Shown here: in pieces, positions 1-64,000 of the stretch
Layout of the letters: each line of letters starts with the position of its first letter
How positions within the stretch are numbered: position 1 is the first letter of the stretch
Assembly (NCBI GenBank): GCA_973895155.1
Contig: OZ316895.1
Span: 19,668,803 to 19,732,802, forward strand
DNA from: Marsupella aquatica
Lineage: Eukaryota > Plantae > Marchantiophyta
DNA: 64,000 nt
Direction: 5' to 3'
The notes under the pieces: model-generated
The model's input: the letters and a program-made list of their open reading frames with translations, nothing else
Database searches by the model: none
What the model was told of the DNA's origin: nothing
Position numbers and translations under genes: made by a program

Positions 1-1039
1 ATTAATAATTGATTTCTAGAAACTTTTGAATGGTGTGCTCATAGAGAATCCTCAAAGGCCCGCGACATCTTTTAAAGGTTACTTTTTTGGGGTACCTTGG
101 TCTTTGGAGTCGTCAAACTCGGTACGATGCATTTACCCTAGATCTTCTTTCACCCTTATTTGGTGAAAAACTGAGTGTTCCTATGACACTTACAATTTTC
201 AGTCGTTAAAGGTCTTAGTTGTTGAGTATGATGACAATCGCAACGATAAGCACATGACACATCCAATGATCAAGTAGTCGATATAGAGAGATACGTGGTT
301 CACCTCCACATGAGGTATGGGAAAACACAAGAGCTTTATTACACTCTAGGCCGACCAACCATACCAAGCTTCCACAACACAAGCTCTCCCTATCTCTCAA
401 CTGGTTCCGTAACAATGAGCCTAAATTCCAATTATCCAAGCAAACACCATTTGGCATACAGTGTGCATCCTAGTTAACCTAACCACGTTTCTGACTAAGG
501 TTAGCCTAACGATGGTTACATGTTGTAACCTAGACCTTGAATAAATACCTAACATTAATATTGCCTTATTGGGATTTTTTACTGCTAACTGGCATCTTTA
601 GATTTTCATAGATGAATTTTACAGTAATGGTATTAATGTATGTTATCCGTTGGATGGAATTTGGGGATAGACTTCCAGGTAGCTGACACAACGACAAAAT
701 CATACAGGATATTCATTTTACTTCATTTTTCTTACCTAAGTTGGTACGTGGTTGTCGCAGGAATTTTTTTAAAAAGGAACGTCAGGCACAGAAGATTGGT
801 TGATGCTCCCGTTGATGCTGCCACTTGCGCTGCCAAAGATACAACAATCAGAGAAGCTTCACCCCATTCATAGGAAGAGGGACTCTATGGCCTTTGATGG
901 AATATTTCCAAGAATGCAAGACTTCAAATGCAGAGGGAAGAGGTGGAAGTATTACTACTTCAGAGGGCCCAGACTTTTGCTATTCTTTGTAGGGCCGAGG
1001 CAGTTGGTTTTAGGGTCTCTAGGCAGATCCCTCTCCTTG

Positions 1040-1545
1040 ACTCTCCTATGCGGTGTACTCTAGAGTTTTATCAGACTTTTCAGTTTACCGTCCAGTAGGA
1101 TTTTTTGTTTGTTGTTTGCTTGAACTTAGTCTTATGGTTTTTCTGTGTTATTCCTTCACTTGTTGGGCCTCTTTGGTCTTCTTGGGGTCTTTTCATTCAA
1201 TCCCCCTCCTATGCAGTTTACTCCATAGTTCTACCAGACTTTTTAGTTTAGTGTTTTTTGTGCCCACTAGTGTATTTTTGTTTTTTTGTTTGCTTCTTAG
1301 TCTTTTGGTTTTTTCTGGGTATTCCTTCACTTGTTGGGCCTCTTCAAATGGTCTTCTTGGGGTCTTTTCATTCCCTCTCCTTACTATGCAGTTTCAAAGC
1401 TCTACCAGACTTTTCATTTTACCGTCCAATAGGGTTTTTTGTTTGTTGTTTACTTCTTAGTCTTGTGGTTTTTCTAGGTTATTCCTTCACTTGTTGGCTG
1501 GGCCGCTTTGGTCTTCTTGGGGTATTTTCATTCCCCCCTTTTATT
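1040..1545. repeat. Degenerate tandem repeat, about 3 units of ~165-180 bp, probably TE-internal
   Basis: TTATTCCTTCACTTGTTGG...GGTCTTCTTGGGGT recurs near 1150, 1320 and 1480. The F/L/V-rich ORFs here are by-products of the repeat. Confidence 0.75.
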
Positions 1546-3786
1546 GTGTTCTTTTGCCTTTGGGACCATGTCTCCCGGTTTGGTGTTCTTGTATTTGTCT
1601 TTTTGGCAGTGCGAGATTCATACTATATATATTTGATTGCATATATTCATACTATATATATTTGATTGCATATTTCATTAGTGGAAGTTTTAGGAGTTAA
1701 AATATATATTTTTGCTAGTACAGAAAGTTCTCATCGGGGTTCTGATTTGAAGCTGGTATCGTACTGCTTCTGGCCTCATACCATGGTCCCCCGTATGGTC
1801 CTCAATTATCATACTGTATGATTTAATATGAACACACCCCAATCTTGAGGCATCCCCTACTCTGGATAAATTAGTCTGTGGGCACGATCGCTTAATTGAC
1901 TGATCGAACTTCAGCCTCCCACACTTAAATCTTCTGAGCTAATATTTCTTTTGGAATCGTCTTTGTTTACTTAATATCCTTTTCAAGCAACAAGAGAATG
2001 TTGAAGACGTTATATGGCAGACTTTCCAAGGCTAACTGACAGATCGAGAAACAACAAAAAACATTAGGGAGCAGGATACACAAGTACCCGAAAAGGTATT
2101 TGCAGATACAATGAACCGAACGGTCTCACGTACAATTATCGATCAGCCTGGTCGGAGAAGTCACTCTACATGTTAGAGTTCTATAGAGTGTTCCTACAGA
2201 CAGACTGACTGGCGATGAACATGTATAACATACTTGTCCTTCACATTCATACAGCAGCTTTCAAATCTGAGTGAGAACTTAAGAGAATGCTGCTATACAA
2301 GCCAATCAAAAACTGTCAGGGGGCCCTCACACAAGATCAGCAGACGCTAGTTGTGCGAAATGAAGAATGAATGGAGCGGGTTTCATCCACTGGCACTATG
2401 CTTTTGTGAAGCCTCAAATGAAATCTGAGAATATCCTTTATTATAAACCGACTTGGATAGATGGATGCTCTTTTACAGACTCTGAGTGACAATATCCAGG
2501 AGAGCATCAGCTAGCTATAGTGGCCGAGAAGGTTTTCAAAAGGAGGGAAAAAAAAGGATTCTGTCGACGAGGATGATTCTGTCGATGATGGTGACGAGGA
2601 AACTTGGATGACAGAGCAAACTTGTGTATTGATCGATCTCGGTTACTATACATTCTAGCTACAGCGACCAGCACGGCCAACTATCGTCATGAAGGTCCTC
2701 GGAACTGTCCGTCGATGTTGCCTTGACTTGGCCGCATAACTTCGCTAGATGCATGTTGACCGGGATACCTGCACGTACAACACTTCACGTTGAGGGATGG
2801 AAATTCAAAATTGCATGTTACAGTTGTAGAAACACTTGAGCAAATTGTACTTGGGAATGAAGATATAGATTGCAGAACTTTCTTGATGCACGCAAGTGAC
2901 GAATCCTCGAATTTCCAGAATGCTCTTAGCTAAACAGTGCAATATAATCTTCAATGTCGGAAACTCTGAGTGCTTTTTCGATTGGTACGTAAGCTCAGAT
3001 GCATCCCGCCCATTATCAACGTTGCACAGAACTACTTGGTAACCTGGTAAAGTTACAGGTTCTAACTCACGATTCAACCATAACATCCTTACTAGTTTAA
3101 TTATGAGTTCCCCGGTCAGACATGCATTGGGAGGCTCTCGAAACAGTCCTGCAAAGTGCAAACGGTAATGAATAGCAAAACCGTACACTAGTTTTGAGCT
3201 TGGGTTCAGATGCAGGGCAACTGTCCCACCAGTCCTTTAGACCTCCACCTGCACTAGCGATTATTTTGGGTGACGAAAATCGTGCAAATTGATGACCAGT
3301 CCGTGTAGCAGTCACTTCTCTCTGTAAGAAATCGATCGGAGCGAGAATCGGATGCATGCTATGTCCAAACAAATGTATGCTAGCATGCTACATATATAGG
3401 ATCGGACGAGAAGAAAACGTCAATTTATATCCCATGCAAGCTACCCAACACACCACTTAATACGTACCTGGGCTGGAGCAAAGATCATAGATGGCTCAGT
3501 GGGGATGACAGCTTACGTATGAGAAGCATTTTCTTTCAGCCGAACGAGCAAAAGAGATAGTCAACTAGCAATATGCGCACGAAACTAGTTCGCTGACATG
3601 ACATGATACTTAGCTAGGGTATTCACGGCTCAGTTCTTGGTATATGCATTCTAACTTGACACTCAGAATTTCGACTTCGTAGAATCGATCATTCGGAAAC
3701 AAAGAAGGACTGAACCTGGCCGAGGCCGTGATCAACGTTATGCGAGGGCTGTTCGTACCTTGAGTAACTCTGAGCACACGCATTGC

Positions 3787-4095
3787 TCAACCCTGAATCC
3801 AGACTGCGCGAAGCTTGGTTCCGCCTTGGACAACACAGCCTCCTCCGTAGATTTGTGCCACACTGCTATATTGTTCACAAACCTGCTGGTTGTGAATGGA
3901 CACACGGGTGTCGGGGCTAACCTCGCTGATGAGAACGGCGCCCTGGTCCTCGAATATCTGGCAAGTGTTGCCGCCCACCAAGAAGGTGTTGGTAGGAGCG
4001 TCATTGCAGTTGGCATTGTTGAAAGTCTCAATCCTTGCTCCTTCGGTCACTATAGCTAGGACCAGAAGCACACAAAGAACGCGTGACAAGGCCAT
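3787..4095 (-). CDS. Small secreted cysteine-containing protein, MiAMP1/beta-barrelin (beta-gamma-crystallin-like) antimicrobial peptide-like, 102 aa
   Basis: Intact ATG-TGA ORF with a hydrophobic signal peptide (MALSRVLCVLLVLAIVTEGA). The mature part has 4 Cys and motifs CN, HNQxxC and C-terminal AVWIQG, resembling MiAMP1 CN, YNQAGC and SIFIQC. A TATA box lies upstream and a paralog is at 8341. Confidence 0.8.
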   Translation of the reverse strand: MALSRVLCVLLVLAIVTEGARIETFNNANCNDAPTNTFLVGGNTCQIFEDQGAVLISEVSPDTRVSIHNQQVCEQYSSVAQIYGGGCVVQGGTKLRAVWIQG

Positions 4096-4241
4096 GATGA
4101 TCTCGGAAGCGCTTCTGAAGCTAGGCTGAAGACAAGATGGAGCAATCTCTGAAGTTTGACGATGAAATGGACAGAGGATTGGGTGGGGCTGTGCGAGCTA
4201 CTAGGATGCATTGATTGTGAAATACCGAAGTGTTGGACTGG

Positions 4242-4252
4242 ATTTATATAGA
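4242..4252 (-). promoter_or_regulatory. TATA box of the small secreted protein gene
   Basis: Minus strand reads CTCTATATAAATC about 150 bp upstream of the ATG at 4095. Confidence 0.6.
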
Positions 4253-7200
4253 GGCACGGCCGAGGCACCGCGAGGCAATACTAGCGATACACTCGTATGT
4301 ACCACAATTCGGTCCAGAATTTTCACGTCACAAATTACAAAATCAACATGAATGATGTGACATAGGACCAAGTCAATATGCAAATTGTTGATTTTAACCA
4401 TTGACCCTAAACCCCAAACAAGTTACCAAATGACACAGTCGACCTACCCAGGTAGAGACAACTGAAAGCTGTTACTTCGGGATTCGACATCACTAGTAAA
4501 CGTTCAGTGATATTAAGGATTAATTTGTTAGACTAAGCTTCTCACGTACAGCGGGTTGCACAGTCATATCACACGTATTATGTCCGCTGTCGTATTGTAG
4601 CGCACCATAACATTGTTTTCAAGACTGGGTCGACACTCGACAGAGCCGAGTAGATGGCAGTTGGGGTTCGAGACTCGAGACCTGTCGTACTTCTCCGTAT
4701 CCATCGCTGAGCCCCGTAAATCTCTCAGTGGGAGCACAAGCTCATTGACTCCCATACAACGCACTAAGTCTCTGAAAGTCAACTTACCTGCAAGAGTCAG
4801 AGTGCTTTCGTGAGTTCAGCACTTCGCTTACCGTGCTAGGTACAATAGTACAATACTCCTCCTTCTTCTCCTTAGATGTAACGTTGTCTTGACGATGAGG
4901 TCGAAAGTACTCGATAGATGCCATTATATATCTCACCCTGTATGATTTTCACCACATCTCATGGCTGGGAACATTTAAAGGTTTAAATCCAATAGTCATA
5001 ATGACTTCCCTCCAAAAGTGCATTTTGTAGGCAGAACAATCCAAGGAAATTAAAAGGCAATGTTGTATATTATAGACTGTAGATAGATATCAATATATGC
5101 AACACGTAATCCAGATCAATGTACCCAATCCACATATATGGACCTTAACTTGGGACCAGTACATTCCAATCTACATGTATACTTTCCCTTCAAATGGTAT
5201 ATCCGGGAGTGGACCAACTTAATTTACATCACGAGCTTCCCTATTAATGAAGATTCCCTAGTAGAGTACTTACTTCAGATATAATACAATTGTGTGTAAA
5301 AAAGGACTCATTTTATTTAACATCTGATTTAAGTATATATAGTAGTGTTAAAAAAATTCATATAATTATGGCAAACTGAAGCTATTAATTTTTTTACATT
5401 TTCAGGAAAATTAAACTATTAATGCTATTAATGATAATATTAATAGCAGCATTTCTTGCAAAATATTCCACAAAATGATTTCCACACCCCGTTAGCCAGA
5501 AGATTCTTTCTTTGTTTCTAAATTATTTCCCCCTATAAAAGCATTCAAGTTTATTTTGCCCAAATCCAATCAATATTGGGAGTTTTCTAAGTTCTAAGAC
5601 AACAGATGCAAAATCGGAGCAAAAGTACGCACATGGCAAGCTTAGTGCACTTCATCTTAGTGTTAATTCGTGAATAGAAGCTAAAGCTAGTTGTGGTCTA
5701 GGGCCCCACCACCCCACCAAATGTATGTATGGAGAGCAGAATAGGATGATTGCAAAATTGTATGATATGTCAAAATGGTCATGCATGCTGATTTTTGATA
5801 TACCTCTATTGCTATTCAAAGAATGCCTTGGGCATTCAGGCTCGTTAAAAGAAAATCATAGAAATAATAGCCAAACCGTCTCTATCAAGAAAGAATTTCA
5901 CATGGCAGACTAAGCACATATATAAACCCGCACAGCAAATTCCATGTCAATGAATTCCATATACTCAAAGCCGAAGGTTCCGTAAGGTTTTTCTTTAGTT
6001 TTTAAAGTAGGCTAAACACTCGCGTTCAATCTTCCTCTTCCTCACAGCTCAGAATAACAGCAGATTGAACCATTACATAACTGTCAAGAGAAAACCCTTA
6101 TATACGTCAAGAGAACTACAGTAGACAGCATTCCAAGCGGAATAATTTCGGGTCACCAAAATGTGTGTTTAAATTCCCAAAAATGCTAGTAAGTGAACAA
6201 AATGAATGGGAACGGAACAAAATGATGCATCAATAGGAACACTGTTAAAGACTCAAGCACAAAATGCACAATTTCTGACTAGGAAAGAGCACCGAGCACC
6301 GACAGCAAGCAGCATCGAGAAGCAGTCAGAAGCATGCACGCAGCAGTGAGCACGTCGAGTAAACAGCATAGAGGGCCGTGAAACTAACAGCGAGGGCAGC
6401 CCTAACTGGCCGCGCTGCTAGAATTGCAGTGAGGTCAGCGGCTCGGCTCTCCCTGCCTCCTCTAACTCCTTCGGTTGCCCACAATTTGCCTCATTAAAAT
6501 AGAAAAAACAATTACTCCTAGCCACAAGACAAACTAAGTTACCAAGTTCTAGGACGAGCCCTGAAACTACAAAGCTACATTGAACTCTGAACATCTCGCA
6601 TAAACTTGTCATCTCATTGGTTCACCATGTGGGCAACCACCAAAAACTGCATCTAAAAGTATTTTAGTATTCACAATCGGAGCAAAAGTCTAGATTATGG
6701 AAATATGTTTCCTGCCTTCAGGAATCTTGGCTCCCGGTATGGAGTTCGTTGGGATATATATATAAGACATCAAAATATGTGATTGTTTTGTGGACCACAT
6801 ATGTCACTATTTGTGTCGTCTTAGATGGAAAGCTGAACATCAAATATTGTCTTGGTTTGCATATAAGTGTAATTGTACGATCAAAAGGGTGTGTAAAATT
6901 TGTGGACTACTAGTTACTGGGCTGTGCATCTTTGCCGCATGCTTGCTCCTAGCTAGCACAGACTAAACATAATATAGACAGTCTTTAAGATATGCAAGCC
7001 TAGCTACCAATGCACGATGCGAAAATGGAAGCAAATCAATCTTGAGATAGTTACTCGTTCCCTTGTTAAGAACTGTCAAACAGCTAATCGGTGTGGAGAA
7101 TCCATGATGAATGTTCTCAAGTGAGTCTTTGATCTTGTGGCATACAGACGAGTGCAGAATTTCAATTAGTGCTTTACAGTGCGGGATTTCTAATTAGTAC

Positions 7201-8340
7201 AACCTAAAGTTTGTCGTCTATTTGCACCGCGGCCAATATATCACCAGACATTTTTAGCTGCAGGAAAAATTCTCGAAGTTCTCAAAGGAAATTCTCAAAG
7301 TCTTAACGCACACTGCTCTACAATTTCAATACCGTCACCAGTACTTGGCAGGCGCTTAACGCACCCTATTCCGAGTTCTAGACTCAGTTGAATACCGTGG
7401 ACTTCTGTAACCAGTGGTTTGGAATTGAGCGTCAATGACAGCGACTTTTTTTTTATGGAGGGTTCGGTAACTGGTCGCGACCTCCCAACGAAGCCATCAA
7501 TGCAGGGTGATGAACGATCATTGCATGCGTTCGCTTTATCGTAGATATGTTAATTAATGCGATCAGAAACACTGCGTCCTTACGAACGGTACATGACCTG
7601 CTGTACGTCACTGATCAATGCAACGAGCGACATGCCGATAAAAGATAGTATGTTAAGCACTTGGTACCAGCTGCTTGATACAGGACGAAGTCAATCGGAG
7701 TCAACTCTACCAAGAAAATTGTTTTGACTGATATCTGCTGAGACCCTGGATGATAGGGTGAGAACTTCAATAAGAGCTTTAACTTCCACGTTCCGAGCTG
7801 ACCTCGTCTTCGCAACAATGTCTATTACGCATGCAGTACGGGGGGCTGCAATACCGACAGCGGATCGAAAGTGGGTGAGACGGAGCGCTCTACGAGCAGA
7901 TATATTTCAATTGAGGAACAACAAACTGAAGTGGACGTGCAAATGATACTCAGTTACGCAACCTTAGTCACGTCAAGTAAACAAATTCAATATTCTTTTT
8001 CTGAAGGTGGTTAATGTTCATGCAAGATTTTGTACGTTGTCCACAAACATTAAGGTCAAATGGTCGAAATCAACAAAAAATGAGTAGGTTTTTGTCACAT
8101 CATCTATAGTGATTCGTTTCGACACGGCGGTTCTGGCAAAAAAGTCCTCCACAGACTGTATCATCCCTCCTTCCGGGTGACTCAATATAAATCTACAGCA
8201 AAATGTTTCACAATCACACTTTACCTCACTGCACGGGTGGCGTTTACCCCCAGCAGCGCGCACAATACACAGTCCATAGCTCTTTTATCCTCATGTCAAG
8301 AACGCTCATCAGATTGTCTCCAGCTAAGTTCAGTGTCATC

Positions 8341-8649
8341 ATGGCAATGTGGCGCGTTGCTTGTGTGCTTTTGTTGATAGCAATAGTGACCGAAGCAGCA
8401 AGGATTGAGACTTTCAACAATGCCAACTGCAACGACTCTCCTACCAACACCTTCTTGGTGGGCGGCAACTCTTGTCAGATCTTCTAGGATCAGGGCGCCG
8501 TTTTCATCAGTGAGGTTAACTCGGACACTCGTGTGTCGATTCACAACCAGCAAAATTGTGAACAGTACAGCAGTGTTGCACAGATATACGGAGGAGGTTG
8601 TGTTGTGCAAGGCAGAACCAAACTTCGCGCTGTCTGGATTCAGGGTTGA
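8341..8649 (+). pseudogene. Paralog of the 3787-4095 secreted peptide gene with a premature stop
   Basis: Same length (309 bp) and colinear (MAMWRVACVLLLIAIVTEAARIETFNNANCN...RAVWIQG-TGA). The GAG Glu codon is replaced by TAG at 8485-8487. Confidence 0.85.
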
Positions 8650-8676
8650 GAAATGCGTATGCTCAGAGTTAATAGC

Positions 8677-9009
8677 TGTTGGAACTTTCAACAGCATGGA
8701 CAGGCTAGGAATTGAACCTAGGACCTCCCCTGTACATCATAGTGATCTACCACTGAGCTACAGGCCCTTTGTGGCTGTATCCATCTTAGTTCGAGTGTGG
8801 TTCATTTCCAACACCCACCCTTGAGCCACACTCGCTACAAGGGAAACTCCTTTTTCTTTGGCTCTGATACCATGTTGGGACTTTCAACAACATGGACCGG
8901 CTAGGAATTGAACCTAGGACCTCCCGTGTACATCGTAGTGCTCTACCACTGAGCTACAGGCCCTTTGTGGCTGTATCCATCTTCGTTCGAGTGTGTTTCA
9001 TTTCCAACA
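8677..9009 (-). mobile_element. Complete TRIM (non-autonomous mini LTR retrotransposon) with tRNA-like LTRs, Helenus-type architecture
   Basis: Two 137-bp LTRs TGTTGG...CCAACA (8677-8813, 8873-9009). The 59-bp internal region holds an iMet PBS TGGTATCAGAGCC (8860-8872, minus) and a PPT AAGGGTGGG (8814-8822, minus). 5-bp TSD ATAGC at 8672-8676 and 9010-9014. Confidence 0.93.
8894..8963 (-). ncRNA. tRNA-like sequence within the TRIM LTR (second copy at ~8698-8767); not a functional tRNA gene
   Basis: Minus strand GGGCCTGTAGCTCAGTGGTAGAGCACTACGATGTACACGGGAGGTCCTAGGTTCAATTCCTAGCCGGTCC has an A box/D arm, a B box/T arm and an acceptor-like stem. The anticodon stem is imperfect. Confidence 0.75.
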
Positions 9010-9958
9010 ATAGCTCTACTAGGTACAGCTCTCTGGTAACCTTGATCATGGGCTTGGCCTGGTTCAGTTCTTCCTTTTTAAAAAAAATTCACGAGTCAAT
9101 AAACAGACTGGGTTTGAACATGCAACCTATGACACCGTTTTACACTTCATTCAGTGACACCCTTGTCATTTTCAATAGAAAAGTTTTGAGACACTCTTCT
9201 CCTTTTCAGAAGCAACGTTTGATGTCCAATACTGGGTTTAAGTGTCTTTTTGGGCTAATTATAAGTGACTTGGAAAGATATTTCCAACTATTCTGATATG
9301 CTTCATGAACAAATGATGGAGTTACTAATTTTCAAAGATAATTGCAAGTCAACTGAGCTTCAATTTCTAACTAAGTAGATAAGTGGACTCTCTCTACAGT
9401 ATATATGTACCCCAACTGAAATTATTACCCGCCTGGCTTCCTGCCCTGAGTATTTGAGAGATATACTTCATAAGCCCTTAAATTGACTACACTATTACCT
9501 CACACACAGTATTTGGGAACAAAGGTTTTTGAAAGCTGTCACCATAATTAATGTGTGTGAGACTATATAAAAAGTGAGACTAAATACATGTTATTCTAAA
9601 TTAGAGTAAGTGAGATTATTTTTGGTGACACTCAAATAGTGTGTGATGAACACATATTATGTATATAGCTTATGAAAACTACAAATATTTCTAGTAGTAA
9701 GATATATTTGTAATGGCGTATAAAATTAAAAATGAATGTCAATTGAAAGTCAGATTTCATTAAAGTATGATGAAATGAAAACCAGGTTATAAATACAATC
9801 AAAATCAAATTAGAACCAATGACAATAGACTGAACTCTTTACTTGTACTAATATTTATATTTTTTCAGATTTGTAGTCACACTCTTATTAGTGTGTGTGA
9901 TACTATTTATGCAGGGAGACTATATAAGTTATGATACTAATTACGGTAAAGAGTGTAG

Positions 9959-10049
9959 TGGTACTTGATGGTCCCCATGAGGTTTAGATACAGTGGTTTA
10001 AGGTGTTTTTCGACTGTATGGAACACTCATGGAGTCCATCAAATAACAC
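9959..10049. repeat. Short inverted repeat / mini-MITE
   Basis: GTACTTGATGGTCCCCATGAG ... CTCATGGAGTCCATCAAATAAC form imperfect inverted arms. Confidence 0.45.
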
Positions 10050-11883
10050 TTTGGGGGTCCATTAGGTGTATCTCTCCTGGGTCTTCAAGTTAAATTGTTG
10101 GGAAGGGGGGAGGAGGGAGGGGCTGGGGCAGGTCAGTTATTTAAGTCAATTTGCGAAGTATGGTATTAACATAGGCTGATTAATTAGTATCATCAAGACT
10201 AGACAATCAAAGTGGACACTTTCTTAGAGTAAGATAATTTATTGTTTATGGTAACGCCAACTGCAAAGCTGTTACATTTGAATAAAGGTTAGGGTCTCGA
10301 CCCTAAGCCCTAACTCTCTTCCCATGGTACTCCCATCATTGCCCGAAGATTTGGCTTGATCATTCATAACACATCACCCCGGATGAGTTCCCCGATGAGA
10401 ACCAGGGGAAATCACTGTACCAGAAGTTCGATTCCTTCTGCATCAGAAATCACCACAAGGAAAAGGAAAAAGGGAACACTAGGTGTCCTCTGCATAGGAA
10501 TTATCACAGTAGGGTTCGATGCCCCGATACGGACCCATCCCAAAAGCAGGTCGGTCCCACTGGTATACGAAAAGGAATCAGAACGGGGTTGAGTTCAGAG
10601 CTTCCAAGAACATGATCATCAGTAAGCTGACACGTTTAACTCCGATCCCTTGAGTATATTGCATCATACGGTTGGGTAGTTGAATTTCTTTGTCAGTCAA
10701 ATAAATAAGTGGGCTGAATTTACAGATCAATTTTCCTGCGAACAACATCATAAGTCCCCTGGAATACTTGACATCGTAATATAGATGAAGACTTTGGCAA
10801 TCAAATCATATGTGACCTGTTTCAAGATCAATTTTCTTGAGAACATAACACTATCAGTCAGCTTAATTTCATGGTTGAGAACATGACATATGGCAGCTGC
10901 AGTTTTCGAGGGGCAAGGCTCCCATTGTAGCCAGGAAACATCTAGGGTCAGAGCCTTTTCTCAACGAAGACTTGGACGCCAGTTCACAGGGACGAGATTC
11001 GACGGTTCACAACCAAACCTGGAGATCCAAACAATAATCCATAATTGACTATACTTAGGCAAGTCGGAGTCACAAATTGCAACGAAAACGGCAGAGATTT
11101 TCTCCTGAACGCAAAAATCCATTCCTGCTTGTTTCCTCATTGAGCCGTTCCGAGTATCTCACAAGCATTAGGTATCTCACAAGCATTAAGCGATACCCAA
11201 TTTGCACAGGTACTGTACACCTACTTATAACTACAACCTGACGAGTAATCCGAGCATGGGTAATTAACAACCATTCATGATTTGACCATTGAGCTTCGAC
11301 CTTTCTACGTTCGTGTTAGATCTGTGGCTAAATAAGTTTGGAACCCGAGTGACATTCGATGGTGGTGCTGGACACACTCCAAATAACAATAAAACGGCAT
11401 TCTCTCTCTCTCCGTGTGCAACACTGATTCCAACTCGTTTTCTTCTCAAGAGGCTCGTGGACACTGTTGAGTCCGCTGAATTCCGTCAGCTATGCCCAGT
11501 TGCAGAGGGACTGTGTTTAGCTCCGCAAGAATGAGAATATCGACAGTCTATTGGATAATGTTTGACCAAATCCACTCTAACGCTAAGAAGTGAATTTTGA
11601 TCGTTTGTGGAGGAGCAACAACGCTTCGTTTAGCAATGATTTACCTCCTATCTTCTTACACTGTTCCTGGTAAGCCAAAGAGGCGCAATTTAAAACTTTG
11701 ATGGAGTCCCTGGAAAAGCAGGACCAGAAATCAGTGCCATTCGCGGAATCAATTTGCGGCAATCTTCCCGATAGCTGAGCATTAATTACTTCCTGCTGTT
11801 GATGTGCAGAAAGGCGGCAGCATTTGCGTAAGCACAAGGCCACCCATATTCCCCACAGAATAAATACTCCCTGTTGAAATCAA

Positions 11884-14178
11884 TTAATTTGACAGAGAGG
11901 CACCAAACCCGTGTCCGACAATGTCCTCTACGAGCCTATCGGACATCCTTTTTGTTTGCTGGAAATGGCGCATGTTAAGAATGGGCTCGCACCCAAGCTC
12001 TGCTACGTTCTGCCCTGCGATGAGCGTTTCGAATTTCCGAGGCTCGTGTGCCAAAAGCAGACTCTCCCCGGGTGTACCCACAAGACGGCAAACTCGAAGC
12101 AAACGATCAAGTCGATTCATCTTCATGAAAACGCAAGAAGCACACCCTCCGTTCACTGAACAGCCTTCACCTGAAGTTACCCCCGGCACAATTTGCATCC
12201 CCGAGGTTTGAAGGACTGACAATGCTGGTGCTCCTGCTGATGACAATGATGATGGAGAATCCAAAGCTGTGACTGCATCGGAAGAAACTGGGAAAATTAT
12301 CTCCACTCCAACGTTTGCTGCGTCGGCACCCTTCTTCAGTCTGTCATTCACAAGGAGCTTACGAACAGCCTCAACAATGGAGGTAATCATGCCTGCTTCA
12401 GTCCCCAAGACAAATCTCGGTGCTACATTAACCCCTCTGTCCAAAACCTCCTGCACCTTGAGAATGATGAAATCCAAAATATTTTGCGTAGATCCTACCG
12501 CACCCCTTCCTTGAGCTCGAGCATCCATAGCCAAGGTAAACATTTCCCCGGGAACCTCCAGATGGGCCGTCTGAAAAGCATCTGTATAATTTTCTCTCAG
12601 CTTATCCACCACTTCTTTTCCAAAGAGATCGTGCACAATGCATGTCCCGTTCTGGTAGAAGTGGAGATGAGCCAGCACGTCTGCAACGGAATTCCGATTG
12701 TGGGCCGGATGGACCTTGGCGATCTCGTCATCGGTCATGCTCATCAGCTGGACCAGAATTTCAGCCAAATTGGCTCCCATGTAGGAATCGGGACCATACC
12801 AAACCGTCAAATCTGGAACCTGAGCAAAAGCCTGGAGAATCGTCTGCAGAACATTGGAGGATGTGCATGTAATGGTGGGAACAAGTGCCTGAGCTTGAGC
12901 CTTCGTTTCTAAGGCTGTGTTTATGTAGATGACGTGGAGGGATTTCGGAGTACTTGCTGCTTCGTGAAGGTACTCGAGGTAACCCGCACTCTGTGCAGCC
13001 TCTGCTAAGGAGCAACCGATGTCGTCGCTCGACATCCGATATACCCTGACCTGCTGGTGGCCATACTTGTCCAGAATCGCACGAACGTTTTCAGACATGA
13101 AATCTACTCCGAGCACGGCCACGTGTTTGCATCCGGCATCCGCCATTTTCACAGCGTGCTCTGCCATTACCAAAGAGTCGGATATATGGATGTGTGGCCA
13201 CTCCTTCTTCGCGGCTACGAGCACACCTTGCACCTGTGGATCCATGTAAAAATGCGCCACGACTCCGATGTTCTTTTCTTTCAATACGTCGACGAGTTCA
13301 CGAACCGCCGTTGCATCAGGGGTCAGGTATTGGACCTGAGCTTCGGCGAAGGCACCCTGCGCTGTGATGTCATCGGCTGTGATAATCAAGGAAGGAAACG
13401 GAACAAACCTCTTCTCGGATGACTTCATATCTAGGAGAGACTTGACGCGTTTCTGCATGGATGTGATAAGAGTGTACCATGTCGTCGATTTTGAAAACTC
13501 CTCGACCATGACGCCGATTTCTTCTCCTGTGACTGACAGCAAATCCTCAAAATTAGCTCCATTGAGCGAATTCACCAGCACAGCGCAAATCCCTCGAGTT
13601 AATTCAGCATCGCTGTCGGCTCGGAAGAAGACCTTCCCATCTTCCAGCAGCTCGGCCGTGAGCCAAACCTGTGCTGTGCAGCCCGGGATGCGATTAGTGT
13701 TAACTTTTTCCGATTCAGGCAAGCGAGCCAAATGCGTTGCATACTTCATGATTTCCTTCAACTTATCCCTGGGAGATGATCCAGGCCCTAATCCGTTCAC
13801 ATCCCTTATTACCCGTTCCACGTTGCTCCACAGAGAACTCCGTCCCGACACTTTCGCGTTATCTGTCCCATAAGAAATCGTTGTGCCCGTGCTGCTAGTC
13901 GCCTCAGATAACTCGCTCTGCCAACTCGATGCGGATATCCGCCTCGACCGCAGATTCACATTCCCGAATTTCCCTGGATTCCCCCTCGTCTGATCTTTGA
14001 GCTCATGATATTCCAACGATGTCAGGTGCTTCATCCACTTGGGCACACTGTGACATGTCAAAGAAGACTTGGCCCCGAAGAACTGTGAAGCTGGGAGCAA
14101 ATTTTTGTTCGTAGACGCTGGCGGGAAGCATAGCTTAGTTCCCCTCGCCACCATAGTGGCGACAGAGAAGATCGACAT
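11884..14178 (-). CDS. QS: Quinolinate synthase, chloroplastic (SufE-NadA fusion), intronless, ~764 aa
   Basis: Ser-rich transit-peptide-like N-terminus, SufE domain (RIPGCTAQVWL, FRADSDAELTRG) and NadA domain (VVAHFYMDP, GVDFMSE, GCSLA, YINT, CTSSN, CIVH, HLE, GSTQ, C-x-FMKMN). First ATG is at 14178; the ORF track starts at an upstream GTG (14226). Confidence 0.95.
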   Translation of the reverse strand: MSIFSVATMVARGTKLCFPPASTNKNLLPASQFFGAKSSLTCHSVPKWMKHLTSLEYHELKDQTRGNPGKFGNVNLRSRRISASSWQSELSEATSSTGTTISYGTDNAKVSGRSSLWSNVERVIRDVNGLGPGSSPRDKLKEIMKYATHLARLPESEKVNTNRIPGCTAQVWLTAELLEDGKVFFRADSDAELTRGICAVLVNSLNGANFEDLLSVTGEEIGVMVEEFSKSTTWYTLITSMQKRVKSLLDMKSSEKRFVPFPSLIITADDITAQGAFAEAQVQYLTPDATAVRELVDVLKEKNIGVVAHFYMDPQVQGVLVAAKKEWPHIHISDSLVMAEHAVKMADAGCKHVAVLGVDFMSENVRAILDKYGHQQVRVYRMSSDDIGCSLAEAAQSAGYLEYLHEAASTPKSLHVIYINTALETKAQAQALVPTITCTSSNVLQTILQAFAQVPDLTVWYGPDSYMGANLAEILVQLMSMTDDEIAKVHPAHNRNSVADVLAHLHFYQNGTCIVHDLFGKEVVDKLRENYTDAFQTAHLEVPGEMFTLAMDARAQGRGAVGSTQNILDFIILKVQEVLDRGVNVAPRFVLGTEAGMITSIVEAVRKLLVNDRLKKGADAANVGVEIIFPVSSDAVTALDSPSSLSSAGAPALSVLQTSGMQIVPGVTSGEGCSVNGGCASCVFMKMNRLDRLLRVCRLVGTPGESLLLAHEPRKFETLIAGQNVAELGCEPILNMRHFQQTKRMSDRLVEDIVGHGFGASLSN

Positions 14179-17100
14179 GTCCACGGAATTCACACAAGAA
14201 CTGCTCTCCGCAGCTCCTGGGTTCACTCCTTCTCACTTCACTTCACCACCTCTTAATCAGGCCGACCACCCAGTTTCTATGCGCTTTTAGGGGCTGCTAC
14301 GTGCACGGTTCGGGGTTCCTGAGCCTGATGATTTTAACTGATAGGATGCGTGTATACGAAGCTATTGGACCAAAGATTCTCGTTTGACCTTTCGGATTCG
14401 AGGAGATAACTGTTCCCAGGGATAACCTGTTCAAGTTTTTGATCGACTCAGATATCTTCTCGTTGGTATCTTCTCGTTGGTTGACTCTCTTCCTCTGTAC
14501 CTGCTACTTTTATGAGAAGGGGCGCCTGGTCTTTCCTTCTCACCAGGTGATCCAGGGCGGCGCTTTCTTTCCAGGGAATAGGGTTTGAAATAGTAGACCC
14601 CGGTAGTCAGGAAAGACTTAATCGACGTAGTCTCTGGGTGAGTTTCGTGTTCAGGTGAATCAACTATCGAAACTTCCTTTAAACGACAGATTAGTTAGGG
14701 TGGTCCGTTTTGGTAGGACTACTAGTGTGGATCTCGGAGCCTCAGCGTGTGTAACAATAAGAAAATCATCATCAGCCGAAGCTTGAGAGAAATCCGCTAT
14801 GTTGTCATCATTGGCACCAGTCAGGCAACAAGACGGTCACTAGAAAAATGTATATTAAGCACGCACGTACAATAATCGACAAGGAATTCAGAAGTTCTAA
14901 TATTCTCAAGAGGGGCGAAACCTCAGAGATAAAAGAGGCAGGATGTGCAGCCATAGTCTCAGATATCCAAGGAAGTTACACCGCATCAGTTCTCTAGCCT
15001 GGCAGGCGAAAACTCTCGGGCGGCCACTGCGAATGTTTGAGAAACAAGCCTAGAGTTTATCATCATGGACCATGGTAGCGGCTGTGAGGTGGTGCCATTA
15101 CAAATCAAAAGCAGGGGAAGACGGACGATACAGAAGTCGCTCAGCTCAGCGGGTGTATAATCATGTGGACCATGTTGAACACAGGACCACAATAATTTCT
15201 GTTGAGCTTGATATTTTGATGGTCATCATCGCGACGAAAGTTCAACAAACAGGGGCACCAGTCCTGGCTATACTTTCTATGGATAAAAACATGACAAAGA
15301 AACAGCAAACAACAGGAAAGACGACTTCGCTACGGGTATCATGAAACCGGCCGAAAAGTTTCGATGCAACCCACTCCCATCAGGACACGGAAACGAGGAA
15401 AAACCAAGATGCCTCCCACTACACGAAAGGGCACTGAGGTTCCAGTAGCATTGAAACGATCGACAGCAAAGATTCCGGAAAGGCAAGCAGCTTCGGAGAC
15501 GGTATTTCTAATGCGCATAACAATCCTCGAGCATCTCCACTACAAGCGGGCCGCGTCTACGTAAGGAAAAAGGGCGGAGAAAAGATCAGGCCGCTCTGCA
15601 TCACCGACCTGGTCGACCATGCTCTTTATACAGAAAGGAGGCCATTGTCGAGGCCGAAAACGAACAAGGAGCATGATCGTCTCCGCCGCATCGCGAGAGA
15701 CAAAAAGGAGACGACATGAACCGGAAGCGAAGTCAGTAGTCCCAACCCTAAACTACTGCCGACCCTAGAACCTGCGGCTTGGGTCCTAGGGCCGTGCAGC
15801 CGATGCTATGTGCCTTGTGCTCAATGAGCTACATACAAGATAACTTTTAACCTTACTTAACTCCCCTTTTGTCCCAGAAGCTAAAGGAGGACAGAATAAT
15901 CACTTTTTGCCCATCTTATTTTTATTTTTTTAGACATTAGTTATTAATTTTGATAACTTGGATTCACCATGTTTTACCTGTTACTTATAACATAGCACGC
16001 ACATGTACAAAACCCAACTAACACACATAAGAACTATCATTTCACTAGGGACTACATCCATGAGAATACACAAAGAGAGCTTTACTAAAATTTATACTTG
16101 TTAGCCATACCTAGTCTACACACGCTAAGCTCTCCATATTTCTCAATTGACTCCTCATAATGTGCCAAAGTTGAAGCTTATGCCCAGTCAACTATCTCAT
16201 TGTGAGTTTCAATCCTTCTTAGAAATAGGGAATGTCAAGTTCAGGAAGTGTAATAGACAATCTAAGTAGTCAATCGGTGGGGATGCTCTTAGGGATCAAA
16301 TAGGCAGAGGGAAAATCACAATGCCTAAGTTGGGAGTTGACAAATCACAACAGCATATGAATGTTGTGTGCAGAAGAGTGCAAGATGGGAGGGTGCACAC
16401 TGACATATTCTGGTTCCACATCTCTTTGATAGGCAAAACATCTGTACACAGGGCATCCCTGCTCACCCAAAAAGCCTACTGTAGATAAACTTGTCCAATA
16501 ATTAACATAGTGATGACCTGGCTGCAACAGAAATCCTGCAAAAGAAGTGAACATTTATACCAAATAACCAGTTTATATAATACAAAGATGCTTTGTGAGT
16601 AGAAAAAACAATGCTTCAAAACAGTCTGTTCAAGCATCTTGTCAAACACTGTGGTTTAAAGTCATGTAGTAGTGTGTGAAGGAAGAAGAAAATGCTAAAA
16701 TGCCAATGTTTTTTGCTATTTCCTATTTCGCATTGGTGAAACTTTTATATTTTGAGTCACATCATGATGCCTATACTATCCCAATGTCGTGGGTCGTGCA
16801 CCTAGGTCATCACTAAAGAAGTTTGTTTGCACAAAAACTGTCATCATGGAGGGTTTGTCCTTGTTGAAAGTGTTGTCCTTGTTAACATGTTGTTGTTTGG
16901 TGTGGATGGTTGCAAGGTAAGAGTATGGGTAATCAAATATTACAAATGACTGCAAATTGAAAACAAATGGGTAAAAGGCGTACCTGGGTAGGTGAGAATT
17001 GTGGAGTTGGAGTGGGAGCCAAAGTAAGGCTAATTTAGAGAAAATGACAGGTCTGACAAAGGTGGTAGGCAGAACAAGTTGCCCTTTTTCTTCCCCCCTC

Positions 17101-17752
17101 CTCTCACCCCTTTCTTTCTTAGCACCCCCCCCCCCCCCCACACACACAACTCCTCACATGACAAAATAAAACATGACAATTTGATGACTCAAGATGTTGC
17201 CTATGTGCAAAGTGTTGGTTGACCCAAAAGATTATGGGCAAAAAATACCAGTTACCAATTGTGTTGCAAAGACAAATAGCCCTTGTCCAAGCAAGGTAAA
17301 AAAATCTATCTAAGCAAAAAAGTATTTAAAAATCACTAGCCCCGACTACCCATTCTTTGAACCTGAATAGCGGGGAGTACAATAAAAATGTCACCAAAAT
17401 ATGTTCCTTGTCCACATTCTTTGAAGGTTAATGAAATGATAAAACAAACATCATGCATGTGAACATTTTAATAATCATATACAACATACTCTTTTCTATG
17501 CACATCCCTCTTTCTATGCACATATGTTATGGTGGGCCATACAGTACATTTTTTTAATGTAAATAGAAATCATGACAAAAAGCATGCATATTATCATTTG
17601 ACATATAGCATACTCATCATGAATTTTCCCATCCACATGATAAGCCATGGAGTTACTGCCTAGAGGCTTCACTCTAGAAGCCTAGGCCCCAACTCTAGTT
17701 TGTATTTGATGTCTTATAAGTAAAATGCAAACTAATAATATGAAGCCCCAAG

Positions 17753-17960
17753 GGAAGGGAGAAGTGTAGTTTGCTGCATTCCAGGATCTCCAGGGTGGAG
17801 AATCTGTGGTGGTGGTGTTGGGCTCTCTGGTCTGACTAGGGTTGGTTTTTTCTGGGGTCACTGGCCCGCGTGTTGGGTCCTTTTGTTTCCTTCTGGGTGG
17901 CTTTTGTTCACATGAATGTTATTGATGGGCCCTGTGCTCCCCCTTTTTTCAAAAAAATAA
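17753..17960 (+). mobile_element. 5'-truncated LINE (or LINE-dependent retroposon) 3' end with poly(A) and TSD
   Basis: Ends ATGGGCCCTGTGCTCCCCCTTTTTTCAAAAAAATAAAA. Flanked by AATATGAAGCCCCAAG (17737-17752) and AATATGAAGCCCAAG (17962-17976). A similar 3' motif occurs on the minus strand at ~39330-39365. Confidence 0.65.
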
Positions 17961-19131
17961 AAATATGAAGCCCAAGATGCAAACGAGTAATATGAAGCCT
18001 AGATGGGCTGGGGGATTGATAACATGCTGCCTCACTTTACTCCCAAAATTCACACTGGTCTTTGGCAAGACGCCCCAAGTTATTTTTGTATGCACCCAAG
18101 TTATTTTTGTATGCACAATAACCAACTATTAAATGAAAGGTGGAATCTTTCAGCCACAAATGATCCCTTTCCCCAAAAAAAAATGATGAGAAATCCACTG
18201 AAGTTGGGAGAGGGTTGTGCTATGCCCCGGTCCCCCAAAGTGGAAGATGATGAGTAATCCACCTCACCACGAAACACAGCAACATAGGGAGGGTAGTGCA
18301 ATAATTCATCTTGACCTCATGAATTTGCTCCCCACCAAAAGAAAGAGAAACCAAAACATCCTCGCCCTTTCTTTTGATTTTCCCCCCACTTGCAAAAGTA
18401 AACTCTCACCTTATTAAAAGTTTTGTTGATTTGACAATCTCTTTCTGCCCTTTCAACTAGTAGGTTCTATGAGCTGGCTTGTGAATTTGAAACAAGTGCA
18501 TTCAATGCCTTGTGAAGCTAAAGTATGCTGCGTTCCTGCTCTTGTTGATTCTATGTGACTCATGGATTTACAACCAGTTCGGTAGCAGTAGTCGTAGAGA
18601 CTGTAAACTTTTTGGAAGAGACTTTACTGCACCATTCTTAAACAAGCTTACTCATTATAGGGACTGATTACTTTGGAAAAGATTCTGCTGCGAATTTGTT
18701 GCAGGAATGTCTTTCCTCCTGAAAATAGTGGATCCTAATCCACTATGGGTGTTCGTGGTGTAACTCTTATTGTTTCCTAAGCTATTAAACAAATCCACCA
18801 ATTATAAATCACCCAGCCCACATAATAGTAAAAATTGCATCTCGAACGTGGCTCTGACATCTTGTCGTCGTTCACGTCAATTTGGATGTGGTTGGGGCGG
18901 CTGTTTAGCGATGTTATCGGTAGTATGAGCGTGGAACTTGACAACCCACATAAAGCGCTCAATAGTAATGAACGAGTGGGCGACTGAAAACAATTTTATA
19001 GGCAAATTCAATATGCCATGCTCAATCACATAATCGAAAATGGACGTATTATGTACAAAGAAGTAGACTACCACCCTCATCTGAACTTGCCAGCCAAAGC
19101 AGCGAATAGCACGCAATCCTCGTTGTAGTCT

Positions 19132-22100
19132 TCAGTGCTTCGGTAACTCCTGGATCAAAGATTTTCATTGTCAGATTTGGGGGCCATTTTAATCGCGGAA
19201 ATAAGCTGTTTTGAGATAGAGATTGCCCCGCCTTCTTGCATTATCCCAAGAAACAAATTAACAAGGAAAACAACCCAGGTAAGATCGACCTGCTGGTATA
19301 TATAACTTGCCATCAATACCTTAAAGAGGAGGTCCCGTGCTACAGTATCCCAGGGTAAGGACAGTGACATGAGACAGCACCGAAGAGGATGCAACCCTTC
19401 ATCGACTTTTTGATCTGCTGCGGCAGCAGCAACATTTCTCGCCACAGTCGAAGCAGCAAAAGCAGCTCTGTGCAATATTGTTCCGAGTCCGAGTTTTTGT
19501 CCAGGCTGGGTAGGAGAAGGTGGATTTCTGTTGTTCTGATTTGATTTAGCAAGATCTGCAAGTACAAAGTGGATTTAGGCAATTACTTCTTGGTCCTCGA
19601 TGGAAATAGTCAGAATTCTCGCGGAGACCGGTGTTTTATTTTGTTCTAACACAGCAACCAATACTAGGCTCACTGTCCTAACCGAATCCTTCCAAATGAG
19701 CAAATTTATACCGATCTTTCAACGCCGGCAGGTAGTTAGAAGGAGAGTTGAGATTCATGGTATGTCCGATCTCTCGTTTGAGCCTTTGAAGTGTTGCGGA
19801 ACCACATTCCCATGGCGAGAAGGCTCAAATATTTCAGCTCGATATCATAAATCATTGTCTACGAACCTTAACAGCAGACATTAGGACAACAAATAGCCTT
19901 TCATAATTAAATTTGTGGCACTAATTTGAATAACCACGAGGCTCAGCTAGATATGGAGGACACGTACGAGCATCACTTCACCTTTAACTGCCTGCACTTT
20001 CCAAACATTGAAGCGGGGCCAGAAGCCAAGAGAGCATGAGGGTTGTAACAATACCTGGAACAGCTGAGACAGCAACTTCAACTTCACCACGTCCACCGGG
20101 ACCTCGCATTATGAGCTTCTCTGATTTCAAATTAGGTCCGATATGGAATATGTCTTCAAAAGTTTGTCTCCTACCTCCTGCACACCCAATAGAGCTACTT
20201 GTCATTGCCCCCATCTACAGACATTCATCACATTTATTGCTCAAACTAACATAACCAGGCCTGCGACTAAAGAGGGCTTTGGTCACAATAGACTGAACGA
20301 ATCTGTTCTCTTTCTTTCTCGGCTACCATGCCAACTGTTCACCTTTACTCATGTTGTACTTTGTACTGTCTCAGTTCTGTATATTGGCTGTAGAATCCAT
20401 AGAATCTGGAGGTGAATTTCTAAAATTCCCTACCCGCAGATAAAGATTACAGTTCTCACATCCCAACACTACTACTTCAATTGGTTCAGTCAATTATCCA
20501 AAATTCGTCTGCACTTGAGGATCAGATCTCGGACAGAAACGTCCACCTAAAATATTGGCGCCAACTAATATTGTTTGTCTACCTTGGCTCAACATAGGGC
20601 TCCAACATGTCGTAAACAGCTCTGGCTACTCACCGGTAAATGCGGTGCGCACCATATCATAGTTCACGAAGCCTGAGAACAACGTCACCTAAAAGCAACT
20701 TGATTAGTCGGTCAACTGGGTGGACGAATTTAGAGATGAAAATTTGGACCAAAAAACATTGCGCACTTGCTGGTCATCTCCGCAGACGTTTCAAAAACAA
20801 GTTTTCTAAACGTAACATGGGCAGGACGTCAAACATTCCGCAGTACAGAAAAAAGTCTACAAATGTAACATCGAGCCTACCCTGGGCGTTGAAGTCCCCT
20901 GAGGTGCCTCTCCAAGCATTCGAGCTTCTCGGCTGGTTCTTGCACCTGCTGGGTCCACATCAACCTCCATAGGAAATGCAGCACCTCCACAGGCATTTAA
21001 AAGGACACAGTAGCAATGATCAACATCCGTCAACACCTGCCAAGTTCCAAATCCCCACTCTCAATCACTGTCCAGCGTCAGGTATTTGATCAAAAACCTC
21101 AAAGAGAACACAGGCACTGTGTTGAGATTCAATCCAAAAGCATTGAAGACGGTCATAAGTGAGGCATTACCACTTCGTTAAAAGTGTCGTCAAAATCATC
21201 CACAACAAAGCATATATCAGGATATGCTGCCACCGTTTCAGTTGCCTGCTTATCACAAAATCTCATGTAGTCAGATTCGTCTTGCAAAGAACAAATCTAA
21301 ACTAGAGTGGACTCGTATTTCTTTCCATAGTGCCACTCAAAAGAGCAGACTTGTAAGATGAGGAGAGATTCGAAAACTCTGCCAACGCTAAGCTAGATCA
21401 ATGTTATTGAATAGTTCAGTATGCATGGAAATTTCTACAATGATCATAATCCATACCTTTGAATCTGGCTGGAAATTAGTGCGACTGGGCGATGCGTAAA
21501 CAGTCTTGGTTACCTGCATCAATTTTATAACTACTTCTGAGATTAAGATTGGCAATCCTTCAGGACCACTAAGTTGAACGCGAACGATACAAAATGACGC
21601 CCATGGCTAAAGGCATAGACAGAGAATTGAGTCCTTTCGTGGGTGACAAAAAAGAACACTACAAATCTTCAAAAAGTATTGCTCATCAATCACCAGCTCT
21701 TTCAGCAATATCACGGGGGAGCACCTTATACACAGGTGTTAAGGAAGTCCCAGAGGACATGTGATGTTGCTGCAGAGATTCTCGACTGCATGATGACAAA
21801 ATTACGAGGAATCAGTAAGCACGTCTTTCGTTTAGTATGTTAGCTTTCAAAGACTAGAGCATAGAGTTGGAAAAGTCGTCCATGAAAGACAAGGGAAGAG
21901 TATTATGGTATGCCTGCAAATGGCGATAGTCAAGGAGAAGGACGTGTGGGCAATTAGATTCAAGTAAAACGATCTGCACCAATCCACCTCCCTGGCACTG
22001 CTTGCAATAATTTTCTCAAGCTGCAAATCGACATACAAATCTTTACACTTAGTTAACAGTGATTATGAGCGTGCATGCAATATTTTGACTAATCACTCAA

Positions 22101-22963
22101 AAATCTAACACCTCCATTTCTTCTAATCCTCATAACAGCCGATTGAAGAGCTGACATTGCAAACGACTAGAAAGGTACGGAAAGCAACGCACCTCAGGAG
22201 CCCACCTGCGGACAAAGAAGGGTTCGATGAGAGAATCATCTGACTCGTTGGACCTTCCATTTCCATGCTGTGTATCCTGTAGGCCGATCCTTGATAAGAG
22301 AAGGACTCATTGGCACAACGTTCAGATCAACTATGTCCAAGCATCAATTACCTTCGTTCTGTCATCCTGACCGTGTGGGACGAGCTCAAATTGAGGGTGA
22401 CTGATAAGCAAGAACAATGTAGTTTTACAGTTTTGAAACTACACCCTTTCAGTCTTCAAGGGGATGTTCAATATATGGCCCAGACATGATTTTCAATGAA
22501 TTGAATTCTATCTATCTGGAGCAACAAGTCAAGTGCACAGATTCAAGTTTCCAATACTTCGAACAGCTGATTAGGTTTAGAGGTGGAGGCAGAAACCTCC
22601 AGGCGGACAAAGAACATCAAATCATCATCTTGGTCAGACTTTTCAGATTTGATGTCCACCATGCCCCTCACAAAGAACATGTCCAATAGTTCCTGCCAAA
22701 ATTGCGAGTCTAGCTCTGGGTCTGCTCCAAGTGCATAGTTATTAGAATTCGCTTTAGTATTCCATATCGCATCAGAATGTTTTCTCACGATGGTCAGGAG
22801 CTCCCCCCTGCACAACTCACAACACAGCTCCAATAAGAATACAATGGGAATTACTTAAAATGTATCAATGAGATCCATGACCTCAAACAAGCAACCTCAG
22901 GCACATTATTACAGAAGGATAAGTACAGGGAAGATTAATGTACCTGCTGGGTGTTTTCTTCAT
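19132..22963 (-). CDS. DUF2045 / KIAA0930-like conserved protein, ~12 coding exons
   Basis: GT-AG exons assemble to MKKTPSR/GELLTIVRKHS...FWQELLDMFF...DDDLMFFVRLE/...PFFVRRWAPE/...VDWCRSFYLNLIAHTSFSLTIAIC/...PVYK/VTKTVYASPSR/...YPDICFVVDDFDDTF/VLTDVDHCYCVLLNA/VTLFSGFVNY/...MRGPGGRGEVEVAVS/...LRCCLMSLSLPWD...LLFK/ELPKH*. This matches the plant KIAA0930 homolog family from memory. Exon 1 is 22963-22944 and exon 2 is 22807-22597; likely 5'UTR exons extend to ~23700. Confidence 0.85.
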
Positions 22964-23754
22964 GGCGCCGGGTATTTCAGACCTTGAAAGTCCCCTGCAA
23001 GGCGAAATTCACACGGGACTGGCAAGGAATCAAATCCAAGCGCTCGTATTCATAATTTATCTGATTTCAAGTTCATTGACTGACTAAAAGATTCGCTGAA
23101 ACAAAATCTACAATTCTTACAGCTTGTTTGTGAGCTTGAATACTTTTACAAAGGATTTTTCTTCCTACATTGTAGGAGATGCTCACAAAACAATTCAAAG
23201 TCTGAGCAAAAGCACATAATCTTCTCTTACCAGAGAGCTTTACGCGATCCCCTTCACCTCAAAGAGTCTTGACCTAAAGAACATTCTCTCAAATTCTAGT
23301 CTCTCTCCTCCGAGAAAAGCGAGAGCTCCTCAAACCCCACACGACACCACCCATCCAGTCTTACTCTCCTGTTGTGATCTCCACCTTCACTGCACGTGTC
23401 TCCGTTCCTGACGAGGCCATCATTGACAACGAGCTCAAACGCAGATGAACTCTAACTTCCCAGCTCTAACCGATTCTCGAGTCCAATTCTTTCCTCCGAT
23501 ATCCATGTGAGGCCGGCTTGGCCTCCTGATTCCTCCGTTCCCTTCCAGACAAACAGAGTGGAGGACAATCTTTTACTCTGTTCCGTGAAGTTCGAGATCA
23601 GCTCGAGAGCTCCTCCAACTTTGTGACCTCTTTTCTCCACGGACGGACACGTCCGGCAAAGGCTGGTCCCGTGAAACCAAACGACCAGCTCCGAAATCAG
23701 TTCGTTTGAAAGTTTAGGGTCTACCTTCGGTCCCACGGCCCCGATCACAAGGTA

Positions 23755-24573
23755 AATCTACATCGCGTTAATGCTCCCCTATCTTCCTGGGCCCATACTG
23801 CTCCCCTATCTTCCTGGGCGCCCATACACTGCCCGTCCCAATCTTGGATGTTATGGTATGCTTTGGCCCGAGTTTGCCAAAACATAAACCAAAACTGTAT
23901 CATTTTGTCACCTGCTCCGGCCTATCAACTTTGTGCCGTTGACTTTGGGTTTATGTTTTGGCACCCTTCACTTCCTTTTGCCACTCCAGCCTAACTCCCC
24001 ATTGTTGTTGCTCGCTCCAGCCCAAGTTTGTCGTGACATAAACCAATACTCTATCATTAATCATGACTCTTGTCCAAAGTACTAGGCTTTGCCTGAACAC
24101 TTAGACTCTATTATGAAACAAAGATGACTCCATTGGAAAGAAGTGTTGCGAGAACATGAAACACAACTCCATAGAGAAGAAGTATTTGGCAGAACAACAA
24201 CCAAGCGTCTATCAATCATAATTCTCAACCAAGTACTAGGATGTACTTGAACACTTAGACTCTAATACCAAGCAAACATGACTTTGTTAGAAAAAAAATG
24301 TTGCCAGAACATAAACCACAACTCCACAAGGAAGAAGTCGATGACGCAAAGTTGATTGGGCCAGAGCGAGTGATAGAAAGTGAAGGGTGCCAAAATATAA
24401 ACCTAAAATCGATGACACAATGTTAATCAGGTCGGAGTGGGTGACAAAATGATAGTCTTAGTTTATGTTCTGGCAAACTTGGGCTGGAGCAGGCAGCAAC
24501 ATTGGGGATTGGGACGGGCAGTGTATGGGGCCCCAGGTCGATCAGGGAGCATTAACACGGTGACATAGATTTA
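23755..24573. mobile_element. Foldback/MITE-like element with ~220-bp imperfect inverted arms
   Basis: TTAATGCTCCC..CCCATACACTGCCCGTCCCAATC and TTTGCCAAAACATAAAC..TTTTGGCACCCTTCACTT (23768-23972) are mirrored by AAGTGAAGGGTGCCAAAA..GTTTATGTTCTGGCAAA and GATTGGGACGGGCAGTGTATGGG..GGGAGCATTAA (24378-24555). An internal direct repeat (CCAAGTACTAGG..ACACTTAGACTCTA) occurs twice. Confidence 0.75.
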
Positions 24574-25972
24574 ACACGCGGTCAGCCCCGTCCCGTGACC
24601 GCCATTCCCATCACGGTATAACTGAGTAAAGTGTTGTGTCGTCAACGGTCCGTTTTTGCAGGGAGGTTGATGAGGGCAGTACAGTAAAAAAAGCAAGGCT
24701 CAGTAAACTTGACGCGCATTTTTAAGGGAGACTGACACCTGTCTGCTGTCCGTAGGGTGTCAACTGGTCATTGGCACGTACTTGCAGAAATTTTAAGTGC
24801 ATTAAATGAAAGTACCAATTTGTCATACATGCAGGTGGGTTAAGTGGATTTTTGCTTTCAAAGTGTCCAAATGTGATGTGTATCACACTTCTTTGCTAAG
24901 CCCATCTAACTGGTCACAAAGCAACCATATTGCCAAAGAATTAAAAATGCCAGATACTATAGAAGGGGGAAATGAGCCAAAGAACAGAAATGCTAAATTG
25001 GGACATAGGATCGCAAAGAGTGGAGATACAAATAAACAACTACAAACATCACACTGCAAAAGAGAACAGGAGGCACCAAAGATGGGACAGAGGGCCCCAC
25101 AAGCAAAAGACCCAATAAAGGAGAGCCCAGCAAAAAATTCATAATTATAAAAAAGGCCCACCTAAGGGACCCTGTTCTGTCAGCAAACTGCAGAGCCTGA
25201 TAGAGCTCTGGGGTGAAGTGCATAGGGGGGTCTAACAACGGAACCTGACTAGCGGCCCTAGTGCCAATTGTCTCACCCCTACAAAGAAAAGTGAATGTCT
25301 GAGCCCATTGGAGTGTAATCGACACTCTCTGTTGAAAAAAGGCTGTGATAACAGACAAAGGGAAAAACAAAGGGAAACAAAGGAATACCAAGAAGTCAGT
25401 CATAGAGTTCCCACAATGGCAAAGAAACTCAAGCCCTGCTCGTACATTGAAATGCCTAGTAAAAATCAAGAGTAAACTGTATAAGACGGTCATCATGCAA
25501 AAGTTGTTGCTCCACACAAGATACTTTATATGATAAGAAAGGAGGGATGACTAGGACCGAGAGTGACTCTCCCAGTCAACCAGTTACCTCCATTAGACTG
25601 ATTAAAGTACCTAGTGTGGCTGCGCAAACAGTGCTACCCCAAAATGATTGAGCTAATTATAGCTATGTTCACTTAGTTGTGCAGTGTAAAACTGTGTTTG
25701 TTGAAATTGCAGTCTTGTAAAGTGTGGTCAAATGAGACTAGTTCTCACTAGTACCTTTGAAGTGATATATTGGTACAAATTAACTTGTTCACCCACAGAA
25801 TGGCTCTTGTCAGTGGGAGTGGGGCATCATGCTCCCATCTCCGATCCCTCACTTAGCTTCCATGACGCGAGAAAGTCAACCAAAATTAGCATTTCAAAGT
25901 TTTGAACTCAGGATAATTCCTTGCTACTGAGCTACATAAGATGGTAACAAATTTTGAAATATAAACGCATAA

Positions 25973-28039
25973 TGTTAAGATACTACAGTTAAGTTACTAG
26001 TGTTACTAACCTAACCCTAGTTAGGAACACACTTTGTAACCTCATCACTATATATAAAGTAACACCACCCAAGGGAGAAGTTATCATTCAGTTGGAGATT
26101 AAATTGAACACGTTATTAGCACTCGACTCTCCGAGACTGAGCAAGAGGCTATGGCAAATTGATCCTGCAAGGCTATGGCGGATTGAATCTGAAATAAATC
26201 CATGGGAGATTGGAAAATTGAAGGAAGGCGAGAGAAAAAAGTTTATCACAGAGCCTAGATATACGTGGTAGCCCACCACGAAACTCTGGAGGAGAGAAAG
26301 AGATCGAAAGAGACATAAAGGGAGAACTTAGAAACAACCAGGAACTCAAAAGAGGCTGGAACGACGCTTACTCATATAAGGCATTCGAGATGAATTGATA
26401 AGGACAGAATTGAAAAGGAAGAACAAAGAGAGTCGAGCAAGGAGAAGCTGTGGACAGAATTCATAAGGACAGCCCACAATTGATGTTGTCTGAAGAAATA
26501 GAAAAGCCGGGTGGAAGCGAAGAGAGCAGAAGCAGAAACTGAAAAATGAAACAGATAAGCACAAGCAAAAGACAGAATAACAGAGAAAGGAATTGATAAG
26601 GACAAGAACAGTAACAGCAGGTCCCGACAGGAGGAGATTAAGAAATCAAAAATGGAAGAACAAGGAATCACAATTCCCGATAGCAGAGCAGAAGAACAAA
26701 AGAGCCTATCTGAAATCAAATGAAAGGGGAGATCGCAACCTCATAAGGTCCCAAGATTACTGAAACCCGAAATATACAGAGGAGGCGAGTTGATCGATTA
26801 AGCATCTAACAGGCCCTGAAATGATAAGGAGCAAAAATCAAAGGAAGAAGAATCAGGACAGCAAAGAAAGAGAAACAAACAATTCAATATGTACAAAGCA
26901 CATCCTCTAACTTCTCCTATGGAAGTACGATCTCTAGACATAGACAAGGAATGATGCATTGAGGAAGAGAAATGAAAACGAACCACTACTCGGTCCTGAA
27001 AAACCATATTTATCAGCAATAGGAGCACTCATGTTTCTAGCTAACCAAACACGACAGACATTTCTTTTATAGTAAACATACTAGCCAGACACAGTGCACA
27101 ACCTACCATAGGCCATTGGAATGGCATAAAAATAATAATGCGTTACCTTCAAGGAACTATTGATATGGGACTATATTTCCCTGATAACACTAATAAGAAC
27201 TTAATAGGCTACGCAGACGCTGGATATTTATCAGACCCAGACGACGCTAAATCATAGACCGGTTACGTATTTCTATATGGCACCACAGCCATTTCCTGGA
27301 AAAGCACTAATTAAACAACACTAACATGCACTTCATCTAACCACGCCAAAATCATTGCATTATATGAAGCTAGCAGAAAGTGTATTTGGCTAAGAAGAGT
27401 AACCGACCATATTAATACAAACTGCAGCTTACCAGCACTAACCAAACCTACTACACTATTCGAAGACAATCAAGCATGTGTTGAGCAGGTCTCAAAAGGA
27501 TTCATCAAAGGAGACGGCATCAAGCATATTGCACCAAAATTCTTCTTCACCCACGAACAACAAGGAGACACCATTCAAGTGAAGAAGATTGCAAGCAAAG
27601 ACAACCATGCAGATTTATTCACAAAAGCCTTGACTCCAGCACTACATACTATTCATTGTCAAGGCATAGGTTTAAGTAGACTATCAAAACTCAGAGATTA
27701 AAAATAATGCTTAACTCTAGATAGCCATAAACTTTGTACTCTTATTTGTAAAGGTGGTTGTACTCTTTCCCTCGCAGGAGTATGAGAGGGTTTTAATGAG
27801 GCAACACCTACATAAGAACAAAGTACAAAACATAAGACTTTTTGTTGGAGAACTTAACTAGTATAGAGTTGCTTGCATTACTCCCATAATACAATCAAGG
27901 GGGAGTGTTAAGATACTACAGTTAAGTTACTAGGGTTACTAACCTAACCCTAGTTAGGAACACACTTTGTAACCTCATCACTATATATAAACACCACTCG
28001 AGGGATAAGTTATCATTCAATTGGAGATGATATTGAACA
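25973..28039 (+). mobile_element. Internally deleted Ty1/Copia LTR retrotransposon, Bianca-like
   Basis: LTRs TGTTAAG...TGAACA at 25973-26110 and 27906-28039, with TSD CATAA on both sides. PBS-like CGTTATTAGCAC follows the 5' LTR and PPT CAAGGGGGAG precedes the 3' LTR. A decayed RT/RNase H at ~27005-27700 reads YLSAIGALMFLAN, GYADAGYLSDP, TGYVF, TSSNHAKIIALYEASR, ADLFTK. Confidence 0.92.
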
Positions 28040-28129
28040 CATAACTCATTTTCTAACTCAATACTTGGGTGGTACTCAGGTTCTGCCAACTGCATCATTT
28101 GGCAAAACAAATGAATGCTTACTAATTTT

Positions 28130-29022
28130 GCCTAGAAGGAGTAATCTTTAATCTGTATTATATCATATACCCCTGTTATCTAAACACTATAGTTTCTTAT
28201 GGTCTTTTAGTTTCTCCTGGTTTTTTGGTTTTTCGTGGTTTGTTATGAAAAATCCTTATTAAATAAGACATTGTTTTAATACATAAGTTGTGACTACAGG
28301 AATGTGGTCGGAAACGGTTTCCCTTCCGTCATGAACGCAAGATTTCACAAAGTGACACCATAATTGGTTCCTATTGCTACTGTAGTTGCAATCTAATCTA
28401 GATTGATCGTAGCTAGTGGTCAGACTTCTTGGTCTATCTCATAAATTGAGGCCCCATACGAGTGTCGACATAGAGATAGCTATCCACCATATCCAGATGA
28501 TCCACCAGCCTGTTCTAGGCTCTGGCCTTAGACCCATGAATAAACTCCGATGGCATGGGCCAGCCACATCATCCCACAGATCCATCATGTTCCAATCACC
28601 ACAAATGATCTAGTTGGACTCTTTGAGATTCTTCAATAGCCACTTCCAAAGATCAATCCGGTTCCGCAGTTTGTTTGGAGCATACATAGAGTCGATGTTG
28701 ATCTCTCCAATGCTAGATTGAATCATAGCCCAAACAAAAGAGCCATCCCCTTTCCCACGCTGGCCCAAATGGGGAACGTCTTCAATATCAATAACATTGC
28801 CCCACTTTCCCTTCCTCAGTGCAGTCAACAATTTTTGCATCGTCTAGATTTATATGACCAAGTTGAAAAAGTGCCTTTCTCTCTTTAATCTTGAGTTCTT
28901 GGAAGCAACAGATGGATTGCTCCAACTGGTTGTTTTGAATCCATTTGCGCATTTGATTTAGCCTCACCGGGTCACCCATCCCCTTGACGTTCCACTGGCT
29001 AACAATGAATTAAATGTCACTC
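28130..29022 (-). mobile_element. L1-type LINE ORF2 endonuclease remnant
   Basis: APE motifs on the minus strand, broken by stops and frameshifts: SQWNVKG, CCFQELK, SMYAPN, ICGDWNM, SRLD, SDHIP. Confidence 0.8.
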
Positions 29023-29259
29023 ATATATCATACTACAATTTTTGTTTTGTGGGCCGGGAGTGTAATATATTGGTCCAGCTGTCTTGGTATCCCCTGTCTC
29101 CTTTGTCGCCTTCTCTACCCCCCGCTCTACCCTTCCTTAATACATGTTTCTCTCCTTGAGTGTTGTTGGTTTTCATTTTTGCTTGTTCAAAGTGGAGATG
29201 TGACGGGGTTCCCGTCACTGAAAATCCTCAATAATTGTTTACTGGGTTGTGCCATATAA

Positions 29260-32200
29260 ATAACCATTGTACATAAGCCGTTTTTTTTTGTTTTTAGTTA
29301 ATTCCGTTGCTATGCCCCGGAGGCCTATACTTATGTTTTTGGATGCCTACGACTCCCCAGCAAGCAAGGATGTTGGGACCTTGAAACTAGGGTCGGTCTA
29401 ATCGGACGCCCCGTTTCCCTTAGGCCCTTAGTTCCTTTTTGTGTTGATGAGACCCCAATAAGGTTTGGGAGGAGGAGCGCTAATTTTCACTAAACCCCGG
29501 AAGAGGGAGACGCCATCAGAGGAGCGTTAAGGGAAGGCTTCAGGGGGAAGTTAAATCCCCCAATACGAGCTGTTGGGGCGAGGTTGCAGCCGGTGCGCTC
29601 GGGAATTTAGGGGGGGTTAAAAATTCCCCAGAGGAGACCCCGCGAGTGAACGGAAGGGGGAGGAGGCAAGCCAGTGGCTGGCGGCCGCGAGCCCTGCATA
29701 GGACCGCGAGCCCACCAGCTGTAACCGAGAAGGAGGAGCCAGGTACGTGGGGGTTTTTTTTATTCCCCAAAAGGGGCGCTACGGAGGGGCATTGCGCTAC
29801 GGAGAGCCGGGGCGAGCCGAGGCGCAGCCGGGCCACAGCCAGCGTAAGGAGGAAGCGGTCGTGGGGTGGGGGGGTATTAAGCCCTCCCGTGAGCGAGGCG
29901 CCGGGGTAGCGGAGCGCTTAGGCAGCCGGGGAGAAAAAAAAAGAGGAATCAGGGGTCCAGCGAGCTGAAGGCAGCAAGTAGGATGGGAGCCGGGCCCATG
30001 AGGGGCGAGTAATGGTGAGGAGGGGGGTATTAAACCCTCCTGCGAGCAGGGAGCAGGACCAGGCGCGCCCTGCATAGGGCCGCACGCACTTAATGGCACC
30101 GCGAGTCGGAGGAGGTACGGGGCGCACATTAAACCCTCCTGGAGACGGGCCGAAGTGAGTTGGAAGGGGGAGGAAGGCGCTGCCGTAGGGTGCTGCCGGG
30201 CAGCGGGGCGCCCTGCATAGGGCTGCGTGAAGGTGGGGGGGAAATTAAATTCCCCCGGCCTCGGAGGGACGGGGCACATGAAGCCGAGCGGGGACGGAGC
30301 GTGAGGGGGGCCGCGTGTCAGCATACGCAAGCCGTTCATAGGGCCGCGAGCCGGGGCGCAAGGTGAAAGGGGTTTTCCTTCCCTTTCCCCTACATTAGCC
30401 ATTTTTTCCCTCCTTCCCTACTTTCTACGCGCGCGAATTCCCTCTTTGCCGAAAGCAATTTCTCTCTTTGCTGAAAGCAATTTCTCTCATTGCCCAAAGC
30501 TCTCTCCAACTCTTGCAATTATTTTTGAAGCTCTCTCATGGTTGATTATGGGAGCTTGGTGACTCATTTTTTTGGACATTAGAGACAACGGCATTGAGTG
30601 ACTTTGGGGGAAATTAAGGGTGGTTCTTAATTGCGATACAGGGGCCGTTTGGGCCAGGATTTGAATGTGGTGACGGGATTTTGTGATTGGGAATTGTTCC
30701 TGGGCATGGATGCTTGATCAGCCTGAGTTCAGCGCGGCTCGCATTCGTAGATACAAAGCCGCTTACCGTGAGTACATTGCGACACTAATTGAGGAGAAGA
30801 GAGGAGATAGCAGAGCGGCAATGAGCACTGGACCGGCAGCAAGTCCAGCACCGGTTATGAGGAAGGTTTTCCGTCGAATTTATCCCAAGACCTCTGCCAA
30901 GGTGATGGAGGATTGCAAAGCTATGTTCCAGGCCACCAGGCTCACCGACTTCATGAGAGTAGAGATTAGAATCCCTCCAGGGAAGAGTTGGGACTTGGAG
31001 GCTGGAATGGAATTGCGCACAGAGGGGATTTATTTCGCATATATTCAGCGTTTGGTACCTCATGCCGAATTGGCTAAGCTGTTGTTTTTGGAGAACCAAC
31101 AGTTCTCATTCACCCCCCAGAACATTATCTGGGATCTCACGTTGACAATGGTGGCATGTTGGGTGAACAATCCTACCTCCACCACGGCCATTCACCTCTC
31201 GGCCATCAAGGATGCAGCGCACAAGGGATTTCTGGCCAAGGTTCATCAACGGGTCCTTGGTAATGTGCAATCCGGAGTAGTGAACGGGGAACATTTCATA
31301 ATCGCTCTGGATATTCAGAAATATCCAGCGCATGCTTACGGATGGTGGTATTACGGATTGACAAGGCTATTGGCTGCTGAACCCAAGAGTCTGAAACCAG
31401 GGGGAGCTTTGCATTTGATGGGATCATTTTTGTTGGCCAGGGCAAAAGGATTGATTACCTCCCCGGGGCCCGAAGAAGCTGGGTCATCCCTTACCACGGA
31501 AATCCGCAACATTGCCACTACCATCTTGGGGAAACTCACGGAGGTGTCAACAGTGTCAGCAGGAATAGGAGACAGTCATGTGGTGGAAGACATCCAGGAT
31601 GAGGAGTACACATTGGAGTGGCTGGAATCTCTGGTGGGGAACCCAGAGGAGCCCCTTGCCTATGACATACTAGAGGTCTACTTAGCGGAATTACGAGATT
31701 TTTGTGAAGGGGCCCATGAGGGGCTCAAGCTAGCCCACACATTGGAAGATGCGCTCAAACAGGCCAACGCAAGGGTGGAAACATTGCAGCAGGGTGCCAC
31801 ATCGATGAAGGAGGTGATAAAAGCTAAGGAGGAGGCCATACAAGAGAAGGCCAAGCTTCTCCAAGCGGCTCAAGTGGAGATTTCTCACTTGAGAGGGGCC
31901 TTGTCTACTAAGGCCAAAGAAGCGGAGGAAGTTGGAGTGTTGAGAGAAGCATTGGCCAAAGAGAAGCGAAGCACGGGAGAAGTGGAGAGGTTAAGAGGCC
32001 AGATTGCAGAACTACGGAGTCAGGTGGGGATCTTTGAGACTAGGGCCAAAAGGAGTGAGGCCTTGAGTCTAGGGAAGCGGAAAAGTCCCTGCCCACGTAC
32101 CTAGCTCCAGGCTTTCCCCTGACCTGGTCTCCAAGGCCATTGAGATGGTGGTGAAGGAAGTAACTAAGTGAAAAGTACGGTCCCTTGTTGGAAGCTGCCA

Positions 32201-33438
32201 AGAAGAATCAGGAGAAGAGTAAAAGCTTGGAGAAGAAGCTCAAGGAGGTACGTAAGTTGTTACAGGAGGCCCAGGGCAATACGGGAACCCCGGGGATGCC
32301 GCCCAGATTTGTGACACCAGGGACTCCCATGGCCACCGGACAGGTTTTACCGTTGGAGTTGCAATCTGGAGAGGAGGCTGCCTTGTGGAAGGATACCATC
32401 GGTGAGGGCTATGTCAAGGCTTGGCAAGCCTTGGCGGCATTGAGGAAGCAAGGGAGCACTAGCGGGAGGAGTACATCTATGAAGAAGAAGAGAAGCGGAG
32501 TAGTCTCCACTCCGATTGAGAGCGACGAAGAGACCAACTCACGGGGCTCAAGCCATGGCACTGTGAGTGAGGGGGAGGAGGACTAGGGTAGCCGTACGGA
32601 CTTGTCGTATGACCTCTGGATTTTGAAACTTTTTGGAAGGGTGCACTCACGGGCTTGTTGGAAGGAGCTTGCGGAGCTGATTCCAACAAGAGGCAGCGCT
32701 CCTCAAACAGAGCCAGGATGAGTAAGTTAGAGCCCGACAAAGTTGGTGAGTAAGTGATATTGAAACGACCATAACTTGGTCGTTTGGCGTCCGTTTCGAG
32801 AGCGGTTTTGTGATTCATGATCAGGAGGAGTAGGGCTACCCAGGGGTGAGCTCAGAGGTGCAATCAGAGTGGCAGCTTGTTTCGGCAATTGTGAGGTCCC
32901 TTGCATTTTTCATGGTTCACGGAGTAAGGTTGGGGCGCCGTCGAATGCACTGTTGGTCCCATTATTAGATTAGGGTTTTAGGAGCATGTGTGTGCTGCAT
33001 GCTTTAGGATTAGGGATTTCTTTCGTGAAGGTTTTAGCGGTGCCGCTAGGGTAGCCGCCATCCTTGTGATCCCGTGAGGGGTGCTTTGGTGTGTTGTTTT
33101 GAGTATTTAAGGGGAGAGCCCCGTAGTAGTGAGGGGGGGAACTCAGTCTAGTGTTTGCTTAAGGAAGTTAGCTCATAGCCAGAAGAGGGAATCAAGCCAG
33201 AGTAGTGAGGTAGAGGTGTAGCACTTGCCCCAGTGAGGCAATAGTTGGGCAGACGGCAGGAGGCCGGGTTGTTCTTGCAATGTGTTACGACGTTTTGCCA
33301 AAAGATATGGATTTGGTTTGATTCCTCAAGTTTTGGTGTGGCTATCTTTTCTGGTTCACGATTGTGTTCTTTCCCCAAGAAGTGTCTAAGGAATACTTGC
33401 ACGGATTGGTCGACCATGTGAGTAGGGGGGTGGTGACA
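29260..33438 (+). mobile_element. Probable Ty3/Gypsy-like element 3' region: GC-rich repeat leader, extra ORF and putative LTR (~32603-33438)
   Basis: GC-rich recurring motifs (GGGGGGTATTAA(A/G)CCCTCC, CCCTGCATAGG), a long intron-poor ORF, and a purine tract followed by a segment TGTC...GGTGACA containing GAGTATTTAAGG. No pol is visible and the boundaries are uncertain. Confidence 0.45.
30683..32586 (+). pseudogene. TE-associated ORF of unknown function with C-terminal coiled coil, disrupted near 32100-32185
   Basis: A 473-aa ORF plus a 133-aa continuation. The heptad-rich E/K/A/L segment runs across the break. A candidate splice acceptor TGCGATACAG lies at ~30641. Confidence 0.55.
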
Positions 33439-33789
33439 GCACTCCTCCAGCGACCAGTAGGAGTGTGTGTGTGGCGTAGTCCATGGGACTTGATCAAAAG
33501 TAGCGGGACTAGTCGGTAGACTTGATCAAAAACTACATTTCCGAGAGGGGAATAAACATACTCATCCTACTTACAATAGAATCCTAATAGCGTCCCTCCA
33601 CGTTCCCATCATACGATAACAAACGATTTTAGTAGGAGTAAATATGTATTTGTTGTGTAAATCGTTTGATAAGCAGGTGACAGGAGGGCTTTGTGCCTTA
33701 TGTGCGTTCAACATCATTGTAGTGGATTTCTTCTAGAAGGACATCTGCCATTCTCTAGTCACCTGCAAAAGCAAGGATCACAAGTGGGT

Positions 33790-33990
33790 CCCTAGGCCCT
33801 CAGTCCGGGTAAAATTAGTGAACCTCTATGATTGTGACCCTGTTGCTCTTGCCCCTTGTTATTTCTATTTTTCTATAAAAAGTTATTTTGTTACTAGTAA
33901 TATTAGTAATTATTAGTTCAAAATGAATAAAAACCAATCTTCAAGCATTTGCACTTACTCTGCATATTATCTAAGACTGAGGGCCCAAGA
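33790..33990. mobile_element. ~200-bp MITE, older copy of the CCCTGGGCCCTCA family
   Basis: CCCTAGGCCCTCAGT...ACTGAGGGCCCAAGA, with an interior homologous to the 42728 and 45713 copies. Degenerate 8-bp TSD AAGTGGGT/AGATGGGT. Confidence 0.75.
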
Positions 33991-34739
33991 AGATGGGTAA
34001 GTGCTATTTTTTGTTTTTTTGTTTGTTGCTTTACTTGGGTCCCTGAATTAGTTGCAAGATTAGTTGGAGAGGAGCCAGGTCCAGCTCCCCACATAGTAAC
34101 TGGCGAGCTTGCTGCTTTCCGTGTATTTTTGGCATTTTGAGTCTCCATGGGTTCAACTTTTGCACCCAATTAAGCTCCTCTATTTATGCTCCCTTCCTTG
34201 ATAGGTTCAGTCATAGTGGGAGGTCCTTGAATATCAGCAGAATTGATCCCCAAATGTTCTCCCTTCTTGTTTGTGTTGGTCTCTGCTTGATTGAACTGGT
34301 TAATTCTGATGTTCTCCACGTGCAATTGGTCAATTGCTCAAACAAGAGTGGATGTCTCCAATCCATCTTCATCAAGGATCAAGTTTGCAAGGGATAGAGA
34401 GACCGTTGTCTTTTGTACAGGTTTGGTTATCATATGCATGGCCAAATCAGTGCTACCTTGGTCTCATGTCTTTCTAGAGCAATGGTCATTTCGTCCGTCT
34501 CCTGTCCACAAATTACAATAGAAGTTCAATCCAAGCCGATGATTCCATGACTCTAGCCAAGATCAAGCCAAACCAATAATTCTAGACAATGATCAATGGA
34601 ATATGTATTTATTGTTGTAAAAGTCATATCAAAGACGTTGTCGTAAGGAAATTAGAATATATGAAGAATAACTTGGTTTTGTATGAAAATATAAAAGTGG
34701 AGATTTTCAATAAGATTTATATGGTAACAAGTAGATTTT

Positions 34740-35145
34740 TGGTTTTTACCAAGTAAAATTGTAAGTCTTGGTAATTTTCAAGATCCACCATAGTAAATAG
34801 TAATTTCTAGAATTTATCATAGTAAAAAGGTAAATTCCGGTAGTTTCTTGGATCTACCATAGTAAATAGTAATTTCTAGAATTTACCATATAATAAAAGG
34901 TAAATTATGGTAATTTCTTGAATCTATCATAGTAAATAATAATTTCTAAAATTTACCATAGTAAAAAGGTAAATTATGGTAATTTCTTGAATCTACCATA
35001 GTAAATAGTAATTTCTAGTATTTACCATAGTAAAAAGGTAAATTCTGGTAACTTCTAGAATTTACCATAGTAAAAAAATAAGTTCTAGAATTTATTGTGG
35101 TCAAAAAGTAAAATCTAGTAAGTTCTAGTAAGTTCTAGTAAAGTT
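34740..35145. repeat. Minisatellite, ~69-bp period with CCATAGTAAA subunits, probably inside an LTR-like sequence
   Basis: CCATAGTAAATAGTAATTTCTAG recurs at ~34788, 34857, 34927 and 34996. CTATAAATAAG follows at ~35194. Confidence 0.8.
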
Positions 35146-37665
35146 TAGCTTCTAGGATATTCTTGTAAAGGGACGAGTGCGGCTTGGCTTCAACTATAAA
35201 TAAGATGGAGACTCGCCCTCCCAAGGGAGTCCATTTTTCCAGCATTTCAAACATATGAGTGTGAGGATAGAGAGTGCATAGAGCGCATATTGTGTGCATT
35301 TGCATTAGAAGAATGCTTGAATATTGGTTCTAGGACTAACAAAATGGTTATGCCGTCGGTTTCTATAGTGGAAGGGTTCTAAGTTTCTTGATTCTTGGTC
35401 ATGGAAGACATTGCCACCACTCAAGTACCTTGAAGATGGAGCTTTGAATCTGGCAAGGTTGGCTATGCCGCCAATACCATAGATATATAATGTCTAAAAA
35501 CCTATGATCAAGTAGGGACGGCTCTACCGCCAAACCTCGATCTTTTAATTAGAAAGCATATAGGAAATATGAATGTCAATATTGATTTGAATGAGAGTCC
35601 GCAAATTCTGAATTTGCATTTTACGGTGAGCATTAAGTTGATAGTAAAGAGGATGGTAGATATTAGGCAAGTTCTTACATAAAAGTTTGGGGAAGAAGGA
35701 TACATTACGATTATTGCATCGTCGGATCCATTAATACTATATAGATGCACAGATGGGGATGTGAGTGTGTTCATAATAGTGTAATAGATGAGAGATCATA
35801 GTCGAGAGTTGAAAGAAGCACGTAGAGAAAATTATCACTTGGAGGAGAGATTTGTGGAGTGTGGACCTAGCCCCGACTACTCTGGTGTTATTGCCAATAT
35901 CTGGAGTAGATCACACATATCTCTTGGTACCAAAAGTGCTTAGGAGTCCTTGCGGAAAAGGGTACGCCCTTCCCACCCAACTTATCTGGAGAAAACCGCA
36001 GAGGCATAGGGGAACCCAAGGAACTTGAGAAATGGTCGGGAGGGGACAAGGCTCTCAAAGAAATTGGTTCTAAGCATGAGGTCTCTTACAAGTGATAAAT
36101 AGCATAATTAGCACATGGAGCCAAGCATCCGATGTGTTTTTGAGAGCTTACTATTCCCAGGACAACGCGTAGATTGAGGTAAAAAGCAGCAATGGTGTGA
36201 GGCTTTATTTGAGTACCTGATGTATTTTTATTGTTGAAAGTGCTATTAGCAACCATCAAGTGAATCTTTGATTGATCAGCTAATGCATTTGTTGCTATGA
36301 AAGCTCTTTGCTATCACTATTTGCAGATGTCCCACTCTTTTTCTTCCTTGTAGTTTTCAAGGGGATGGACTCATCTTCTTCTACTCTCTCTTGTTTTTTT
36401 GGGTAGTATTATTCTCAACTTCCTTGGCGACTTCGATCCCAAGAAGCAACATCCTTGGCAACAACTTCCTTGGTGACTTCGATCCCTATCACTTGTCTAT
36501 ATGATATATTTGCAATTTTGGAAAGGAAATATGATCACTCAGGCTACAAAAATGCACAAACCATCTCTCCGAGTTTGGATCCCGGAGAGCAAGAATCTTT
36601 GTAACAATAGGATCATCCTTGTACGATGTCATCAAAACTAGGTCAAATTTCTCATAGGTAAGAAGAACAGAAGAAAATCCCTTTGTCATGGCCATCACTA
36701 GGAACATTAATGCTTTCTTTTATTTTGTACCCTTTCCCCGCTTCTCCTGGAAATCTGCCATGCTCACCGCCAATACTGGACCCAAAAAAAATGACTCTAT
36801 CTTCTTGATTTGGACAAATAGGACTGGTCCTTTGTATTGGTTGTTTGGATCCATAATCGGACCATCTCGGAGTTACTTAGATTGAGTCACAAATTTCTCC
36901 TCTGGAGAGATCATCTCATCTTGCCTAATAATGTTGTAGATTGACCCCATAGTCTACATTTTTTCCATGGAAGCCTTCTTGCTTCCACTTGACATCCTAA
37001 ATGGCAAAAACAAACTAGCTCCTACCTAAACAGTTGAGGAATGAAAAATCTGATACTTAGTATCAAATTTGGTATTGCTCCAGGAAAAACACAAAAGTCT
37101 CAAATTGTTTTTTCAAAATCCCGTGTTTGGAGGAACTTTAGCTTATCAAGAGAATTTGGAACTATTTCTCAACTCAGTTCAGGTTCTAGTTGAAGCTCAC
37201 GTTGAATTCTAGTTGAAGCTCAAGAGAATGAGATCAAGGAGCAAAAAAAGTGAGTGAACAAAGCTTCAGAACTAAGTCACCAAAGTCTCTTGCACGCCTG
37301 TTTAATTTTTGTGACGAGTTGCAAAATCTGATTTTCCCTAAATTTCTTGATTCTCAACAAAAATCAGAGTATATAGAATCAAAAGATGCAAAATTCCAAG
37401 GCGTTTCCAATAGTTCATCAATATTTTGGATTCACTCTCGAGGGTTTCACTTCCACAAAAATGGCATATCACGTGCGACAAATGATAGGGTCATTTTATT
37501 GGTTCTAAGGAAAGACTTAAGAATTTTTGTAGAAGAACAATAGGGTCTTTTAAATTCAATTTTGAGACTTATAAGAATATTAGGGTGCTTTAATCCAATT
37601 TTTAGAATATTCCAAGAATATTCCAACTTTATAGGGGTTAAAAAATTAAAAAAAATTCTTACATT

Positions 37666-37930
37666 TTAGGGGGTCCGAGGCCTATAAACGTCGCAGGCAA
37701 TGGGGAGGTCCTCATATAGTGAGACCCCTGAGGATTCATTAAGACATTGAGGAGTAATCGTTGAAATTGATTCATAAAAAGTAACTCCAATGATAAACAT
37801 AATTTTTCTACAATAAGATGCAAAACTCAATTTGCCTATCTTTTTTGTTTTTGCATGGAAATTAGCTCGGGGGGTCACTATATGGAGGGCCATACATCGC
37901 GTGCGACGTTTTAGGGTTTGACCCCCTAAC
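37666..37930. mobile_element. MITE-like element with ~60-bp imperfect TIRs
   Basis: TTAGGGGGTC..AAACGTCGCA..CCTCATATAGTGAGACCCC is mirrored by GGGGGTCACTATATGGAGG..TGCGACGTTTT..GACCCCCTAA. Confidence 0.6.
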
Positions 37931-38543
37931 TTATAAGTGAATTTTTTTTCTTTTGCAAAACCTTTTCTTTCTTTAAATTTTGTCATTTTTTACTAAAAAA
38001 CCCCTAAAAACTTTAAAGAAAGTATTTTTTACAATTAAATAGGCCTATGTGTTCCATAAAGTCAACCAGTTAATAAAACATGCCCTATGTGTTCTTCCAC
38101 CAAACTTTGGAAGTCTTCTGCCACACCCATTTAAATGGGCCCATACTTCGTCGCACGTGATGTGTCACTTCCGTGGAAGTGACCCCCCCCCGAGGAAATT
38201 AGAGGATATAGAGTCAAAAGATGCAGACAAGTACTTTCCTACCCACCATGAATTATATACTTTGGTCCATTCAGTGCTTGATTAATAATAGGAATTCAAA
38301 GATAAAAATTATTAGGAAATGACAACTACAAATCCATGAGGCAAAAGAAATGGACAATAGAGCTCTGAGCAAAAGGCTGTAGATATTGTATCTCAACTTA
38401 ATCAATCTTTGTTCACAATTATTGTAGAAAACATTGTAGTTTGTATAGCAAGGCAAACTGAGACAATGTCATCAATTCCTGGTCAACAAAACCTGTTCAA
38501 TATTTCATACACAACCACTAGTCAACAACCACTTGCTAAACTT

Positions 38544-38702
38544 GAGGGATTTACTTGATGGGACCCCAAAATGAATTGCTTTACTTGATAGGACCCTTGA
38601 AGTTTTGGGTACGTTGATTCAAGGTCAATCAAAGGTCTGGATCACTCAAGGGTCCTATCAAGTAACAAGTTTCATTTTGGGTTCCTATCAAGCAAATCCC
38701 TC
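38544..38702. mobile_element. Mutator-like MITE
   Basis: ~55-bp TIRs GAGGGATTTACTTGAT...ATCAAGCAAATCCCTC, with flanking duplication (T/C)GCTAAACTT of 9-10 bp. Confidence 0.8.
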
Positions 38703-39327
38703 CGCTAAACTTCTTCAACCACAACCATTAGTCAACAATTCCTAGTCAATAAAACCTGATCAATAATTCTCTGATTTTGTCTCACACTAATAAATTCTTC
38801 CAACCACCAGCAATGTCTACCTAAATTGCCTGAGACACGCATGTAGACTTGACCCTCTAACCAAGATAATAAAGCAAGATAACAAAATCTCTTGAAGCAA
38901 GAAAGTATATCCAAAACCTAAATCTTAAACCTTCCTCATTTCCCACTAAAACTAATATCTCTCTCAACCCTTTAGGAATCCAAAATGTGATAGAGCGTAC
39001 CAGATTTGGGGTTTGCTTTTAAAGTAGTCTATCACTTTTGAATAGTAACGTAACATTAAGAATCTGAAATATGATACAAAGAATCAGATTTGGGTTTAAA
39101 GTCAAGGAAACGGAAAATAAGTGAGGATAACTACTAGCATTTTAGTCGTGGCCTTTTTGAATTCGGGTTTGTATGGACAACTGCTTTCAACATTGAGAAA
39201 GGAGCAACATGGGTTAGAGGGCACAAAACAAAATTTACGAAGCTAATTATTTTGTGTGGTCCTTTATTTATACTGTTCAGATTCAGCCTAGTTTAGTTTG
39301 TACTGTAAATGGTCGAGTTAAGTTTTG

Positions 39328-39890
39328 GTTTTTTTCTAAAAGGGGGGCGCAAGGGCCCATAATACCAGGCAAGGGAGAAAAAACCGCCCAAGCAATGGAA
39401 CAGAGAGGGGCAACGCGCCCAAGCAAACCAAAGAAACCCTAGTCAGGCCAAGGTGCCCGATAACAAACCATGCGCAAACCATACGCTAAACCTCTAGTCT
39501 GATTGTTGCTATGGGTGATTTTAAATCTTTCTTGTCTGTTGATGTTACAAATTCTGTCCTTGCCCATGTCCACATCATTCAAGCTAGTGATCGGCTGTTT
39601 GAAGTAGCGACTAGTCCAGGACAAAGGAAAATTGACCACCTTGTTATCGTAATTGCTCATCTCTTTGTCATGTTCAGAAGGGGGGCCCTGACCATGTTGA
39701 GACTTCCTCTCTAGTTTACAGTAATTGTCACTCATTGATGTCCTCCAAATTCAAAGCCAACAGACTCTCGATATTCTCCCATGGCCTGAGTGCCTCCTGA
39801 AGTTGCGCCAATGCCCTTCAGAGTTGCTTCCTTTTCCTCTCAGAATGGTAGACCTCCAGCATCATGCTCACGTGTGTAGCTATGTTGCGT
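39328..39890 (-). mobile_element. LINE 3' end remnant
   Basis: Minus strand ends ATGGGCCCTTGCGCCCCCTTTTAGAAAAAAA, the same terminal motif as the 17753-17960 insertion. Decayed coding-like sequence lies upstream. Confidence 0.5.
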
Positions 39891-41658
39891 ACGACGACAA
39901 TATGCTGTTAAGTAAAATATGTGGTTGCTCAAAAGATGTCATTAAGTAAAATATGTCATTCCGCAAAAGATGAAGTTTACTAAAAGATATCATTAGGCAA
40001 AAGACATAAATGCATAATAGATGAAATTGTGCTAAAGATGTAGTTGAAAAAATTCATGGTATAAAAGATATCTTTGTTAGAAATATCTTATTGCGGAAAA
40101 ATTATTGTCAAGTGAAAGATGCCATGACACGAAAGAGAGAGACAACCACCACCAAAGTACAACAAAATGAGAATGACTTTTTAGTTGTTTTTATTTTTAA
40201 TTTTTTTAAATCATAATAACCCCCCCTTCTTTTTCTTTCTTTTTCACTATTTTTCTTGTCTTGTCTTTGTCTCATTGATTAGATTGTGCACTAGTTTATT
40301 GATTATGTAATATTTGTCATTAAACTCCTCCCATAATGCCATGATGCTTGGAGACCCGGTTTGACCTTGCCCGTCAAACTGGCCAAAAATCATCGGCAAA
40401 TCGGCAACTCGGCACCCGGGTTTGGGAGTAGTCCGGGCCATGACAAGTTTGGTAGATGTTCGGGCCGGGTTTGGGCGAGGTTTGGGGAAATTTGGGCGAG
40501 GTTTGGGGGCCGGGAGTTTAGGGGAGTTTGGGCAAGGGGGAGTTCAGGGTTCGAGGGGGTTTGGGGTTTGGAAGGCGGTCCGGGTTTGGCGAAGCTGGTT
40601 CGGTGAAGCCGATCTGAGGGGGAGGTGGTCCACGGGGTTTGGGTGGGAATTCGGGTCCGGGTCCGGGGAGGAGGCGCTCCATGGGGGGTTTGGGGGAGGT
40701 GATCCAGGTGGGGGAGGACCGGGGGAGACGGTTTGGGTTTGGGGGATCGGATCCGGATTTGGGTTCTGACGGGGGTTTGGGTCTGAGGGGGAGGCGCTCT
40801 GACGGGGATTCGGGGGAGGTGGTCCGGGTGGGCTGGTGGGGGAAGGCGGTTTGGGTTTGGGTTTGGTTTCGGGTTTGGTTGAGACGGTCCGGGTTTGGGG
40901 GTTTGGTGGAGGTGGTCCGAGGGGGCTTGGGATCCAGGTCCGAGGCTTGGAGGATTAGGGTTTGCGGTACGGCGGTCGCGGGTGGCTGGGAAAGGACCAA
41001 GAGGGTGCCCGGGGTCCGAAAGGGGATAAAAGGAGAAGTTTTGTTTATGTTTTATTTTATTGTGAATAACCCTAGTGCCAAATGGAAGGATATAAAAGAA
41101 TACTTATACGCGCACTTTTTGAGCCTCGGTTTGGTTTGCGATACTTTGTACAAAAATTTCTTAATGTCATCTTAACAATTTAGTATCTTTTGTTCATTAA
41201 GTAAAATATTTGCGGAGATAGAGGAATCCATGTGCACATGATGCTTAGAGTTTTGGCTCGGTCTGTGATACTTTGCATGAATACCATGATTTGCCGAGAG
41301 TGTTTTCACTTGATATACAAATGAGTGCTAAATTATAGACACCATATCACATAAATCAAAGTAGGAATATAACAACTATGAAAGAAAAGAATACTTTTGT
41401 GCGCATATTTTGAGCGTCCACTCGGTCTGTGATATTTCACAAATATTGTCTATCTCTTTTATTGTTGTTACATTCAAAGGTAATAAAAATCATGTGTACA
41501 ATAAAAATACAAAATGCATGGGAGAAACACCGGGAAGAAAGAATAACAATACAACTTGTGATTTTTAGGGTGATTGTAGAAGCCTTATTGGAAGGTTTCT
41601 TTTAAATCCTGGTAAGATTTTGTTCCTCCCTCACATATCCCTTTGGTGAAGGGAAAAC

Positions 41659-43484
41659 ATGCCCACCCATAATTTTAGTGTAGAATATAGACAAGTGTTG
41701 GAGACGATCACAAAACATATGAACAAGGGATATGATGTGAATCTTGTTGCTCTGGACGCACTAAAGAACGCTCAAAACACTCAAGAGCATGCTAGGAATT
41801 CTAGCAAAATGGTTGGGAAACAAAAATGGAAGGGGGCGAATGAAGAGGCTAAATAGGTTTGACACAATATGGTAGTGGTGATATGGAAAGAGATACTATA
41901 TTGCTACACTCAACCAAAACAATATGGGGTGGACGGGTTCAAGAGGGAGTTCACGAGACAAGGACAAAAATGATACAAGAACTTTCTTGGTAAGATAACC
42001 CGTTGTATGCGGGAAAACATACAGGAGGACAATTTCACACGAGAGCAAATGAAGTCATTTTAAGATGAAATTGACAAACCGGAAGATTCCTGGAAAATTT
42101 GGCACTCAACTTGGAGAAGCATGTTTGGGATAATTTGGCAGCCAAAGTGGTGGAGGATGACAATACATTGCTTGGAAACTCCGGGATGTACATTGTACAC
42201 AAGAGAAATTGCTAGTAAAGTGAAGTAAAGAGTTGGCAATGGTAAAATCTGATAGCAATGTGAAATATGCAAACGAGATTGTGCAGTTCAATGGGGATGT
42301 CAACATCAAAAATGCTCGAAGAGAAACAATCATGTCCATTGCGTGTAGTTCCAGAGGTATGTCAGGAGTATCCATTTTCTTAAGCCTGAGCAGGTGCAGA
42401 ACACACATCGCATCGGGAAAGGTATCCAAGGAGAGGTATATACTTGTCGTATATTAGATTGTCCTCTCATTCCGGTGAACGTGACCTTAGTCACAAAAAT
42501 ATTCAAGGATGGAGACAAGCATAAGAGACAAACGAACGCATTACAAGAAGTGCTTATGGGAGGATTGAATCATAAGGGAATTGTTGGAGCTCTTGCGTTG
42601 ACTATTGAGGATCCGCAAAAACTTGTTTACGATCACTACAATGGAGGTGATTTGGGTAGCTTTATAGATAAGTGCGGCATATGGTCAAAGTGCAGGGGGA
42701 AGGCACAGACCACATCAAACCTTGATTCCCTGGGCCCTCACTCCGTGTAAAAGAAGTGGACCCCCCTACGATCGGACCATTTTCCTGTTTACCCCTTGTT
42801 ATTTCCATTTTACTATTAAATGTTCCCTTATTACCGGTAATAATTATAATTATTAGTTCAAAATGAATAAAAATTACCCTTCAAGCGTTCGCACGTCCTC
42901 CACGTATTAGTTAAGACTGAGGGCCCAGGGCCTTGATTTCAAGTTCATTTTTGAAAAGAAACTCTTGTTGGAGAACCATTTGGGAATTGCCTTGGTTTTG
43001 CTAGAGACACTGCAATACTTGCATGAGCATGATCAATTTTATTGTGGCTATTAAAGTGTATGTCGGATTATGTGATTTTGGCTTGTCAAAGCATAAATCA
43101 CAGTGCAAATTAACAGCAAATCGAATGTGGCCCACAACAAAAGAAAAAACAACAACATACTAGAAATAATATCCATAGTTGGCTCCGGAGCTTGTTCAAC
43201 CTATCCCTATAGAGTTTAGCGAAGCTACATATATATATGCTTTGGGAAATATTTTTGAGACATTGTTGATAGAGAATTGGGATGGAATGTCTAAGGGATC
43301 ACGGTTTTGGGGGAGGGATTGGAGTGCAACAGTGCATGGCCCCAAATTGAATGCCATCATTTATGACATGATGGCCACAGATGTGAAGAAAAGAATGGAT
43401 TGTGCTTTTTGGAGTTTGAAGATAGTTCGAACGTTTCCAGAATGCGCATTGCATTTGCACAACAGTCCTTATTTTAGAGATTAG
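41659..43484 (+). pseudogene. Decayed intronless protein kinase gene with ~250-aa N-terminal extension
   Basis: IGKGIQGEVY (Gly loop), VTKIF, QEV, LNHKGIV, LVYDHYNGGDL, LQYLHEH, GLCDFGLSK, APEL, IYALG. Interrupted by a MITE at 42728-42930. The catalytic loop is deleted or frameshifted and there are several stops. Confidence 0.85.
42728..42930. mobile_element. 203-bp MITE with 8-bp TSD inserted in the kinase pseudogene
   Basis: TIR CCCTGGGCCCTCA...TGAGGGCCCAGGG; TSD CCTTGATT at 42720-42727 and 42931-42938. Removing it restores the kinase frame (SNLDFKFIFEKK). Confidence 0.92.
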
Positions 43485-43669
43485 AGATTAGGGTTTAAAG
43501 AGTTTTATAATGGTCATATTAACGATTATATGTTCATTCATTGTATGTAAATTACAATGTTTTATAATTTGTTCATATTGTTCTACCAAAATTTATCGTG
43601 AATGCTCAAATTTGTGCTAAATGTGTTTCTACATTGCCAAATATCGTAGACTGTCTGTACATCTCGCAA

Positions 43670-45640
43670 ACATGGTATGATGGGAATTGGATTATGATGA
43701 GGAAGACAAGGAATTCACGACACAACATCCTATCCTGCAAGATGGTCAAGGATCCTATTGTGATGAAGATCTTCATAATAGTGTGTTGGATAACCACATA
43801 AACACTGGCAATGACTATGAGGCTAAACCCAAGGTTGGCACACCTTTGCAAAACACAAGAAGATTGGAGGATGAGGGTATCAATGATGAATGGAGTATAT
43901 CAATGCCAAATGTTAAACCTCCTCATGACAAATGGCCTATCAATACAAAGGAATTGGAGATGAACATTGATGCCCAAGAAAGAGTTTTGGCTATTAGCAC
44001 AAATGGTTTTTCACAATCCGGATCTTTGGGCAACAAGATCATGTGTGCAAGAAAAATTTACCATGTCCAAGGTAACACATGCAGGTGCTAAATTGCATTG
44101 GCAACAATGATATCGAGAGTTTTCTCCACACAAAGCCCAATCAAAAATGAGTTTCGTTTATCCTTCTTTTATCCAATGTCTGATTGCTGAATTTATTCTG
44201 AAATAAAAGGTGGATTACCGTTGGAAAAATAGTGTTGGCGAGCTGACTCATCAGGTGCATCCATCAGTGCTTGCAATTGTAACAAACGAGAATACAACTA
44301 TTGCAAAGGATCATTCAATCAATACTTGCAACAAGGGATCCAAAAGGAAGATAGATGAGACGGGGGAGGGATATACACATGAGAAGGTAAAAGTGGAGCT
44401 GTACTTCCTTGATTCTCTATGCTTGACCGTGCAACCACACCAACCAATGTGGATTCCACCAATACCAAAAAACCAATCCATTAAATAGGTGTTGGGAGTA
44501 GAACTCCACATGCAAATAACATCGATGTTGCTGATGCTAACAAGGATAAGTTTAACCTCCACAACATATGCTAGAGCTTGGGAGTAGATGTTGCTGAGGT
44601 GATTGAGAAAAATCTTTGCACGAAGTATATAGTGGAGCTCTATGAATGTAGCAGCATCAAAAAGTATAAGTCACAATTGCAACAAGCTAATTTGAAGATG
44701 AGATCACTTGAAAAGAAGCAAAACGAGTCAATGACCAATCCCAAAGTGATGTTGTACAAGTGTCAATTATTTGACAAGATGGAAGAAATCAATAAGCTGA
44801 CAATATGACTTACTGAAAAAGAACGTCAATACAATGAAGTGGCACGACTTGAGGAGAAGGACAACATCATTAATGATCTTAAGAGTCAACTTGCAATGCA
44901 AGCGGTCATCATAACAAATCTCCATGAAGAGATGGAGGAATTTAACAATCATGGGGATTTGGGTTTTGGATCAAACAAAGGGGAAGCAAAAATGTAGTCG
45001 ACAAATTTGTTAACATGCAAAGCATAGATCCTACGGGGCACAACTACCTTTTTCCAGATGTGGAGGTTGATGTGGAAGGTATTGAGAGGTATTTTGATAA
45101 GTGGAAAAAAGATGAAACTTTGGCAACATTTGTTTGTGAAAATGACGACAAGTGTACTTGGTGCCTATATCCTTGGGGCCCTGAATCTGTTTCCATGTTG
45201 GGAACCTCCGGTCATATATTGCATCATGCCTGCTTGTCTAAATGGTTGAAGAAAAGCCAAAATGTTGGTGTTGCACACCATTTCATGAGTTACACGAGTA
45301 TGAGCAACGAGGGTTGTTGAAGCAAATGTCAGCAATGGACACACAACAAAATACTGAAGAAATGGCTGAAGACAGTGTACCAGCAATGCAAATAGATGAA
45401 ACTCCCATTGAACAATTTATAATCAATGAATATAATTTGTCAGATGGAGAATTTGATAGGTTGTTATTCAGTGGTCGATTCAATGAGTGGAAGTAATATG
45501 CAGCGGCCAACCAGCCATCAATAGACAAGCAAAATTTGCAACGATCTTTTCGACGTCATCGACATCGTCAATTGTAGGCAGAGGTGAAGACAGAAGCCAT
45601 CGACATCAACAAAAAACAAAACTGAAACCAATAGTCTCTA
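43670..45640 (+). pseudogene. Decayed gene with acidic N-terminus, coiled coil and RING-H2-like finger
   Basis: Chained + strand ORF fragments (43687, 44210, 44578, 45015, 45242). Coiled coil at ~44600-44950. CTWC-x14-SGHILHHAC-LSKW...(frameshift)PKCWCC is a C3H2C3 RING-like motif with one Cys changed to Ser. Confidence 0.65.
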
Positions 45641-45712
45641 GATTTTGATGTAATTTTGATGCACTTACTATTAGAGACCTTTTGTTAAAATAGAAGCGGC
45701 ATATCCTCTTTG

Positions 45713-45914
45713 CCCTGGGCCCTCACTCCGTGTAAAAGAAGTGGACCCCCTACAATCGGGCCTTTTTCCTATTTACCCCTTGTTATTTCCATTTTACTAT
45801 TAAAAGTTCCCTTATTACCGGTATAATTATAATTTTTAGTTCAAAATAAAGAAAAAAAAACCCTTTGAGCGTTCGCACGTCCTCCACGTATTAGTTAAGA
45901 CTTAGGGCCCAGGG
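45713..45914. mobile_element. 202-bp MITE with 8-bp TSD (same family as 42728)
   Basis: TIR CCCTGGGCCCT...AGGGCCCAGGG; TSD CCTCTTTG at 45705-45712 and 45915-45922. Confidence 0.92.
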
Positions 45915-46347
45915 CCTCTTTGACAATTATTTTCAACCTCTAACATTTGGTAAAGAGATTTTGGAGTGGCATCATATTTCATATCCCATTGAGTACTTAC
46001 ATATATTTTTCATTGGGGGCAGGGCGTCGCCTTTTGGACAATGTGTATTTTCTTAAGAATACTCCATCATCCAAGAAGCCATAGGCTGTGCAAGCATATT
46101 GTCGGGCTCGCAATCATATTTTTGGGCACGCGAAATGTCACCGTAACAAAACTAGGATTCTAATGAATGATTGAACGAGTGGGAATGTTGTTGAGTACAG
46201 ATTTTTACAGGTATGTCAGCGCCTTAGGTTATTGACACCGGATGTGGGCATCATTGCAAAGTAAACTCACAGAAACAACATTTATTTCACTAAGATAAGG
46301 TTTGTGCAAGTAACAGAGCTTCAAGGCCAAATTTTCAGGTCCTCTTG

Positions 46348-48062
46348 TATAGTCCAGCAATTGGACAGTTCTTACAATTAGTGACAACTATGAGGAAAAT
46401 AGACGTGGTGAGAGTCAATAGCTGTTAAACACCAATTTTTCCCTACAATTAACGCAACATTACTTTTATCTACCCATTTGCTCTTGTATTAACCGATTAA
46501 TCGTCCAACAACAAGATAGTCTATTAAACCATTTTCATACTCTGAACTTGTAATTTCCGTTGAGTACTCTTCAATATCCACTTCCTCTTCCCACTTCTTG
46601 GGCACAATTGATTCAATTAATACTAATCCTTCCTTGTATACAATTTCTATAAATCCGCACCATTCCCGATAAGTAAAAATGCAAATGGGAATATTCTCCT
46701 CTCTCAATCATCGAGTAATTAGGTGTGAACCAATAGAACAGATCCATAGTTCAATTGGTCTGAGTCTAATTAAGGAGAGGTTCTTCATAGTTTTATCATT
46801 CAGACTCATGTTTCCGGGATTGTGATCTGGTTAGATCCAATTGTCTCATCGACTCATCCGCCAGGGTTGATCAATTTCTTGTGTGTCGGAGTAGATCTAG
46901 AAAAGCTAATCGTAAATAGAATATTAGCTCAACAACTACTCCGTTATGCTGGAGGTGTATTAACAATTAGATGGTTACTCTCATAACACACAAACTCCAG
47001 CCAGATTTTCCTGCTTACGAGTTGTCCATTAGCTCAAATCCGCAAGGTATTACACCTCAGCGTTCTCACTCTGAGCAAATTGACCCTCATTCATTCCTGC
47101 GGTTGAATGGTGACCATCTTAACATACTCCACTCTAATCCTCGGGTTGATTGTAATTTCCACAGACTTAACTCTCTTATGATTCAAGATTATCAGGTTGT
47201 TTCACTCAATTCTCTCTACTTCTCAGTTTCTGAACACATTGGTTCTCAGTTCTCTTTCTCTCTCATTCAGTCATAATCCCTCCTTGAAACTTCTGTAGCA
47301 ACAGTGCTCATTCAAGAACGATACTTCAGAGCATGCAATGATGATCTCTTTACTTCTCACATCAGAATTCTACTCACATCTGAGTAGGGAACACTTAACC
47401 AAAAACTACTGATCATCTTAAGAGAAGTCTGGCTTTGCCTCTCAATCAGATTACCTATTGAAAAAGTGACACCTTGCTCTATGCCATTGCCTGCCTTAAA
47501 TACTATCTTCCTACAAGATTATCGGTTTCCAACTGCCTGACTATCAAAATGGTTATTTAACTTACAAATCAAACACAACTGCATAGCAGTTAGTAAGCTA
47601 CTATTTTGCGGTTACTAAACTGCTATTCGTAGTTCCCGACCGGTATACTCTGTTAACTGAAACTACTGCATCAAACATCTCTGTAAACGATTGGTGGTTG
47701 GAGCCGTTTGTTTCTGAACTGCAAATGGTTTAGCTTGCAAATATGAGTGCCTCGATCTCTACTGAAAACATTCGATCGTCCTTCTCCCATTTGTGTTCGT
47801 TGTCTTGCTTTCACACCTAGAGCGCAATCTCTGTTGTCTCCTAACTTGGTATTGCATCCTTCATAGCAAAACCCTAATCCGGTACTACTCCATATAGCAA
47901 AAATTGTCGCGCTTTCTACTGTTAATCTCCCAGCCATCTTACTAAAGCTATTCCTACCTGCCACTGATCCCCTTAAATACTTGATCTATTATCTTCCGCT
48001 TGACGTTTCTCCGCTAATTCTATTTAACTATTTTCTCGGTTTACAGTAGCACAGTGGACTCA
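46348..48062 (-). mobile_element. Possible solo LTR nested in the hAT element
   Basis: Non-coding block bounded by AGTCCA...TGGACTCA with similar flanks (TGTAT/AGTAT). AGTATTTAAGG TATA-like motifs occur on the minus strand at ~47495 and ~47972. Ends are imperfect. Confidence 0.35.
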
Positions 48063-48584
48063 AGTATAGATCCTTCTCTAAAATCTTTTCCAAAAGGAGA
48101 TCGTGTAGCACAATGAGTTTGATAAAGCGATCCTCAGAATAGTTTCACTTGCCCAAGTTGAAAATGATTTTGTAGAAGGATGTATACCTAAGTCCATTGT
48201 GTTCCTGTTTTTCACCACGTATTTCCCTAATGCTTCCTCTACATAGTCAACATCTTGCGGGTCTCTAACCCTCATAGCTGTTACCAATTGTAAGAAAAGC
48301 CAAATTGTTGTACTCTATGAGAGCTTGTTGATGGCCGTGTTGTTCAACCTTGGGGCTCCGTTGCTTTCACAAATTTTCTCATAGTGAAATACTTAGTGAG
48401 ATGTTGTTTGCGACTTGAAATTTTGTGAATTCAGCTATCTGTTGCTTTTATGGTTTCAGCCGCTCCGAGTTCAACATCATGTTGTAGAGGACTTGCAAAC
48501 TCCTTTGCGAGACCATTGCAAGTGGCATCAAGCGATAGGACTTCATGACATCTGTGCCTTCACTAAAGCAACAATTGCAGTAGA

Positions 48585-49345
48585 TGATTGAAGCGGCTTC
48601 ACTGGATCAGAACCAGAAGCATGAGAATAAGCCATTTTCTAGGATCAATGATTTTCAAACATCGGCGATTTATAAGATGCTCTCTTTGAATCGAGATCTC
48701 TCAACTGGACTTGAGTCATCCCCATTGCAACAAAGTCATCTAAATGCGGTAAATGATCTTTTAATGAAGTCCAAAATCAATGAGAAGATGGTAGATGTCA
48801 ACCAATGTTTCCATAGCATTAGGCTCAAAGACACAGATTACTGAAAAATGCAATCCAAATTAGTGCTCTCCCTCAAAGTGCAATCCAAAAATACACAATC
48901 GACAAGATTTTGTGAGTTTTGAAACCTCCCAAGTGTTATTGATAGTTGGGACATGCCCTAGAGAATTTATGCTCACACTGTACAAATTTATACACTTGAA
49001 GGATTTCCAAACTCACAAAATTTGTCTGATTGCGTCGTTTTGGATTGTACTTCTAAAGTCGAGCACTAATTTGGTTTGCACATATCAGTAATTTATCTCT
49101 TGAGCGTACGCTAAGGTTGCATCATTGGTTGACATCTAATCTTCTTGCATTGGTCTTTGGCTTCATTAAGGGATCTTTTTGACACTTTAGAATGACTTTG
49201 TTCAATTGGGGAAGACTTCAATCGAGCTTAAAGTTATCGGTTCAGTGGGAGAAATTTTGAAAACCGTTCATGAAAATATCCGCTGACCTTGGGAAACCGC
49301 TTATTTTCATGATTATGGTTTGACAGTGTATTTACAATCACCCCC
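48585..49345. repeat. Long imperfect palindrome (foldback element) with ~350-bp arms
   Basis: Mirrored pairs include AGATGTCAACCAATG/CATTGGTTGACATCT, CCAAATTAGTGCTC/GAGCACTAATTTGG, ATTTTGTGAGTTT/AAACTCACAAAAT and ACAAAGTCAT/ATGACTTTGT. Centre at ~48940-48990. Confidence 0.85.
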
Positions 49346-50217
49346 AATCAGCATTGCAATGTACTTGGCGTACGATATGTTGGTGATGGAAGAATTATGG
49401 AGTGATTTGACATGTCACTTGAAAACAAAGATACATGTTTTGTTCTATTCATATTAGTGGGTGTAGTGGGATAGGCTAGGGGGTCACTGCGTTGCAACTT
49501 GAGATGTTTTCTCAATCAGGGGTTCAATTCCCCTTTGTCACATGTTACATAGATTGCTTGATAGAATGGATTATTCATGTTGTGACCTTAAAGGCCATCC
49601 CACATATGTACGCAAGGTTTATATTGGGATGACCTTTAAGGTACACAATATAAATGATGCATTGAAATGAGAGAAATTTTAGGTCATAGAGGAAGAACTG
49701 TTGTAGCGTGCGCCATGTGTGACAAACTACTTGACAAGGTACTTTCATAAATTTAACTTCTCTTTGTCGGGCAACTTTGTTTTCAATTTATGTGTGATTT
49801 TAGAGTATTAGAAGAAAGAAAGATGGAGGGAAATTTTGTTACGTACAAGGATGGCGATACGGCCATGAAAATGTTGTAGATGATTGGGGGGTCCTCCATA
49901 TAGTCAAACCCCCGATATGTGGACAAACACACTCTTTTGAATTACTATGGAAGCAATATACAAAATGTGGTGCCTAATGAGTGATTCATGATCCTCAATG
50001 ACCTTGGCTCCACATATGTGAAGGGTCTCCTTATCTTTATCACAGAGACAATACTCGGTTGTTCAGACTCACTTTGTGAGACCTTGTTGGCGGTGATGTG
50101 TCTTTCTCCATTCCTCAAATGTAAATAGAAATAAATATTCATACGTTGTATTATATTATTAATACAATAATAAAGGGTACAAAACATAGGAGGACCTAAT
50201 GAAAAGATGCCTCAAGG

Positions 50218-53149
50218 CTATGATGAGAAATTCCTAGCATTGTTGCGACGATTCTCTTGCAAAAGTTCATTCCTTTCGTCCTGTTTGTCCATCCATGTCA
50301 ATGGATCACGATTGTGCGATTGAACATTGTGCAACGTTTCTTGAAATAAGGTCGTTCTTTGGAATCCACCGAGGTCAATAGGCCTGTTTGATGTATATGG
50401 ATTCATCACAGTTGGCCCTGCATACGCATGCAAGGTATGTTGGGGCTGCATGTTGTTGGCACTGTGCATGTGGGTCATCCAAAGATCGACCATGTAGATC
50501 ACTGTCTTTGTGAAAAAGGTTGACCTCCTTCCCTCCATGGGATGCTCTGGTGTGCCTGTGCGTTGTTGAAGAAATTATGGTCTGTTTATGTCCACATCAT
50601 TGTGGACGTTCATTGATGGATAAGACCAAGGTGAGTTTGGTTGGGGAGGCATCGCAAAGTTTGTATCCAATGATGCATCTTTGTCATCTTGGATTTGAGA
50701 CTCATGAATTGTAGGATATATGTTCAAATCCATTTCATTCTCTCATTCACCAGCATCACTTATGTCTGTATCTAGTGAAATACGAGTCAAGAACTCACTA
50801 TCTTTGTCTACTGCAAATCCATGTAACAATTCATCAGTATCATCAATTGTATCATAATCTTTGACATCATCTTCACCAAGAGCCACACGTGTTGCATCAT
50901 ATTTGTCATTGCTGCATGACTCTATGGAAGTAGGCCTACTTCCATCATTTGTTGTTCTTCTTTGATCATAACGTTCATATATAAACGTATGCGGGTTTTG
51001 AACATTTGTGAGCCCTTTCTCTATCCTCATGTTTGTAAATACAAACACCAAATCTTTTGCTGGATCAATTGGTCAATCGATTGCAACTTTTGAAATGTAT
51101 AAATCCATACAAACTCCAGTTTTGTTCGCAAGCTGATGCATATACTTTTTGGTTCAAGATTCTCCTAGTGAGGATTCTGAGATCTTTATAATCAGCACCG
51201 TACACATGCCACCACTCTGTTGGACTGATATTACCTATACTTGATTGGGTTCCTCCTATTGCTACTGATGTCTTGGGCCTTTTTTTTGTGCATCAATGAC
51301 TTGATTGTAGATGGCAGAATTAAGTTCTCTCATATCGCGATCATGGTTGATCCCCTCCTTTACTAGTTATTCTGCATATCAGGCAATGTATATAGTGAAA
51401 CCTCTATACAGTTCAGGATCTCTTGAGACATCTACGTCCTCATCAAAAAATATTTGAGGATTGATATATGCCACGGCTAGCATAAAATCAGTAGTAAGAG
51501 ATTTTCTTCAATCCATGTACGCTTTTAGTATCCTTGGTTTCAAGAACTCTGTTACCAATGGACATTCTTTCATGCTTGCCTTCAGAAGGTCAATTCCTCT
51601 TTTCAAACTCCAATACAACCAACCTGATTGCGGCAAATCACCATCAAATTCATGCAACATCCTCACCAATGGAGTAAAAAATTTCACTGTAGCCTTCACT
51701 TCAACCCAAAATGTTTTTTTGTTGTATCCATACTTTAAGTTCGTCTGCCTTTCCCCTCGTCATGTGTCGAGTTGATTTTGGTCGCACTGGAAGTCTATCA
51801 CGATAAGACTCTCATTTATCCTCAATGACCGTTTGTTGCAGAGCTCCTCTTAGCTCCAATGCTCTTTGCACCATTAGAAAATTTGTCGCAAATCTTGTTG
51901 CATTTGGATTCAACAATTTTTTGTTCGAAGATTTTCTCTCGAATATTGCAGAAAGCTTTTGCGATGACGAAATGGCTTTTACTATCCACCTCAAGCGTTT
52001 AAAAATCTTTTGGAAAGGATTCTGTCCACTCTCATCTAGCACTACACGCTTATGACCACACATGTCTTCTAGAAACAAATTAAACACGTGGGTCCCAGCA
52101 CACCAGCTCCAAGTCACATATGGATATTTTTTCATCACTATCTCACAGCTTGCTACGTGATTTGCGGGAGCTCCATCAGTTACAATTTGAATAATGTGAT
52201 CTGCACCAATATCCTTGATGTATTTCAACCACATCTTGCCAAGATATTTTCCATCTTTCTTGTCCGCTTGCGCAGCATTCCAACTATCCAAGAAGAAATC
52301 ACCTTGAGAAGTCAACAACATGACATTCATCAAAGGTTCTCTTTTGACGTTTCCCAATCCATCTGAAGAACTTAGAGAATATCCATAATATTTTGCCTCC
52401 TTCAAGGATTTTGTCATGTCCTTCGTGAGATCGCCCTTACTGTCTTCCAATAATTTCAGTCATAAATTTTGCATAGTAGGAAGAGAATAACCATTCACAA
52501 ATTTTCCTTTTGAAGTCTCCATGACTGCTTCTTGAAAAAAAGGATTATTTGAAACATTGAACGGAATACCACTTGTGTAAAAAGCTTTCGCCCAAAGTTT
52601 ATCCAAATGTGTTCTATTTGGAATTTGATAGGAATCCATAATTGGGTTTGGAAGATTTGTTGGCCTATCTCCTTCTCTCGCATTTGTACCATGCTCCATT
52701 TCAACATAGTTTGACCCTCGTGTGGATGCATGCGAATATGAAGTGCCAACGCTTGACCTGCGGCCTCTCATATCCCGCAAGATATGAGCTCCATCCCTTT
52801 GTTTGTACTTTAAGGTCGGTGGAACCTTTATCACATTGTACATTATGTTGATGGCATCCAAGTCAACGACACCATACAATCGTAGGCAAGGGGGCACATC
52901 CCCTTTTTGAATGTTTCCCATCAAATGCGTCTTTGCTTGTGTTGCATGATGAGTAACATATGTTAAACAATACTTGCATCTTCGATAGATACGATTGACA
53001 TCATGACATGTTGAAGGCGCATCACATCGTTTGAAATATCTCCACACAGGAGACTATTTTGAAGGGTGTTCTTGCACACGACTTGGACCAGGCCCAAGAG
53101 TAGTGGAATGATATCTAGTTTGACTTGAATCCTCTTCGTTAGAAGACAT
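50218..53149 (-). pseudogene. hAT transposase pseudogene (BED zinc finger, DUF659, C-terminal dimerization domain)
   Basis: VWRYF..CKYC..THL (BED); AFYTSGIPFN, SSDG, PLMNVM, QIVTDGAPAN, WSWCAGTHVFNLFLED and TRFATNF (DUF659 core); WWHVYG..ASACEQNWS..RL..LVFVFTNMR (dimerization). Multiple frameshifts and stops. ATG at 53149 is preceded by a polypyrimidine-TAG acceptor. Confidence 0.93.
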
Positions 53150-54524
53150 TGTTCAAACTCTAAATGCTATAGAAAAAGAAAACAATTGCTTTTTAGATTT
53201 TGTGGTTGTAACAAATATAGTAGAATGGGTTACTTTGCTGAATTATCGCAGACTGAGCCTAAGCTCTAAGCATGCGCAGGAAAATTTTCCAAGCTCTTAT
53301 ATTTATCGACATCCCTACTTCAACCTATGTTATGTAATATCTATAAATTCACAACCGTTTATCTATCAAGTGAACATATGTACGAGGAATCATGAAATCC
53401 ATATGAAATATCATAGACCGAGCCAAAGCTCTAAGCATGTGCACATGCGTATCTCCTTACTCGCAAGTAGTTCACTTTGAAAAAAACAATGATGTGAAAT
53501 TGTTAAGGCGACATAGGGAAGTTCAAGTACAAATTATGGCAGGCCGAACCAAGCTCTAAGTATGCGCGTACAAGAGTTCCAATATATCCCTCCATTTTTT
53601 CTCCCTAATGCTAAATCACAAAGAGAAACAAAACATGAGACTTTGGATAATTAGTGAAATGGATTAGTGGAGGCTCTATTTATACTATCTTCCTACCCTC
53701 CCTCGAGTTCCTAAAGCCCTAATTTGTCGACCTAATGTTGCTTAATATACCCTAATCCCACCCCTAACCCAAATTCCCGCCGCCCTTTCCCCAACCACCT
53801 TCCCGAGCCCCGAACTCCGCCCATCTTCCCTGGGCCCGTCCGCCGACCCCCGAACCCTGCCCCCCTTCCCCCGACCACCTTCCCAAACCCCGAACCCCGC
53901 CCACCTTCCCCGGCCACTGACCCCCAAACCCCGCCCCCCTTCCCTCGGCCCCCGACCACCTTCCCGAGCCTTCCCCCGACCGCCGGACCCTTCTCGAACT
54001 CCCCCAGACCCCGGCTCGGGGTCCCAACTTGACGGTCTGGGGTCGGGGGCTTGCCGGCTCTGGGGGGCTCGGGGAAGGATGGCGGGGTTTGGGGGTCGAC
54101 GGCTGGGGGAAGGGGGGCGGGGTTCGGGGTCGGCGCCGGGGAGAAGGGGGACGCGGTTCGGGGCCGGGGGTCGTGGGGCGGCGGCCGGGGGAAGGTTACG
54201 GTGCTCGGGAAGGTGGCCGAGGGAAGGGGGGTTTGGGGGTCGGCGGCTGGGGGAAGGGGGGCGGGGTTTGGGGATCGGCAGCCGGGGGAAGTGGGGCAGC
54301 ATGTTTGGGTCCGAGGGAGTCCGAGAAGGGTCCGGCTGAATTTGGGAGAAGTCCACACAGGGTCCGGGGGAGCCCGAGTGAGTTCAGGAGAATAATGTGG
54401 AATATCCATCAAATTGGGCCTTTTTGGGCCGTCATTGTCGGTTTGATGTGCTCGACAAGCCCTCAAGTTGCCCATCAGGTTAAACCGGGCTTGGAGAAAC
54501 CTGCTCACACCAAACATAATTAGT

Positions 54525-55355
54525 TCGTGGACCCCTTGGCTAATAGAATGAGGGGGAAGAGTCGATCTGAGCCGTCTCCATTTCTTATCTCCGGAAATCT
54601 CGTCCGTTCATCATAATGGCCAATCTATGGCTCAAAAGAAAGATCTCAAATAGATCTATGGATGGGTTCTGTCCGTTTTGCAAATGGGTTCATATTTTTC
54701 AAATGAAAAATTAAACAAATCCAAGCCTTCCTAGCCATCGATTTTGTTGATTTTACGATCTTTGCCGTCCATTTTGTAATGCCTCTAGAAATTTTATTCA
54801 TCCATGTTAGAAGGCGATCTAGGGTGCAAAAAAAAGATCTCAATGAGATCTACGACTGGGTATTTTTTGTTTTGAGAATGAGTAAATATTTTCAGTATAA
54901 AATTCGATGAACTTTCAAGATTCCAGCCATTCCTCCTCCCCGATCTTGGGCTTCTATGTGCTCTTCCCAGCACTAATGGCCGTACAATACGAGAGGTCCT
55001 TACATACCGGGAGTTGCAGTTTAACAAGGAAGTTATCAAGTTAGTTATTAGTCATTATTTATTATATGAAAAATACTTTTTATAAATCTTTAAATTTAAG
55101 TTTTAAAATTGGAAATGTAACTAAAACGGTTACATAGTGACAATTTTAACCGTCTTGCTCTTTGCATTTTCAATATTGTTACTTTTCTTTTTACGGCATG
55201 GCGTCCCAAAATTTACACCCAAATTGACACAAACACGAATGAAAAGTATAAGTTTGATTCACAAAACCGACGAGTCTTGTTTGTTGCGGTTGTTGTTGAC
55301 GTGACACGTTGTGGTGCCAGGAATTTTGGAAGGGACCTCTAGTGGGGTCCGTAAT
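54525..55355. mobile_element. Non-autonomous DNA element with GGACCCC-type ends
   Basis: Ends GTGGACCCC... and ...GGGGTCCGTAAT. Its right part is homologous, inverted, to 58752-59100. Confidence 0.55.
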
Positions 55356-56097
55356 TATTTTATTCTTATTCCTTTCTCTTTTTCCAATTTCCAATTCCCT
55401 TTCCTTTCACTCAAACAGCCTCTCCAAATTTGAAATGAACACCACTTCAAAAAGTGGCGCAACTCTTTATTATAGGAGTGAATGACATGCATGATGACTT
55501 TTGAATAGAATGTGAAGTGCATATACTTTCTTGACATTTTTATTGTCCTATTCACGTTGTCGGGGCTGGTATTAAAAAACCAAACACCTAATGGCAAAGT
55601 AACCGAATAAAACGCGGGGCGAAGGAAGTGGGAAAGGCTCCAAGAAGACCAAAGAGGTCCAAGGAGCGAAGTTTTGACTTTGAGACCCACCAGTGTATGA
55701 GGGTTTCAAAAGGTAGTCCAATCTCGGATTACAGCAGTCTCACATCTCAAATGCTTCTGATCGACCGGCCCCGTTTCCCTCCTCTCTTCCCCTACGTTTC
55801 TTCATGATTGTGACTGGTTGCCTACTCTTGGGGATTTCAGAAACAGACATATAGAACTTGCTTCTGTAGATTTGCGGCTATCATCAATTCTGCTTGACGC
55901 AGACTCGTGTACGTAGAAAGATGTCGAGGGAGTGATGCGGGGAAGGGATCCGTGTTGCTGATCTACTGTACATTCGCGAGGCGGGTGAGAACTGATCAAC
56001 AAGCAGCAGATTGAAGCAGCTGCAGTTAGACTCGTACAACTACAATAGCCTTCTTCGATGAGCTGCAAGACGTGAACGTACGGTGCTATAAGCTGCC

Positions 56098-58376
56098 ATG
56101 GACCCGAGCAGCACTCGTGTGGCTGTCGTAGGGGGCGGCCCAAGTGGATTGTCGGCAGCTGTTGGCCTTGTGAAGTTGGGCTACAAGCACGTTACAGTCC
56201 TTGAACAATATGAGACAGTTGGTGGCATGTGTGCCTCCGCTCTCGTCGACGGTATGATTGTGCGTGCATGATCGAGACATAATGTAAATGTTGCTTTCGT
56301 TTCCTGATCGATCGATGTGATGCATGCTGGAAAATCGAAATGTCTAGCTTGGTAAGTCTGCGACTGCTTCTTGTAAATTTCTTTCGAGATCCCCAATGAC
56401 CGGAACACGATTCATGAATTTCTCGAGTCTCTCCATCGTGTCCTGGAGGTGTGCAAAGAGACTTTCTGAAGAAGCGAGCCTCTCTTGATAAATGTTGATC
56501 ATGTGGAGTGATGCCTGTGCATGGCAGATCGGGTCTATGATCTTGGAGGACAGATGCTGGCCAGGGAGAGCTGTCCCACGATCATGTCTCTTGTACGAGA
56601 ACTCGACCTCCAAGTCGAGATGGAAGACATGAGCCAGCATCGTCTTGCAAAAATCGATGTGAACAATGGACGATATGAAGATTTTAACATGGCCACGGAC
56701 TACGTTGCTCTCATGGCTATCACGTCTGAGCTAGAGGTTAGTATGCTGACACAAAAATCAAAAAGATTATGACCAAAGTCACAATAAATTACTCACAAGG
56801 ACCAGTGGCTATCTATCTCCACTTCACTATATTGTAGTTTAACACATCGGACTTTTTTATCACTGACCTATAGAGCAAGTGAATTTTGGCCCACGTCAAT
56901 GCCCTTCAGGTTATTGAGAAAACGATATTGTTCTTTAGCTTCATAGAATAAATGTGAAGCTCTCGTACAAATTTAATTACTGTTGATGGCGACTAGCTCA
57001 TATATCAGAGGACACGATGCAACGAGACATGTCACTGTAGAACTACATACCCAAGAGCTGTACATGGCCTTGTATCAGCTTGGTGATCGAACAGCATGAC
57101 CTCAAGGGAGTTATTCTCTGTACAATTTCATCGATGAATGTTCATTGAGGAGCTTGATTTCTGTATAATTGAGACCATGGAGCGACTAAGGGATCGATCT
57201 TCTTCCAGATCTTGCTGACACTTTCCTGCATGCGCATTGTGTAATTCTTGGGGACCAGGCGAAGGCTGCGAGGACGGGAAAGTTGGGGATTCATGCATGC
57301 TCTCAGCGCTTGGCCCACGAGCCGGCACATGTGTTTTTGAGGAACAAGGGCACCGAGCTCCCCGAAGCGTTAGCAAGCGCATACACTGCTGGTGGCTACG
57401 GCTATGTAGAGGACATCCCATATGCCTACGTACACGAGTTCCTGAGCTCATCGATGCTCGGAAAACTTTGGAGAGTGAAGGGTGGTTATGCCGATCTCTG
57501 GAATAAGGTTGCACAGACTCTTCCTGACGTGCGTTGTAATGTGAAGGTGCAAAGTATCGACAGGAGTAGCGGCGATGTGGTGAGAATTGCCGTTACGCAG
57601 CTGGATTCGCAAGACAAGGTTCGAGAGTTTGACAAGGTCATCCTCTCGGGCTCCCTCCCAATACCGAAAAGCAATCGGACCTACCGATCTGCTTTCTTCC
57701 CCGATGGTGTGTCATTGACGTCGATAATCTCAATCCCTGAATGCCCGTTCCAAGATGCGGTAATTAAGTTCTTGTATGCGTGACTGTGTTGATAAGTTTC
57801 GCGTTGAGCGACTCAAACGCCATAAGCATGTCGTTAAGCTATATCGTTCCATTGTCGATTTCAACTACATTATATCTTCTAGTTTATCGAGTTGTGACGA
57901 ATATGTAACAACGAAACTTGTAATCTGACTCGAGACGTCCGTAATTAAATATTCGTGATGGTTTCTCCAACTCATAAAACTTATAGAATACTTTTGTTTC
58001 ACAGAGGAACGGGACGTGTCCTTGCGACATACAGCAGGGGTGTTAGACTACACCGATGAAGAGCACAAAGTCTTCAGCAAGGTGCAGACGATCGAGTACT
58101 ACACCACTGCGGTCACCATCTCTGGCCTGGACCTTCCCGTGGGATTCTACTTCCCCGAGAATGCCAGAGACCCGTCCACTATGGGTCACATTGTTGCATT
58201 CCAGCACTTCTTTGCAGATACAGATGTGTACTTGACTTGGTCCTACGGCAACGCTCAATGCGACCAGCAACGTGTGACAGATTTGCTGCACGACGATATT
58301 CAGCGAATGGGTGGCAGAGTCGAATCATTCATCCTGCAGCGCAAATGGACCTACTGCCCCCATGTAACTAGCGAAG
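56098..58376 (+). CDS. FAD-dependent oxidoreductase (amine-oxidase/PUFA-isomerase-like), first 4 exons; resembles the N-terminal domain of plant oxidoreductase-FAAL-ACP NRPS-like proteins; 3' part not found in window
   Basis: Exons 56098-56251, 56528-56736, 57259-57706 and 58005-58376 have GT-AG junctions and consistent phase. Motifs: RVAVVGGGPSGLSAA (Rossmann), VLEQYETVGGMC, YDLGGQ, YTAGGYGYVEDIPYAYVHEF, GGYADLW, LPVGFYF, WSYGN, QRKWTYCPHV. Confidence 0.85.
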
Positions 58377-58751
58377 GTTAGTGCGTTCGAAGCTAATCCA
58401 TCCCATGATTTGAATGTGGACGTAAGTTCAATTCAGGTCTGAAATTTTATTCCCTGGTACAAATTCGATTGAGGTGACCCTTGCGTTCGAAGGACGTCAT
58501 GATCTCAACTGACTTGCCCTGATTGATTACTGTGCGGCACTCTATGGTCATTTGATCGTTCAGGAACTTTTCTTCGTTGTTGTGGACTTTGTCTCGGTAT
58601 ACTGTTGTACAGTGTGTTTTGTTCGTCATGGCTTTTCCTCCGCTTTGTTTGAATTTTGATGGTGCTTTTCAGAAAATTGATTCTTCTCGGTGACCTTTAT
58701 GCATCTTTAATAAGTCAAATAATGAGCTTGGTCCAATCATGATCTACATTT

Positions 58752-59100
58752 ATTACGGACCCCACTAGAGGTTCCTTCCAAAATTCCTGGCACCACAGCG
58801 TGCCACGTCAGCAATAACCGCAACAAACAAGAATGGTCATGTTTGTGCAACGAATAAACTCCTCTCCATCTTGTTTACGTCGCTTTTCGTGTAATTTTAT
58901 GGACGCCATGCCGTCAAAACATAATGTAAAAGTAATTAAAAGTAATTCATCCAAATCTATTGCTACAAAGGGCGAGATTAAAAACATTCACCCATATTCT
59001 CTTTACTTAAATTTATAAATGTTTTTTTTGTAAAAGTAAATAGTGATCAACTTAAACAGTAACCGTATTCCTGTGTAACTGCCGAAATAAAACCGTCAGA
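58752..59100. mobile_element. Second, inverted copy of the 54525-55355 element end
   Basis: ATTACGGACCCCACTAGAGGTTCCTTCCAAAATTCCTGGCACCAC...GGACGCCATGCCGT is the near reverse complement of 55190-55355. Confidence 0.75.
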
Positions 59101-61808
59101 ACAAAAGAAGCACATCAACATTTCGAAAGGGAGGAAGACTTTTGATGAAAGTAATGAAAAAAGAGGAAAGCTCGAAAGGAGTTTTGCCTCTTGAAGTGCA
59201 AAGTAAAGAGGAATGCTGAAGAAACAATATCAAAAAAGATCAGAAGCCGAATGAAGAAAGCAAAAATGAGAACTGATCGAGGATAGAAAAGAGGCGCAAC
59301 ACATCTTAATCAGAAACAAATAGATCGAGCAGAAAGAAGGAGAAGCAAAGAGAATCGATAAGGACATCGATAAGAGAATCGATAAGGACATCGATAAAGA
59401 CATTGACTAGCAACGAATGCAGGTCAAAACTCTAATCTATACACGACAGGAGAGGACAGTAGCCATGCACGACAGGGGAGGTAATTGCTTACGCAGGGCA
59501 TGGCCTGGTGACGCATTTTAGCAACAGATTCACCTTTGTGCGATGTTTGATTCGAGAACATGTCGATTTATTGTACGCCTGCTGCTTTCGGTATTTCTTT
59601 TGTTTACCGCACTCCATTTGCTCCGAAGTCCGAGATGAAAGCATGTCAATTAAATCTTCCCCTTCTGCCTTCCTTTCAACAGTAATTAAGTAATGTTTCC
59701 ATTTACTCCTGAGTCTGAAGATGAAAACATCTCGTCAAGTATGACGGACGCGCGTGGAGATTGACCAAAAGCTTACATATGTTTCTCAACGCTTTTCCAA
59801 CTCCTTCATCTTGGTCTGCAATATACCAAATTTTGCACTTTCTGCTGTACGAGAACTTTCTGATTCCCTCGATCAGTTCTTGCGTGCGCTCTTGTAGCTT
59901 CTTTTCTAAATCGGCCACACGGACCCGGAGTTCATCCTGTTCCTGCGTAAACCTTCCTTCAATTCTTTCATCTGGAACATGATTCTCTGAATGACAATTC
60001 ACCCAAAGCCTTGTGATGAGATGAATTTGAGTGAGAACAAACAAGCCAAGTCAGACAGTACTCAAAATTAGGACTCGAGAAATTACGGAACCTTCTCGAC
60101 CTTAATTAGCTCTTCCGAAAGCTGCAGGAGAGAAACAAAATCGGGAAAATGCAATCGCCAATGTCAACTATATATTAAATATTGACCTTTGATTGATTGT
60201 GTTCACAAAACGTGTGAGTGCAGTTCCAGTTAATTACTTTTACACAGCATGTTACTAACCGCGGTTTGTAGTGGAGGTCCCTAGTCTCACCAGTTCTTGC
60301 TGATTGAGTTTGATGTTTCCATACACTAAACCCAATGTCTGATTGTGAGCATAGAAATTTACTGTCGGCATTGAAGAGGAGTAAAGGTCGGTTTACAATT
60401 CTGCACATTGAAAAACCTCGTTTCATCTCCCCTGCCGTGTGCTGAATTGCGCAAAGCAGTAGGGAAGTTTAGTTTTGTGTTCCAAATTCCAATCAGGACT
60501 TCACTGTTTAATTTCCTTGTTTAATAAAATGATCAGCTTTGCCTTTGTTTTGTAACTTTTTCAATCTGCTTTCGACTCAAGTTTGTGGATATTAGATTAA
60601 TTTTGAGCAGCAGGCAACACTTTGATTGGAAGCCAATCCATGTCGACCAAAATTGGTGTTGAATTGAAACTGGTTGGAATCATGTCACAAAGCATTAATA
60701 AATAAGATATCAATGTCGCGTGAGAATTTAGAGTCACTTATAATCTGCATCATTCTGCTCTAGAGACTCCTTACAGATACACATTCGGCCCTTACCTTTG
60801 TTGGTGGCTCTTAACTTTACTGCGCCCTGAGATTTCCCACCATGTTTTTCCAGATAGATTTTTTTGTTCGAGTGGGCCATACACGATCGGGGCAGAGAAG
60901 AGCTGTAAGGCAGCGACCTGAGCAGAAGAAAAAGGCAAAAGCAGATCGATCGAACAAGGTCAACTTTCTTATGAGCACCTCCTTGTCAAACACACTGAGT
61001 AATTAATTGTCATTCTCGGGCGAGAACTGTAAATATGTGGAGTCAAGTTAGGAACGATCTTGTCCTCAGCATCCAGTCAGTGCTCAATAATAGACTCTTT
61101 GCCCTTGGGGACTGTAATATCATGTGCTTTCAGGAATTGAAGTCAGCAACATACACTTTCACAATCATTTATAGCAAAACTTGCTGACGACGTCCACTTG
61201 GCAATTGCAATGCTGTCCCTAAACTGGCACCTCAAAATTCATGTTCAGTGTCAAGTAGTTTGGCCAAGACTTACACCAAAGCGCCTATGATTAGGGCATT
61301 CACCATTTTTTTCCTTCACAAGCAAGGAAACTAACTTATACTATACATCAAATAGCTACAGTTGAAATGCCTCCATGTATTGAGATTCTATAGCCTTGAA
61401 CTTAGCGACCTCCCACAAGCCGATCTTGAAAGGAGAGCAAATGAACAATCGTCTCAATTAAGCTGGCCCAAAAAAGTCATTGTAATGCATCACAGTCGAG
61501 TTCCTGCGAGCCGAAGGTTTTTGGTAATCGAGACTGATCTTGAAAGGAGAGCAGATGATCACAACTCAACTTCAAAATAGTAAACGCATTCAGTCCTAGT
61601 ACAAGAACTCAATGGCTAAACACCCGGCGAACTAAAAAGGAGTAACACACGACAGCAGTTCTTTAATACAACTTGGGCTGCTGCCATATCACAGCATAGG
61701 ACAAATCCTTATTTCAAGGAGGCCAGAATCATTACAGACAGTAGCAATCTGCATGTAGAGAAACCCTACCCATACTTAGAGCCTATAATTAGACTGAAAT
61801 TTATAGTC

Positions 61809-63320
61809 AGATGTATTTTATAGGCTAGGCTATCTTACTAATAATTTTCAAAGCTACGTAAGGCCTATGGTCTAGAGTTAGCAACTCCCAATAAAGACAA
61901 AACTGATAATGAGTCTTTAATAATCACACAACTTAAAAAATGAAGATAAACAAAAAAAACAGTATGGGGGAGGGTGAACAAAGAACTATATGGGCAAAGA
62001 TGAACCCAAATTAAAGCATACTTAGAATTGTTTGCGTGCAAGCTCTTTCTTTCTACATATCTCTACTTTCAAGGAACCTTGGGTAAGAGGCCTAGTTAGT
62101 GTAACTTACTACAGGTGACACTTTATCTAATGGAAAATTTGTTTGATACTCACACAAGTCTTCTTGCAGAAAGGGCATGCTGTGTAAGCCGACTTACTTA
62201 ATGTTCGGGAAGTTGGACGTGAGTTTTCAAGTTACCTAGAGAAGTGAAGCTCCGGATAAGTTAAACATCACTTCTACATACAGGTTTGCTGTCTCCTGAC
62301 ATCAAGTTCTTCCTGCTTTTTGTGTGGTCCCTAACATGATTATTGAACGCTAAACTCCTTGCTATTTTCTAATATAATTTGGTTTTTTAATTTGGCATTT
62401 ACTTTGTTGCGGTCCTTTTAAGACGGTTTAGTTTGCTTCGAATCCGGACCAATTCCAAATCATAGCCATGTCTGAATTGTGTTTTGTCATTACAATTTTG
62501 AATTGCAACAAAGATCCTCACTTCGTAAACAACATGAAATTAGATTGACACCTGAAATAAACTTAAATGAGTCACAATTTTATGTGAGATGTATTTTATA
62601 GGCTAAGCTATCTTACTAATAATTTGCAAAGCTACTTAAGGCCTATGGTCTAGAGTTGGCAACTCCCAATAAAGACAAAACTGATAATGAGTCTTTAATA
62701 ATCACACAACTTAAAAAATGAAGATAAACAAAAAAAACAGTATGGGGCAGGGTGGACAAAGAACTAGATGGGCAAAGATGAACCCAAATTAAAGCATACT
62801 TAGAATTGTTTCCGTGCAAGCTTTTTCTTTCTTCATATCTCTAGTTTCAAAGAGTCTTGGATAAGAGGCCTAGTTAGTGTAACTTATAGAGGTGGACACT
62901 TTATCTAATGGAAAGTTTGTTTGGTACTCACACAAGTCTTCTTGCAGAAAGGGCATGGTGTGTCGGCCGACTTACTTAATGGTGTTCGGGAAGTTGGACG
63001 TGAGTTTTCAAGTTACCTAGAGAAGAGAAGCTCCGAATAAGTTAAACAGCACTTCTACATACAGGTTTGCTGTCTCCTGACTTCAAGTTCTTCCTGCTTT
63101 TTGTGTGGTCCCTAACATGATTCTTGAACCCTAAAATCCTTGCTATTTTCTAATATAACTTTTCGCTATTTAATTTGGCATTTACTCTGTTGCGGTCCTT
63201 TAAGACGGTTTAGTGTGCTTCAAATCCGGACCAACTCCAAATCATAGCCATGTTTGAATTGCTTTTAGTCATTACAATTTTGAATTGCAACAAAGATCCT
63301 CACTTTGTAAAGAACATGAA
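61809..63320. repeat. Direct tandem duplication of a ~780-bp unit
   Basis: AGATGTATTTTATAGGCTA...CAAAGATCCTCACTT occurs at ~61809-62540 and again at ~62588-63320 with high identity. Confidence 0.9.
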
Positions 63321-63673
63321 GAATTTTTTTTTAATATATACATATATATATATATACAAATATATCTTTATATTGACTGAGTATTAAACCTATATAATTC
63401 ATTAGATCACTAGCGTCCTCCACCAGCATAGTGTCCAAACGCAAGACTTGATCCCGGTTGGGATCATTGTCTTGGACAAATTTCTTGATTCGGCTAACAT
63501 GGTAGCTTTTGCCCACGCCCATTTACTTGTGGGTTTACGTGGGTGTCTCCAACACCACCTAAACCGTATTATCTTTGTGGGCCTATCGTGTGAATGATGC
63601 GATAGGGTTTCGCATACCTAGGAGAACTATACCTTGATTGGTAATTATTATGTTAGTATTGCTCTAACCGAAC

Positions 63674-64000
63674 CCTAGAGCGGCACGCTTAGAGATGTGT
63701 AACGTAAATGAGCTTTAGGGGTGATACCCAAAACTGGGAGAACTATGCCTTGACTTGGTACAAGTCTTGGAAGAAGTTGCAAGAGGACTCCTTGCCGTTA
63801 ACTTGGGAAAACCTAGTTGAGGGTCTTCGTGCTCATGTCACCACTAAGTACCTAGAGCGGCACGCTTAATAGAAATGTGTAACGTAAATGAGCTTTAGGG
63901 GTGATACCCAAAACTGGGAGGACTATGCCTTGACTTGACTGTACAAGTCTTGGAAGAAGTCGCAAGAGGACTCCTCCTTGCCGTTAACTTGGGAAAACCT
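63674..64000. repeat. ~177-bp tandem repeat continuing past the window edge
   Basis: CCTAGAGCGGCACGCTTA...GTAACGTAAATGAGCTTTAGGGGTGATACCCAAAACTGGGAG starts at 63674 and at 63851. Confidence 0.8.

Follow-up and report, generated by a model that had tools for sequence, protein, structure and literature searches.

Genes and nested insertions of the locus

The window, that is the whole stretch of 64,000 nucleotides of DNA that was analysed, contains between positions 40340 and 54503 two groups of genes that face each other: a DUF659/hAT transposase gene on the minus strand, starting with the ATG at 53149, and on the plus strand an intronless kinase gene followed by a gene for a coiled-coil/RING-H2-like protein (gene 2). 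The convergent layout put forward in the initial annotation is borne out by these orientations. Stops and frameshifts interrupt each of the three genes, and the window copy, which is about 10% diverged from its family, is a dead copy. Nested insertions (two MITEs and one solo LTR) account for about 2.05 kb, and have therefore inflated a unit of about 12.1 kb to 14.2 kb. The word 'giant' used in that annotation was overstated, given that this unit is about 12 kb and that a DUF659 hAT described in the literature measures 9.5 kb.

The hAT-type transposase pseudogene (50221..53149, minus strand, 3′ end approximate) is composed of an N-terminal Cys/His region, a DUF659 domain, a hAT dimerisation domain and a long C-terminal tail. 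Its ATG matches residue 1 of P0001, an intact DUF659 and Dimer_Tnp_hAT transposase to which it is 62% identical, and this alignment supports the start that had been assigned. Both Pfam matches lie above the cut-off (PF04937, E = 8e-22; PF05699, E = 2e-5), and Pfam detected no MULE domain. The words SSDG, TDG, CxxH and CE[RQ]NWS, which we take to play the roles of the D-D-E triad and the CxxH motif, are found in P0001 and P0002, and the window retains them in partly decayed form. Judged from these features, the transposase belongs to the hAT superfamily. The tail of intact relatives is long, Ser/Thr-rich and acidic when inspected by eye, and a search of solved structures by sequence gave no match to the transposase.

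The intronless kinase pseudogene (41659..43484, plus strand), disrupted by a MITE as well as by stops and frameshifts, comprises a helical N-terminal region of about 240 aa and a protein-kinase domain; the kinases of intact relatives are about 545 aa long. The ATG at 41659, from which a kinase had indeed been predicted, matches the start of the kinase-family proteins P0038 and P0069 and of the kinase at an outside locus, L001. The intact L001 kinase displays the Gly loop, Lys, helix-C Glu, HxDLHxxN, DFG and APE, with a Lys to His change in the catalytic loop, and matches Pfam Pkinase (E = 4e-22); its model (pLDDT 82.9) is related by Foldseek to LIMK1 and Roco4 (E = 3e-13). By its motifs and predicted fold it is a eukaryotic-type protein kinase. 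The comparison of substitution rates suggested for the cargo gave a dN/dS of 0.11–0.28 in five of six pairwise kinase comparisons, the sixth being saturated, and on this sequence measure the kinase family is under purifying selection. The N-terminal region has no match in Pfam or the Atlas and none in Foldseek at E 0.001 or better, its best VIA Z score (5.7) lying inside the background for helical models. A viral fold library searched with the kinase returned generic kinases only, no close named host kinase was found (the best structural matches are 16–22% identical), and a literature search gave no support for a link to Crinkler-type kinases.

Gene 2 (43660..45496, plus strand, start approximate) is a second cargo pseudogene of about 600 codons in pieces, with an acidic start, a middle part that is coiled-coil-like by eye, and a RING-H2-like domain at 45153-45274. 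Of the coiled-coil/RING gene annotated downstream of the kinase, the RING-H2-like stretch behind the predicted coiled coil was thus recovered, but its Pfam matches (zf-rbx1, E = 1e-4; zf-RING_2, E = 2e-4) fall below the curated cut-offs. Seven of the eight C3H2C3 zinc ligands are readable across a frameshift, the third being a Ser in the window copy. None of 311 candidates, drawn from longer proteins only, was a homolog of the coiled-coil piece.

The first nested MITE (42728..42930), flanked by a target-site duplication (TSD) of 8 bp, is missing in other family copies, as runs X2 and X4 show by the joint 42713>42931. The second (45713..45914) has its own 8-bp TSD and belongs to the same family (92% identical). 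A solo-LTR-like insertion (46423..48045, TG...CA, 5-bp flanks agreeing at four of five positions, joint 46414>48046) is passed over by family contigs in each of the four runs. Interior foldbacks extend over 46283..49663, with arms at 46283-46404/48261-48391 around the LTR and hairpins at 48043-48208, 48598-49330 and 49565-49663. They were considered as selected RNA hairpins and rejected as such: on neither strand do G-U pairs exceed A-C pairs (17 versus 15 in the longest). They are not similar to one another either, and for these two reasons are read as foldback insertions. Rfam gave no match over 40000-55000.

Termini, duplicated leader and other copies

The proposed left terminus (40340..40367, plus strand) is a degenerate short TIR that begins with CATG and has its core at 40355-40367, while the proposed right terminus (54477..54503, minus strand) begins with CAGG on the inward strand and has its core at 54489-54477. 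Between the two ends, 12 of the 13 bp of the core agree, whereas the outer 14–15 bp are degenerate and the ends are approximate. With two mismatches allowed, the core CCCGGTTTnACCT occurs in the 64 kb once on the plus strand (40355) and once on the minus strand (54489), so that the shared degenerate terminal motif of the initial annotation is unique on each strand. Since the core is confined to the two ends, the window offers no separate partner end for either arm, and the 14 kb contains neither a terminal core nor a GC block further in.

hAT elements duplicate 8 bp of their target site, or 5–7 bp in some lineages. The 8-bp TSD sought at 40340/54503 was not found: the flanking 8-mers agree at three of eight positions, no 8–10-mer with at most one mismatch occurs near both ends, and none was found beyond the flanking insertion. 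The left end starts with CATG, not CAG, which counts against the single-element reading, and no loose contig ends at 40340 or 54503 among the 24 listed per table. Because a TSD is missing at the proposed ends, the 14-kb unit is classed as hAT-type by its transposase, which is itself hAT, rather than as a proven single hAT insertion.

Inside the left terminus lies a G-rich subterminal block (40400..41020, plus strand; family contigs with joint 40382>40651), which is a predicted and likely transposase-binding and promoter region. Its right counterpart (53700..54400) is GC-rich with an internal palindrome. The description of these blocks as mirror images is half right: all 14 GGGTTYGG words of the left block are on the plus strand, but the palindromic right block has four on each strand.

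A leader of about 420 bp opens both arms. The inverted homology (41080-41443 versus 53597-53234) amounts to 69% over 370 nt (E = 9e-33) and reaches 41497/53182, with a score of 353 where 200 shuffles reached 71 at most; the alignment and the shuffle control substantiate the ~350-bp homology with three sub-repeats on each side that had been noticed. The left leader (41080..41658, plus strand, with homology to the right leader across 41080-41497) contains three hairpin-like sub-repeats, one copy of which is CATGTGCACATG at 41229, followed by a conserved donor-like word GGTAAG near 41611. The right leader (53150..53597, minus strand, family joint 53121>53192) carries three sub-repeats, with a strong pyrimidine-tract acceptor located 16 nt upstream of the ATG. 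Measured from the proposed ends, this homology begins 740 bp inward on the left and 906 bp inward on the right. Being internal, 740–900 bp from the ends, it is a duplicated leader and not a long TIR, and the 'long inverted ends' originally described give way to a short degenerate TIR plus this leader. Of the splice acceptor and inward ATG seen at each end, both ATGs and the right acceptor hold, but the left acceptor is weak, with CATAT upstream of the kinase ATG in the window versus CATAG in L001.

The L001 leader aligns with the left leader of the window as far as the ATG (245.5 versus a shuffle maximum of 58) and is homologous to the transposase leader up to the acceptor (177.5 versus 71.5). 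It has been kept in L001 while synonymous sites are near saturation (dS 1.4–2.3). Pairing within the eight sub-repeats is 87.5%, which is not above the shuffle control (covariation 47/500).

Contigs of other copies were taken from four runs (X1–X4) of two studies, with depth as a rough proxy, and the joints listed are the best 15 of 155 and the best 15 of 144. Among the contigs listed, both arms carry family contigs at similar depth in X2 and X4, about ten times that of a single locus. In X2 the left and middle have depths of 166, 184, 201 and 229 and the right has 214 and 243 (locus-identical contigs, 19–22); in X4 they are 329–479 on the left and middle and 433 and 453 on the right (locus-identical contigs, 31–39). 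A 989-bp X2 contig of about 89% identity joins the left leader to the kinase frame. Family contigs pass over both the MITE and the LTR, lack the window stops at 44806 and 51510, and run from the RING side over the LTR to 48046-48196. The middle of about 1.2 kb, from 48196 to 49431, is bridged by no contig among those listed; depth over 48280-49239 is near that of a single locus in three of four runs (X1, X2, X4), and two loose contig ends from the middle have no match within the window.

A kinase pattern retrieved three outside loci, of which L002 was dropped as an unrelated bacterial locus. In L001 the kinase is followed on the same strand, about 340 bp apart, by a DUF6729 + DDE gene whose motifs we take to be Zisupton-like; GC and GC3 are similar across all three frames, and nothing there matches gene 2 or the hAT arm. 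In L003 the DNA after the kinase matches the start of gene 2 (76 versus a maximum of 64; 0/300 shuffles). The linkage looked for elsewhere, a kinase beside a hAT transposase, was seen at neither of these two loci, L003 ending before the hAT position. Four scans of the viral collection found no related loci. When metagenomes were scanned with the transposase alignment, none of 589 pattern matches was confirmed, but the two peptide patterns used there would miss the window too. Two bacterial matches from a scan of prokaryote genomes were taken as chance.

The best reading of the locus, and a probable one, is a single multi-gene, multi-copy element with a hAT-type transposase, a conserved kinase and a RING-like gene in convergent layout, both arms probably forming one mobile unit. 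The multi-gene hAT family of the initial annotation is thus upheld in part: ends that match, the lack of further ends inside, a leader shared by the two genes, family contigs of comparable depth on each arm and a kinase under purifying selection speak for it; the missing TSD, the stretch 48196-49431 unbridged among the contigs listed, and the L001 kinase preceding another transposase type speak against it.

Proposed mechanism and rival explanations

Our leading account, held with moderate confidence, is that the window holds a dead copy of a ~12-kb multi-copy hAT-type element whose kinase and RING protein would jointly disable a host silencing factor. By analogy with the TIRs of MuDR, the GC block and leader on each arm may well drive an inward transcript, so that transposase and helpers would be switched on together. 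The left transcript would yield the kinase, and splicing from the conserved GGTAAG to an acceptor near 43647, ahead of gene 2, could, somewhat tentatively, give the RING protein. The kinase might then mark a nuclear host silencing factor that the RING protein ubiquitylates, a step we regard as possible but doubtful. The anti-silencing role of this predicted pair is offered with the same reserve, and the next most likely target is the element's own transposase.

If that were the target, a single element would use phosphorylation to activate its transposase and ubiquitylation to remove it, leaving a short window for transposition. We consider this unlikely, though worth weighing: the same leader ahead of both genes fits coupled expression and intact relatives have the Ser/Thr-rich acidic tail, whereas the L001 kinase adjoins a different transposase type, which a host target fits better if that linkage is real. 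The L001 arrangement may also suggest that leader and kinase are a portable module swapped among transposon superfamilies (hAT, and Zisupton/KDZ-like in L001). The exchange of TET/JBP genes among fungal transposons would be a precedent by analogy, and L001 has a conserved leader and an intact kinase ahead of the DUF6729 + DDE gene, with GC and GC3 alike over all three frames. However, this module rests on one contig, an insertion nested at the gene 2 position explains L001 equally well, and the homology of the L001 leader to the hAT transposase leader suggests a hAT-type origin; we judge it improbable.

A tail-to-tail pair of separate related elements, one non-autonomous and kinase-bearing, the other transposase-bearing, with a leader common by descent and truncated inner ends, would agree with the missing TSD, the foldback-rich middle that no listed contig bridges, and the lack of a hAT transposase at either outside kinase locus. 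It requires two independent truncations, however, and is set against the absence of any inner core or GC block in 14 kb and the similar family-contig depth on both arms (X2, X4), with contigs running past the LTR; its probability is low. Pack-type capture, with kinase and RING as inert pieces of host genes, appears very improbable. Gene capture by plant hATs and DUF659 hATs is described in published reports (PMC2528002, PMC8903248, PMC6710886), and the window copy is decayed. But the kinase is full length and intronless, its dN/dS argues against inert cargo, its N-terminal region has no Pfam, Atlas or fold match, in a distant relative it is preceded by the leader of the element itself, and no named host kinase is close.

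Comparison with known systems and significance

hATs are textbook one-gene transposons, and known transposon helpers mostly act directly on DNA or chromatin. VANDAL elements of Arabidopsis, which are Mutator-like, encode VANC, a DNA-binding helper that counters silencing and involves no kinase or RING; for the helper idea they are a functional analogy only.

According to the report on Pseudocercospora fijiensis (PMC6710886), its multi-copy DUF659-type hAT is about 9.5 kb long and carries histone H3-like cargo, with 20-bp TIRs and 8-bp TSDs in 99 copies, captured host cargo being mostly inactivated. The window element resembles it in its DUF659 transposase, large size, multi-copy family and extra coding cargo, and differs in that its cargo is a selected, transposon-linked kinase and a RING-like gene, in its duplicated leader and in that no TSD was found. 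Rust fungi (PMC12730594) provide a hAT with a second functional gene, hAT7, where TET/JBP lies upstream of and in the same orientation as the transposase, and a kinase opposing a transposase, the alpha-kinase gene of IS3EU; unlike IS3EU, the window has a typical protein-kinase fold (HxDLHxxN), hAT domains and a RING-like gene. Maize MuDR (mudrA/mudrB; PMC3440606) shares the two convergent transcription units with homologous sequence at each side, but there the promoters lie in true TIRs of ~215 bp and the transposase is of the Mutator type, whereas the window combines a hAT-type transposase with shared sequence in the form of an internal leader, 740–900 bp away from ends that are short and degenerate. 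Grapevine hATs, of the same superfamily as other plant Ac/Tam3-type hATs and the window transposase, are given (PMC2528002, PMC8903248) as 2–5.5 kb long with TIRs of 8–23 bp, some families having captured sequence; the Pack elements described there are non-autonomous and carry host gene fragments, unlike the full-length transposase pseudogene and conserved whole accessory genes of the window.

Multi-gene hATs and kinase-carrying transposons are thus each published, separately, and the combination of a hAT, a kinase and a RING-like gene was not found in literature searches. More speculatively, and with low probability, early-diverging land plants might harbour an autonomous hAT lineage whose structured RNA leader was duplicated to both arms, with a kinase and E3 phospho-degron kit directed against silencing and a leader-kinase cassette moving between superfamilies. 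If selection does maintain a kinase and a RING-like gene in a hAT lineage, transposons would be using protein phosphorylation and ubiquitylation. Such a lineage would also yield an unnamed kinase family, with intact members for assay and an N-terminal region without known fold, while a leader common to transposase and helper genes, better conserved than synonymous sites, would offer a test of how these genes are switched on jointly.

Genes carried by the two arms

The candidate two-armed hAT-type transposon (40340-54503) contains three genes, all interrupted by stops and frameshifts. On the right arm (- strand), the inward ATG at 53149 leads, as the initial annotation proposed, into a transposase gene that can be followed to 50308 through a longer relative. 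DUF659 (E 8e-22) and hAT dimerisation (E 2e-5) domains are recognised in its pieces. Two intact proteins of ~800 aa share 62% and 57% identity with it, and the two main segments aligned to P0001, an intact DUF659/hAT transposase, contain 11 stops. Judged from sequence, the window transposase belongs to hAT.

On the left arm (+ strand), an intronless kinase gene runs from the ATG at 41659 to 43484, colinear with intact kinases of 545-565 aa, which upholds the annotated start. A representative search with the database protein P0004 returned 110 matches at E ≤0.001 and 10 at 1e-30, the nearest being unnamed proteins, mainly fragments. Moreover, a pattern scan of metagenomes gave three loci, two of which (L001 and L003) encode true kinases. 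The intact L001 kinase has the full set of catalytic motifs, with HCDLHDSN as catalytic loop, and its structure model is confident (pLDDT 82.9) and resembles protein kinases at 16-22% identity; its helical N-terminal region (~200 aa) had no Atlas or fold match, an absence that does not prove a new fold. The dN/dS comparison suggested for the cargo across copies bears on the kinase: pairwise values between window, L001 and L003 were 0.11-0.28 in five of six comparisons (the sixth being saturated), figures that are approximate because dS is 1.4-2.3. More distant full-length kinases of 440-650 aa (P0030, P0039, P0042, P0050-P0104), with HNDLHxxN or HNDLSPxN loops and DWG, appear from their motifs to form a wider unnamed kinase group.

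Gene 2 follows the kinase on the same strand, up to 45496. Its coiled-coil-like middle and RING-H2-like end agree with the coiled-coil/RING gene first described, although the RING match stays under Pfam cut-offs and one zinc ligand is Ser. At L003, the DNA 3' of the kinase aligns with the beginning of gene 2 (0/300 shuffles as high). No hAT transposase was seen beside the kinase at L001 or L003, the latter being too short to tell. The DNA 3' of the L001 kinase has no gene 2 match, and the RING gene's place is taken, on the same strand, by two frames (L001:302-3296, - strand): one with DUF6729, and a DDE-like one of 657 aa with what we take to be Zisupton/KDZ-like motifs.

Ends and duplicated leader

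The degenerate terminal motif reported earlier has a core, CCCGGTTTnACCT, found once per strand in the 64 kb (at 40355 and 54489, 2 mismatches tolerated); the terminal bases outside the core are degenerate and no TSD was found at the element ends 40340/54503. The unit has a hAT transposase and behaves like the multi-gene hAT first suggested, but since it lacks a TSD at the window locus we file it as hAT-type. Both GC blocks share the word GGGTTYGG (14 left, 8 right, 4 in the remaining 62 kb); their mirror image is limited to the inner half of the right block, itself a palindrome. A very high-copy MITE-like insertion (54522-55354) starts 17-19 bp beyond the right end, and its right 190 bp are repeated inverted near 58.8 kb (58745-58941).

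The inverted homology between the arms is confirmed (69% identity across 370 nt, with a score of 353 vs ≤71 in 200 shuffles), but it lies 740 bp (left) and 906 bp (right) inside the ends, directly 5' of each ATG, and is therefore a duplicated leader and not the long TIR initially annotated. Furthermore, the 550 nt upstream of the L001 kinase gene can be aligned, far above shuffles, both with the window left leader, as far as the ATG, and with the transposase leader. As the kinases have a dS of 1.4-2.3, these alignments indicate that the leader is better conserved than synonymous sites. Its sub-repeats could fold into a bulged hairpin, in which 87.5% of cells are paired (19-44% in slid controls); covariation over 8 sub-repeat copies did not beat the shuffle control. 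A GGTAAG word ~45-50 nt 5' of the kinase ATG, conserved between window and L001, together with an AG acceptor-like site 5' of gene 2 in window and L003, suggests a splice that would bypass the kinase.

Other copies and decay of the window copy

Contigs from four public runs of two studies, one of them possibly the window's source, were aligned to the region. Locus-identical contigs had depths of 19-22 in run X2 and 31-39 in run X4, and contigs of other copies 166, 184, 201 and 229 (left arm/middle) and 214 and 243 (right arm) in X2, and 329-479 (left arm/middle) and 433-453 (right arm) in X4; depth is a rough proxy, not copy number, and 15 of 144 joints were listed. One 989-bp X2 contig links the left leader to the kinase frame (~89% identity). 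Against a single element, none of the contigs listed bridges 48196 to 49431, and in three runs the depth of 48280-49239 is close to that of a single locus. A 730-nt foldback (48598-49330; z -18.6), also near single-locus depth, has CACTG-like ends, no clear TSD, and G-U pairs without strand bias.

Two MITEs of ~200 bp (42728-42930 and 45713-45914, CCCTGGGCCC ends) lie inside the element, each with a perfect 8-bp TSD, which points to another hAT-type family active after the element's death; a 1.6-kb TG...CA insertion resembles a solo LTR. Family contigs skip the first MITE in X2 and X4 and the LTR in all four runs. Without nested insertions the element measures ~12.1 kb, not far from a DUF659 hAT of 9.5 kb in the literature, so that it can no longer be called giant. 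The window stops at 44806 and 51510 are missing from family contigs, and 32 of the 40 listed, classed coding differences affect codon position 1 or 2, as expected if the window copy alone decayed. Differences of X2 family contigs from the window copy (40120-54516) are mainly A>G and T>C, with 467 such changes and 221 in the opposite direction, the pattern expected if the window copy lost methylated cytosines.

The third copy of this MITE family (33790-33987), with the same ends, is contained in a GC-rich element (29484-34000) whose 476-codon frame (30674-32104) is rich in coiled coils and is preceded by a repeated GCCCTGCATAGG word. Direct repeats at 25973-28040, separated by 1933 bp and starting with TG (99% over 86 nt), mark what by its structure is a young, small LTR element. 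An intact intronless frame of 782 codons (11884-14232, - strand) presumably encodes a plastid quinolinate synthase (SufE + NadA), which points to a land plant as host; the host is likely a non-flowering one. An inverted pair (3765-4100 and 8336-8671, 88%) holds genes for small secreted cysteine-containing proteins, which we assume to be MiAMP1-like.

Relation to known transposons and proposed role

Grapevine hATs have TIRs of 8-23 bp, TSDs of 8 bp and sizes of 2-5.5 kb (PMC2528002), Pack-hATs are non-autonomous (PMC8903248), histone H3 copies are carried by the 9.5-kb DUF659 hAT (PMC6710886), TET/JBP genes by hAT7 families, and an alpha-kinase gene, in opposite orientation, by IS3EU families (both PMC12730594). 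The annotated convergent layout, with kinase and gene 2 on the + strand and transposase on the - strand, stands and has its precedent in MuDR, whose mudrA and mudrB are regulated together from the TIRs (PMC3440606), whereas the window element has a common leader on each arm. Precedent thus exists for hATs with several genes, for transposons bearing a kinase and for convergent genes, each on its own. In the literature covered, which left out most subscription papers and Repbase, where a description could exist, no hAT was found that carries both a protein kinase and a RING gene of its own.

From what is known of the family, the hAT-type transposase would cut the short ends and bind the GC-rich repeats, and each arm would be transcribed inward through the common leader. 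Transposase and helpers are thus likely co-regulated, as mudrA and mudrB are by the MuDR TIRs. The order kinase-gene 2 is kept in at least two lineages, and most simply the kinase and RING protein would form a mark-and-degrade pair. That this pair acts on the element's own transposase seems rather unlikely; a host silencing factor is the somewhat better candidate, and we tentatively suggest that the kinase/RING pair may target such a factor.
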